Part shown: piece after piece, positions 1-45,414 of the stretch | Numbering within the stretch: position 1 is the first letter of the stretch | How the letters are laid out: every line of letters starts with the position of its first letter | NCBI GenBank assembly: GCA_046711205.1 | Contig: JBKEHX010000001.1 | Span: 1-45,414 of the forward strand | DNA: 45,414 nt | Reading direction: 5' to 3' | Source: Flavobacteriaceae bacterium | Lineage (GTDB): Bacteria; Bacteroidota; Bacteroidia; Flavobacteriales; Flavobacteriaceae | Position numbers and translations under genes: made by a program | Notes under the pieces: generated by a model | What the model was told of the DNA's origin: nothing | Databases searched by the model: none | What the model saw: the letters and a program-made list of their open reading frames with translations, nothing else

Positions 1-329
1 TGGTCAACTTTCATTTTTAGGCAAGATTTAGCAATGGAAAGGTTAATATCAAAATCTATTTTCCTGTAAGCATCTTTATCGCCGTTTACCTTGGCTTGAG
101 TTGTACCAATTGTTGAAAAAACCACCGCACTATTAGCAATAGTTTTTTCAAGTTCTTTTTGATCTAAAAAGGTTATATGAAAAAAAACTATTTTTTTATT
201 TTTATACGGAATGGCCCTTCTTGAAACCACATTTATTTGCGTAATAGAAGTGACTTCTATAAGCTGTTTTATCAAAAAACCTCCGATTAATCCTGAAGCA
301 CCAAAAAGAGTAACTTGTTTGTCTTTCAC
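1..329 (-). CDS. NAD(P)-binding Rossmann-fold protein (epimerase/reductase-like), N-terminal part only; the gene runs off the window edge
   Basis: I translated the reverse strand by hand. The frame is open from GTG (329-327) to base 1 with no stop: VKDKQVTLFGASGLIGGFLIKQLIEVTS...IGTTQAKVNGDKDAYRKIDFDINL. It has a GxxGxxG dinucleotide-binding motif (GASGLIG). It is not in the ORF track. Confidence 0.55.
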   Translation of the reverse strand, partial: MKDKQVTLFGASGLIGGFLIKQLIEVTSITQINVVSRRAIPYKNKKIVFFHITFLDQKELEKTIANSAVVFSTIGTTQAKVNGDKDAYRKIDFDINLSIAKSCLKMKVD

Positions 330-413
330 AATAAAAGAATTAACGGTAGTTGTAGTTTTTTATATTTTGTTTTAAATAAAAGAAGCTAATCCTTAAAGAA
401 ACAATATTTTGTT

Positions 414-611
414 CTATTCATATTGATAAACATCGCCATTTTTAAGAATATATTTCTTTTCATCTAATAAATAGATTGTTCCCTCTTTTTTGTCTAAAAT
501 CTGTTTTCCGGCAATGTGTAAATACCTGTTTATTGAAAGGCCAAAATAAAGGGAAACGCTAATAAATATACAACCGATGATAATTGCATATGGAATTGGT
601 ACATTTTTCAT
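414..611 (-). CDS. hypothetical small membrane-anchored protein (65 aa)
   Basis: ORF track. It has one N-terminal hydrophobic helix (IPYAIIIGCIFISVSLYFGL) and no recognisable family. Confidence 0.4.
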   Translation of the reverse strand: MKNVPIPYAIIIGCIFISVSLYFGLSINRYLHIAGKQILDKKEGTIYLLDEKKYILKNGDVYQYE

Positions 612-655
612 ATTTTTTTATTTAAATATAACTAAAATGAATAGATCCAGTCTAT

Positions 656-677
656 AGGCTTGGAAAACTTCCTTTAT
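656..677 (+). repeat. copy 1 of a ~22-nt direct repeat with palindromic core GGAAAACTTCC, upstream of the thioesterase gene
   Basis: AGGCTTGGAAAACTTCCTTTAT here versus AGGCTGGAAACTTCCATTTAT at 1128-1148. The copies are identical apart from three 1-nt indels. Confidence 0.5.
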
Positions 678-746
678 AGAGCTTCTTTTTACCCTACCAG
701 ACTTCTGACTGATTTCCATTTATTATATTTGAGTAAATCAAAGTCA

Positions 747-1121
747 ATGAAAAAAAATAAAATGGAAATGTCTTTTTTGGCAGAACCTAATGATGCTAAC
801 TATAGTGGGAATGTTCACGGAGGAAAAGTAATGAAATGGATTGATGAAATTGGGTATGCTTTGTCCGTTCAATTCACAAAAAGATATTGTGTTACTAAAT
901 TTGTTGATGATATAGAGTTTTTAAAACCAATAAATATAGGAGATTTAGTTAAGTTAAAAGCTGAAATAATTAAAATTGGAAATAGCTCCTTGAGAATTAA
1001 AATTGATGTGTCTAGTATAAATTTGATTAAAAATATATCAAAAAAAAACTGTGAATGTTTTATTGTATTTGTTGCTTTAGATGATGATGGGAATAAAATC
1101 TTTATTGACAAATCATTATAG
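747..1121 (+). CDS. acyl-CoA thioesterase, hotdog fold (YciA/cytosolic acyl-CoA thioester hydrolase-like)
   Basis: MEMSFLAEPNDANYSGNVHGGKVMKWIDEIGY is the typical hotdog thioesterase N-terminus (P.D.N..G.VHGG). I prefer the ATG at 747 to the TTG at 660 in the ORF track, because the 29-aa extension has no family-like sequence. Confidence 0.75.
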   Translation: MKKNKMEMSFLAEPNDANYSGNVHGGKVMKWIDEIGYALSVQFTKRYCVTKFVDDIEFLKPINIGDLVKLKAEIIKIGNSSLRIKIDVSSINLIKNISKKNCECFIVFVALDDDGNKIFIDKSL

Positions 1122-1127
1122 CCCTAA

Positions 1128-1148
1128 AGGCTGGAAACTTCCATTTAT
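1128..1148 (+). repeat. copy 2 of the direct repeat, 7 nt after the thioesterase stop codon
   Basis: See the feature at 656-677. Confidence 0.5.
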
Positions 1149-1291
1149 TATTTAATACCTCAGCAGTTTTTCTTTTAACAAAATCTTATGACTGCCTAAG
1201 GCAGGGTTTTATGGTTGGCTAATTTCATGAGGGTATAACAGAGCTTTTGTTTCATTTTAGGCTTATTTTAACCATGAATCAATTTGAATAA

Positions 1292-1323
1292 CGTCACTAA
1301 TTAACTTTAGTGGCGTTTTCTTT
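1292..1323 (+). terminator. intrinsic terminator-like hairpin (9-bp stem, 6-nt loop) followed by TTTTCTTT
   Basis: CGTCACTAA ttaact TTAGTGGCG (one G-U pair), then TTTTCTTT. It lies about 170 nt downstream of the thioesterase gene. A weaker hairpin, CTGCC taa GGCAG, sits at 1192-1204. Confidence 0.45.
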
Positions 1324-2138
1324 AAAGCCCTATAAATATCCCTTCTTTAAGTCCCTACGGGCTTATAGAGAGAATGATTTTTGACATATAGATTTTAGAT
1401 ATATTTAGCATCTTGACACGAACAAAATGAAAAATCTACTTCTTATTTTGCTTTTAGTTACATTAATTTTTTTGGGCTAAAACAATAATAGAAAATCAGA
1501 TTTATAAAAGCAAGTATGGAGAAGAATAAAGTTCTATCAGAAATGCTAAAATCTAAAAGATTAAGTGATTATAAAAATCGATTTTAAAAACTTAAAATTC
1601 AATCCTCTAAAACAAAATACAGATTAAATAAAATCAGACCAAATCTCAAATATTAAGAAGCTTTCATAAGAACCCGAAATAAGGTTTAACAACAATAAAT
1701 TTCAATTTAAGATTATTAGTAAATGATATTCAGATGATGAATTGATTTCATTTTTAATTGATAACGGGCAAGAAAATTATTCAAATAAAAGCAACTTAAC
1801 TAAATACGATAAAAAGGCTAATGATTTCTATAACCCGAAAAAGAAGTATTACTTTAAAAATGATAATTATTTAATACTTTAAAAATCAATTTCAACTTCA
1901 AGAGTTATTTATAGAATTTATAGACAGCAGTAATTCATCGTATTTTCTGATTCAAGCTAAAAAAAAATGTGACATATTTTAAAAAACAAATTTCATGAAA
2001 TAAACTAATTTAAGAATAACCGGAAAGTATCCAATAATTAGCTTTAGTACTTTTTTCTTTTAAAATAAAGGCATGTAATCTTCTTTAAGATATAGGATTT
2101 GTTATTTTTGAGTGCTATTAACCTTAAATCTATTTAAA

Positions 2139-2444
2139 ATGAATTTAATCGTTCTATATCCTCAACCCAAAAACCCCGAAAAATTTGAATCTGATTATTC
2201 GGAACACATTAAATTACTTCACGACAAAATGAATATTCCTTTAGATGTAAAGCCTTATAGTGTAACTAAATTTATAAGCACCCCTGAAGGCAACCCCCCT
2301 TTTTATCAAATGTTTTCTATGCCTTTCTCATCTATGGAAGAATTAAGCGCTACTATGGCAACAAATGAAATGCAGGAAGTAGCAGCAGATGCCCATAGAA
2401 TTTCATCTGGAGGCATCCCATCTATCATGATTGGGAAAGAATAG
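2139..2444 (+). CDS. EthD-family protein (small alpha/beta barrel, about 101 aa)
   Basis: MNLIVLYPQPKNPEKFESDYSEHIKLL...YQMFSMPFSSMEELSATMATNEMQEVAADAHRIS matches the EthD-domain pattern (vlY..P.d...Fd.YY...H). The ATG at 2139 is preferred over the upstream GTG. Confidence 0.65.
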   Translation: MNLIVLYPQPKNPEKFESDYSEHIKLLHDKMNIPLDVKPYSVTKFISTPEGNPPFYQMFSMPFSSMEELSATMATNEMQEVAADAHRISSGGIPSIMIGKE

Positions 2445-2553
2445 TTTTTATAAAATCAACAAACTATCTTAAGGAAGTACAGTCATTAAATTAATACTCT
2501 AAAAGCCCGAATTAATAAATGTCACTTTAAGCTATTCGGGTAAAATAAATATT

Positions 2554-2776
2554 ATGAGAATAGCCAACACCCCAACGCCTCCCTATATATGTGCAATTTT
2601 TACATCTATCAGGACTAACATTGAAGAAGGTTATAACGAAATGGACAAACTTACTTTTAAAGAAATAGAAAGTATTGAAGGGTATTTGGGGTGTTAATGT
2701 TTCCTATTGGAAAGAAAAGTGGTATAAAAACTATAAATTAAGAATTTGCACTGTCGAGAGAGATTATGAAAAATGA
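2554..2776 (+). pseudogene. decayed antibiotic-biosynthesis-monooxygenase (ABM)-domain gene with a frameshift plus internal deletions
   Basis: Frame 1 reads MRIANTPTPPYICAIFTSIRTNIEEGYNEMDKLTFKEIESIEGYLGC and stops at 2695-2697. The +1 frame continues GIWGVNVSYWKEKWYKNYKLRICTVERDYEK to the stop at 2774-2776. Both halves resemble the N- and C-terminal blocks of ~105-aa ABM proteins, but about 30 residues are missing. Confidence 0.6.
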
Positions 2777-2868
2777 CTAAACCAAAGGATATCACCCTAA
2801 ATAAATTTTAAGGGCGTTTTCTTAAATTAGTTTTAATCTTATAATAACATTATTTTACCTTTAGCTAA

Positions 2869-3087
2869 ATGGAGTATTACGAAAAGAGAAAAAAAGAAAT
2901 TGTTGAAGCAATATTATCTTCGATAAGCACTATCAGGGATAACGAATACAATGCTATTGAAAATGCTTACGATAAATATGAGCAAGAAGGAGCAAAACTA
3001 GTTACCAACATAGGGCAAAACACTTTTAACGAAGTGATTATTGATGCACTTGATGAAGTGAAAATGGTAATAGAAAAGAGTTTATAA
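2869..3087 (+). CDS. hypothetical helical protein (72 aa)
   Basis: ORF track. It is charged and helical in character, with no family recognised. Confidence 0.4.
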   Translation: MEYYEKRKKEIVEAILSSISTIRDNEYNAIENAYDKYEQEGAKLVTNIGQNTFNEVIIDALDEVKMVIEKSL

Positions 3088-3095
3088 ATTTATTT

Positions 3096-3329
3096 ATGGA
3101 TAATAGAAATAATTACACGGGGTTAATGATCAGCATAAGGAAGATAGTTAGAGCTGTTAATCTGGAATCAAAAATCATTGAAAAAGATTTTGGACTTAGC
3201 ATACCACAATTATTTACTCTCAAATTTTTAAAGAATGATGTGGAATTTAAAAGCACCATGAAGCTTTTGAAAGAACACCTTTCTCTGAATGCAAGTACTG
3301 AAGCAATTAATTATGTATTAAGAAGATAA
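3096..3329 (+). CDS. MarR-like winged-helix fragment (77 aa, about half the normal length); possibly a truncated gene
   Basis: LMISIRKIVRAVNLESKIIEKDFGLSIPQLFTLKFLKN...LSLNASTEAINYVL resembles the N-terminal half of MarR-family regulators through the recognition helix. The wing and C-terminal dimerisation helix are absent. Confidence 0.35.
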   Translation: MDNRNNYTGLMISIRKIVRAVNLESKIIEKDFGLSIPQLFTLKFLKNDVEFKSTMKLLKEHLSLNASTEAINYVLRR

Positions 3330-3386
3330 AATCAAGCCATATTAAAGGCTTATCATCATAGATAATCCACTCTTATCCAATAAAGA

Positions 3387-4124
3387 TTACTTTCTTGAGT
3401 TTAGTTTTGCTAGTAATCTCAATATTTCAAGATACAGCCATATAAGGGTAACTAATAAACCGAAAGCCCCATACCATTCCATATATTTTGGAGCACCCTT
3501 TTCAGCACCCTCCTCTATAAAATCAAAATCTAAAACTAAATTTAGAGCAGCTATTATTACAACGACAACGCTAAATCCAATACTTAATGCAGAAGCATTA
3601 TTTATGCTCATAACACCAATACCTGAGCCAAAAAAGCCCATTATAAAGTTCACCATGTATACAATAGCAATACCTCCTGTTGCAGCAAATATTCCAAGTT
3701 TAAAATTTTCAGTAGCTTTTATATAGCCAGACCGATAAACTATTAATAATGAAACTAATATCCCAACCGTTAAAAGGATAGCGTTTGTTACAATGCCTTC
3801 ATATAAAGAATTGTACATATAAGATATACCTCCCAACATAGCACCCTCTAATGCTGCATATATAGGGACAGTAATTGGAGCCCATTCTTTTTTAAAAATT
3901 GTAACAATTGCAAAAATAAAACCACCTATTCCACATCCAATTATTAAGACTGGATTTATAGTATTAAAAGTTAAATAACCTGTACCTACAAGAAGCAAAA
4001 GGCTTATTGCAGTTTTATTCACAGTCCCCTCAATAGTCATTTGATTATCGCCAGAAATTGTGTTATTAAAAGTTTTTTTTGAAAGAACAGGATTTCCTGA
4101 CCTTAAGGATAGATGTTTATTCAT
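3387..4124 (-). CDS. Bax inhibitor-1/YccA-like multi-pass membrane protein
   Basis: It has about 7 hydrophobic segments, an N-terminus MNKHLSLRSGNPVLSKKTF and a C-terminal charged tail, typical of the bacterial BaxI_1 family. The start is trimmed to the ATG at 4124. Confidence 0.55.
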   Translation of the reverse strand: MNKHLSLRSGNPVLSKKTFNNTISGDNQMTIEGTVNKTAISLLLLVGTGYLTFNTINPVLIIGCGIGGFIFAIVTIFKKEWAPITVPIYAALEGAMLGGISYMYNSLYEGIVTNAILLTVGILVSLLIVYRSGYIKATENFKLGIFAATGGIAIVYMVNFIMGFFGSGIGVMSINNASALSIGFSVVVVIIAALNLVLDFDFIEEGAEKGAPKYMEWYGAFGLLVTLIWLYLEILRLLAKLNSRK

Positions 4125-4236
4125 AACAAGTTTTAAAAGCAAAATTTGAAGCACAAATATATTCAGTTCAAATGATTTAAATGCAAATTAGCGTATTAAG
4201 ATGCTTCAAATAGTGTTACAATACACTTTGTTAAGA

Positions 4237-4485
4237 ATGAAACAACTAAACGAAAACTGGTTTTCTATTACATTAACAGCGGTAGTGTTTGGTATATTAG
4301 GATTTCTTCTTGGTAAACAACAAAATATTAATCCAAATATTCCACAAGCAATTCACATGAAAAAAATGAATAGCAACAAAAAAATGATTTGGGTTGGAGA
4401 AGAAGGAAATATTCAGATTGATTTTGATACAATTAATGAAAATGGAGAGAAAAAGGTTAAAGTAATGGTAATTAAAAAGGATTAA
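4237..4485 (+). CDS. hypothetical single-pass membrane protein
   Basis: MKQLNENWFSITLTAVVFGILGFLLGKQ has one TM helix. No family recognised. Confidence 0.35.
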   Translation: MKQLNENWFSITLTAVVFGILGFLLGKQQNINPNIPQAIHMKKMNSNKKMIWVGEEGNIQIDFDTINENGEKKVKVMVIKKD

Positions 4486-4488
4486 AAA

Positions 4489-4620
4489 CCACAGGCATAT
4501 AATCTTCAGTAAGTTCTAGATCTTGTTTTTTATGTTTGAGTATTATTAATCATAAATCAATTTAAAATAAAATAAATATTTTTTACTTTTTAAATTCGTT
4601 GTAACAGCTCAAAAAAATAT
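4489..4620. repeat. 12/13-nt inverted repeat pair bracketing a 107-nt AT-rich spacer
   Basis: CCACAGGCATAT (4489-4500) pairs with ATATGCCTGTTGG (4608-4620), which is complementary apart from one extra T. Confidence 0.4.
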
Positions 4621-4783
4621 GCCTGTTGGAATGCATTACTTTAAAGTTGAATCCTCAAATGCAAATTAATTAAATGAAATTACTCCATAGTTTTATTGGA
4701 AAACTATTAATAATGAAAAGACTAAGTGCTTTAGCACAAGACCAAATACCATAATCAGTAAAGAGGATATCAATGTTTAATTG

Positions 4784-6124
4784 TTAGTCTTCCATAGAAA
4801 AGCTTTCCATAAACTTAGTCGTGTATTCTCCCTTTAGATAGGCAGGATCATTCATCAGTTTTAAGTGAAAAGGAATCGTTGTTTTAATACCTTCAACAAT
4901 AAATTCTTGAAGCGCTCTTTTCATTTTATTAATTGCCTCTTCACGCGTTTGAGCAGTTGTAATAAGCTTAGCAATCATGGAGTCATAATATGGTGGGATC
5001 ATATATCCACTATAAACATGCGTGTCAATTCGAACACCATGACCACCAGGAAGGTGAAGGTTTGTAATCATACCTGGGCTGGGTCTAAAGCCATTTAATG
5101 GATCTTCGGCATTAATACGGCATTCAATAGAATGTAACTTCGGAAAGTAGTGTTTCCCTGAAATTTTCGCTCCCGAAGCTACTTTAATTTGCTCACGTAT
5201 TAAGTCAAAATCTATTACTTGTTCTGTAATAGGATGCTCTACTTGAATACGCGTATTCATTTCCATAAAATAAAATTTTCGATGTTTATCCACCAAAAAT
5301 TCAATGGTTCCCGCTCCTTCATATTTAATATATTCTGCAGCTTTTACGGCAGCTTCTCCCATTTTATTTCTAAGAGCATCAGTCATAAAAGGAGAAGGTG
5401 TCTCTTCCGTTAATTTTTGATGTCGTCTTTGAATGGAACAATCACGCTCTGAAAGGTGGCAAGCTTTTCCGGAAGAATCGCCTATAATTTGAATTTCAAT
5501 GTGACGAGGTTCTTCAATAAGCTTTTCCATATACATGCCATCGTTTCCAAAGGCAGCTTTTGCTTCTTGACGGGCACTTTCCCATGCTTTTTCAAGCTCA
5601 TCAGCTTTCCAAACCGCACGCATTCCTTTTCCTCCCCCTCCAGCAGTCGCTTTTAACATAACGGGGTAGCCAAATTCTTTGGCAATAGAAGCGGCTTCAT
5701 TTAGCGATGCTAAAAGCCCTTCTGATCCAGGAATAGTAGGGACACCGGCGGATTTCATGGTTGCTTTAGCAGAGGCTTTATCACCCATTTTATCAATCAT
5801 TGACGCTGAAGCTCCAATAAACTTAATTTTGTGTTCTTCGCAAATTTTAGAAAACTTCGCGTTTTCAGATAGAAAACCATATCCCGGATGAATTGCATCT
5901 GCATTGGTTATTTCTGCAGCGGCAATAATATTAGGAATCTTTAAATAAGACTCACTGCTAGCTGAAGGTCCTATACAAACAGCTTCATCAGCAAAACGAA
6001 CATGTAAACTATCGGCATCTGCTTTAGAATATACCGCAACAGTTTTTATGCCCATTTCCTTACACGTACGAATAATACGCATTGCTATCTCACCACGATT
6101 GGCAATTAATATTTTATTAAACAT
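4784..6124 (-). CDS. accC: acetyl-CoA carboxylase, biotin carboxylase subunit
   Basis: [26 protein letters not shown]...[12 protein letters not shown]...[14 protein letters not shown] are hallmark biotin carboxylase motifs. Confidence 0.97.
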
Positions 6125-6135
6125 ACTTGTTTTCT

Positions 6136-6609
6136 TTAAGAAGGATTGATCACAAATAATGGTTGGTCAAATTCTACTGGAGAAGCATCGTCCACTAAAA
6201 TCTTAACAATCGTTCCACTTACTTCAGACTCAATTTCATTGAAAAGTTTCATAGCTTCAATAACACATAACACATCGCCATCGTTAATTGTTTTTCCAAC
6301 CTCAACAAAAGAAGGTTTGTCAGGAGAAGCTTTACGATAAAACGTTCCAATAATGGGGGATTTGATAGTAATAAAATGGTCTTCTTCTGAAGGTAATAAA
6401 GGCGCCGCAACTTCTCGAGCAAGAGCTTCAGGAGCTTCCTGGATTTGAGTAGGTGCTTGTAATTGCTGAACCATTCCTGAGGTTTCAATAATGGGTTTAT
6501 CTGAACCTGTTTTTATGGTGATTTTTATATCCTCCATTTCCAGTTTTACTTCCTGAGCACCAGATTTAGCAACGAATTTAATTAAATGTTGAATGTCTTT
6601 AATATCCAT
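6136..6609 (-). CDS. accB: acetyl-CoA carboxylase, biotin carboxyl carrier protein
   Basis: It has the biotinyl-lysine motif [13 protein letters not shown], a Pro/Ala-rich linker, and sits directly upstream of accC. Confidence 0.95.
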
Positions 6610-6629
6610 AGTTAGTTTTCAATTGATTT

Positions 6630-7634
6630 TTAATAAGCCCACGTAAGGTGCGCTGCACCCCAAGTAAATCCACCACCAAAAGCAGCGAAAATAAGCTTGT
6701 CTCCTATTTTAAATTTTGATTCGTAATCATGTAATAATAAGGGTAGGGTAGCCGCTGTTGTGTTTCCATATCGCTCAATATTCATTAAGACCTTTTCTTT
6801 GTTTAGAGCCAGCCGTTTTACGGTAGCATCTACTATTCTTTTGTTCGCTTGATGCGGAACAAGGTAGTCTATTGTATCACCTTTAAGGGCATTGCGTTTC
6901 ATGATTTCTTCTGCAGCATTTGCCATTTCAGTAACCGCATATTTAAACACGACTTTTCCGTCTTGATAAATGTTATGGAACCCTTGGGCTAGGGTGTCTT
7001 CTGTGGTAGGGTGTAATGAGCCTCCTGCTTTTATTCTTAAAGCCATGCGATCACTTCCGTTACTTCTAAAATATTCATCTTCCCAGCCATAGTCATTTGT
7101 GCTAGGTTCAAATAAAACAGCACCACCACCATCTCCAAAAATAATGCAGGTGGCACGGTCGGTATAATCAACTATAGAGGACATTTTATCGGCCCCAATA
7201 AGTAGTATTTTTTTGTAACGCCCAGAGCTAATATGAGACGCTGCAGTACTCATCCCATATAAAAAACCAGAGCAGGCGGCATTTAAATCGTAAGCAAATG
7301 CATTTACAGCACCAATGGTTGAAGCAACATAAGCGGCAGTGGCGGCAACATGCATATCGGGGGTAATGGTAGCAACAATAACTAAATCGATTGTAGCTAC
7401 ATCAAGATTTTTTTTGGCAATTAAATTGTTGGCAGCTTGAATGGCTAAATAAGAAGTAGCCTTTTGAGGATCCTTAAGAATACGTCGTTCTTTAATTCCT
7501 GTTCGGGAAGTAATCCAAGCATCGTTGGTATCTACCATTTTTTCTAAATCTTGGTTAGATAAAATTGTGTCTGGAACATATCCTCCAACTGCTGTAATAG
7601 CTGCTTTTTGCAACTTTTTATCCTCTTGATTCAT
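6630..7634 (-). CDS. fabH: 3-oxoacyl-ACP synthase III
   Basis: It has the active-site context NAACSGFLYG, plus HQAN and GNTTAATLP motifs. Confidence 0.93.
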   Translation of the reverse strand: MNQEDKKLQKAAITAVGGYVPDTILSNQDLEKMVDTNDAWITSRTGIKERRILKDPQKATSYLAIQAANNLIAKKNLDVATIDLVIVATITPDMHVAATAAYVASTIGAVNAFAYDLNAACSGFLYGMSTAASHISSGRYKKILLIGADKMSSIVDYTDRATCIIFGDGGGAVLFEPSTNDYGWEDEYFRSNGSDRMALRIKAGGSLHPTTEDTLAQGFHNIYQDGKVVFKYAVTEMANAAEEIMKRNALKGDTIDYLVPHQANKRIVDATVKRLALNKEKVLMNIERYGNTTAATLPLLLHDYESKFKIGDKLIFAAFGGGFTWGAAHLTWAY

Positions 7635-7710
7635 TATAAAATTTCAGCAGAAACATACATTAACACAAAGTGAAGATACTAGTTTTTTAATCCAATCAAA
7701 ACATTTCTAA

Positions 7711-7738
7711 TAAAAAAAGCCCTCCCATTGGGAGGGCT
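7711..7738 (-). terminator. intrinsic terminator between rpmF and fabH
   Basis: The minus strand reads AGCCCTCCC aat GGGAGGGCT followed by TTTTTTT. The stem is a perfect 9-bp GC-rich helix, 20 nt after the rpmF stop. Confidence 0.8.
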
Positions 7739-7757
7739 AAATATCATGTTTTTTGGC

Positions 7758-7955
7758 TTATGCTTCTGCAGTTTCTGCAGCATCAACAAGTACTTTTCCA
7801 CGATAGTATAGCTTTCCTTCGTGCCAGTGAGCACGGTGATATAAATGCGCTTCGCCTGTTGTAGTACAGGTTGCAATTTGTTGATCGGCCGCTTTATAGT
7901 GCGTACGTCTTTTGTCTCTTCTTGTTTTGGAAATTTTCCGTTTAGGATGTGCCAT
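7758..7955 (-). CDS. rpmF: 50S ribosomal protein L32
   Basis: [22 protein letters not shown] is the canonical L32 N-terminus. Confidence 0.95.
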
Positions 7956-7979
7956 AATATTTGTTTTACTCCACCTTTT

Positions 7980-8501
7980 TTAAAGGAGGTCTTTTAATTT
8001 ATTCCAACGTGGGTCTTCTTCCCCATTTAAATTTTCTTCTCTAGGTTCTAGCTCTCTAAGTTTATCTACAATGTCGCTTTTCAGCGTCCCGTCTTCAATT
8101 CCAGGATGAACTCGCTTTTGTGGTACGGCCAATATGATCATTTCATAGATGTATTGGGCCACGTTAATTTGATAGGTTCCTTCACTTAAGATGATTATTT
8201 CATCTGAAATAGTTTCCGAAACAGCTCCAAACTTTACAAGTAAAGTATACTGGGCATCAACATTAAAATCAAACAACTCAGTAGAAACGTCGCACGGAAG
8301 AATAATTATTCCTTTAACATTAAAAATTAGCTCCAAAAAGGTGGGTTTTTTGTCTAAAACCAAGGTTGTTTCTAATGTAGCTTGATCAAAATCGATGTAC
8401 TCAAAATGCTTAAAGAACGTAGTGTCAATTGCAAAAGAAAAGTCATGTTTTCCGTCTTTCAGCCCCACAAATGGGATAGTAAACTCTTTCAACACTTCCA
8501 T
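7980..8501 (-). CDS. yceD: YceD/DUF177 family protein
   Basis: It is 173 aa and sits in the conserved position immediately upstream of rpmF. It has an acidic C-terminus with DPRW (EEDPRWNKLKDL). Confidence 0.8.
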   Translation of the reverse strand: MEVLKEFTIPFVGLKDGKHDFSFAIDTTFFKHFEYIDFDQATLETTLVLDKKPTFLELIFNVKGIIILPCDVSTELFDFNVDAQYTLLVKFGAVSETISDEIIILSEGTYQINVAQYIYEMIILAVPQKRVHPGIEDGTLKSDIVDKLRELEPREENLNGEEDPRWNKLKDLL

Positions 8502-8675
8502 TACTCAACAATTGAGCGGCAAATTTATAAAAAAATTTAACGTAACACATTAAAATTGTAGGGTTTATAATTTCTTCTCTTTAAATAGTGTCTTACTCCA
8601 GAATCCTTTGGCATCCCCCTTGTTTGTTTAGCTCTAGATTAAAAAAAATCTATATCTTGATTTCAAAAATAGCTT

Positions 8676-9596
8676 GTGACGTATTATACGCAAAAAATAA
8701 CCGCTGCTTTTCCATGGATTGTGGCTTTATTTTCGATTTCTTCACTTATTCACCCACCTTTATTCACTTGGTTTCAAGGGCCCTTAATCACACTAGGTTT
8801 AGGAGGTATTATGCTGGGCATGGGGTTGACCCTTCGGGTATCTGATTTTAAACAAATTATAACCCATCCTAAGTGGGTGATCCTCGGCATTGCGTTACAG
8901 TTTCTTGTAATGCCCCTATTGGGTTGGGGACTAGGTAAGCTATTTCAATTGCCTTCTTTTTTTGCAGTAGGACTTATTTTAGTTTCTTGCTGCCCGGGGG
9001 GGACAGCCTCCAATGTCATTGCCTATTTAGCTAGAGCCAATGTTGCCCTTTCTGTTTCTATGACTGCTTTTTCTACCCTGGCTGCAATTGCATTTACTCC
9101 CTTTTTAACCAGTCAACTTTCAGGAAACTATATAGATGTTCCCGCCGCTGGATTATTTTACAGTACTATAAAAGTAGTGCTCATTCCCATTGTATTAGGC
9201 GTGGTGCTAAATAAATATTCTCTAAAAAAAACTGCTAGAATTTTACCTTTTGCACCTCCTGTTGCTGTGCTGCTTATAACCTTGATTGTTGCCAGTATTA
9301 TTGGACAAGGAAAAGATATTATTTTAGATTCTGGCTTCCGGTTAATTATAGCCCTTCTTTGCCTTCATTTTATGGGCTTTTTACTTGGCTTTCTCATTAG
9401 TTTTGGATGGTTTAAAAACAGGAATGTCGCAAAAACAATTTCGATAGAAGTAGGTATGCAAAATTCAGGTTTGGGGGTTGTTTTGGCTAGAGAGAATTTT
9501 TCAAGCCCAATGGTGGCAATTCCCGCAGCAATTTCAAGCTTGATCCATTCCCTCCTGGGAAGTGTCTTTGTAAGTCTTTTTAAAGACAAAAACTAG
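8676..9596 (+). CDS. bile acid:sodium symporter (BASS) family transporter
   Basis: GGIMLGMGLTLRVSDFKQI and CCPGGTASNV are BASS signatures. It has about 9 TM segments and a GTG start per the ORF track. Confidence 0.85.
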   Translation: MTYYTQKITAAFPWIVALFSISSLIHPPLFTWFQGPLITLGLGGIMLGMGLTLRVSDFKQIITHPKWVILGIALQFLVMPLLGWGLGKLFQLPSFFAVGLILVSCCPGGTASNVIAYLARANVALSVSMTAFSTLAAIAFTPFLTSQLSGNYIDVPAAGLFYSTIKVVLIPIVLGVVLNKYSLKKTARILPFAPPVAVLLITLIVASIIGQGKDIILDSGFRLIIALLCLHFMGFLLGFLISFGWFKNRNVAKTISIEVGMQNSGLGVVLARENFSSPMVAIPAAISSLIHSLLGSVFVSLFKDKN

Positions 9597-10606
9597 TCCT
9601 TAGCTACAGCGTTTTGACGATGAATAAATATTTCTCGTGCCCGATACGTTGCCGTAGTAAAAGAGGTTGGATTTGCAACTCCTTTTCCAGCAATATCAAA
9701 CGCTGTCCCATGGTCTGGAGAGGTTCTGACATAATTTAACCCTGCCGTAAAATTTACTCCTTCTCCAAAAGACAAGGTTTTAAATGGGATGAGCCCTTGG
9801 TCATGATAGGTTGCCAATACAGCATCAAATTTTGTGTACGACTGGTTTCCAAAAAAACCATCGGCAGGAAAGGGACCAAAAACTAAACTTCCTTTTTCTT
9901 GTAGCTTTTTGAGTAAGGGACTCAGTAGTGTGTCATCTTCTTTTCCAATTACCCCATTATCTCCGTTATGTGGATTAATCCCTAGTACAGCAATTTTGGG
10001 ACGTTGTATTCCAAAATCTTGTTGTAGACTTTTCTCAAGAAGGATAATTTTACTAGTAATTTTTTCTTCGGTTAAATAGCCAACCACCTCCTTCAAGGGA
10101 ATGTGATCACTTATTAAGGCCACTTTTAGAGAATCGGTCACCATAAACATTAAGCTATTACCTTCCAGTTTTTGGTTAAGATAGTCCGTATGCCCCGGAA
10201 ATGAAAAGATTTCCGACTGTATGCTTTTTTTATGTATAGGAGCCGTCACCAGCACATCGATGTTACCATCTTTTAGGGCAGAAGTAGCCGCCTCTAGAGA
10301 AGAAATAGCATGAGCTCCTGCCTTAAGTTGTTCTTTCCCATACGCAATGGAAAAGGGTTTTTCCCATGTTTCTAAAACGTTCAACTGACCTTTGTTTGGG
10401 TTTTTTATGTTTTTTAAAGAGAAAATATTTGTTGAAAGACTCAGCTTCTTTTTCTCCTCAATAAAGTTTCTTGAATGCGCAAAAGCAATGGGGGTAAAAA
10501 AATCGAAAATCCGCTTGTCTTCGAAAGTTTTTAAAATAACTTCAAAACCAATCCCGTTGGGATCTCCTACAGAAATTCCGACTCTTATTTTTGGGATTTC
10601 ACTCAT
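9593..10606 (-). CDS. pdxA: 4-hydroxythreonine-4-phosphate dehydrogenase
   Basis: Motifs present: GDPNGIG, PGHTDYL, GINPHNG, RTSPDHGTAFDIAGKG. Confidence 0.92.
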   Translation of the reverse strand: MSEIPKIRVGISVGDPNGIGFEVILKTFEDKRIFDFFTPIAFAHSRNFIEEKKKLSLSTNIFSLKNIKNPNKGQLNVLETWEKPFSIAYGKEQLKAGAHAISSLEAATSALKDGNIDVLVTAPIHKKSIQSEIFSFPGHTDYLNQKLEGNSLMFMVTDSLKVALISDHIPLKEVVGYLTEEKITSKIILLEKSLQQDFGIQRPKIAVLGINPHNGDNGVIGKEDDTLLSPLLKKLQEKGSLVFGPFPADGFFGNQSYTKFDAVLATYHDQGLIPFKTLSFGEGVNFTAGLNYVRTSPDHGTAFDIAGKGVANPTSFTTATYRAREIFIHRQNAVAKD

Positions 10607-10657
10607 TCCAAAGGTTTTATACTTATTTTTGAAGCAAATGTAACTAAATTATAACGT

Positions 10658-11245
10658 ATGTTTACGGGAATCATAGAAGCTTTTGGAACAGTAAAAAGCT
10701 TGGAGAAAAAAGCAAGCAACCTCCATATTACTTTGGAAAGTGATCTAGCCAAAACATTAAAAATAGATCAAAGTATTGCCCATAATGGAGTGTGTTTAAC
10801 CGTGTTGGCCTGTGATAAAAAATCTTATACGGTAACCGCTATTGAAGAAACACTTCTTAAAAGCAATTTAGGTAAACTTGAAATTAAGGGTCTCATTAAT
10901 TTAGAACGTGCCATGAAATTAGGAGATCGTCTAGATGGCCATATGGTGCAAGGCCATGTTGACCAAACTGCAACATGCGTGCAAGCGGAAAATCAAGAAG
11001 GAAGTTGGGTTTATACATTTACCTATGATTCAAAAAAAGGAAATATTACCATTGAAAAAGGGTCAATAACAGTAAACGGAGTAAGCCTTACCGTTATTAA
11101 TTCTAAAGAGGATCGCTTTTCTGTTGCAATCATTCCTTATACCTATGAAAACACAAACTTTCACAAGCTCGCTCCGGGTGAAATTGTTAATCTAGAATTT
11201 GACCTAATAGGAAAGTATCTCACAAAACTTTATTCCAAAGGTTAA
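10658..11245 (+). CDS. ribE: riboflavin synthase (alpha chain)
   Basis: It has the MFTGIIE start and duplicated lumazine-binding repeats (SIAHNGVCLTV / SITVNGVSLTV). Confidence 0.93.
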   Translation: MFTGIIEAFGTVKSLEKKASNLHITLESDLAKTLKIDQSIAHNGVCLTVLACDKKSYTVTAIEETLLKSNLGKLEIKGLINLERAMKLGDRLDGHMVQGHVDQTATCVQAENQEGSWVYTFTYDSKKGNITIEKGSITVNGVSLTVINSKEDRFSVAIIPYTYENTNFHKLAPGEIVNLEFDLIGKYLTKLYSKG

Positions 11246-11275
11246 TTTTCATATATTTAAATAAAACGAAACATC

Positions 11276-12544
11276 ATGAATTTACTTGAACTTTCCGCTT
11301 TATTACTTTGTTTAGCGTCCATTTTTTCGATTATCAACTTGCGAATATTAAAGCTTCCTCAAACAATTGGTTTGATGGTATTGGCTATAATGCTGTCATT
11401 AGTTATAATGATTACAGGACTGGTTTCTCCAGAATTCCTTAGCTATGTTACTACTTTAACCAAGCAGTTTGACTTTAGTGTTTTACTGATTGATGTAATG
11501 CTACCTTTCCTGCTTTTTGCAGGAGCAATTAGTGTAGATGTTCATGAGTTGTTAAAGGATAAGGTTACCGTTTTGTTCCTTGCTACTTTTGGAGTTATTT
11601 TCTCCACGTTTGCAGTCGGTACTGGTCTTTTTTGGCTCGTTGAACAACCTTTATTTAGTCTTAGTTCTCTTGGGCTAAGTTATGTGGATTGTTTATTATT
11701 TGGAGCATTAATTGCACCTACTGATCCTATCGCTGTTCTAGCAATGGTTAAAAAAATGAACCTTTCTAAAGTTACAGAAACACGTATTGCAGGGGAATCT
11801 CTTTTTAATGATGGTATTGGAGTAGTTGTTTTCCTTACTCTTTTAAGCATTAAAGTTGAAGGTATTGATAATATTACCGTTCAAAGCGTAGGGGCCTTAT
11901 TTGCACAAGAGGTTATTGGGGGAGTATTACTTGGTGCTTTAATGGGCTATTTAGGGTTGAAGTTAGTTGAGTATATTGAAAATGATCACGTAGAGTTAGA
12001 AGTTTTAATTACCCTTTCTATGGTCCTTTTAGTTCCGGTTATTTCTCATATATTTCATTTCTCTGCTGTTCTTGCAGTAGTTGTTATGGGACTCTTTTTA
12101 AATCAAAATATTGATTCCGACAAAAACAAAGAGGGAGTTCAAAAGGCAATGGGAGATTATGTTTATAAATTCTGGCACCTTTTGGATGAAACCTTAAATG
12201 CCATCTTATTTATTTTGATTGGATTGGAAATTATTCCGATTCTGCAAAACTTTGAAATATCGTATCTAATTATCATTTTACTAGTGATTGTTTTGGTCGT
12301 GGTTTCCAGGGGTATCGGTGTATTTGTCCCCATACAACTATTATCAATCAAAAAAGTATTTGAAAAAAATACCGCCCTCATTATTACTTGGGGTGGTTTA
12401 CGCGGAGGGCTAAGTATTGCCTTAGCGCTAAACCTTCCAGATTCTATTGGGGCTGGTAAAGACCTTATTTTGATTTTAACATATGGAGTGGTGCTCTTCA
12501 CTATTTTAGTACAAGGACTTACGTTGAAAAAAATTGTAAAATAG
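11276..12544 (+). CDS. Na+/H+ (cation:proton) antiporter, CPA1/NhaP-like
   Basis: It has about 11 TM segments, with LFGALIAPTDPIAV and ESLFNDGIGVV motifs typical of CPA1 exchangers. Confidence 0.85.
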   Translation: MNLLELSALLLCLASIFSIINLRILKLPQTIGLMVLAIMLSLVIMITGLVSPEFLSYVTTLTKQFDFSVLLIDVMLPFLLFAGAISVDVHELLKDKVTVLFLATFGVIFSTFAVGTGLFWLVEQPLFSLSSLGLSYVDCLLFGALIAPTDPIAVLAMVKKMNLSKVTETRIAGESLFNDGIGVVVFLTLLSIKVEGIDNITVQSVGALFAQEVIGGVLLGALMGYLGLKLVEYIENDHVELEVLITLSMVLLVPVISHIFHFSAVLAVVVMGLFLNQNIDSDKNKEGVQKAMGDYVYKFWHLLDETLNAILFILIGLEIIPILQNFEISYLIIILLVIVLVVVSRGIGVFVPIQLLSIKKVFEKNTALIITWGGLRGGLSIALALNLPDSIGAGKDLILILTYGVVLFTILVQGLTLKKIVK

Positions 12545-12639
12545 TTGAGAAACAAATCTCTTCAATTCTTATATTTGGATTGAGAAGTTCGGGCTGTGAC
12601 AGCAGCTAAGTTTGACTTAATATAGAAAGGAGGTGTCTT

Positions 12640-12702
12640 ATGTTTTATGAAAATCATTTGAGTAATAGTAAGCAGCAGGTGCCTACTCTAGTGCCACTTT
12701 AG
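12640..12702 (+). CDS. candidate 20-codon leader ORF (MFYENHLSNSKQQVPTLVPL)
   Basis: The ATG at 12640 is preceded by AAGGAGGTG (12627-12635) at canonical spacing, which is unusual in this otherwise SD-poor sequence. The stop is at 12700-12702, 20 nt before a terminator. Confidence 0.3.
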   Translation: MFYENHLSNSKQQVPTLVPL

Positions 12703-12722
12703 CATTCCTTATCTATCTATAA

Positions 12723-12748
12723 AGCTGGCTGATGGGGCCGCTTTTTTT
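12723..12748 (+). terminator. intrinsic terminator/attenuator 11 nt upstream of the 2OG oxygenase start codon
   Basis: AGC(u)GGC ugauggg GCCGCT followed by a T run through 12748. The ATG of the next gene is at 12760. Confidence 0.6.
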
Positions 12749-12759
12749 AATTTACCCCA

Positions 12760-13704
12760 ATGAAAAATATCCCGCAAGCTGATTTAAATGAATTCCTTTC
12801 TAAAGATCCAAAACGAAAAGCAGCCTTTGTTAAACACATTGGTGCTTCGTTTCAAGAAATAGGTTTTTTAGCCTTAAAAGGGCATTTTTTAGAGGAGGAC
12901 TTAAAAGTTGATTTATACCGTGAAATCAATGCTTTTTTTGCATTACCTAAATCTAACAAAGAAGCCTACGAAATTGAAGGAGGTGGAGGGCAACGAGGAT
13001 ATACCGGTTTTGGAAAAGAACATGCAGCAGGACGAACAACTGGTGACTTAAAAGAGTTTTGGCATTTTGGTCAAAACTTAAAGGTTCATGAAAATCTTAA
13101 AGAAATATATCCAGAGAATATTCAAGTGTCAGAGCTCGAGAATTTTAATACCATTGGAGATGAAGTATATAAAAAACTAGAGAAAACAGCAGAAGTATTG
13201 CTTCAAGCCATTGCGTTATATTTAGGCCTAGAAGAACATTATTTTGACCGCTTCATTCATCAGGGGAATTCAATTTTAAGGGCCATTCATTACCCTCCTA
13301 TTGACCAAGCACCTCAAGAAGCGGAACGTGCCGCAGCCCATGGAGACATTAATTTAATTACCTTGCTTATGGGTTCACAAGGCCGCGGATTGCAAGTATT
13401 AAACCGCCAGGAAGAGTGGGTTGATACTGTTGCTGCTCCCGATGAATTGATGATCAATATTGGCGACATGCTTTCTAGATTAACCAACAATCATTTACCC
13501 TCTACCATTCATCGTGTGGTCAACCCTCCTATAGAGGAATGGAGCAAGGCAAGATACTCACTACCTTTTTTTATGCATCCTGTTCCAAAAATGCCGCTAA
13601 ACTGCCTACCACAAATGATTGATGAAAAAAATCCAAAGCTTTATGATGACATTGAAGCTGGCGAGTTTTTACGTCAGCGTTTAGTTGCCTTAGGCTTATT
13701 ATAA
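12760..13704 (+). CDS. 2-oxoglutarate/Fe(II)-dependent oxygenase (isopenicillin N synthase-like family)
   Basis: It has the HxD...H facial triad (AAHGDINLITLL, PSTIHRV) and the RxS 2OG-binding motif (ARYSLPFF). Confidence 0.8.
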   Translation: MKNIPQADLNEFLSKDPKRKAAFVKHIGASFQEIGFLALKGHFLEEDLKVDLYREINAFFALPKSNKEAYEIEGGGGQRGYTGFGKEHAAGRTTGDLKEFWHFGQNLKVHENLKEIYPENIQVSELENFNTIGDEVYKKLEKTAEVLLQAIALYLGLEEHYFDRFIHQGNSILRAIHYPPIDQAPQEAERAAAHGDINLITLLMGSQGRGLQVLNRQEEWVDTVAAPDELMINIGDMLSRLTNNHLPSTIHRVVNPPIEEWSKARYSLPFFMHPVPKMPLNCLPQMIDEKNPKLYDDIEAGEFLRQRLVALGLL

Positions 13705-14967
13705 CCCTTTCTTTTTTTCTTGAAGTTCTTTTAAAATACCTCGGCCCAATGCTGCTAAAAAGGGAATCCCTTTAGATTCGAATTCGTAGACATCATCATT
13801 AAAAATTCGATTTTCATTAACTAAAACTGTCGCCGTTAAAAAGAATTCAAGGTCATTCCTTCGGTCTTGAATGTAAGCAACATCTGTTAATGTCCCATAG
13901 GCATACCCCACTTTATTGTAGCTTCTAAGGCCATTATTCATCACTCCTTTTTGGTCTCCATAAATTAAAAATTTGCCATAACTGTCCCAATAATTCCCAT
14001 CATTATAATTAGGAAACTCACTCTCTAAGGCGGAGCGGCTCATCCAGTATTGTAGAAACGTATAATCTGCAGGTCTTAGATCAAATTGTGCTCCTTTTGG
14101 AAACGCCTCAGGATAAATCAAGCGCTTTAAAATTCCGTCTATATCGCGAATCGAAAGCGCATTTTTTTCGCTAAAATCCATAGGTTCTTTGATCAATTTT
14201 CCTTCTGAAATAAATCCGTCACCTTTTAAAAGACCGTTTAGTTTTAGAGAAGAAAAAACCAAAGTAGCTTTTATAGATTCTTGGTGGTATACCTGAGTAC
14301 CTGCTTCATTAAAAAAAGTATATTCCCAAGTAGTTGTATTGTCTGCACCTAATAGAAACTTATGTAATATTTGGCTATTATTTAATCCCTTTTTTTTAAG
14401 CTCCGCATAAATATAATCACGGCCTAAAAAATCAAAAAGGTAATTATATGCATCATTGTCACTTACTAAAAACACTTTCTTAATCAAATGCGCTATGGTT
14501 ACTTTTCCTCTTTTTTGGGTGCTATCTTCAGCAACAATAAGAGCACCCTTGCGATCTCTAATTTCAAAAGCAGTGGTCGTATTGATTGGAATTCCAAGTG
14601 CGTTTAATTCTTTTATTTTTTGAAGAGTTAAGGCTACAATAGGAAGTTTTGTAGTGCTTGCGGGATAGAAATGGTTTTTTTCATTGACATTATATGCTGA
14701 TTCCAAAAAAACAGGCATTCCCTTTGCATCTTTGGTGACTTCGGTAAATAAGATTTGAATTTCATGTGCCTCAGCATTTTTCATTATTTCTTGAATGCTA
14801 GGGGCTGAATAATTTAAAACAGTTTTGATCGTGTTGGTAGAAAAAGTACAGGATGTTGTGGTAAAAAATAGGAGAGCTATTAATCCGATTGTACCTCGAA
14901 AATCCAGTAAAAGGGTTCTAGATCTTGGTGTAGTAAAAATTCTGTATTTAGAAAAAAACCTAATCAT
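13699..14967 (-). CDS. class A beta-lactamase-like serine hydrolase, probable lipoprotein
   Basis: It has SxxK (ASTTKLP), SDN (LVSDND) and a K-x-G (NKVGYA) motif, plus N-terminal hydrophobic and Cys (TTTSC) signal features. Confidence 0.7.
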   Translation of the reverse strand: MIRFFSKYRIFTTPRSRTLLLDFRGTIGLIALLFFTTTSCTFSTNTIKTVLNYSAPSIQEIMKNAEAHEIQILFTEVTKDAKGMPVFLESAYNVNEKNHFYPASTTKLPIVALTLQKIKELNALGIPINTTTAFEIRDRKGALIVAEDSTQKRGKVTIAHLIKKVFLVSDNDAYNYLFDFLGRDYIYAELKKKGLNNSQILHKFLLGADNTTTWEYTFFNEAGTQVYHQESIKATLVFSSLKLNGLLKGDGFISEGKLIKEPMDFSEKNALSIRDIDGILKRLIYPEAFPKGAQFDLRPADYTFLQYWMSRSALESEFPNYNDGNYWDSYGKFLIYGDQKGVMNNGLRSYNKVGYAYGTLTDVAYIQDRRNDLEFFLTATVLVNENRIFNDDVYEFESKGIPFLAALGRGILKELQEKKKGL

Positions 14968-15029
14968 TTTATTTGGTTATAGTCAATATTAAAAGTACTA
15001 CAACCCTTAATAAACACTTGTTTTATTGT

Positions 15030-15875
15030 TTATAAATTTGAAAAGCTTTTAAGGTCCTCTGCAGAAGTTAAATCTGGGATATGCTCTGAAACTTTAAAAC
15101 AGCGAATCCTGTTTTTGAGCTCTAGAGTCATCATTCTCACAGCTTCTGGAAGCTCTTTTTCATTGCGCTCAGGGTGTAAGGGGCAGTTTTTTAAATACGG
15201 GAACAGTAAGGATCCCTTAAAACTAAAAATATTCATGCTCACTCCAATGTGCTCTGAAGTATCTCCATAATTCTTTAGTGTTTCTGGATCTGGTTTTTCA
15301 ATAATATTTTGTAAATATCCTTCCTTACTAATCTCCATAACTGCAAAAGAAGAAATGCGCGCTGTACTAAAATTAAGACTCGAGCGATTGTAACTAATTA
15401 AAGCATGCGGTGTATCTCGAGGAGCTAATAATAATGCAAAAGCATGCACAGAATATAAATTATCTCCATTACAAATGGTAAAGGATTCATTTTTAAGCTC
15501 TGGATGTTGTTCCATGGCTTGCTGAACAGCATCAGCTGTACCTAATGGTTTTTCCCTTCCTTCAGGAAGATACTGGAGGGCATAATGCACAAGTGCTCCT
15601 GCAAAAAAATTCTTTTTGGGTGCTGTGCCAATACATTCTTTGAAGGCTTCATTTTCAGGACTTGTAATAAGATATACCTCTTTAAAACCAGCAGTTACTG
15701 CATTTCGAATGAGGTGAAATAATAAAGGTTTTTGTTTAGAACCTAAAGGAATTAAGCTTTTATGAGCACTACCAGCTATTTTTTTAGTCTCGGGTGTTAG
15801 TTCGGTTGTTTCTAAAGAACGTTTCATTCTTGATGAAGCACCGCCAGCCATAATAATTAATTTTGCTGTGTTCAT
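15030..15875 (-). CDS. sugar-1-phosphate nucleotidylyltransferase (NTP_transferase family)
   Basis: It has IIMAGGASSRM (the GGxxxR signature) and KPLGTADAV. The start is 1 nt after the stop of the upstream kinase gene. Confidence 0.75.
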   Translation of the reverse strand: MNTAKLIIMAGGASSRMKRSLETTELTPETKKIAGSAHKSLIPLGSKQKPLLFHLIRNAVTAGFKEVYLITSPENEAFKECIGTAPKKNFFAGALVHYALQYLPEGREKPLGTADAVQQAMEQHPELKNESFTICNGDNLYSVHAFALLLAPRDTPHALISYNRSSLNFSTARISSFAVMEISKEGYLQNIIEKPDPETLKNYGDTSEHIGVSMNIFSFKGSLLFPYLKNCPLHPERNEKELPEAVRMMTLELKNRIRCFKVSEHIPDLTSAEDLKSFSNL

Positions 15876-15876
15876 T

Positions 15877-16932
15877 TTATGATTGGGTTAGGTTTACTTC
15901 ATAAGCTGCTTTTGCACCTTTGGCAAGAAAAGCATTAATAACTGGTCGTAAGGTTTCTTCAGTAACCATTGCAACCATAGAGCCCCCTCCTCCAGAACCA
16001 ATGATTTTTGCGCCCAGAGCACCTGCAGAACAGGCAGCCTCAATTTGAGTCTTCATGGTGGTGGGAGTATTTTGAATTCGCTTCTCTAAAATGGCTTGGT
16101 GTGCATTCATCAAAGAACCTATGAATTTTAAATTAGGTTCGTCTGACTGTAATGCCTTTTTTGCCCTTTGGGTTAATAGGTGATTGTGAATTGCTGCATA
16201 CCAATGATCCTTATATTCTTTTGGAACTAAATGAAGATAGTTGTTGTATGAACTAACCGTTGCTGTGTGAATGTCAAAATCTGGTTCTTTTTTAAGAACA
16301 GCTTCTAGGGCATTTCTACCAAAGGCTCGTGCATTTTGTAACACGGTGAGGGTTTCTTTAGAAATACCCGATTCTGCCAATACCAATCTACCTATGGTTG
16401 AAGGTATTTTTGTAGAACTTCCCGTTTGGGTATTGATATATAATAAACCCCCTTGAGCAATCGTATATTGATCCATAAGACCTCCGGGTTGCTTGAAATA
16501 AAGCACCTCTGCTTCATAAGCCAATTTTCCAAGGGTAACGTTGCTCACCGAACTTGCCGCTTCTTGGGCTTGAATTAAAAATCGAAGCCAGGCAACCACA
16601 ATGGCTGAAGAACTTGAAACACCTGCATTTATCGGTATATTTCCAGAGATTTCAATGTCAAAACCCTGTGTAAATTGTGCTCCTTTATTTTGAAGTATTG
16701 CCATTGAAGAACGGTAGTAATCTTCTTGAGCTATTAGTGTGATTTTTTCATTTAAATTAATGGTAATAGAGCTCTCTAAATCAGGTAATTGTATAAAATA
16801 AGTAGTAGTAGAATTTGGTTTTGCCTTTAGGATAATCTTACGGTCAATAGTTCCTGCAATTATAGGAAGATTAAGATAATCTTGATGGTCTCCAAAAAAA
16901 CAAATACGCGCTGAGGCTTCAGATAAAATCAA
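15877..16932 (-). CDS. GHMP kinase, galactokinase-like anomeric sugar kinase
   Basis: It has a galactokinase-type motif FFGDHQDY, GHMP motif II PINAGVSSSSAIVVA and motif III GSGGGGSMV. The start is TTG per the ORF track. Confidence 0.75.
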   Translation of the reverse strand: MILSEASARICFFGDHQDYLNLPIIAGTIDRKIILKAKPNSTTTYFIQLPDLESSITINLNEKITLIAQEDYYRSSMAILQNKGAQFTQGFDIEISGNIPINAGVSSSSAIVVAWLRFLIQAQEAASSVSNVTLGKLAYEAEVLYFKQPGGLMDQYTIAQGGLLYINTQTGSSTKIPSTIGRLVLAESGISKETLTVLQNARAFGRNALEAVLKKEPDFDIHTATVSSYNNYLHLVPKEYKDHWYAAIHNHLLTQRAKKALQSDEPNLKFIGSLMNAHQAILEKRIQNTPTTMKTQIEAACSAGALGAKIIGSGGGGSMVAMVTEETLRPVINAFLAKGAKAAYEVNLTQS

Positions 16933-16956
16933 TGTGTAAAAAGCTAATAGTTTTAA

Positions 16957-18348
16957 TTATAAAATAATGTCAAGTGGTTGTGTTTTACGCCACTGGCTTC
17001 TTGTAAAATCTGGAAATTTTTGTGGCATCCCTTCTTGTGCTATACAAGCTTCACTAAGAGGAGATACCGCGCTCCACAAACAACCTTCGTATACATTTTG
17101 ATCTAGCGGACTTCCACTGCGTAAACATTCTACAATGCGGTACAGCATCATAAAGTCCATTCCGCCATGGCCTCCCATTTTAGTAGCCAAGGCTCCCAGG
17201 CGCTTATACATTGGGTGTTCATATTGTTCATAAAGCACTTCTAATTGTTCGCCTTGCGCCCATTGGTGGTGACTGTCTGTAACGCCCTCAACACCCCCTT
17301 CAAGTGCTACGCGGGTTGGAAAACCCGCTAAGATTCCCTTGGTTCCTTGCACTAAATTGTGCCGTGAATAAGGTCGCGGACTTGTTTCATCCCATTGAAT
17401 CATAACTGTTTTTCCTAAGGTAGTTTTAATTATAGAAGTATTCATGTCCCCCCCTTTATACTCTAACGCATTCCACTTATGATCTGCGGGATAATTTTTT
17501 TTAGCATAGGCCTTTCTTCCACGCGCGGGTGTTGAAAAAGAAACCAAGGTATTGAACTGGTCTTCACCCCGACCTAAATTCATATACTGAGCCACCGGCC
17601 CCAAGCCATGGGTAGGATATAGGTTTCCGTTGCGATTAGCATAATGATGCGTTCGCCACGAACCTGTGCCCCTTTCTTGTTCTTCCATTTGGGAACGTAA
17701 CTCATGAATATAGGCCGCTTCGGCATGGAGTATTTCTCCAATAAGACCCTGCCTGCAGATGTTTAAATACAGTAATTCTTCCCGTCCATAATTAACGTTT
17801 TCCATCATCATGCAATGCTTTTGTGTTTGCTCTGAAGTGTCGACAATTTTCCACATGTCCTTGAGGGTTAACGCAATGGGCACTTCCACAAACGCATGGG
17901 CCCCTTGCTTCATCGTTTCTAGAGCCATGGGGGCATGATTTTTCCAATTAGTGGCTATGAAAACGGCATCGGGTTTAACGTCTACCAACATTTTTTTCCA
18001 GGCGTTTTCATCTCCAAAATAACGTGCAATGGCAGTATTTCTTTCGTTTCCTAAAGCTTCGCAAGAAGCTACGGAGCGGTCGACTAAATCTTCATATAGA
18101 TCTGCAATGGCTACAACTTGAGTTCCTTCAATACTTGCCAACTGTTTTGCATGGCCGCTGCCCCTGGCGCCAACACCTATTAGTGCAATACGGACAGTGT
18201 CTAGCTTGGGGGCAGCAAAATCTCCCATATAACTGCCACCAGAAGGGTTGTTTTCCTTTTCAGAACAGGATACGGCACTAGCCAGATAAAGGGAGGCTGC
18301 AGAAAGGGAAGTCTTTTTTAAAAAATTTCTTCTGTCAATGTTTTTCAT
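16957..18348 (-). CDS. Tat-exported Gfo/Idh/MocA-family NAD-binding protein, GH109-like (possible NAD-dependent glycosidase)
   Basis: It has a twin-arginine signal (MKNIDRRNFLKKTSLSAASLYLASAVSC), a Rossmann motif IGVGARGSGH, and a size (463 aa) and layout like GH109 alpha-N-acetylgalactosaminidases. Confidence 0.65.
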   Translation of the reverse strand: MKNIDRRNFLKKTSLSAASLYLASAVSCSEKENNPSGGSYMGDFAAPKLDTVRIALIGVGARGSGHAKQLASIEGTQVVAIADLYEDLVDRSVASCEALGNERNTAIARYFGDENAWKKMLVDVKPDAVFIATNWKNHAPMALETMKQGAHAFVEVPIALTLKDMWKIVDTSEQTQKHCMMMENVNYGREELLYLNICRQGLIGEILHAEAAYIHELRSQMEEQERGTGSWRTHHYANRNGNLYPTHGLGPVAQYMNLGRGEDQFNTLVSFSTPARGRKAYAKKNYPADHKWNALEYKGGDMNTSIIKTTLGKTVMIQWDETSPRPYSRHNLVQGTKGILAGFPTRVALEGGVEGVTDSHHQWAQGEQLEVLYEQYEHPMYKRLGALATKMGGHGGMDFMMLYRIVECLRSGSPLDQNVYEGCLWSAVSPLSEACIAQEGMPQKFPDFTRSQWRKTQPLDIIL

Positions 18349-18469
18349 GGAACGGATTTTATAAGCATTCTTTATGTTTCTTAAAAGTAAAAAAAACTAT
18401 GACAATGTTTAGAGTTTCAAGAAAAATAAAAAACAATGTTACAAAAAATTATATCTTTAAATAAAAAAA

Positions 18470-18553
18470 ATGGGTGTAGGTGGAATTGTTTTGGGAAGTT
18501 TGGCAGTATGTTTATTATTAGGCCTTATTATAGAAATCAAAGAACGCAACTAA
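18470..18553 (+). CDS. candidate 27-aa hydrophobic peptide (MGVGGIVLGSLAVCLLLGLIIEIKERN)
   Basis: Hand-translated. It is a single TM-like helix with a charged tail. It overlaps the non-family-like front of track ORF 18436-18663 in another frame. Confidence 0.25.
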   Translation: MGVGGIVLGSLAVCLLLGLIIEIKERN

Positions 18554-18558
18554 ACCTG

Positions 18559-18663
18559 ATGGGATATTTTATCAGAAACCTTTTTGTTTATGGTGCCATT
18601 GCCCTAGTGGTGTGGATGCTTTATGCTGCTATAAAGGGAATGAAAAATAAAAACCAACAATGA
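18559..18663 (+). CDS. candidate 34-aa hydrophobic peptide (MGYFIRNLFVYGAIALVVWMLYAAIKGMKNKNQQ)
   Basis: This is an internal ATG of track ORF 18436-18663. It gives a single TM-like helix with a basic tail. Confidence 0.3.
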   Translation: MGYFIRNLFVYGAIALVVWMLYAAIKGMKNKNQQ

Positions 18664-18733
18664 GAAGACCATTCTAAAAACCTTCAACATTCTCCTTTTC
18701 TGATCTTAAACCTTTTAAGACACTCACCTGAAA

Positions 18734-19882
18734 CTACTTTTGGTGGACTAAATAAGGATACTCATTTTCACGATGTTGAAAATCTAAGATTTGCTGTTTT
18801 ACCACAATTCCGTTGGCAATATTTATCGCATTATTAATAGTGACATTTTTTTTCCACTCAGAGGGGCCTTCCATAACCGCTTGTAAGTGTACAATTAATG
18901 CTGCAGAAATAGACCTCGAAGCACTTTCCCAAAAATAGCTAGGTGTGTGGTCAACAGCATAATAGTCGATTTGCTCAATTTTAATTAACGGTTCTTTAAA
19001 CGTTGTAGGTCTTGCAAAATAAAATCCCATGCCTTCATCACAACTCACATCAATTATTAAGGCCCCGGGTTTCATTTTTTCTTTTTCATCTTCAATCACA
19101 AAATTTATGGGATTGTCCGTTTCTTGATATGTTCCGTTAATAATGATGTCAGACTCACCAATTAAATCAATAAGTGGTCGCTGCTCCCCATTATGTTCTA
19201 TGACTTTTAGTCTGGGTTCGTTTGGACCACCCTTTTCTATTCGTGTATAATTTACATCCAGCACCTCTTCCCTAACTTCATGATCTGGCCTTTGAATGCA
19301 AATGGTAATGTCTCTAAAACCATGTGCTTTTAAGGCATAAATAGCGCCTCTACTTACCGCTCCAAAACTGAATATGATCACTTTACGTTGGTTACCATAA
19401 TGCCCATCTATCCCTTTAAGTTGTAGGGCATGAATTACTGCGCTATAGCCTGCCATCTCATTGTTTTTGTAAAAGGTGTGCCGACCCATCGCGCCGCTTG
19501 GATGCCAAACAAACATGTCCTCAAACGCTATTAATGTAAGTTTGCGTTCGATTGCTATTTGTGTTATTTCTTTTTGTTGGGCGCAATGAGGATACCCCCA
19601 TATTAACCCTCCTAATTTTAGAGTTCTTAGATCTGACGCTACCGGTTTTGCGATAATAACATTGCCAATGTCTGATAAAAGAACTTCTCTAGAAACCATG
19701 CCCCCAGTTTGTGATGAAATTTCTTCATCAGAAACATTAAACGGAATTCCATAGCCTTTTTCAAAAATAAGTTTTTTCCTAAGGCCTTCTGGGAGTCTTT
19801 TCAAGTGTTCTGGATGAATGGGAACTCTTCGTTCATCTTCTTTTTTGGAAGTTCCAATAACGCCCATTTGGGATAAAATCAT
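18734..19882 (-). CDS. alanine dehydrogenase/PNT-family enzyme, N5-(carboxyethyl)ornithine synthase-like
   Basis: It has an AlaDH-type N-terminal domain (RRVPIHPEHLKRL) and a central Rossmann motif (VIIFSFGAVSRGAIYAL). It is adjacent to the polyamine genes. Confidence 0.55.
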   Translation of the reverse strand: MILSQMGVIGTSKKEDERRVPIHPEHLKRLPEGLRKKLIFEKGYGIPFNVSDEEISSQTGGMVSREVLLSDIGNVIIAKPVASDLRTLKLGGLIWGYPHCAQQKEITQIAIERKLTLIAFEDMFVWHPSGAMGRHTFYKNNEMAGYSAVIHALQLKGIDGHYGNQRKVIIFSFGAVSRGAIYALKAHGFRDITICIQRPDHEVREEVLDVNYTRIEKGGPNEPRLKVIEHNGEQRPLIDLIGESDIIINGTYQETDNPINFVIEDEKEKMKPGALIIDVSCDEGMGFYFARPTTFKEPLIKIEQIDYYAVDHTPSYFWESASRSISAALIVHLQAVMEGPSEWKKNVTINNAINIANGIVVKQQILDFQHRENEYPYLVHQK

Positions 19883-20198
19883 TTTTTTAAATTAAAACGA
19901 ATTGGCTGTAAATACCAGTAACAAAACGTAAGATTAAACTCACAATTAGACGATTACTTTCTAGGAAGCAGGTCTTAAATCTGGCTACTAGAGTATTATT
20001 TTAATCAAAAGGACCTTGATGAGGCGGACAAAAGTTAATTTACATCAAGAAAGCTTGTGATTAAACTGCTGACAAATAATTATAGGCATAAGATACGCCT
20101 ATTCTAAGCATTCTTATCTAAGTTCATTATAGAAATTAATTATTTGAAAAGCTACTGGCGTTAAACCAATAAATAAAAATTTATCTAGAATAAAATTA

Positions 20199-21167
20199 TT
20201 AATCAAGTAAATATGCGAAAATTAGTGGAGCTACGATTGTTGCATCTGATTCGATAATAAATTTAGGAGTATCAACACCCAATTTCCCCCAAGTTATTTT
20301 TTCATTAGGAACGGCTCCAGAATAGGATCCAAAGCTTGTGGTGGAATCGGATATTTGACAAAAATAACTCCAAAAAGGAGTATCAGTTCGTTTTAAATCT
20401 TGATATAGCATTGGAACAACACAAATGGGAAAATCTCCTGCAATACCCCCTCCGATTTGAAAAAATCCTATTCCTTCTTTGCCCGCAGTTTGGGTATAAT
20501 AATTTGCCAACCACATCATGTATTCGATCCCAGACTTTACAGTGAAAGGTTTTAAGTTTCCTTTAACACAATACGAAGCAAAAATATTTCCCAAGGTTGA
20601 ATCCTCCCAGCCAGGAACAACTATCGGTAGATTTTTTTTCGCGGCTGCCAACATCCAAGAATTTTTCGGATCAATTTCGTAATATTCTTCTAAAACTCCT
20701 GAAAGTAACAATTGGTACATGTACTCGTGGGGGAAATAACTTTTACCCTCATTTTCAGCATTTTTCCAACAATTAAAAACATGTTTTTGTAACCTTCTAA
20801 AAGCTTCCTCTTCAGGAATACAGGTATCAGTCACCCGATTCAAGCCTTGTTCTAGCAAATCGAATTCTTGTTGAGGGGTCAGGTCTCTATAGTTAGGAAC
20901 ACGCTTATAGCTATTATGTGCTACCAAATTCATGAGATCTTCTTCCAAATTGGCACCTGTACATGAGATCATATGAACTTTATCTTGGCGAATCATTTCT
21001 GCAAGAGAAATCCCAATTTCTGCAGTACTCATAGCTCCAGCAAGTGATATTAACATTTTTTTACCAGATGCTAAATGGGCTTCATACCCTTGAGCGGCAT
21101 CAACCAAAGCTGCTGCATTAAAATGCAAAAAATGAGTTTCAATGAATTTTTTTATTTCTTTAGCCAT
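20199..21167 (-). CDS. deoxyhypusine synthase-like protein (probable homospermidine synthase)
   Basis: It shows the DHS family pattern, including the C-terminal GAVPNEKITWGKLGVD with the lysine of the conserved WGK motif. The start is trimmed to the ATG at 21167 (MAKEIKKFIE), 7 nt after the speB stop. Confidence 0.8.
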   Translation of the reverse strand: MAKEIKKFIETHFLHFNAAALVDAAQGYEAHLASGKKMLISLAGAMSTAEIGISLAEMIRQDKVHMISCTGANLEEDLMNLVAHNSYKRVPNYRDLTPQQEFDLLEQGLNRVTDTCIPEEEAFRRLQKHVFNCWKNAENEGKSYFPHEYMYQLLLSGVLEEYYEIDPKNSWMLAAAKKNLPIVVPGWEDSTLGNIFASYCVKGNLKPFTVKSGIEYMMWLANYYTQTAGKEGIGFFQIGGGIAGDFPICVVPMLYQDLKRTDTPFWSYFCQISDSTTSFGSYSGAVPNEKITWGKLGVDTPKFIIESDATIVAPLIFAYLLD

Positions 21168-21174
21168 TTTAAGT

Positions 21175-22029
21175 TTATAAATAAAATTTATAGGATAATA
21201 ATTTATAATATAGTTTTGCTGCCATAAAGTCGGGGGCATTAAAGACTTTCTTTGGAGCTAATTCTACAATATCAAAACCAACAACAGTGGTATTTATAAA
21301 TACTTTTTTTAGTAAATCTAGAGTTTCATTCCAAAAAAGTCCTCCCGGTTCTGGTGTCCCTGTCGAGGGCATAATAGATGGATCAAAAGCATCTAGATCA
21401 ATAGTGATATAGACATTCTCCCCAAGACAATTTACAACTTCTTCCTGCCAATTAGAATTGGTTCGAATTGCGTAGGAAGTAAAAAGTTTTTGTTTATTTA
21501 TAAAAGGTAATTCTTCACGATCCATACTACGGATCCCAACCTGAACCAAGTTGGTTGTTCTAGAAGCTTGGTATAAAGCACATGCATGATTGTTTGCCGA
21601 GCCTTTATATGATGGGCGCAAATCAGAATGCGCATCCAATTGCAAAACAGACAAATCCTTAAACTGTTTATTAAAAGCACGAATAGCTCCAATAGAAATT
21701 GAGTGTTCTCCTCCTAACAGGGTTACAAATTTATCTTTTTGAAAGTGTTTCGTAATTGAAGATTCAACTGCCCTAATCATGGATTCGGGACTGGTATCTT
21801 CTTTCACACTTGGGGCTAAATAAATCCCTTTTTTATATACTTCAGAATCTGTTTCAATATCATAAAGTTCCATGTTTTCTGCTGCCTTTAAAATAGCTTC
21901 TGGTCCTAAGTCAGCACCCTTGCCATAGGTGCTAGTTCCGTCATAGGGGACAGGAATAAGCACAACCTTGCTGGAATCATACTGTGCATATTCAGGAGAA
22001 ATGCCACCAAAGGTTCTTTGTTCATTCAT
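21175..22029 (-). CDS. speB: agmatinase (ureohydrolase family)
   Basis: It has the Mn-binding motifs GGEHSIS, LDAHSDL and ITIDLDAFDPS. It overlaps the speA stop by 8 nt. Confidence 0.85.
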   Translation of the reverse strand: MNEQRTFGGISPEYAQYDSSKVVLIPVPYDGTSTYGKGADLGPEAILKAAENMELYDIETDSEVYKKGIYLAPSVKEDTSPESMIRAVESSITKHFQKDKFVTLLGGEHSISIGAIRAFNKQFKDLSVLQLDAHSDLRPSYKGSANNHACALYQASRTTNLVQVGIRSMDREELPFINKQKLFTSYAIRTNSNWQEEVVNCLGENVYITIDLDAFDPSIMPSTGTPEPGGLFWNETLDLLKKVFINTTVVGFDIVELAPKKVFNAPDFMAAKLYYKLLSYKFYL

Positions 22030-23419
22030 AACCCAATAATTTCATAAAATTTTCTGCAGTTTGTTGTTCTGAAAATACTCTAGTTTCTAATTCCCCCGAT
22101 TCCTTTTTATCAATCAAAATGTATTTAGGCTGAGGAATCAGGCAATGTTGAAGTCCACCAAACCCGCCTAATGAATCTTGATATGCTCCCGTATTAAAAA
22201 AACCGATATAGAGGGGTTTATTTTGAGTAAAAATAGGAAGATAAATTGCATTAACATGTTGCTCATTATTGTAATAATCGTCACTATCACAAGTCAGCCC
22301 TCCTAAAAGGACTCTTTCATAGGGCTGATTCCAGTGATTTATGGGAAGCATAACAAAGCGTTTATTAATGGCCCAAGAGTCAGGTAAAGTGGTGATAAAA
22401 GAAGAATTAATCATATTCCATTTTTCTCGATCATTTTGTTGTTTTTGATAAAGCACCTCATAAAATATAGCCCCAGATTCCCCTACAGTAAAAGAACCAA
22501 ATTCTGTGAAAATATCAGGAACCGAAACTCCACCTTGATTACAAGTTGTTTGAATAAAATTGATGATTTCTGAGATCATATATTCATAATCAAAACAAAA
22601 CCCGAGGGAGTCTTTGGTGGGGAAACCTCCGCCTATATTCAAACTAGTAAGGGTGGGACAATTTTTTTTCAACTCAACATAAACATTTAAACATTTTTGA
22701 AGTTCATTCCAGTAATAAGAGTTGTCTTTAATACCCGTATTAATAAAGAAATGAAGCATGCTAAGACTAAGATTTGAATTCTCTTTAATCTCTTTTTTAT
22801 AAAAAGGGACGATGTTTTTATATCCAATTCCTAAGCGACTCGTGTAAAACTCAAATTTAGGTTCTTCTTCAGAGGCAATTCGAATTCCAATCTTAAAAGG
22901 ACTTTTAATTTTGTCATTTAATAAGTTTATTTCATCATAATTATCAATAATAGGAATACAATTGTAGTTGCCAGAATTTATTAATTCTGCAATGTTTTCG
23001 ATGTATTGATCCCGTTTAAATCCATTACAAAGTATATATGTACTTTCATTGATCTTTCCTTGATATCTTAATTTTTTTACGATTTCAATATCAAAGGCAG
23101 AAGAAGTTTCTATATGAATATCGTTTTTAAGGACTTCATCCAAAATATGACTAAAGTGGGCACTTTTTGTGCAATAACAATAATGATAATTTCCTTTATA
23201 ATTTTGATCTAAAATTACTTTTTGAAATAATGCTTTAGCCCTTTGAATATTTTCTGAAATCTTAGGGAGATAGCTTACCTTTAATGGAGTTCCATGTTGC
23301 TTAATTAAAGCTTCAATGTCAACTCCATGCCAAACAACAGAATGATTTGAGTTTAATTCAAATTCTTCTTGAGGAAAGTCAAAGGATTGTTCTATAAAAT
23401 CAATGTACTTATTTTTCAT
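22022..23419 (-). CDS. speA: PLP-dependent arginine decarboxylase (Orn/DAP/Arg decarboxylase fold type III)
   Basis: It has a PLP-lysine context (YCYCTKSAHF) and a GGGFP motif (LNIGGGFPT), and is coupled to agmatinase. The start is trimmed to the ATG at 23419 (MKNKYIDFIEQ). Confidence 0.8.
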   Translation of the reverse strand: MKNKYIDFIEQSFDFPQEEFELNSNHSVVWHGVDIEALIKQHGTPLKVSYLPKISENIQRAKALFQKVILDQNYKGNYHYCYCTKSAHFSHILDEVLKNDIHIETSSAFDIEIVKKLRYQGKINESTYILCNGFKRDQYIENIAELINSGNYNCIPIIDNYDEINLLNDKIKSPFKIGIRIASEEEPKFEFYTSRLGIGYKNIVPFYKKEIKENSNLSLSMLHFFINTGIKDNSYYWNELQKCLNVYVELKKNCPTLTSLNIGGGFPTKDSLGFCFDYEYMISEIINFIQTTCNQGGVSVPDIFTEFGSFTVGESGAIFYEVLYQKQQNDREKWNMINSSFITTLPDSWAINKRFVMLPINHWNQPYERVLLGGLTCDSDDYYNNEQHVNAIYLPIFTQNKPLYIGFFNTGAYQDSLGGFGGLQHCLIPQPKYILIDKKESGELETRVFSEQQTAENFMKLLGYE

Positions 23420-23426
23420 AGAGCGA

Positions 23427-23681
23427 TTATTCTTCAAAATCAATTTCAGATAGTTCTTCATCAATTTTTTCTGAAATATCCACGTGATTTTTATTATATT
23501 CAGCAATCGTATTTAGGGGTATCAGAAGAATCAATCCATCTGTTTCATACAATACCCCTTTAACAAGTTCCCCTAAATAAGGAAATGTGGTTGTTTCTAA
23601 TTCTCCTTCTTTAAAAGCGAGATAAATTGAATTTTGTAAAGCAGAATCACATTTTTTTAAGCTCCTAATAACCCGTTGCAT
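23427..23681 (-). CDS. hypothetical 84-aa protein with an acidic C-terminal tail, first gene of the polyamine operon
   Basis: ORF track. The stop lies 7 nt before the speA ATG. The tail is EKIDEELSEIDFEE. No family recognised. Confidence 0.45.
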   Translation of the reverse strand: MQRVIRSLKKCDSALQNSIYLAFKEGELETTTFPYLGELVKGVLYETDGLILLIPLNTIAEYNKNHVDISEKIDEELSEIDFEE

Positions 23682-23688
23682 GATAAAA

Positions 23689-23726
23689 ATATATAACTAC
23701 AAATATCAATTATAGTAGTTATATAT
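23689..23726. promoter_or_regulatory. perfect 12-bp inverted repeat (ATATATAACTAC-N14-GTAGTTATATAT) in the divergent Lrp/polyamine promoter region; candidate operator
   Basis: Arms at 23689-23700 and 23715-23726 are exact reverse complements. They lie between the minus-strand start at 23681 and the plus-strand start at 23796. Confidence 0.45.
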
Positions 23727-23795
23727 GTTGATATTAATTACTAAATAAGTAACTTTAGCTGAATTATAGTTAATTACTTTATTTTTTTACTTTTT

Positions 23796-24248
23796 ATGGA
23801 CAATGTAGACAGAAAAATCCTTGAAATCCTCCAAGAAAATGCAATGATTACGGCTAAAGAACTAGCCCAAAAACTATCATTAACAACCACACCCATTTAT
23901 GAAAGAATCAAAAAGCTTCAGAAATCAGGAATCATCAAACAATATGTTGCCTTACTTGATGCAAATTTGTTAGGAAAAAGCATCCTTGTTTTCATGAATA
24001 TCACTATAAAGGACCACCACTCTGACAAAAGAAATGAGTTTGTAAAACAAATTAAAAAACTAGATTCTGTGATTGAATTTTATCACACTTCTGGAAGCTT
24101 TGATTTTTTAGCAAAAGTCCGTTTTTCAGATATAAAAACATTTCGTGACTTCTTGGTGAATGATGTTGCTTCGATCTATAACATTAGTGATATTGAAAGT
24201 CAAATCGTATTGGAAGAGATTAAATATTCTACTAAAATAATTTTATAG
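23796..24248 (+). CDS. Lrp/AsnC family transcriptional regulator
   Basis: It has the HTH region MDNVDRKILEILQENAMITAKELAQKLSLTTTPIYERIKKLQKSGIIK followed by a RAM/AsnC_trans_reg domain. Confidence 0.9.
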   Translation: MDNVDRKILEILQENAMITAKELAQKLSLTTTPIYERIKKLQKSGIIKQYVALLDANLLGKSILVFMNITIKDHHSDKRNEFVKQIKKLDSVIEFYHTSGSFDFLAKVRFSDIKTFRDFLVNDVASIYNISDIESQIVLEEIKYSTKIIL

Positions 24249-24348
24249 AATAGTAAAGAATTAGTACATCATTTTTTTAATTAATAAGGATAAAAAGAGT
24301 TTATTGTTTTAACCTATAAAGTGCTCTGTTATTTTATTGGAAAAAGAT

Positions 24349-24723
24349 TTATTCTTTTATACGTGATCCTTCAACATCAAACATACCCATCATAGAACCC
24401 GATAGTTCGTCTCCCTCAATGGTAAGTTCAAAATAAATGTCATACCCGCCCGCATAAGCTTCTATAGTAAAAACACCTTCATCAAGTGTTGTAGTTTCCA
24501 CTTCAAAATCAGCGGCTGCAGATTGATCTTTAGATTGCATGACCATGGTAGAAGAATACTTTTCTCCCTCCTTAGTAACAGAAAGTTTGATTGGAATATC
24601 TCCATAGTTGTCTACAGCAAAAATGGTAAAATCATAATTTCCTACATAAGGATCTTTGGCATTTTTTTTTTGAACGCCACAAGAAGCTATTAAAAAAAAG
24701 GAGAGTACAAGTACTTTTTTCAT
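24349..24723 (-). CDS. hypothetical lipoprotein
   Basis: It has a lipobox signal (MKKVLVLSFFLIASC). The start is trimmed from the track ORF. Confidence 0.55.
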   Translation of the reverse strand: MKKVLVLSFFLIASCGVQKKNAKDPYVGNYDFTIFAVDNYGDIPIKLSVTKEGEKYSSTMVMQSKDQSAAADFEVETTTLDEGVFTIEAYAGGYDIYFELTIEGDELSGSMMGMFDVEGSRIKE

Positions 24724-24758
24724 CTCAAGCATGAATAAAATTCTTTTAGAAATATTAA

Positions 24759-25238
24759 TTAATCTGCACTTGTTCCAGCAACTATGCGATCCCAAACTCT
24801 AGTCTCACCGCTCAATTGATTAATCACAGTGATACGGTTGTCATTATTTGAAAAAGAAACTACGTTAGTAGTATATTGTTCTCCTCTAGTAAAAGTGTAT
24901 AAATCGGTTGCAGGATCAATTAACCATGTAAAAATATTTAGGCTTGGGTTCAAACAGCCTCCGCTATTTTCATCAAAATTAACAAACGTTTCTGTTGCAA
25001 GTTTCGCGTTGACAGATAATTTGAAACTAAAACAAGAATTTTCCGGATATAAAGCTACTATAGAAGCTTTTAAATCACCCCAAATAATAACAGCTTTGTT
25101 TAAATCCGTGTAGGAATAAATTGTCCATTCACCAACAATTCTATCGTCAGTAGGTATCAACTCTTCTTTACCACAACTTAAAAAGAAAATGAGACTTAAT
25201 GTCAAAAGTGTAATTCTAAATACTTTAAATGATTTCAT
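24759..25238 (-). CDS. lipocalin-like lipoprotein
   Basis: It has the signal MKSFKVFRITLLTLSLIFFLSC and a GEWTIYSY beta-barrel style repeat typical of lipocalin-like domains. Confidence 0.5.
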   Translation of the reverse strand: MKSFKVFRITLLTLSLIFFLSCGKEELIPTDDRIVGEWTIYSYTDLNKAVIIWGDLKASIVALYPENSCFSFKLSVNAKLATETFVNFDENSGGCLNPSLNIFTWLIDPATDLYTFTRGEQYTTNVVSFSNNDNRITVINQLSGETRVWDRIVAGTSAD

Positions 25239-25381
25239 TTTTTATTTTTTGTAAAAATAATGAAATTTATTTTACTGAACACATTACATTTATGAGTTAT
25301 TTCTGTCTAAGTAGAAATAATTGTCTTACAAACGAATTTTAAATTTCAACAGACTAGTTTAAATATTTACCCTAATATACT

Positions 25382-25849
25382 ATGAAAAAATTACTGCCTC
25401 TATTATTTTTAACCCTCATTAGTTTTAAGGTATTCGATCAAACGGAAATTGAAGCTAAGGAACTTTCAAAAAAAGAGCTTAGAGTGCTAAAAAAACAAAA
25501 AGCTTTTGAAAAACAAAAAGCCCGCTTTGAAAAACGAGGCCTGAATGCATGGGGAATTAATGAAAATGCCCCCAATGTAGTTATGGCGATTCGCGAACAT
25601 CTAGGTTCTGCCCGTATCGACACCCAACGTGGTTTAGTTATTATAAGAAAATCAGAATCGTTAACTAATTCTCAAGCTTATCCTCTTTGGATTATAGATG
25701 GGCAGCATTATCAATCCCCACCGACTAGTTTAGCGCTTCAAAATATTCGTGAAGTAAATGTTTATGAATCTTTAGCAGAAACCAATAAATGGGGACAACA
25801 AGGACGCGCAGGTGTTGTTGAAATTATTACAATAAATTTTATAGATTGA
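25382..25849 (+). CDS. secreted protein with a TonB-dependent-receptor plug-like C-terminal segment (stand-alone, 155 aa)
   Basis: It has a signal peptide, a Lys/Glu-rich helix, then PLWIIDGQHY...IREVNVYESLAETNKWGQQGRAGVVEIIT. That resembles the PL.viDG...I.si.vlk...a.alYG.raanGVI.ItT block of TBDR N-termini. Confidence 0.5.
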   Translation: MKKLLPLLFLTLISFKVFDQTEIEAKELSKKELRVLKKQKAFEKQKARFEKRGLNAWGINENAPNVVMAIREHLGSARIDTQRGLVIIRKSESLTNSQAYPLWIIDGQHYQSPPTSLALQNIREVNVYESLAETNKWGQQGRAGVVEIITINFID

Positions 25850-26781
25850 TCCTTAAGGTTCAAATAGCTTTAATTCAGCCTTTTTTAATATGGGGGTTAT
25901 TCTTTATGACCCCAATACTGAGTGCACAAAAGCCCAGTAATTTTACCTATCTAATAATCCTAGGAACCCTTCAAGATGGGAATTCACCGCACTTGGGTTG
26001 TGAAAAGAAATGTTGTAAATTTCTTAATGAATTTCAAAAAGAAGAACGTAAAGTCACATCACTGGCAGTAATTCAACCAAAAAACAATTTTAATATACTT
26101 TTTGAAGCTACTCCTAACATAATTTCTCAATGGACGGCATTGCCATGTAAACCAAAAGGAATTTTCTTAACTCATGCCCATATGGGGCATTATTCTGGAC
26201 TTTTGCAATTGGGTAGAGAGGCTTTAGGCGCTAAAAATATCCCCGTACATGTAATGCCTAAAATGGCAACTTTTTTGCAAGAAAACGCGCCCTGGAGTCA
26301 ATTGATATCAATTGGAAATATTGAACTAAAGCCAATGTTGGCAAATCAAGCAGTCCGTTTTAGTGATGATATAACAGTAACACCAATTCTTGTTCCCCAT
26401 CGTGATGAATTTTCCGAAACCGTTGGGTATCGAATTCAAGGGCCAAATAAAACAGTGCTTTTTATTCCAGACATAGATAAATGGTCCAAGTGGAATCAAA
26501 ATTTAATAGCCGTCTTAGAAACTGTGGACTATGCCTTTTTAGATGCCACTTTTTTTGATCAAGAAGAAATAAAATACCGTGCATTAGAAGAAATTCCGCA
26601 TCCACTTGTAGAAGAAACTATTGCTTATTTAAAGCCCGCATCTCGGCAGCTAAAAAGTAAAATATACTTTATTCATATGAATCACACCAATCCTTTACTT
26701 GATTTTCAAAGTAAAGCTACCAAATGGGTAATTGATCAAGGGTTCCATATTGCGCGAAAAGGGCAGCAGTTTCAATTGTAA
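25846..26781 (+). CDS. metallo-beta-lactamase-fold hydrolase, PqqB-like
   Basis: It has LTHAHMGHYSGL (an HxHxxH-type metal motif), later His/Asp ligands (PHRDEF, FIHMNH) and a signal-like N-terminus. The TTG start overlaps the previous stop by 4 nt; an alternative ATG is at 25906. Confidence 0.65.
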   Translation: MILKVQIALIQPFLIWGLFFMTPILSAQKPSNFTYLIILGTLQDGNSPHLGCEKKCCKFLNEFQKEERKVTSLAVIQPKNNFNILFEATPNIISQWTALPCKPKGIFLTHAHMGHYSGLLQLGREALGAKNIPVHVMPKMATFLQENAPWSQLISIGNIELKPMLANQAVRFSDDITVTPILVPHRDEFSETVGYRIQGPNKTVLFIPDIDKWSKWNQNLIAVLETVDYAFLDATFFDQEEIKYRALEEIPHPLVEETIAYLKPASRQLKSKIYFIHMNHTNPLLDFQSKATKWVIDQGFHIARKGQQFQL

Positions 26782-26818
26782 TTGAATCATTTATTTCATT
26801 TTTAGCATTCAATTGATA

Positions 26819-26862
26819 AAGATCATCATAGGATTTTTTACCTTACAGGTTAAAATGATCTT
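26819..26862. promoter_or_regulatory. 8-bp inverted repeat (AAGATCAT-N28-ATGATCTT) ending 8 nt before the start of the 1099-aa gene
   Basis: Exact complementary arms at 26819-26826 and 26855-26862. Confidence 0.25.
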
Positions 26863-26869
26863 GATTTAA

Positions 26870-29800
26870 ATGAAAAAAGTTTTAAAAACCATTTTTGTCT
26901 TGAGAAAGCCTTTTCATTGTCTAGGCTTTTATGGCATGTTTATTTTTTTACTTTCCCATTGTTCCTTGGAAATTCCGAAAAAAATAAATCAAGAAATGGC
27001 TGGGCTTCCAGAAGAAGTGGATTTTAACTACCACATAAAACCCATCCTTTCAGACCGTTGTTTTAAATGCCATGGTCCAGATGAAAACACAAGAAAAGCA
27101 GGTCTAAGATTAGATGTTGAAACACTAGCATTTGCAAAATTAGCAAGTGGCAAAAGTGCCTTTTCAAAAGGAAGTATTTATAGAAGTGAAGCCGCACATC
27201 GAATTATAAGTATGGATCCTGAAATTCAAATGCCTCCTCCTTTTTCAAACCTTCAACTTACAGAAAGAGAAAAAGCCATGCTTCTTAAATGGATTGAGCA
27301 AGGCGCAAAATGGAAAGAACATTGGTCGTTTACGCCCTCTAAAAAAATCAATGCCTCACTACTTTCAATAAAAAATAATAAGCAGATTATTGATCAATTT
27401 ATTTCAGATAAATTAACCGAAAATGGGTTAAGCTTTGAAGTCGAAGCTACAAAGGAAACCTTAATTCGTAGGTTGCGTTTTGATTTAACAGGAATTCCAC
27501 CATCAATTTTAGAAATTGATGTTTTTTTAAAAGACACACTGCACGGAAATTATGAACGCCTAGTAGACAGATTAATGGCCTCTAAGAGTTTTGCAGAAAG
27601 ACTTTCTTTAGATTGGCTAGATCTTTCACGGTATGCAGATTCTCATGGCCTGCATGCAGATGGTTCTCGAACAATGTGGCCATGGCGTGATTGGGTAATT
27701 GATGCTTTTGAGAAAAACATGCCTTATGATCAGTTTGTAACCTGGCAATTAGCTGGGGATTTACTGCCAAATGCAACCAAAGAACAAAAACTAGCGACAG
27801 CTTTTAACCGAAATTCTCCTATGACTGCTGAAGGGGGAATTATTGATGAAGAATGGCGCTTAAACTATGTTTTTGATCGGACGGAAACATTTAGCACTGC
27901 CTTTTTAGGATTGACAGTAGCCTGTGCAAAATGCCATGACCATAAGTTTGATCCAATTTCTCAAAAGGACTACTACCAACTAAGTGCCTTTTTTAATAAT
28001 ATAAGAGAATTAGGAATGACTGGCGATGATGGGGATTTTGGCCCGCTACTTTATTTACCTTCAGAAAATCAACAAGCACAGCTTAAAAAGCTGAAAACAC
28101 TCATAAGAGAAACACAAACTAAAATAGAACTTTCCAAAAAAGAACTGGCAGAAGTCTATCAATACATAGAAAAACTTCCTGTAGAAAAAGAACTTGAAAA
28201 GCACCTAATTGGAACCTATCCTTTTGATAAAATTACCCCAATAAGAACACGTAAAAACTCAACCTTTGTTATTTCCAATAATACTGTTGTCACGCCAGAA
28301 TATTACATAAGCGATAACAATCGAAATGTAAAATCTAGCCAAGCTCCCATAGAAGTTAAAGGAATTAAAGGAAATGCCGTTCAATTTAAAAGTGACTACG
28401 ACAAGATTTCCATAGACAAAGAAATTCCGAGTTTTGAATGGACCGACCCTTTTTCTGTAGCTATTTGGATTAATACAGAGCAAAAAAAAGAAAACACACG
28501 ACAATATATTCTTGGGACTACAGGGGGTAAAAACAACTGGTGGCGTGGATGGGATTTTTATTTAGATGATCAAAATCATGTTAACTTCCGACTGGTCAAT
28601 ATGTCTCCTGGCAACATGATTCATGTTCGCTCTACAGAAACTGTTTTGATTAATCAGTGGACGCATCTTAGTTTTGCGTATAATGGCACTGGGAAAGCTA
28701 ACGGAGTTCAATTGTTTAAAAACGGTTCCCCCTTTGCAACCTCTACTAAAATTAACAACCTTTCAAAATCAATTAAACCAGTTTCCACAAGCGGAATGCA
28801 TGTTGAGCAACGTGCAGTTTTAATTGGAAAAACATATGAAGGATCCACCGGAGATAATGGCCTTTTTAAGGGGAAAATGGATGATCTCAAAATTTATGAT
28901 AAGTCCCTTTCAGCATTAGAAGCCTCTTTACTCTTCAACCAATATGCTGAGGAATCTCCTGCGCCAGAAAAAGGATTAATGAAAGAACATTGGATTCAAA
29001 ACCATCAAAAATATACCTCGCTCGATAAAGAGTTGCGAAAAAATTTAGGTGCCTGGAGAGAAACTATTGATCCCGTAATAGAAGTAATGGTTATGGAAGA
29101 GCTGAAAGAAGCTCGCACAACCTACCTCTACAATCGAGGAAACTATGCCGAACCTGCCTTTGAAGTAGAGACTATAACCCCAGGGGCACTTCCTTCTATG
29201 GATAAAGAACTCCCTAAAAACAGGCTTGGATTGGCACAATGGTTATTCAAAAATGAAAACCCCCTGACAGCACGTGTTGCTGTAAATAGGTATTGGCAAA
29301 TGATTTTTGGAAATGGCCTGGTGGCTACTCCCACTGATTTTGGAGTTCAAGGCTCTTTACCCTCGCATCCTGAATTATTGGACTGGTTGGCTGAAGATTT
29401 TAAAGAAAATAATTGGGATGTAAGAGCTCTGATTAAAAAAATGGTGCAGTCTAAAACGTATAAACAACGTGTACTATTTTCCAATAAAAAGAATACCCTT
29501 GATCCAAACAATATTCTGCTGGCTAGAGGAAATAGCAAAAGATTGTCTGCTGAAATGATTCGGAATAATGCACTGTCTGTTAGTGGCTTACTGTCTGAAA
29601 AATTAGGAGGCCCTAGTGTAAAACCTTACCAACCAAAAGGCTTATGGAAAGAAAAAAACACGTTTTCCTTGCGTCTTTTAGAGTACAAAGAATCCGAAGG
29701 TGAAGACTTGTATAGAAGAGGGATTTATACCTTTATAAAACGCGGGTCACCTCCACCTTCCTTAATTACTTTTGATGCTACCTCTCGTGAAATTTGTACT

Positions 29801-30169
29801 ATTAAAAGAGAAAATACTTCTTCGCCCTTACAGTCTTTAGTCCTTTTAAATGATGTTCAGTTTTTTGAAGCTTCCCGTGTTTTTGCAGAACGTATTTTTG
29901 CGGAATCTAAAGACACTTTAGAGGCTCAGATTACGTATGGCTTTAGGCTCGCTACCTCTCGATTTCCAGAACCACAAGAAATTGAATTAATGAAAGAACT
30001 CTATCAAAATCAACTAGCATTTTACAAAAAAAATAAACGACAAGCTTATAGGGTCGTCAATGTTGGGAATTCCAAATTTAAACAAAAGACAAAGGTGGAT
30101 AAGGTGGCTGCCATGACCATTGTTGCCAACACACTACTAAACATGAATGAGTCCTATTATAAATATTAA
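26870..30169 (+). CDS. PSCyt1 (CxxCH heme-c) / DUF1549 (PSCyt2) / LamG-like / DUF1553 (PSD1) multidomain protein
   Basis: HIKPILSDRCFKCHGPDENTRKAGLRLD (Planctomycete cytochrome C motif). WSFTPSKK...IDQFISDKL...LIRRLRFDLTGIPPS (DUF1549-like). DDLKIYDKSLSALEASLLF (LamG_3-like ending). FGVQGSLPSHPELLDWLA (DUF1553-like). Confidence 0.8.
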   Translation: MKKVLKTIFVLRKPFHCLGFYGMFIFLLSHCSLEIPKKINQEMAGLPEEVDFNYHIKPILSDRCFKCHGPDENTRKAGLRLDVETLAFAKLASGKSAFSKGSIYRSEAAHRIISMDPEIQMPPPFSNLQLTEREKAMLLKWIEQGAKWKEHWSFTPSKKINASLLSIKNNKQIIDQFISDKLTENGLSFEVEATKETLIRRLRFDLTGIPPSILEIDVFLKDTLHGNYERLVDRLMASKSFAERLSLDWLDLSRYADSHGLHADGSRTMWPWRDWVIDAFEKNMPYDQFVTWQLAGDLLPNATKEQKLATAFNRNSPMTAEGGIIDEEWRLNYVFDRTETFSTAFLGLTVACAKCHDHKFDPISQKDYYQLSAFFNNIRELGMTGDDGDFGPLLYLPSENQQAQLKKLKTLIRETQTKIELSKKELAEVYQYIEKLPVEKELEKHLIGTYPFDKITPIRTRKNSTFVISNNTVVTPEYYISDNNRNVKSSQAPIEVKGIKGNAVQFKSDYDKISIDKEIPSFEWTDPFSVAIWINTEQKKENTRQYILGTTGGKNNWWRGWDFYLDDQNHVNFRLVNMSPGNMIHVRSTETVLINQWTHLSFAYNGTGKANGVQLFKNGSPFATSTKINNLSKSIKPVSTSGMHVEQRAVLIGKTYEGSTGDNGLFKGKMDDLKIYDKSLSALEASLLFNQYAEESPAPEKGLMKEHWIQNHQKYTSLDKELRKNLGAWRETIDPVIEVMVMEELKEARTTYLYNRGNYAEPAFEVETITPGALPSMDKELPKNRLGLAQWLFKNENPLTARVAVNRYWQMIFGNGLVATPTDFGVQGSLPSHPELLDWLAEDFKENNWDVRALIKKMVQSKTYKQRVLFSNKKNTLDPNNILLARGNSKRLSAEMIRNNALSVSGLLSEKLGGPSVKPYQPKGLWKEKNTFSLRLLEYKESEGEDLYRRGIYTFIKRGSPPPSLITFDATSREICTIKRENTSSPLQSLVLLNDVQFFEASRVFAERIFAESKDTLEAQITYGFRLATSRFPEPQEIELMKELYQNQLAFYKKNKRQAYRVVNVGNSKFKQKTKVDKVAAMTIVANTLLNMNESYYKY

Positions 30170-31630
30170 ATGATGAATTGCAATCACGACCACGATCACT
30201 CAGACTATTCTAGGCGTGACTTCCTAACCAAAACTACTTTAGGTTTAGGAGGGCTTAGTTTAGCGAGTATGATAAATTCTGAAAATCTATATGCCTTCAA
30301 CAAAATTAGTAATTCAACCGCATTAAATTCGAAATTACCTCATTTTGTGCCTAAAGTAAAACGGGTTATTTATTTATTTCAAAGTGGAGCTCCCTCACAA
30401 TTAGACTTGTTTGATTACAAGCCCATGCTAAATAAAATGCAGGGACAAGAACTTCCTCCAAGTGTTTTTGGTGAACAACGGCTTACAGGAATGACCGCTG
30501 GGCAAAATTCATTTCCCTTAGCGGGAAGTCTTTTTAATTTTAACCAACACGGAAATAGTGGTGCTTGGATGAGTGATCTAATGCCTGAGGTTAGTAAGAT
30601 TTCTGATGAGTTGTGTTTTATCAAATCTATGCACACAGATGCAATAAACCATGATCCTGCCGTAAGCCTTATTCAAACTGGTTCACAGCTTCCGGGAAGA
30701 CCCTCCATAGGTTCCTGGTTAAGTTATGGTTTGGGGAGTGACAATAAAAATTTACCTGGTTTTGTGGTATTAATAACAAAAGATAAGTATGGTCAGCCAC
30801 TCTACTCTCGCTCATGGGGGAATGGCTTTTTACCTTCACAACACCAAGGAGTACAGTTCCGTTCAGGAAAAAATCCTGTGCTATATTTAGATAATCCTCC
30901 CGGTGTTACTAAACAGCTTAGGGAAGAACAGTTAGACTATTTAGCCAAAATGCAGCAGAATAAATATAATGATATTGGAGATCCTGAAATTTTATCTCGA
31001 ATCAGTCAATATGAAATGGCGTTTAGAATGCAGACTTCTGTTCCTGATGTGATGGACTTGTCTGAAGAACCTGATTATATCTATGACATGTATGGAGAAG
31101 ACAGTAGAAAGCCAGGAACCTTTGCTGCTAATTGCCTTTTAGCTAGGCGCCTTGTGGAAAAAGATGTTAAGTTTATACAGCTCTACCATCAGGGTTGGGA
31201 TCATCACGGGGATCTACCAAAAAATATTAAAACCCAATGTAAAGAAACTGATCAACCTACAGCAGCCTTAATCAAGGACCTCAAACAAAGAGGCCTCTTG
31301 GAAGATACACTTGTGATTTGGGGCGGAGAATTCGGAAGAACAAACTACTCGCAGGGGCAATTAACAGACACGAATTATGCGCGTGATCATCACCCCGGTT
31401 GTTTCACCATCTTTATGGCCGGAGCAGGAATTAAAAAAGGAATTACCTATGGTGCCACGGATGAATTTGGGTATAATATTATTGAAAACCCTGTGCATAT
31501 TCATGACTTTCAAGCAACACTAATGCACCTTATGGGAATTGATCACGAAAAATTCACCTTTAAGTTTCAAGGAAGAAGGTTCAGACTTACCGATGTTCAT
31601 GGAAGTGTTGTACATGATATATTAGCCTAA
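30170..31630 (+). CDS. DUF1501 family protein (alkaline-phosphatase/sulfatase-superfamily fold), Tat-exported
   Basis: It has a twin-arginine signal (YSRRDFLTKTTLGLGGLSLA), then YLFQSGAPSQLDLFDYKP and WGGEFGRT blocks typical of DUF1501. The start codon immediately follows the previous stop. Confidence 0.8.
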   Translation: MMNCNHDHDHSDYSRRDFLTKTTLGLGGLSLASMINSENLYAFNKISNSTALNSKLPHFVPKVKRVIYLFQSGAPSQLDLFDYKPMLNKMQGQELPPSVFGEQRLTGMTAGQNSFPLAGSLFNFNQHGNSGAWMSDLMPEVSKISDELCFIKSMHTDAINHDPAVSLIQTGSQLPGRPSIGSWLSYGLGSDNKNLPGFVVLITKDKYGQPLYSRSWGNGFLPSQHQGVQFRSGKNPVLYLDNPPGVTKQLREEQLDYLAKMQQNKYNDIGDPEILSRISQYEMAFRMQTSVPDVMDLSEEPDYIYDMYGEDSRKPGTFAANCLLARRLVEKDVKFIQLYHQGWDHHGDLPKNIKTQCKETDQPTAALIKDLKQRGLLEDTLVIWGGEFGRTNYSQGQLTDTNYARDHHPGCFTIFMAGAGIKKGITYGATDEFGYNIIENPVHIHDFQATLMHLMGIDHEKFTFKFQGRRFRLTDVHGSVVHDILA

Positions 31631-31645
31631 ACCTATGTTATAATT

Positions 31646-32695
31646 ATGGAAAAAAACAGAAGAGATTTTATTAAAAAAACAGGAATTGCTGCTGGAATTT
31701 CAGCACTGCCCTTTGAAAATATTTTTGCGGTTACAAACCCTGCAAAAGAAGAAAATACGATTATTGGTCATGGAGATTATAAATATAAGGTTGATAAATC
31801 ATGGGGAATTCAAGATCCTTCTCAATTTCCTGTTAATGACTGCCATGAAATGGTAATGGATAAAAAGAAAAGACTTTTTATGACCACTACACATCCCAAA
31901 AATAATATTCTGGTATATGATCAATCAGGTAAAATTCTTGATGCCTGGGGAACCGATTTCCCTGGAGCACACGGATTAACTCTTGTTGAAGAAGGGGGAA
32001 AAGAATTTTTATTTATTACAGACCCTGAAACTCATAAAGTTTTCAAAACGACCCTTAAAGGAGAAAAGTTACTTGAATTTTCTACACCAAAAGAAGTTGC
32101 TGCTTATGAGAAAGATGCCCAATTTAAACCAACTGAAACAGCCATAGCTAATAATGGAGATATATACATTGCCGATGGCTATGGAATGGATTATATCATG
32201 CAATATGACGCCAAAGGAAACTATATAAGACATTTTGGAGGTAAAGGAACTGAAGCACACCAATTTGACTGTTGCCATGGTATTACAATTGATACCCGTG
32301 AAGGTAAAGCGCCTACTCTGTTAATTACATCACGTAGCGCAAATGTATTTAAAAGGTTTTCCTTAGACGGTAACTACCTAGAAACCATTTCATTACCAGG
32401 ATGTTATATTTGCAGACCTGTTCTAAAAAACGGGATGCTTTATTTTGCGGTAATTGTAACTAAAGATTGGGGCAGTTATGACGGAATGCTGGCAGTACTC
32501 AACAATAAAAATGAGGTGGTTTCTCTTCCAGGAGGAAGTATTCCCTCATACAATAACAACTCTTTTCAAGTGCCACAATATGATCAAAAAACATTTTTTA
32601 ACCCGCATGATGTTTGTATAGATGACGATGAAAATATTTATGTCCCACAATGGAATTCGGGAAAAACATATCCACTTAAATTAACAAGGGTTTAG
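31646..32695 (+). CDS. Tat-exported six-bladed beta-propeller protein (NHL/peptidyl-hydroxyglycine-lyase-like)
   Basis: It has a twin-arginine signal (MEKNRRDFIKKTGIAAGISA). Repeated short blade motifs (HGLTL..., GDIYIADGYG, HGITID, HDVCIDDDENIYV) are consistent with NHL-type propellers. Confidence 0.55.
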   Translation: MEKNRRDFIKKTGIAAGISALPFENIFAVTNPAKEENTIIGHGDYKYKVDKSWGIQDPSQFPVNDCHEMVMDKKKRLFMTTTHPKNNILVYDQSGKILDAWGTDFPGAHGLTLVEEGGKEFLFITDPETHKVFKTTLKGEKLLEFSTPKEVAAYEKDAQFKPTETAIANNGDIYIADGYGMDYIMQYDAKGNYIRHFGGKGTEAHQFDCCHGITIDTREGKAPTLLITSRSANVFKRFSLDGNYLETISLPGCYICRPVLKNGMLYFAVIVTKDWGSYDGMLAVLNNKNEVVSLPGGSIPSYNNNSFQVPQYDQKTFFNPHDVCIDDDENIYVPQWNSGKTYPLKLTRV

Positions 32696-32696
32696 T

Positions 32697-34058
32697 ATGA
32701 TAAGCCTTGACATTACTACTTTTTTTGGACGTTTTCATCCGTTATTAGTTCATTTACCTATTGGGTTTTTGCTGCTCGCGCTTCTCTATGATCTAAAATG
32801 GTTCAAAAAAAAAGAATCATACTATAATTTAAATTCTATCACATGGTTTCTAGCTTTTATCACCTCTGCTATTAGTGCTTTTATGGGGTGGCTTTTGGCT
32901 CAAAATGGGCACTACATTGAGACCGATTTAAAACCACATCAGATTTCAGGGATTCTATTGGTTTTATTTAGCGGAGTTGGTTGGTTTCTTAGGGTCCGAA
33001 ATCTTATCATTCCTCCCATACTCAAAAAATTAAATAATATTATTGTAATTGGTTTATTAATATTAGTAGGTCATTTGGGAGGGAGCTTAACACATGGACC
33101 TTCCTATTTATATGAACATCTTCCTGAGCAAGGTATACTAAAATTTGAAGCCCAAGAGACCTATATTGATTTAAAAAAAATCTCCTTAGATTCTATTACC
33201 GTTTTCAATGACATCATTCAGCCCTTATTGACCTCAAAATGCATTGCTTGTCACAACAATGATATTTCTAGTGGGGGACTAAATATGACGAGTATTGAAG
33301 GGCTTACGAAAGGAGGTAAAAGTGGTGCTGGAATTATTGGCTCTAATATTAATAAGAGTTTAATTTTTGATCGAATTATACGCGCCCAGGACGATGCCAA
33401 ATTTATGCCTCCCATGGGAACACCCTTTACCTATCAAGAAATTCAATTAATGGAATGGTGGATTGAAGAAGGCGCCTCCTACTCCAAGGCCCTTTCCGAA
33501 ATAAGCCCAAAGAGTTTCATTCAAAAACTTCTTTTATCTCGCTATGGAATGGATATACGAGAAAAACCCTGGGTTGAAAAAGTATCGCTTACCCCTTTGG
33601 GTGAAGCTGATTTTGAAGCGTTAGAAAACGCCAATTTTGGTTGGAGAAGTCTTTCAAAAGAGAATGCACTTTTGGACCTGAAGTATGAAGCAAAAAATCT
33701 TACAAAAGAAGCCCTTGATGTTCTAGGTATATATGCACCTTATATTACATGGCTCAATTTGAGTAACTGTACTTTTTCTAATACAGAATTAGAGGTTTTG
33801 AGTAAAATGGAAAATCTAACACGCTTAAATCTACAAAAATCTAACGTTAAAACAAATGACCTGAAGGGGTTGGTCTCCTTAACACACCTAGAGGTTTTAA
33901 ACATTCACAGCACAGGGGTTAATAAAGAAATTCTTGAAATTCTAAAAGAGATTGCAAGCTTAAAAAGAGTTTTCCTTTGGAACACTAAGATTACTTTAAA
34001 AGAGGTTGAAAAAATTAAAACTAAAACACCTTCTTCAGAACTTATCTTTGAGCTCTAA
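32697..34058 (+). CDS. polytopic membrane protein with a periplasmic CxxCH (PSCyt1-like) domain and C-terminal leucine-rich repeats
   Basis: It has about 4 N-terminal TM helices beginning FHPLLVHLPIGFLLLAL (DUF2231-like) and the heme-c motif IIQPLLTSKCIACHNND. LRR-like repeats follow (LNLSNCTFSNTELEVLSKMENLTRLNLQKSNV...LEVLNIHSTGV). Confidence 0.7.
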   Translation: MISLDITTFFGRFHPLLVHLPIGFLLLALLYDLKWFKKKESYYNLNSITWFLAFITSAISAFMGWLLAQNGHYIETDLKPHQISGILLVLFSGVGWFLRVRNLIIPPILKKLNNIIVIGLLILVGHLGGSLTHGPSYLYEHLPEQGILKFEAQETYIDLKKISLDSITVFNDIIQPLLTSKCIACHNNDISSGGLNMTSIEGLTKGGKSGAGIIGSNINKSLIFDRIIRAQDDAKFMPPMGTPFTYQEIQLMEWWIEEGASYSKALSEISPKSFIQKLLLSRYGMDIREKPWVEKVSLTPLGEADFEALENANFGWRSLSKENALLDLKYEAKNLTKEALDVLGIYAPYITWLNLSNCTFSNTELEVLSKMENLTRLNLQKSNVKTNDLKGLVSLTHLEVLNIHSTGVNKEILEILKEIASLKRVFLWNTKITLKEVEKIKTKTPSSELIFEL

Positions 34059-34834
34059 AATAGCGTATTTCGGATGTTGTTAGGTACTTGAAATTGCCTC
34101 AAAAAAATAGTTTTTCCCATTTGAGATCGTTCCTCTTTAATTTTAGCGATAATCGCTTCTGGATATTGACTTTTATGGCAGAGTAAAGCCTGGTATGCGG
34201 TATCAAAATGAGCTTGAGTGAAAGGGATGTGAGCTGTCAAATAGTTGCGGTCTTGACCCCGAATCGTTTTTTGTTTTGCGGATGGTATAAAATCTGAAGG
34301 AACTCCAAAATAGTACAAATCCATAGGTGATTCCCAGGTTTGAGAAACAAAAACTTGTGTTACGGAAGCCCCTACAAGTCGGTGGTCCATGTGGGTTGTG
34401 ACCCCATCTGGTCCCCAAGTTATAATCGCGTCTGGCTGAATTTCAGTGACTATATCTTTTATATCAAGTATTAATTGTTGAACATGTGGAATATGGCCAT
34501 CAAAGCCTTCCGCTGCTTTTAGCTGATCGTGATACGTTAAATGTTTCAATGTAACACCCAAAACCTCAGCAGCACAAAGCATTTCCTTTCTGCGAATAGC
34601 GGCTAGAGCATCTCCTGCTTTATAGTCGGTATATTCATTAACGCCTAAGCGTCCGTCTGTGGCAATGACCAATGTAACCTCTGTCCCTTCCTCTGCATAT
34701 TTGACTAAAAGTGGTCCTATAGATTGCTCGTCATCAGGATGTGCAAAAATGGCTAGCAGTTTTTTGGAACCCTCTTGGGCGCAAAGAAAAGAAGAAAGAA
34801 ACAGGCAGATTAAAAATGGTTTAATTAAATACAT
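34055..34834 (-). CDS. PIG-L/LmbE-family N-acetylglucosaminyl deacetylase with signal peptide
   Basis: It has the AHPDDE motif (LLAIFAHPDDEQSIG) and downstream HMDH, plus an N-terminal signal (MYLIKPFLICLFLSSFLCAQ). Confidence 0.8.
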   Translation of the reverse strand: MYLIKPFLICLFLSSFLCAQEGSKKLLAIFAHPDDEQSIGPLLVKYAEEGTEVTLVIATDGRLGVNEYTDYKAGDALAAIRRKEMLCAAEVLGVTLKHLTYHDQLKAAEGFDGHIPHVQQLILDIKDIVTEIQPDAIITWGPDGVTTHMDHRLVGASVTQVFVSQTWESPMDLYYFGVPSDFIPSAKQKTIRGQDRNYLTAHIPFTQAHFDTAYQALLCHKSQYPEAIIAKIKEERSQMGKTIFLRQFQVPNNIRNTLF

Positions 34835-34890
34835 TGCGAAAAGTTAATTATTAAAAATGGCGTATATTATACCCTAAATCTACAAAATTT

Positions 34891-36024
34891 ATGAACGCCT
34901 TCTTTGCTAATTATCCTCGTCTTTTGCTACTTCTATTTCTTGCTTTGGTATTGTTGCCTAATGCTGTAATCTCGCAAAAACCAGTACCCTCAGAAAAAAA
35001 ACTCCGCTTGGGTGTTATTGGATTAGTACATGACCATGTAAGTTGGATTTTAAATCGAAAAAAAGAAGATGTGAGCATTGTAGGTATTGTTGAAACAAAC
35101 AGAACAGCGATTGCCCGATATCAAAAACGTTATAATCTTCATGATTCTTTGTTCTTTGAAAGTTATGAGGCTTTATATTCCAGAGCCAAACCGGAAGCGG
35201 TTTCTGCCTTTAACGAAACAAAAAAACATCTTGAGGTAGTCGCTTTTTTTGCACCTAGAGGCATTCCTATTATGGTAGAAAAGCCGATGGCAACAAGTTA
35301 TGAAGAGGCCTTAGAAATGGCCAGACTTTCTGAAAAACACGGTGTTCCTTTGCTTATAAATTATGAAACATCATGGTATGAAAGTACGTATGAAGCAAAA
35401 AAAATAATGACTCAAAACAAGGTAGGAAATCTCACGAAAATGGTCTTTAATACAGGACATCCTGGTCCAATAGAAATTGGGTGTTCTCCTGAATTTTTAG
35501 CTTGGCTTACAGATCCAGTTTTAAATGGAGGAGGGGCCCTTACAGATTTTGGCTGTTATGGCGCTAACATTGCCACATGGATGCTGGAGGGAGAAACCCC
35601 CTTAAGCGTTAGTTGTATTGCTAAACAGAGCAAACCTGAGCTTTATCCAAAAGTAGACGATGACACCACTATAGTTTTAGAATATGAGAAACTCCAAGTC
35701 GTTATTCAGGCATCATGGAACTGGTCACATAACCGTAAAGACATGCAGATTTATGGATCTCAAGGCTATATTAACTCTATAAACGGAAGTGACATGCAGC
35801 TTATGGTAACAGAAAAGGAGGGCCTTAAAGCACACCAGCCTGCTCCAATTAGTGACCACCAAAAAGACCCATTTCGGTTATTATATGAAGTCGTTCATGA
35901 AAATAGAACGATAGAGCAAAATGGATTATACAGTGTTGAGAATAACATAATTGTGTCTAAAATATTATCGTTAGCAAAGCTAGCCTCAGAAAAAAAACAA
36001 TCCCTAGCGTGGGATACTCTTTAA
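34891..36024 (+). CDS. secreted Gfo/Idh/MocA-family oxidoreductase
   Basis: It has a signal peptide (LLLLLFLALVLLPNAVISQ), a Rossmann start (LRLGVIGLVHDHV) and an EKP motif (MVEKPMATS). Confidence 0.75.
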   Translation: MNAFFANYPRLLLLLFLALVLLPNAVISQKPVPSEKKLRLGVIGLVHDHVSWILNRKKEDVSIVGIVETNRTAIARYQKRYNLHDSLFFESYEALYSRAKPEAVSAFNETKKHLEVVAFFAPRGIPIMVEKPMATSYEEALEMARLSEKHGVPLLINYETSWYESTYEAKKIMTQNKVGNLTKMVFNTGHPGPIEIGCSPEFLAWLTDPVLNGGGALTDFGCYGANIATWMLEGETPLSVSCIAKQSKPELYPKVDDDTTIVLEYEKLQVVIQASWNWSHNRKDMQIYGSQGYINSINGSDMQLMVTEKEGLKAHQPAPISDHQKDPFRLLYEVVHENRTIEQNGLYSVENNIIVSKILSLAKLASEKKQSLAWDTL

Positions 36025-36061
36025 GGTCTTCAAAATAGGTTCATTTTTATAACTTTATAGG

Positions 36062-36547
36062 GTGTCAAAAACAATAATAGTCATGGGCGTAAGTGGTTGT
36101 GGAAAAACCACTCTTGGAAAAGCACTAGCAACTTTTTTAGAGCGTCCCTTTATAGAGGGTGATGCTTTTCATTCAAAGGCAAATGTTAAAAAAATGAAAA
36201 GGGGGATTCCCTTAAATGATGAAGATAGAGTACCTTGGTTGCTGAACTTAAATAAAAAAATTTTATCCCTAAAAAATACAGATGCTGTTATTGCCTGTTC
36301 TGCGTTAAAACAAAGTTATAGATCGCTTTTGAGTCAGAAAATAAATTCGGAAAAGATGATTTGGGTGTATTTATATTCTGATTTTGATACCTTAAAAAAA
36401 CGAATGGAAAAAAGAGAGCATTTTATGCCAGCTTCGCTTCTTGAAAGTCAGCTAGAAGCTCTAGAGGTTCCTGATGAAGCCATTCATATAGATGCAACGC
36501 TTATTACAAAAAAACAAATCAATCAAATTCAACCTTATTTAATATGA
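36062..36547 (+). CDS. gntK: gluconokinase
   Basis: It has the P-loop IIVMGVSGCGKTTLGKALA, then EGDAFHSKANVKKMKRGIPLNDEDRVPWL, typical of thermoresistant gluconokinases. It has a GTG start and overlaps gnd by ATGA. Confidence 0.85.
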   Translation: MSKTIIVMGVSGCGKTTLGKALATFLERPFIEGDAFHSKANVKKMKRGIPLNDEDRVPWLLNLNKKILSLKNTDAVIACSALKQSYRSLLSQKINSEKMIWVYLYSDFDTLKKRMEKREHFMPASLLESQLEALEVPDEAIHIDATLITKKQINQIQPYLI

Positions 36548-37962
36548 GTAATCAACCTTCTTGGGGAATTGTTGGGCTTGGCGTGATGGGCACAAGTCTA
36601 GGCAGAAATCTAGCTGATAAAGGAGTGGCCCTAGCGATCTATAATAGAGAGGTAGAAGGCACTGAAGAAGCGGTGGCTTTAATGCATACTAAACATTATT
36701 CTGAACTTAAAAATGCTCTTCCTTTTGATGAATTAGCTCCTTTTATAAATACACTTAAAAGTCCCCGAAAACTTCTTCTGATGCTTCCTGCTGGAAGTCC
36801 CACAGATGCAGTTATTACGCACCTAACTCCGTTACTTGCTAAAGGAGATGTTATTATTGAAGGAGGCAATTCTCATTTTAAAGATACTGAAGAAAGAGCC
36901 CAACAACTAGCAGCGGCTGGAATTCATTTTCTAGGAATGGGAGTCTCTGGAGGGGAAGAAGGCGCACTAAAAGGACCTTCCTTAATGGTCGGAGGCACTG
37001 AAGAGGCTTATGCGCTTGTTAAAAAAGACTTACACTCAATTGCAGGAAAAAACTCCAAGGGATTGTCCTGCTGTAATTATCTTGGTTCTGGTGGCGCAGG
37101 TCATTTTGTTAAAATGGTACATAATGGTATTGAATATGCAGAGATGCAATTACTTGCAGAGGTAATTTCGCTAGCACTTTCTGATCCATCTAACAACATA
37201 AAAACCATTCAAAAAATGCTTCAAGATTGGCAAACAACGGCCAGTGAAAGCTATCTCCTAGGCATTACCGCAAGGCTTTTAGGCCATCAAGAAGCAGGAC
37301 GTCCTTTTATTGATTTTATAAAAGACGAAGCCTATAACAAGGGAACTGGAGCATGGGCAACTGCTGCCGGTGCAGAACTTGGAAGTGCTAATTCATTAAT
37401 GGCTTCAGCATTACATGCTCGATTTACCTCATCCAATAAAAAACAACGCTCACTGTTAAGTAAAACTTTTAAGGTAAAACCTACTTTAACTTCGCTCTCA
37501 CTAAGCGCTTTAAAGGTTTCATATGATCTTTCTCGTATCGTTAATCATCATCAGGGTTTTGAAATGATTTGTAAAGCCGCTCTTAAAAATAATTGGAAAA
37601 TAGAGATGGCTACTATTGCGAGCCTTTGGTCTGAGGGATGTATTATTAAATCAAGGCTAATGGATAGGCTAATGGACGTTTTTAAAACAAACGAAACCCT
37701 ACTTGATACAGCTACTTTTATGGAGTATTTTAGTACCGGTAATCAAGAATGGGAGGCCACCCTGGTATCTGCAATTCAACACCGTATTCCTTTTTCTTGC
37801 CATAGTGCAGCATGGGATTATTTTTTAGCAATAACACAAGAGGATAGTGCTGCTAATATTATTCAAGCCCAACGAGATTTTTTTGGAGCGCATGGATTTG
37901 AGCGAAAAGACAAAGACAGCGGAAAAAAATATCACGGTCCTTGGGCGGCTAAAACCAAATAA
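36544..37962 (+). CDS. gnd: 6-phosphogluconate dehydrogenase (decarboxylating)
   Basis: It has WGIVGLGVMGTSLGRNLADKG, GMGVSGGEEGALKGPSLMVGG, HFVKMVHNGIEYAEMQ and a C-terminal RDFFGAHGFER. Confidence 0.92.
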   Translation: MSNQPSWGIVGLGVMGTSLGRNLADKGVALAIYNREVEGTEEAVALMHTKHYSELKNALPFDELAPFINTLKSPRKLLLMLPAGSPTDAVITHLTPLLAKGDVIIEGGNSHFKDTEERAQQLAAAGIHFLGMGVSGGEEGALKGPSLMVGGTEEAYALVKKDLHSIAGKNSKGLSCCNYLGSGGAGHFVKMVHNGIEYAEMQLLAEVISLALSDPSNNIKTIQKMLQDWQTTASESYLLGITARLLGHQEAGRPFIDFIKDEAYNKGTGAWATAAGAELGSANSLMASALHARFTSSNKKQRSLLSKTFKVKPTLTSLSLSALKVSYDLSRIVNHHQGFEMICKAALKNNWKIEMATIASLWSEGCIIKSRLMDRLMDVFKTNETLLDTATFMEYFSTGNQEWEATLVSAIQHRIPFSCHSAAWDYFLAITQEDSAANIIQAQRDFFGAHGFERKDKDSGKKYHGPWAAKTK

Positions 37963-37966
37963 AAAA

Positions 37967-39382
37967 CTAGTTGTCAATTTGCCCTACTGGGCGTACCTCT
38001 TTCCCTTTAATTCCTGTGAGGCGATCTCCTAAAACAAGGCGGATAGAATCTGCTATTTTAGAAATTTTCTCCACCATTTCTGGATGTTGAGATGCTACAT
38101 CATGTTGTTCCCTTAGATCATTAGAAAGATCATAAAGCAGGGGAGTGGTGATTTCATTCATTTGATAAGGTACTGGAAAACCATCATTGGTTCCCAACGT
38201 TCCATTTAGAGTACGGTAGGTATGTGGAACATAAAGTTTCCAATCTTTATGTCGAATGGCATGTAATTCATTGGTACGGTAATAGAAGAAAAAATTATCA
38301 TGTGGAGAAGTGTTTGTTCTTCCTGTTAAAAGGGGAACTAAAGAAGCACCGTCTATTTTTCGTTCAGGCATTTTGGTGGCTGCAAATTCAGCTAAGGTGG
38401 GTAACCAATCAATTCCCATTGCAGGGGCTTCTATAAGTGTATTGGGGGCAATTTTTATTGGGTAACGAATGATTCCTGGCACCCGATGGCCCCCTTCCCA
38501 ATTGGTTCCTTTTCCTTCTCTAAAAATTCCAGGAGAACCAGCGTGCCCTCCATAAGACAGCCAAGGGCCATTGTCTGAAGTAAATATAACAATAGTATTT
38601 TCTACTATGCCTTCCTCCTCTAGAGTGACTAGGATTCTTCCCACAGAAGCATCAATTTCATTAATCACATCTCCATAAAGTCCTCGGTCTTGGGTTCCTT
38701 CAAAAGCAGCGGCTGCAAAAAGGGGTACATGAGGCTGTGGATGCGATAGGTACACAAAAAACGGTTGTTCTTTGTGTCGCTGAATAAAACTAATGGCACG
38801 ATCTGTTAATGCTTTAGTCAAAAAGGTTTGGTCTTCTAAAACACGAAGTGGGGTTTCATTTTCATATAATTCAATGTCTGGAAAATCAAACACAGAACCC
38901 TGTTGTGGATGTTTTGGCCACATATCATTTGAATATAAAATCCCGAAAAACTCATCAAAACCATGCTTGCGAGGTAAAAATCCAGGGGCGTCTCCTAAGT
39001 GCCATTTTCCAAAGATACTGGTGGCATAACCTTTCTCTTTTAGGAGTTCAGCCAAGGTAGTCTCTTTGGGATTAAGGCCCACTTTTGATCCGGGACTGTA
39101 GGCATTATGAACACCAATACGGTCTGAATAACATCCCGTAAGAATAGAAGCCCTTGAAGCAGAACATACTGGTTGTGTGGCGTAGTAGGAAGTAAACCTT
39201 GCGCCATCTGAGGCGAGTTTATCTAAGTGTGGGGTTTCGATATCGGTAGCCCCATAAACACCTAAATCTCCATATCCTTGATCATCTGTTAGAATAAAAA
39301 TAATATTTGGAGAGGTTGTTTCTTCAGGAACAACACATCCACCAAATAAAAATATACTGCAAAAAAGAAAAAAAAATTTCAT
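37967..39382 (-). CDS. Cys-type arylsulfatase (formylglycine-dependent sulfatase family)
   Basis: It has NIIFILTDDQGYGDLG, the sulfatase signature PVCSASRASILTG and GKWHLG, plus a signal peptide. Confidence 0.9.
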   Translation of the reverse strand: MKFFFLFCSIFLFGGCVVPEETTSPNIIFILTDDQGYGDLGVYGATDIETPHLDKLASDGARFTSYYATQPVCSASRASILTGCYSDRIGVHNAYSPGSKVGLNPKETTLAELLKEKGYATSIFGKWHLGDAPGFLPRKHGFDEFFGILYSNDMWPKHPQQGSVFDFPDIELYENETPLRVLEDQTFLTKALTDRAISFIQRHKEQPFFVYLSHPQPHVPLFAAAAFEGTQDRGLYGDVINEIDASVGRILVTLEEEGIVENTIVIFTSDNGPWLSYGGHAGSPGIFREGKGTNWEGGHRVPGIIRYPIKIAPNTLIEAPAMGIDWLPTLAEFAATKMPERKIDGASLVPLLTGRTNTSPHDNFFFYYRTNELHAIRHKDWKLYVPHTYRTLNGTLGTNDGFPVPYQMNEITTPLLYDLSNDLREQHDVASQHPEMVEKISKIADSIRLVLGDRLTGIKGKEVRPVGQIDN

Positions 39383-39822
39383 AAAAAGGATTTTAGCTAT
39401 TACTCAAACATAGGCATTATTGTAGATAAATCAAAAATGGGCTCAACAGGATTACAAAAGATCTTTCGGAAAACACCTTAATCTTTAGGTAACATTAAGT
39501 TAATAGTAACAACATAAATTATTAAAAAGTACTTTTAACTATTGGCAATCTGAGTACAATAAAAAATATAATTTGTTCATTTTGTTTTAGATAATTTATA
39601 AAATAAGGTGCCGGTTATTGAATTCTTAGTAAAAAGAAATTTAAGGCCTTTTTATTCAAAGCATTATCAGTGTTTTCGACATATCTTTGAGTAAATTTTG
39701 ACAAAAGCCCTATTTCATTAAGGCTTGTTTATTTAAAATTACTAAATAGATTTCTCAAGGCTTAGTTACCCAAAAGGAAATCTGCTCTTTTAGAAAGTTA
39801 ATTAATTCAATTATTTGTTTGG

Positions 39823-39851
39823 CCGTCTTTAGTTTAAAGGCGGTTTTTTTT
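39823..39851 (+). terminator. intrinsic terminator oriented on the plus strand, with no annotated plus-strand gene upstream
   Basis: CCGTCTTT agttt AAAGGCGG (8-bp stem, one G-U pair) followed by 8 T. It lies 12 nt beyond the stop of the minus-strand gene 39863-40174, but the T run is on the plus strand. Confidence 0.6.
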
Positions 39852-39862
39852 ATTCTTACGCA

Positions 39863-40174
39863 TTATTTTTTTGTAGGTTTTTTTTTATTTACCGTTAAGA
39901 AAAATTCACATAAATATGAGATAATAAAAACCAAAACAACAGGGAGAATATAGATGTAATAGAAGGAATTGTCTGATAGAAGAATATTTAAATATTGACT
40001 ATTATTGGAATAGTAAATGGGTTTCTCTGTTGTGAGATCATAAATAAGGCCTGAATAAACGACTATAAAATATAATGCAACTATAATTCTTATCGGCCAA
40101 TATTGTGTTGGTTTTAAATATGAAAAACCAAAATAATAAAAAATATTTCTCATCATATAAAGGTATAAAAACAA
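39863..40174 (-). CDS. hypothetical 3-TM membrane protein
   Basis: ORF track. It is Tyr/Ile-rich and hydrophobic, with no family recognised. Confidence 0.4.
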   Translation of the reverse strand: MFLYLYMMRNIFYYFGFSYLKPTQYWPIRIIVALYFIVVYSGLIYDLTTEKPIYYSNNSQYLNILLSDNSFYYIYILPVVLVFIISYLCEFFLTVNKKKPTKK

Positions 40175-40211
40175 ATCTTTTTTACACCATTTAAGATGTA
40201 AATGACGGCCT

Positions 40212-41339
40212 TTAGTCTTTTAATAATTCAGCTGTTGCCTTTCCAATTTTACTCCCAATAGCTATTCCCATTCCCCCAAGACGAACTCCCATTGCGATAT
40301 GATCTCCAACTTTTTGAAGAAGGGGTGTTTTTTTAGAACCAAAGCCCATAATGCCTGACCACTCCATTTCAATTGGTGCCGATTGGCCCGGAACAATAAA
40401 GGTTTCTAAATCTTTTAAAAGTTTTTGTTTGATTTTATTATTAACCCCGAAAGAAGTGGTGGTTTCTGTTTTAATATCCATATCTCTTCCTCCTCCAAAA
40501 AGGACACGGTCGTCAATATTTCGGAAATAATAATATCCTTCATTATAATGAAAAGATCCTTTTATTTTTAAATATTTAATAGGTTTTGTAATAAGAACTA
40601 GTCCTCTGCCGGGATTAAGTTCTATCGTTGGAAAGAAACGTTTTGCAAACGCATTATTACAAACAGCTATTTTTCGTGTTTGTAATTTAACCGGTTGCCC
40701 CTCAATAGAAACATCAAGCGTGTTATTGTCTTTAGTCTGCTCAAAACTTGTAACTTCAACTTGAGAGAAAAAGGAAATATTCGCAGTATTAATTTTTGAC
40801 CGAAGTGACTGCATCATCATACCGGTATTTAGTTGCCCTTCAAAGGAGTTTTCCACCAGGTGCTTTACACGGGTGGTCTCAAAACCAAAGTCTTTAATTT
40901 TAGAGTTTTTGATGCTATATACCTCTTTATTAAAAATGGGGTATAGTAATGAATTAAAATGTGCTAAGGAATCTAACGATTTTGGATACTGATCAAAAAA
41001 CAATTCATAGCCTCCATTAGGCTGGTAGTCAATATTTTTATCGCCTAGTGTATCCCGTAAAAGCTGAAGTCCTTCTACTCGAAGTTTTAAGATGTTTAAC
41101 AATTCACTTTTGGTCATTTTATTTGTATCGTCTATAAGTTCAGACAAGGAGCCAAAACAGGCAAAACCTGCATTTTTAGTACTTGCTCCTGAAGAGAAAA
41201 GACCTCGCTCCAGTATTGCAATTTTAGCTTTTGGATAAATTTCACGGTATGATAGAGCACAGAACATTCCCGTAATTCCTCCACCTATAACAATGAGATC
41301 ATAATTAAGTAAGGATGATTTTTCCCAATAACTAATCAT
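40212..41339 (-). CDS. FAD-dependent oxidoreductase (DAO family)
   Basis: It has the N-terminal dinucleotide-binding motif YDLIVIGGGITGMFCAL. Confidence 0.8.
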   Translation of the reverse strand: MISYWEKSSLLNYDLIVIGGGITGMFCALSYREIYPKAKIAILERGLFSSGASTKNAGFACFGSLSELIDDTNKMTKSELLNILKLRVEGLQLLRDTLGDKNIDYQPNGGYELFFDQYPKSLDSLAHFNSLLYPIFNKEVYSIKNSKIKDFGFETTRVKHLVENSFEGQLNTGMMMQSLRSKINTANISFFSQVEVTSFEQTKDNNTLDVSIEGQPVKLQTRKIAVCNNAFAKRFFPTIELNPGRGLVLITKPIKYLKIKGSFHYNEGYYYFRNIDDRVLFGGGRDMDIKTETTTSFGVNNKIKQKLLKDLETFIVPGQSAPIEMEWSGIMGFGSKKTPLLQKVGDHIAMGVRLGGMGIAIGSKIGKATAELLKD

Positions 41340-41387
41340 GATTTCTTAAATATATAAAATCTAGAAAAATGTTAAACTAAAAAATCT

Positions 41388-41780
41388 TTATAATGTAGTA
41401 ACTAGAACTACACCACCAGAGCCCATAATTCCATAAGCTGCTATATCAGAGGGATTTTTTAAAACTTCTATTCGTTTTATTTCTTGAGGATTAAGTGAAG
41501 AAGCTCCTCTAGAAAAACTCCCAACTTGGGTCCCATCTATAATAAACAATACCTCTTTCGGATTGTTTATACTTGAAATTCCTCTTAGAAATATTTGAGC
41601 ATTCTGACCGTTCCCACGAATGATAAGTCCGGAATATCTTCTTAATTGATCGAGTAAACTAATATTTGCATTTGAGGGAGTTTCAACTTTTACTTTTTCT
41701 TTTATTGTGGCTTTTGAGGCTGAACATCCAGAGGATGAAAATACCAATAGAAGAGTTAATAATGTGATTGTTTTTTTCAT
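41388..41780 (-). CDS. lipoprotein consisting essentially of a TonB-dependent-receptor plug-like segment (stand-alone)
   Basis: It has a lipobox (MKKTITLLTLLLVFSSSGC), then LIIRGNGQNAQIFLRGISSINNPKEVLFIIDGTQV...IKRIEVLKNPSDIAAYGIMGSGGVVLVTT. Alternative ATGs are at 41789 and 41804. Confidence 0.55.
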   Translation of the reverse strand: MKKTITLLTLLLVFSSSGCSASKATIKEKVKVETPSNANISLLDQLRRYSGLIIRGNGQNAQIFLRGISSINNPKEVLFIIDGTQVGSFSRGASSLNPQEIKRIEVLKNPSDIAAYGIMGSGGVVLVTTL

Positions 41781-41813
41781 ATCAAACATAGTTGTGTTTT
41801 TCATTTATTAAAT

Positions 41814-43784
41814 TTAGTCTTTTTTATTTCTATAGCTTAGTCCGTGGCCAAATTCATACAACGGGTTTTTTGAGTCAAAAGGGATGTCTTCTATTTGTTC
41901 TTCAACTGCTTTAATGGAAGAGGGTAGTTCTATTGGGAGTTTCCCTGTAGGTGAAAAATCTCCTTGAATAAGTTCTAAAATTATTTTTTCATCTACATCA
42001 AAATCAGCAATGATTGCTTTTGATAAACCTTCAATTTTTGTAATAATGGCTGGTCTTTGAAGATTCATTACTAGTATCGTGGGTTTTGAATTAAACAATG
42101 GAAGTAGCTCTTCAAGTACTTCTTCTGAAAAATCTAAAACTCCACCTCCTAAAAGTTTTTCCATTACATACTCTGACTCTACTCCTTCATTTGGAGTTTT
42201 TACCTTAGCAATTATTACCTCAGCTTTTTCTATACTTGTCACCTCTAATTTACTTAATGGATTAACATCAAATCCATACAAGTATACTTTCGTTTGTTTT
42301 TGCAAGGGCAAGAAATTGTCTTCATTTTTTAAAAGAACTAGTGATTTTTTTTGAGCTTCAATTCCTTTAGAAATAGATTCAGGATTATTTAAACTATTTA
42401 ATGCTTCTGTATTGAGATAAGGGGAATCAAAAAGTCCTAATCTAAATTTTTGATCCATAATTCTACGAAGAGATTCATCAATTCTACTTTCATCAATTTT
42501 TCCAAATTTAATTAATTCGGCTAGCTCAAGACTAAGTGATTCTCCGCCGATCATGTCCACCCCTGCAGCAATTATTTTTTCTAATCTATCTTCTGTGCTA
42601 AGCGTTTCTACTCCATGAGCAGAAGCGGGTTTAAATTTAATGCCTAATGGTTTTAAATCAGAAATAATCGCCCAATCTGTACAAATAATTCCTTTGAAAT
42701 TATAACGTTCTCTGAGAAGTCCTGTAATAATATCTTTATTATATCCTGCGCCTACATCTTCAGAGGTAATCCCTTTAGGGATACTATAAAAAGGCATTAC
42801 AGAGGAAACCCCAGCTTTAAAGGCAGCTTCAAATGGCTTGAGGTGATGTTCAAAATTATTCCCTCTATAGGATTGAATTCCAGGAGGAAAATGACTGTCT
42901 TTTCCCTCATCTAAAGGTCCTGAGCCAGGAAAATGTTTTACCATAGCTGCTACAGAATTTACATCAATAGAATCACCTTGAATTCCATTAATATATGCTG
43001 TAATAAGTTTTGAATTCAATTCTGCATCTTCACCAAAAGTGCCATTTATCCTAGCCCATCTGGGTTCTGTTGCTATATCTGCCATAGGTCCTAATGCAAC
43101 TCTAATGCCCAGAGCTTTATATTCTTCTCTAACTATTTTAGCATGTTCATAAACTAATAAACTATCTCGTGTAGCACCCATTCCAAGGGCTGATGGCCAT
43201 TTTGAAAAATAAGGAGTGTAAATTGAAGCTCCAAAAGTTTCAGGAACACCATGGCGTGGATCAGAGGCTATGGTAATTGGGATGCCTAATCTTGAGCGTT
43301 CTCCTACTTTTTGAATAGTATTATACCAGGCTAACATTTTATCTTTATCATAGGAAGCGCGTATATTAAAATGATTCATTTTTTTAATTACTAACTTTTC
43401 TAAAGATGATCCCATTAAAAAACTAAATGGATTAGAAAAATTAGGCTGCTCCATTATAGAACCATCTTCATTTACTCCAATCATATTAATAAACATAGAC
43501 CCAGCTTTTTCTTCAATAGTCATCTGAGAAATAAGATTTTCAACTCTATCTTGGATTGATTCATTTGAATTTTCATAAACATCTAGAATTCCATTTTTAT
43601 TTAAATCCCGGTGACTATGTCCATCAATTATTAATATTGGAGCTACATCTACTAATAATGCCTCGCTATCAGAAGTGTCATTCATCCATTTTATGGAAAA
43701 TCCAAAGTAGATTAAAACTATTATTCCTAGAATAGATATGATGATGTATACTAATCGTTTGAATAACTTTAATAATGTTTTCAT
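41814..43784 (-). CDS. glycoside hydrolase family 3 (beta-glucosidase/beta-hexosaminidase-like), N-terminally membrane-anchored
   Basis: It has a KHFPGSG motif, nucleophile context GIICTDWAI, an N-terminal TM helix and a two-domain length. Confidence 0.85.
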   Translation of the reverse strand: MKTLLKLFKRLVYIIISILGIIVLIYFGFSIKWMNDTSDSEALLVDVAPILIIDGHSHRDLNKNGILDVYENSNESIQDRVENLISQMTIEEKAGSMFINMIGVNEDGSIMEQPNFSNPFSFLMGSSLEKLVIKKMNHFNIRASYDKDKMLAWYNTIQKVGERSRLGIPITIASDPRHGVPETFGASIYTPYFSKWPSALGMGATRDSLLVYEHAKIVREEYKALGIRVALGPMADIATEPRWARINGTFGEDAELNSKLITAYINGIQGDSIDVNSVAAMVKHFPGSGPLDEGKDSHFPPGIQSYRGNNFEHHLKPFEAAFKAGVSSVMPFYSIPKGITSEDVGAGYNKDIITGLLRERYNFKGIICTDWAIISDLKPLGIKFKPASAHGVETLSTEDRLEKIIAAGVDMIGGESLSLELAELIKFGKIDESRIDESLRRIMDQKFRLGLFDSPYLNTEALNSLNNPESISKGIEAQKKSLVLLKNEDNFLPLQKQTKVYLYGFDVNPLSKLEVTSIEKAEVIIAKVKTPNEGVESEYVMEKLLGGGVLDFSEEVLEELLPLFNSKPTILVMNLQRPAIITKIEGLSKAIIADFDVDEKIILELIQGDFSPTGKLPIELPSSIKAVEEQIEDIPFDSKNPLYEFGHGLSYRNKKD

Positions 43785-43929
43785 AATAAGCTTAATTTAT
43801 TTTTGCAAAATACATTATTTCATTTTTAGACCTTATTTTTATAAAAAAGTTTAATGTATTAAGCCATAAATTAATTTCATATTCTGCTTTTTTAAAAAAG
43901 ACATTTTCAATTTAAGTCACTTTTTCTTC

Positions 43930-44976
43930 TTATAAGTCTTGAACGCAACGAAAACCCGTATGGTTAAAACTTGAGTCTCTACTAGCGCTCATTCTTCTAG
44001 AGACTCTGTAACCACTACAGTATGAATCATTACATAAAAAAGAGCCTCCTCGCATTATGTGATTGGGCGATAGTGGCTCTCTAGGATCATTATAATGCAA
44101 AGCCCCTTCAGGGTTTTGTACCCTTCCTAATTGCCCATCGTTTGAATAGGTATTGATATTGTATTTGTCTTGACACCACTCCCACACATTACCTGCCATA
44201 TCATATAGCCCATAATTGTTTGCAGGAAATGAAGCTACAGGAGCTGTTCCATAAAATCCATCTAATGTTCTGTTACTGAAAGGAAATACACCTTGCCAAA
44301 AATTAGCCTTATCAAAAGCCGTTTCAATGGATGAGTTTCCCCAAGGGTATTTATTTTTAGGATCGCCTCCTAGCGCAGCCCATTCCCATTCAGCTTCTGT
44401 GGGAAGTCTTTTATTTGCCCATGTTGCATAAGCATTTGCATCTTCCCAGGCAATATGAATTACAGGGTGGTTCATACGATTTTTTATGTTGCTTTTGGGT
44501 CCCTCAGGATGCTGCCAATTTGCGCCAGTTGTCCATTCCCACCACTTGGAATAATCTTGAAGATTAACAGGTTCCTGGGTAGGTTTAAATACTAAAGATC
44601 CTGCTTTAAGTAAGCTATCATTGGGTTTAGAAGTGCCTGGAGGGACCATTTTTTTCATTTCCTCCCAATCAATATCTCTTTCGGCAATGGTTATATAACC
44701 TGTAGCCTGTACAAAATTGTTAAAAGCTTGATTGGTTACTTCCCCTTGGTCCATATAAAAAGAAGACACCAAAACTTTGTGCTGCGGATATTCATCGGCA
44801 TAAGCTTGAGAGGATCTCCCTCCCATCATATAGTTTCCTGCGGGAATTAAAACCATTCCCTTTAGGGAAGTAATAGCTAATATATTTTCTTTTGGTTTTG
44901 TAGAACAACCCATTATAAAAAACACAGAAACTACCAGCATATTTCTTATAACATAAAGTCTGAATATTGATTTCAA
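43930..44976 (-). CDS. formylglycine-generating enzyme (SUMF1/FGE-sulfatase family), probable lipoprotein
   Basis: It has YDMAGNVWEWCQDKY, RGGSFLCNDSYCSGYR and the signal VVSVFFIMGC. Confidence 0.88.
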   Translation of the reverse strand: MKSIFRLYVIRNMLVVSVFFIMGCSTKPKENILAITSLKGMVLIPAGNYMMGGRSSQAYADEYPQHKVLVSSFYMDQGEVTNQAFNNFVQATGYITIAERDIDWEEMKKMVPPGTSKPNDSLLKAGSLVFKPTQEPVNLQDYSKWWEWTTGANWQHPEGPKSNIKNRMNHPVIHIAWEDANAYATWANKRLPTEAEWEWAALGGDPKNKYPWGNSSIETAFDKANFWQGVFPFSNRTLDGFYGTAPVASFPANNYGLYDMAGNVWEWCQDKYNINTYSNDGQLGRVQNPEGALHYNDPREPLSPNHIMRGGSFLCNDSYCSGYRVSRRMSASRDSSFNHTGFRCVQDL

Positions 44977-45112
44977 TTTTATTTTTTTAAATTAATTAAG
45001 AAAGTTAGATATTTTAAATTAGTAAGATTAGTCTACCCGATTTTCAATAAATATCCTACTTTTGATTTGCCAAAAAATTTAGTTAAATAACAATTACACA
45101 TTTATATTAATT

Positions 45113-45186
45113 GGGGATGTAGCTCAGCTGGCTAGAGCGCTTGACTGGCAGTCAAGAGGTCGTGGGTTCGAGTCCCATCTTCTCCA
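45113..45186 (+). tRNA. tRNA-Ala (anticodon GGC)
   Basis: I folded the cloverleaf by hand: acceptor GGGGATG/CTTCTCC with the G3:U70 alanine identity pair; D arm GCTC-AGCTGGCTA-GAGC; anticodon arm CTTGA-CTGGCAG-TCAAG; T arm GTGGG-TTCGAGT-CCCAT; discriminator A. The CCA end is not encoded. Confidence 0.92.
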
Positions 45187-45414
45187 CTTTTATACATAAG
45201 GGTTCACGTAAATTTAGCCTTTTTTATTTCTTTTTGGGGCACAACATAGGGTACAACAATTAATCTTTTTTACTCAATTCATATCTCAACTTATAATACT
45301 TTGAAGCATTTATTCTATTGCCTAAATATAGGAATTGCACTTTACCGTTAACTACTTTCTTAGTGAGTTTTGATTAGCTTACGAGAATTAATCCCTGAAC
45401 TTACTGAAGAAGAT

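Follow-up and report, generated by a model that had tools for sequence, protein, structure and literature searches.

The window, a 45,414-nucleotide stretch of a marine Flavobacteriaceae genome, contains four open reading frames at positions 26870-34058, all located on the + strand and, according to the ORF list, separated by gaps of 0, 15 and 1 nt, as had been noticed in a sequence-only reading of this DNA. On the basis of this operon-like packing it is proposed that the four genes may be co-transcribed. Judging from their sequences, they encode a cell-envelope set that looks better suited to redox chemistry than to simple hydrolysis. All domains called in the earlier reading (PSCyt1, DUF1549, LamG, DUF1553, DUF1501, propeller and LRR) were recovered by the use of Pfam, PDB profiles or AF2 and Foldseek. 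The genes, their domains and an adjoining upstream pair are listed below.

25382..26781, + strand: upstream pair, a 155-aa protein and an MBL-fold protein (Lactamase_B_2 1.8e-21)
26870..30169, + strand: ORF1, 1099 aa, predicted di-heme-c lipoprotein, PSCyt1 - PSCyt2/DUF1549 - LamG-type insert - PSD1/DUF1553
27059..27241, + strand: ORF1 PSCyt1, aa 64-124 (Pfam 1.4e-12), CFKCH at residue 64
27389..28006, + strand: ORF1 PSCyt2/DUF1549, aa 174-379 (Pfam 2.4e-82), CAKCHDHKFDP at residue 352
28400..28921, + strand: ORF1 Laminin_G_3 / concanavalin-like insert, aa 511-684 (Pfam 1.1e-17)
29219..30001, + strand: ORF1 PSD1/DUF1553, aa 784-1044 (Pfam 7.1e-95), many motifs conserved in at least 95 %
30170..31630, + strand: ORF2, 486 aa, Tat-exported DUF1501 protein (Pfam DUF1501 4.1e-160)
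31646..32695, + strand: ORF3, 349 aa, Tat-exported six-bladed NHL propeller, PAL-like (Pfam NHL / 6-bladed propeller, weak)
32697..34058, + strand: ORF4, 453 aa, membrane cytochrome, DUF2231 four-helix TM - PSCyt1 heme-c - LRR
32733..33098, + strand: ORF4 DUF2231 TM domain, aa 13-134 (Pfam 1.6e-10)
33240..33416, + strand: ORF4 PSCyt1, aa 182-240 (Pfam 1.4e-10), CIACH at residue 182
33636..34046, + strand: ORF4 LRR domain, approximately aa 314-450, periplasmic (AF2, Foldseek, PDB profile)

The upstream pair ends 88 nt before ORF1 on the same strand. It is kept in the loci of close relatives (L001-L003, L006, L007, L009, L011, L013, L015), in which the ORF4 relative is approximately 49-59 % identical, and is missing at more distant loci. 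Since it accompanies the module in close relatives only, the pair is probably not part of its core. On the other side the stop of ORF4 overlaps a convergent PIG-L gene, and the wider neighbourhood includes sulfatase, FGE-sulfatase, GH3 and GH109 genes.

Conservation of the gene neighbourhood

A relative of ORF4 is carried by at least 562 species genomes. The synteny counts were restricted to the 45 species in which sufficient DNA surrounds the ORF4 relative. The ORF1/ORF2 pair adjoins the ORF4 relative in 40 of them and ORF3 is also present beside it in 23, so the co-occurrence of the propeller and membrane cytochrome genes with the DUF1553/DUF1501 pair and the conserved synteny sought by the earlier reading were both found. 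The ORF4 relatives linked to ORF1/ORF2 (31-59 % identity) span Flavobacteriaceae, Cyclobacteriaceae, Saprospiraceae, Chitinophagaceae and Cytophagales. The gene order varies, with ORF3 located before or after ORF4 and ORF4 coming first in some Maribacter, and the genes flanking the module are unrelated between species. Approximately 10 % of the fully flanked ORF4 relatives are devoid of the ORF1/ORF2 pair.

The difference in retention between the pair and ORF3, seen in several families and with differing flanks, demonstrates that ORF1-ORF2-ORF4 is the core, inherited together across Bacteroidota families, and that ORF3 is a frequent but detachable accessory. Of the four-gene combination pointed out earlier, ORF1, ORF2 and ORF4 are constant members and ORF3 is not. 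The latter was found without the other three in three of the five sampled contexts (L088, L090 and L091) and may therefore act independently of the module. At another locus, L092, an ORF3 relative adjoins a different PSCyt1/2/PSD1 - DUF1501 - PSCyt1 trio, and at L031 an ORF4 paralogue lies beside a cytochrome-c-fused propeller protein (DUF7133-HEAT-Cytochrome_C), with a different MBL gene upstream. Sulfatase genes are present in 19 of 80 related loci, and a conserved gene for a kinase, a sigma/anti-sigma factor or a response regulator was not seen beside ORF4 in the related loci.

Predicted properties of the four proteins

ORF2 is the most conserved member of the set, with a median identity of 72 %, in comparison to 60 % for ORF3, 47 % for ORF1 (homologues versus the window protein) and 39-59 % for ORF4 over the homologues listed. 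ORF2 and ORF3 are much more conserved than ORF1 and ORF4, which is an enzyme-like constraint.

The module comprises three CxxCH heme-c motifs, two in ORF1 and one in ORF4, and not two as previously counted; the additional one is CAKCH at residue 352 of ORF1, inside PSCyt2. Both ORF1 motifs are present in all 50 homologues adjoining ORF4 relatives, as is an insert in the LamG region, and lipobox Cys31 is kept in 48 of them. The C64..CH and 'MP.p' motifs occur in at least 95 % of ORF1 homologues, and Met of the conserved M121-P122 is the probable axial ligand of the PSCyt1 heme. The LamG-type insert is presumed to be a ligand-binding module.

The two twin-arginine signals recognized earlier, SRRDFL in ORF2 and NRRDFI in ORF3, are both conserved in homologues. 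ORF2, presumed to be the catalytic subunit of the module, has a scaffold of the sulfatase/alkaline-phosphatase type and aligns with a sulfatase family (hhalign probability 95.8 %, E 6.7e-9), although its Pfam Sulfatase score of 18.4 is under the gathering cut-off of 25. The nucleophile helix-loop and the C-terminal half of the core of formylglycine-dependent type I sulfatases (PF00884) align with ORF2, but the C/S-x-P/A-x-R motif is not retained: the formylglycine position (C73 of sulfatase) corresponds to H161, which is invariant, and the position of the motif Arg is occupied by Val165. The Asp/Asn metal ligands of sulfatases are aligned by hhalign with E387/F388. The hydrolysis of organosulfates or phosphates suggested previously is weakened because of these three changes. 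Invariant His residues are plentiful in the ORF2 family, and a His-rich, non-sulfatase metal site is inferred. The pLDDT of the AF2 model of ORF2 is 35.

ORF3, described before as a Tat propeller, is indeed a Tat-exported propeller and could be specified further. In a BLASTP alignment its H109, Y179, H211 and H321-D322 correspond to H585, Y654, H690 and H786-D787 of rat PAL (the reference sequence was verified to be that of 3fvz), and these equivalents of the zinc triad, the catalytic Tyr and the Ca-Asp are invariant or at least 90 % conserved among 35 homologues. By these residues ORF3 is PAL-like, with an intact predicted Zn/Tyr/Ca site, beyond a generic propeller. It shares the six-bladed NHL fold, the three Zn His, Tyr and Ca Asp with PAL (rat PAM 498-820, PDB 3fvz) and with bacterial PALs such as ExiPAL, for which catalytic activity is documented (PMC10900485). 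ORF3 is, however, only approximately 21 % identical to rat PAL, its activity being a prediction, and in overall sequence score it is no nearer to PAL than to TRIM-type NHL domains. The equivalent of PAL Arg706 is ambiguous (R230 or R218). Unlike PAL, ORF3 is Tat-exported and linked to a heme/DUF1501 module instead of a copper monooxygenase.

The architecture of ORF4 is kept in 103 representatives of 23-38 % identity (PSCyt1 in 103, DUF2231 in 98 and LRR in at least 68 of the 103), in which C182, C185, H186, M237 and P238 are invariant; M237 of the M237-P238-P239 motif is the probable Met heme ligand. The LRR_8 match in Pfam (1.1e-4) is below the gathering score, but the LRRs were confirmed by a PDB profile hit of 2.4e-17, and the AF2 model of this region displays alternating strand/helix repeats with pLDDT mostly of 83-95. 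The domain is presumed to be a protein-docking module. Foldseek searches with the ORF4 model returned LRR proteins only. For DUF2231, no relative of solved structure was found. According to the positive-inside rule the topology is N-out/C-out, with cytoplasmic loops of approximately 14 residues and no cytoplasmic domain. Four His residues, H14, H19, H81 and H126, are invariant, and a fifth, H133, is conserved to at least 90 %; all five lie where the helices end on the periplasmic side. Our guess is that DUF2231 holds a His-ligated cofactor or a quinone site.

A possible redox complex and its alternatives

The combination of DUF1501 with PSCyt1/PSCyt2/(Laminin_G_3)/PSD1 had already been reported by Kamneva et al. 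2012 (PMC3542564) as a conserved module without an assigned function, four-gene forms included, and the DUF1501 + PSCyt1/PSCyt2/PSD1 module of the PVC superphylum also by He et al. 2017 (PMC5615132). As in the window, a Tat-signal DUF1501 protein adjoins a PSCyt1/PSCyt2/PSD1 protein with a possible Laminin_G_3 insert, and in the four-gene versions there is a further PSCyt1 protein, joined to a repeat domain; the form known from Verrucomicrobia and Planctomycetes is DUF1501 / PPC-like / PSCyt1-Big_2-PSCyt2-PSD1 / PSCyt1-WD40. In the set described here, in contrast, the second cytochrome is DUF2231(TM)-PSCyt1-LRR, the fourth gene encodes the PAL-like NHL propeller and the host belongs to Bacteroidota, in which only 'a few species' were noted in PMC3542564. 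The suggestion that the four-gene set is undescribed does not stand for the DUF1501 + PSCyt/PSD1 pair; only the membrane cytochrome and the PAL-like protein appear to be partners undescribed so far.

We tentatively favour, at slightly less than an even chance, the possibility that the four genes are co-transcribed and that their products form a redox enzyme complex in the periplasm, tethered to the membrane. Catalysis would be carried out by ORF2 via a His-rich non-sulfatase metal site, the LamG insert of ORF1 would bind a glycan- or peptide-like substrate, the two ORF1 hemes would relay electrons and the LRRs of ORF4 would dock the complex. The heme c of ORF4 and the putative DUF2231 cofactor or quinone site would link the periplasmic hemes with the respiratory chain. 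In the favoured direction the substrate would be oxidised and electrons passed out to the membrane, and ORF3 could then split a carbinolamide- or hemiaminal-type hydroxylated oxidation product. Multi-subunit periplasmic dehydrogenases are organised along similar lines: the catalytic subunit is exported by Tat, c-type hemes serve as carriers and the enzyme is attached to the membrane; in the gluconate 2-dehydrogenase / fructose dehydrogenase type a multi-heme cytochrome c passes electrons from the Tat-exported catalytic subunit to the respiratory chain. Here, however, the catalytic subunit would be a DUF1501 protein and not a flavoprotein, PQQ or Mo enzyme, and the hemes are divided over two proteins, one a lipoprotein and the other a polytopic membrane protein. 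The module has no sequence relationship to these enzymes, so the likeness is a functional analogy and not membership.

The tight packing, the domains, the synteny and the related loci L031 and L092 count for a redox complex, and so does the conservation of the three CxxCH motifs and of the Met-Pro motif in each PSCyt1 domain, since ligation by His and Met is typical of electron-carrier cytochromes c. The N-out/C-out topology of ORF4 with its periplasmic cluster of invariant His and no sensor output, the altered sulfatase scaffold of ORF2 with many invariant His, the enzyme-like constraint on ORF2 and ORF3, and the intact PAL-like active site of ORF3 point in the same direction, as does the fact that PAL in animals works downstream of a redox hydroxylation. 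Against it count the loss of ORF3 from about half of the loci, the ORF4 relatives without the pair, the deduction of the ORF2 metal site from sequence only and the guessed nature of the DUF2231 cofactor. The alkaline-phosphatase/sulfatase superfamily is, moreover, classically hydrolytic, and we know of no precedent for a redox role of DUF1501.

Hydrolytic scavenging, similar to the 'capture/hydrolysis' proposed earlier, would cast ORF2 as a diverged sulfatase, phosphatase or phosphodiesterase whose substrate is an organosulfate, organophosphate or glycan captured by LamG, with structural or regulatory hemes (e.g. O2/redox gating) and ORF4 as a mere membrane tether. We consider it unlikely. The sulfatase scaffold of ORF2, the LamG insert of ORF1 and the sulfatase, FGE-sulfatase, GH3 and GH109 neighbours favour such a role, as do the 19 of 80 loci with sulfatase genes, although this proportion is close to chance level for sulfatase-rich marine Bacteroidota (an estimate, not a computed value). 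The His, Val and Glu-Phe substitutions in ORF2 speak against it; strict retention of three c-type heme motifs over hundreds of species would be costly unless they serve electron transfer, and for hydrolysis a membrane cytochrome of its own, with a cluster of invariant His, would be superfluous. An inward electron flow seems doubtful as well. ORF4 would then be reduced by the quinol pool or the respiratory chain, the three c hemes would feed a reductive or O2-activating (monooxygenase-type) reaction of ORF2/ORF1 and the PAL-like lyase would cleave the hydroxylated product, as a functional analogue of PHM / PAL / cytochrome b561 peptide amidation. Animal PAL acts after an electron-consuming hydroxylase fed across the membrane by a His-ligated cytochrome. 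This order, the intact site of ORF3, the His-rich ORF2 and the invariant His and heme c of the membrane protein ORF4 speak for such a flow. The conserved His residues of ORF4 are, however, all on the periplasmic face, unlike in a two-heme transmembrane wire, ORF3 is missing in half of the loci, domain searches detected no oxygenase-type domain, and His/Met c-type hemes usually have a high potential and are poor reductants.

An envelope sensor, in which ORF4 would be a heme/LRR receptor for a ligand or redox state signalling across the membrane, is very improbable. LRR and heme domains do serve in sensors elsewhere and ORF4 is membrane-embedded, but with both termini periplasmic, short cytoplasmic loops and no output domain it is poorly equipped for the sensing proposed earlier; its fixed neighbours are enzymes and not the regulatory genes sought beside it. 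Adjacency of the four genes by chance or recent shared ancestry, with no functional unit, is hardly credible. The solitary ORF3 genes and the few ORF4 relatives without the pair would agree with it, but the short intergenic gaps would not, and for ORF1/ORF2/ORF4 it is refuted by the pair standing beside ORF4 relatives of 31-59 % identity in 40 of 45 species, between unrelated flanks and in reshuffled order.

Organization and conservation of the gene module

The module is encoded by four tightly packed genes:

26870-30169, + strand: ORF1, 1099 aa, PSCyt1-PSCyt2-LamG insert-PSD1 protein
30170-31630, + strand: ORF2, 486 aa, DUF1501 protein
31646-32695, + strand: ORF3, 349 aa, PAL-like NHL propeller (PAL, peptidyl-alpha-hydroxyglycine alpha-amidating lyase)
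32697-34058, + strand: ORF4, 453 aa, DUF2231-PSCyt1-LRR membrane protein

The ORF list reproduced exactly the four + strand ORFs and the gaps of 0, 15 and 1 nt between them that had been reported in the sequence-only reading of this DNA, the interpretation of which, as a whole, was supported in part. The domains claimed there for all four products were recovered in a profile-HMM check against Pfam, with the LRRs detected by a PDB profile and in the AF2 model. ORF1 matched PSCyt1 (1.4e-12), PSCyt2/DUF1549 (2.4e-82), Laminin_G_3 (1.1e-17) and PSD1/DUF1553 (7.1e-95), ORF2 matched DUF1501 (4.1e-160), and ORF4 matched DUF2231 (1.6e-10), PSCyt1 (1.4e-10) and, weakly, LRR. The NHL/six-bladed propeller match of ORF3 was weak and was accompanied by a match to DUF5128. 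NCBIfam gave no match at its cut-off. The twin-arginine signals ascribed to ORF2 and ORF3 were read in the translations as SRRDFL and NRRDFI, respectively, and the ORF2 motif is kept among homologues. The scan of the 25200-35000 region for sigma-70 promoters and intrinsic terminators gave counts not exceeding the shuffled expectation and was uninformative on the operon, the models being ill-suited to Bacteroidota promoters.

Relatives of ORF4 formed at least 1030 clusters (90% identity) at E <= 1e-5, and a scan of the ORF4 alignment against one genome per GTDB species detected a relative in at least 562 species. The best 80 loci (31-59% ORF4 identity) belonged to Flavobacteriaceae, Cyclobacteriaceae, Saprospiraceae, Chitinophagaceae and Cytophagales. 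All four genes, identically ordered, were present on contigs whose ORF4 relatives are 59, 50 and 41% identical to ORF4; in the last of them, L004 (L-numbers denote related loci in other genomes), the flanking genes are wholly different from those of the window. Neighbours were counted in the 45 loci whose flanks reach at least 6.5 kb on either side, using six-frame ORFs searched with the window's proteins.

Table. Neighbours of ORF4 relatives in 45 loci
ORF1 and ORF2 relatives adjoining the ORF4 relative: 40/45
ORF3 relative adjoining the ORF4 relative: 23/45
ORF3 between ORF2 and ORF4, ORF1/ORF2 pair present: 16 loci
ORF3 after ORF4, ORF1/ORF2 pair present: 5 loci
ORF3 adjoining, ORF1/ORF2 pair absent: 2 loci, one on each side of ORF4

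Since the ORF1/ORF2 pair adjoined ORF4 in 40/45 loci versus 23/45 for ORF3, and no other family recurred above genomic background, ORF1, ORF2 and ORF4 make up the conserved core, to which ORF3 is frequently added as an accessory. The co-occurrence proposed previously for all four genes is thus borne out for the core and only partly for ORF3. The only other recurrent neighbours among the 80 loci were GFO/IDH/MocA (21/80) and sulfatase (19/80) genes, whose recurrence is probably genomic background. In some Maribacter loci ORF4 is the first gene. The median identity across loci was 72% for ORF2, the most conserved protein, 60% for ORF3 and 47% for ORF1. The MBL-fold/155-aa gene pair that precedes the module in the window and the PIG-L/GFO/gluconokinase/6PGD block that follows it were rejected as parts of the core since they accompany the module only among close relatives.

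ORF3 is loosely coupled to the module. Of five contexts sampled from the ORF3 side, two lay in or beside a module and three contained ORF3 alone. L089 has the same four genes around the ORF3 relative, and in L092 this relative is convergent to a PSCyt1/PSCyt2/PSD1 - DUF1501 - PSCyt1 trio. The lone relatives in L088 (8001-9059), L090 (6001-7059) and L091 (6001-7062, all locus coordinates) occupy a conserved FGE-sulfatase/Mur-ligase site without ORF1, ORF2 and ORF4, the place of which is taken in L088 by an RND efflux pump. L087 retains ORF3-ORF4 with an RND pump upstream, and the pattern of these four loci points to the module having been lost or relocated in steps.

Properties of the individual proteins

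In the AF2 model of ORF4 (pLDDT 84), four TM helices are followed by a helical heme-c domain and then by an LRR solenoid; the repeats were also clear when the family profile was compared with PDB (2.4e-17). By the positive-inside rule, evaluated on 20 homologues, loops 33-47 and 99-112 are cytoplasmic (mean K+R 3.7 and 3.3), whereas the N terminus, loop 2 and the whole region beyond TM4 are periplasmic, in keeping with the need for heme to be attached in the periplasm. A sensor role of ORF4 was rejected on this topology: the protein has no cytoplasmic domain, which speaks against the sensing machine envisaged in the sequence-only reading.

The search with the TM domain of ORF4 against 1.84 billion cluster representatives yielded 2464 clusters at E <= 1e-3 and 736 at E <= 1e-10. 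PSCyt1 was found in all 103 full-length representatives (23-38% identity), DUF2231 in 98/103 and LRR in at least 68/103. Residues H14, H19, H81, H126, C182, C185, H186, M237 and P238 are invariant in this set, and the four His residues of the TM domain all lie at periplasmic helix ends. C182IACH and M237 match the PSCyt1 (PF07635) pattern of CxxCH plus a distal Met, and heme binding is predicted. ORF4 has the four-TM, PSCyt1 and LRR architecture and the invariant His residues of the DUF2231-PSCyt1-LRR family. Foldseek comparison of the full-length model with PDB retrieved LRR proteins only, with no match to the TM domain or the heme domain. The only PDB matches of the DUF2231 domain, EmrE and a designed repeat protein at E of about 0.02, were rejected as compositional.

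A second, rearranged locus of Maribacter algicola (L031, 8915-20439) has the order MBL-fold, ORF4 paralogue, DUF7133/HEAT/cytochrome c protein (974 aa, propeller-HEAT-cytochrome c), xylose-isomerase-like TIM barrel, and relatives of ORF1 and ORF2; the membrane cytochrome here adjoins a different family of periplasmic proteins fused to cytochrome c. In L092 a 480-aa PSCyt1 protein is encoded beside a LamG-less PSD1/DUF1501 pair. These two arrangements support the view that ORF4 pairs generally with cytochrome-c enzymes of the periplasm.

ORF1 carries CFKCH at residue 64 and CAKCHDHKFDP at residue 352, the latter inside PSCyt2. CFKCH of ORF1 and CIACH of ORF4 had been noticed earlier, but the total of two was an undercount: the module contains three heme-c motifs, two in ORF1 and one in ORF4. 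In the sample of ORF1 homologues encoded beside ORF4 relatives both CxxCH motifs and the LamG-type insert were present in 50/50 and the lipobox Cys in 48/50. The conserved Cys31 at the signal-sequence end, likewise overlooked earlier, suggests that ORF1 is a lipoprotein. The Met-Pro motif of its PSCyt1 domain is conserved, and C64FKCH with M121 match the PF07635 pattern (CxxCH and distal Met), again predicting heme; two of the three conserved heme-c motifs of the module sit in His/Met-type carrier domains. PDB sequence and profile searches with ORF1 returned noise only. On one metagenomic contig (L002, 4179-7431) the ORF1 orthologue appears as two overlapping ORFs of 202 and 895 aa, split exactly between PSCyt1, encoded by the shorter ORF, and PSCyt2 with the remainder; a frameshift, an error of sequencing and a genuine split are all conceivable.

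ORF2 was compared by profile-profile alignment (hhalign) with a sulfatase family composed of the window's own sulfatase and its relatives, and the two aligned with a probability of 95.8% (E 6.7e-9). The confident spans cover ORF2 residues 355-472 and ~138-172, the N-terminal strand being without confident alignment, and the stretch surrounding the nucleophile of the sulfatase had a posterior of about 0.7-0.9 when the alignment was extended. The sulfatase motif C73-S-A-S-R77 aligns with H161-D-P-A-V165 of ORF2 (posterior about 0.8), so that the formylglycine Cys73 is replaced by His161 and the motif Arg by Val165; the C/S-x-P/A-x-R formylglycine motif is absent at the aligned position. Residues N160-A164 (N-H-D-P-A) are invariant, as are numerous His residues of ORF2. 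The 'SDNG' Asp-Asn metal ligands of sulfatases correspond to G-E387-F388-G. The Pfam Sulfatase (PF00884) score of ORF2 was 18.4 bits, under the gathering cut-off of 25. On sequence grounds ORF2 is probably built on an alkaline-phosphatase/sulfatase-type scaffold. Its assignment to the type I formylglycine sulfatases was rejected, because the motif that defines these enzymes was looked for and is lacking. AF2 prediction from a 30-sequence alignment (75-86% identical) gave a mean pLDDT of 34.9 and no usable fold, and PDB sequence and profile searches with ORF2 gave no match.

PAL chemistry is well understood in animals, where hydroxylated C-N bonds are cleaved after a redox step, and bacterial PAL enzymes are already used in biotechnology. 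The six-bladed NHL propeller of ORF3 was backed by PDB sequence matches, among them 3fvz (2.7e-10 with the ORF3 family profile). Chain A residues 7-329 of 3fvz, corresponding to PAM 498-820 (identity verified), served as the rat PAL reference.

Table. ORF3 residues aligned with rat PAL by BLASTP
H109: rat H585, Zn ligand
Y179 (shared DGY motif): rat Y654, catalytic Tyr
H211: rat H690, Zn ligand
H321-D322: rat H786-D787, Zn ligand and Ca ligand

H109, H211, H321 and D322 are invariant in 35 homologues, in which Y179 is at least 90% conserved. The counterpart of rat Arg706 is ambiguous, being either R230 (by strand logic) or R218 (beside the BLAST-aligned position), both of which are invariant. 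Apart from this Arg, the sequence-level features that define PAL (EC 4.3.2.5) are present in ORF3, a putative lyase. The generic Tat propeller proposed before was right as to fold and signal and is more exactly PAL-like, with the Zn, Tyr and Ca residues retained. The same residue constellation was reported for the bacterial enzyme ExiPAL (PMC10900485). Bacterial PALs are active, and their natural function is unclear (PMC10900485).

Relation to published modules and possible function

Kamneva et al. 2012 described DUF1501 beside PSCyt1/PSCyt2/(Laminin_G_3)/PSD1 in PVC bacteria as a conserved module of unknown function, probably membrane-targeted and engaged in electron transport (PMC3542564), and the observation was repeated for Verrucomicrobia (He et al. 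2017, PMC5615132). The window shares with it a DUF1501 protein with a twin-arginine signal, an adjoining PSCyt1/PSCyt2/PSD1 protein with a Laminin_G_3 insert, and adjacency conserved across genomes, here in 40/45 species with full flanks. The published four-gene form contains DUF1501, a PPC-like protein, PSCyt1-Big_2-PSCyt2-PSD1 and PSCyt1-WD40 (Kamneva et al. 2012, PMC3542564), whereas the additional genes of the window encode the PAL-like NHL propeller and DUF2231-PSCyt1-LRR, and WD40, PPC and Big_2 had no Pfam match in the module. The module also differs in its breadth in Bacteroidota. Since the DUF1501/PSCyt-PSD1 pair was already known from that work, the earlier claim of an undescribed four-gene system appears to hold for the DUF2231-PSCyt1-LRR and PAL-like partners and not for the pair. 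What is new here is a core of three genes that includes its own membrane cytochrome, the recognition of the propeller as PAL-like and the loss of the sulfatase nucleophile from DUF1501.

The DUF1501 and PSCyt/PSD1 families are among the most expanded uncharacterised families of Planctomycetes, Verrucomicrobia and marine Bacteroidota. In the open literature searched, no functional characterisation of DUF1501, DUF1549/1553, PSCyt or DUF2231 was found, and the role of the DUF1501/PSCyt-PSD1 pair has been open since at least 2012. The locus is a compact Bacteroidota version in which the membrane cytochrome would anchor the pair in the inner membrane, and its extra parts together with the nucleophile loss make the old question of function testable. 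Culturable carriers of the module or of an ORF4 relative occur in Ulvibacterium, Eudoraea, Flagellimonas, Arenibacter, Echinicola and Maribacter. The locus could also explain the natural job of bacterial PAL enzymes.

The module is co-inherited and contains two Tat-exported, enzyme-like and strongly constrained proteins (ORF2 and ORF3) and the polytopic ORF4, the conserved features of which all face the periplasm. The membrane-cytochrome core, the PAL-like propeller and the DUF1501 nucleophile loss together argue for redox chemistry rather than the capture/hydrolysis function suggested in the sequence-only reading, with which a DUF1501 protein devoid of the sulfatase nucleophile fits poorly. 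By analogy with multi-subunit periplasmic dehydrogenases, the favoured reaction would be oxidation of a substrate with electrons leaving to the membrane. The catalytic subunit would be ORF2 with a remodelled His-rich metal site; LamG of ORF1 would bind the substrate, with electrons relayed onward, and the LRRs of ORF4 would dock the complex. The heme c of ORF4 and a His-ligated cofactor or quinone site would connect the hemes to the respiratory chain, and ORF3, where present, would split a hydroxylated C-N (carbinolamide-like) product. The flow may also be opposite, with electrons supplied for an oxygenase-type step as in the animal PHM/PAL/cytochrome b561 system, with which the module has a PAL-like lyase in common.

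A more specific proposal, which we regard as improbable, is that the module represents a previously unrecognised class of periplasmic oxidoreductases. DUF1501, a sulfatase-fold protein, would have a redox-active, His-rich metal centre in place of the formylglycine/Ca site, three c-type hemes would wire it to a new type of membrane cytochrome, and DUF2231 would hold a His-ligated cofactor at the periplasmic face. In a glycan or peptide bound by LamG, a C-H adjacent to N or O would be hydroxylated oxidatively and the bond then cleaved by the PAL-like zinc lyase. If true, bacteria would possess a heme-driven counterpart of the PHM/PAL/cytochrome b561 system that serves amidation in animals, and a natural role would for the first time be assigned to bacterial PALs and to a DUF gene pair that is among the most amplified in PVC and Bacteroidota genomes.

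Genes surrounding the module

The following features were observed around the module:

25382-26781, + strand: 155-aa ORF without Pfam match, overlapping by 4 nt the start of an MBL-fold (Lactamase_B_2) gene
37967-39382, - strand: canonical sulfatase
41388-41804, - strand: lone 138-aa ORF with a TonB-dependent-receptor Plug domain only (Pfam 9.4e-13)
43930-44976, - strand: FGE-sulfatase (formylglycine-generating enzyme) gene
45113-45186, + strand: tRNA gene
18734-23506, - strand: polyamine-type cluster
23796-24248: AsnC/Lrp regulator gene, divergent to the polyamine-type cluster

The 155-aa/MBL-fold pair shares the strand of ORF1, from which it is separated by 88 nt on the upstream side, and possibly forms an extended operon in this lineage. 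The formylglycine motif of the sulfatase is C-S-A-S-R, with Ala for Pro, and the FGE-sulfatase gene is located near it; such genes also flank the module in the distant relatives L004 and L089. A 130-aa Plug-only gene was called at the equivalent place in L006 and L007, and the Plug-only ORF may be a conserved small gene and not a fresh pseudogene. The tRNA gene was the sole Rfam match in the whole window. The GC content of positions 1-5000 is 27-30%, versus 35-39% over most of the window, and this segment may be foreign or otherwise atypical. The polyamine-type cluster encodes a PLP-dependent Orn/Arg decarboxylase, an arginase-family (agmatinase-like) protein, a deoxyhypusine-synthase-like protein and an AlaDH/PNT-like dehydrogenase.
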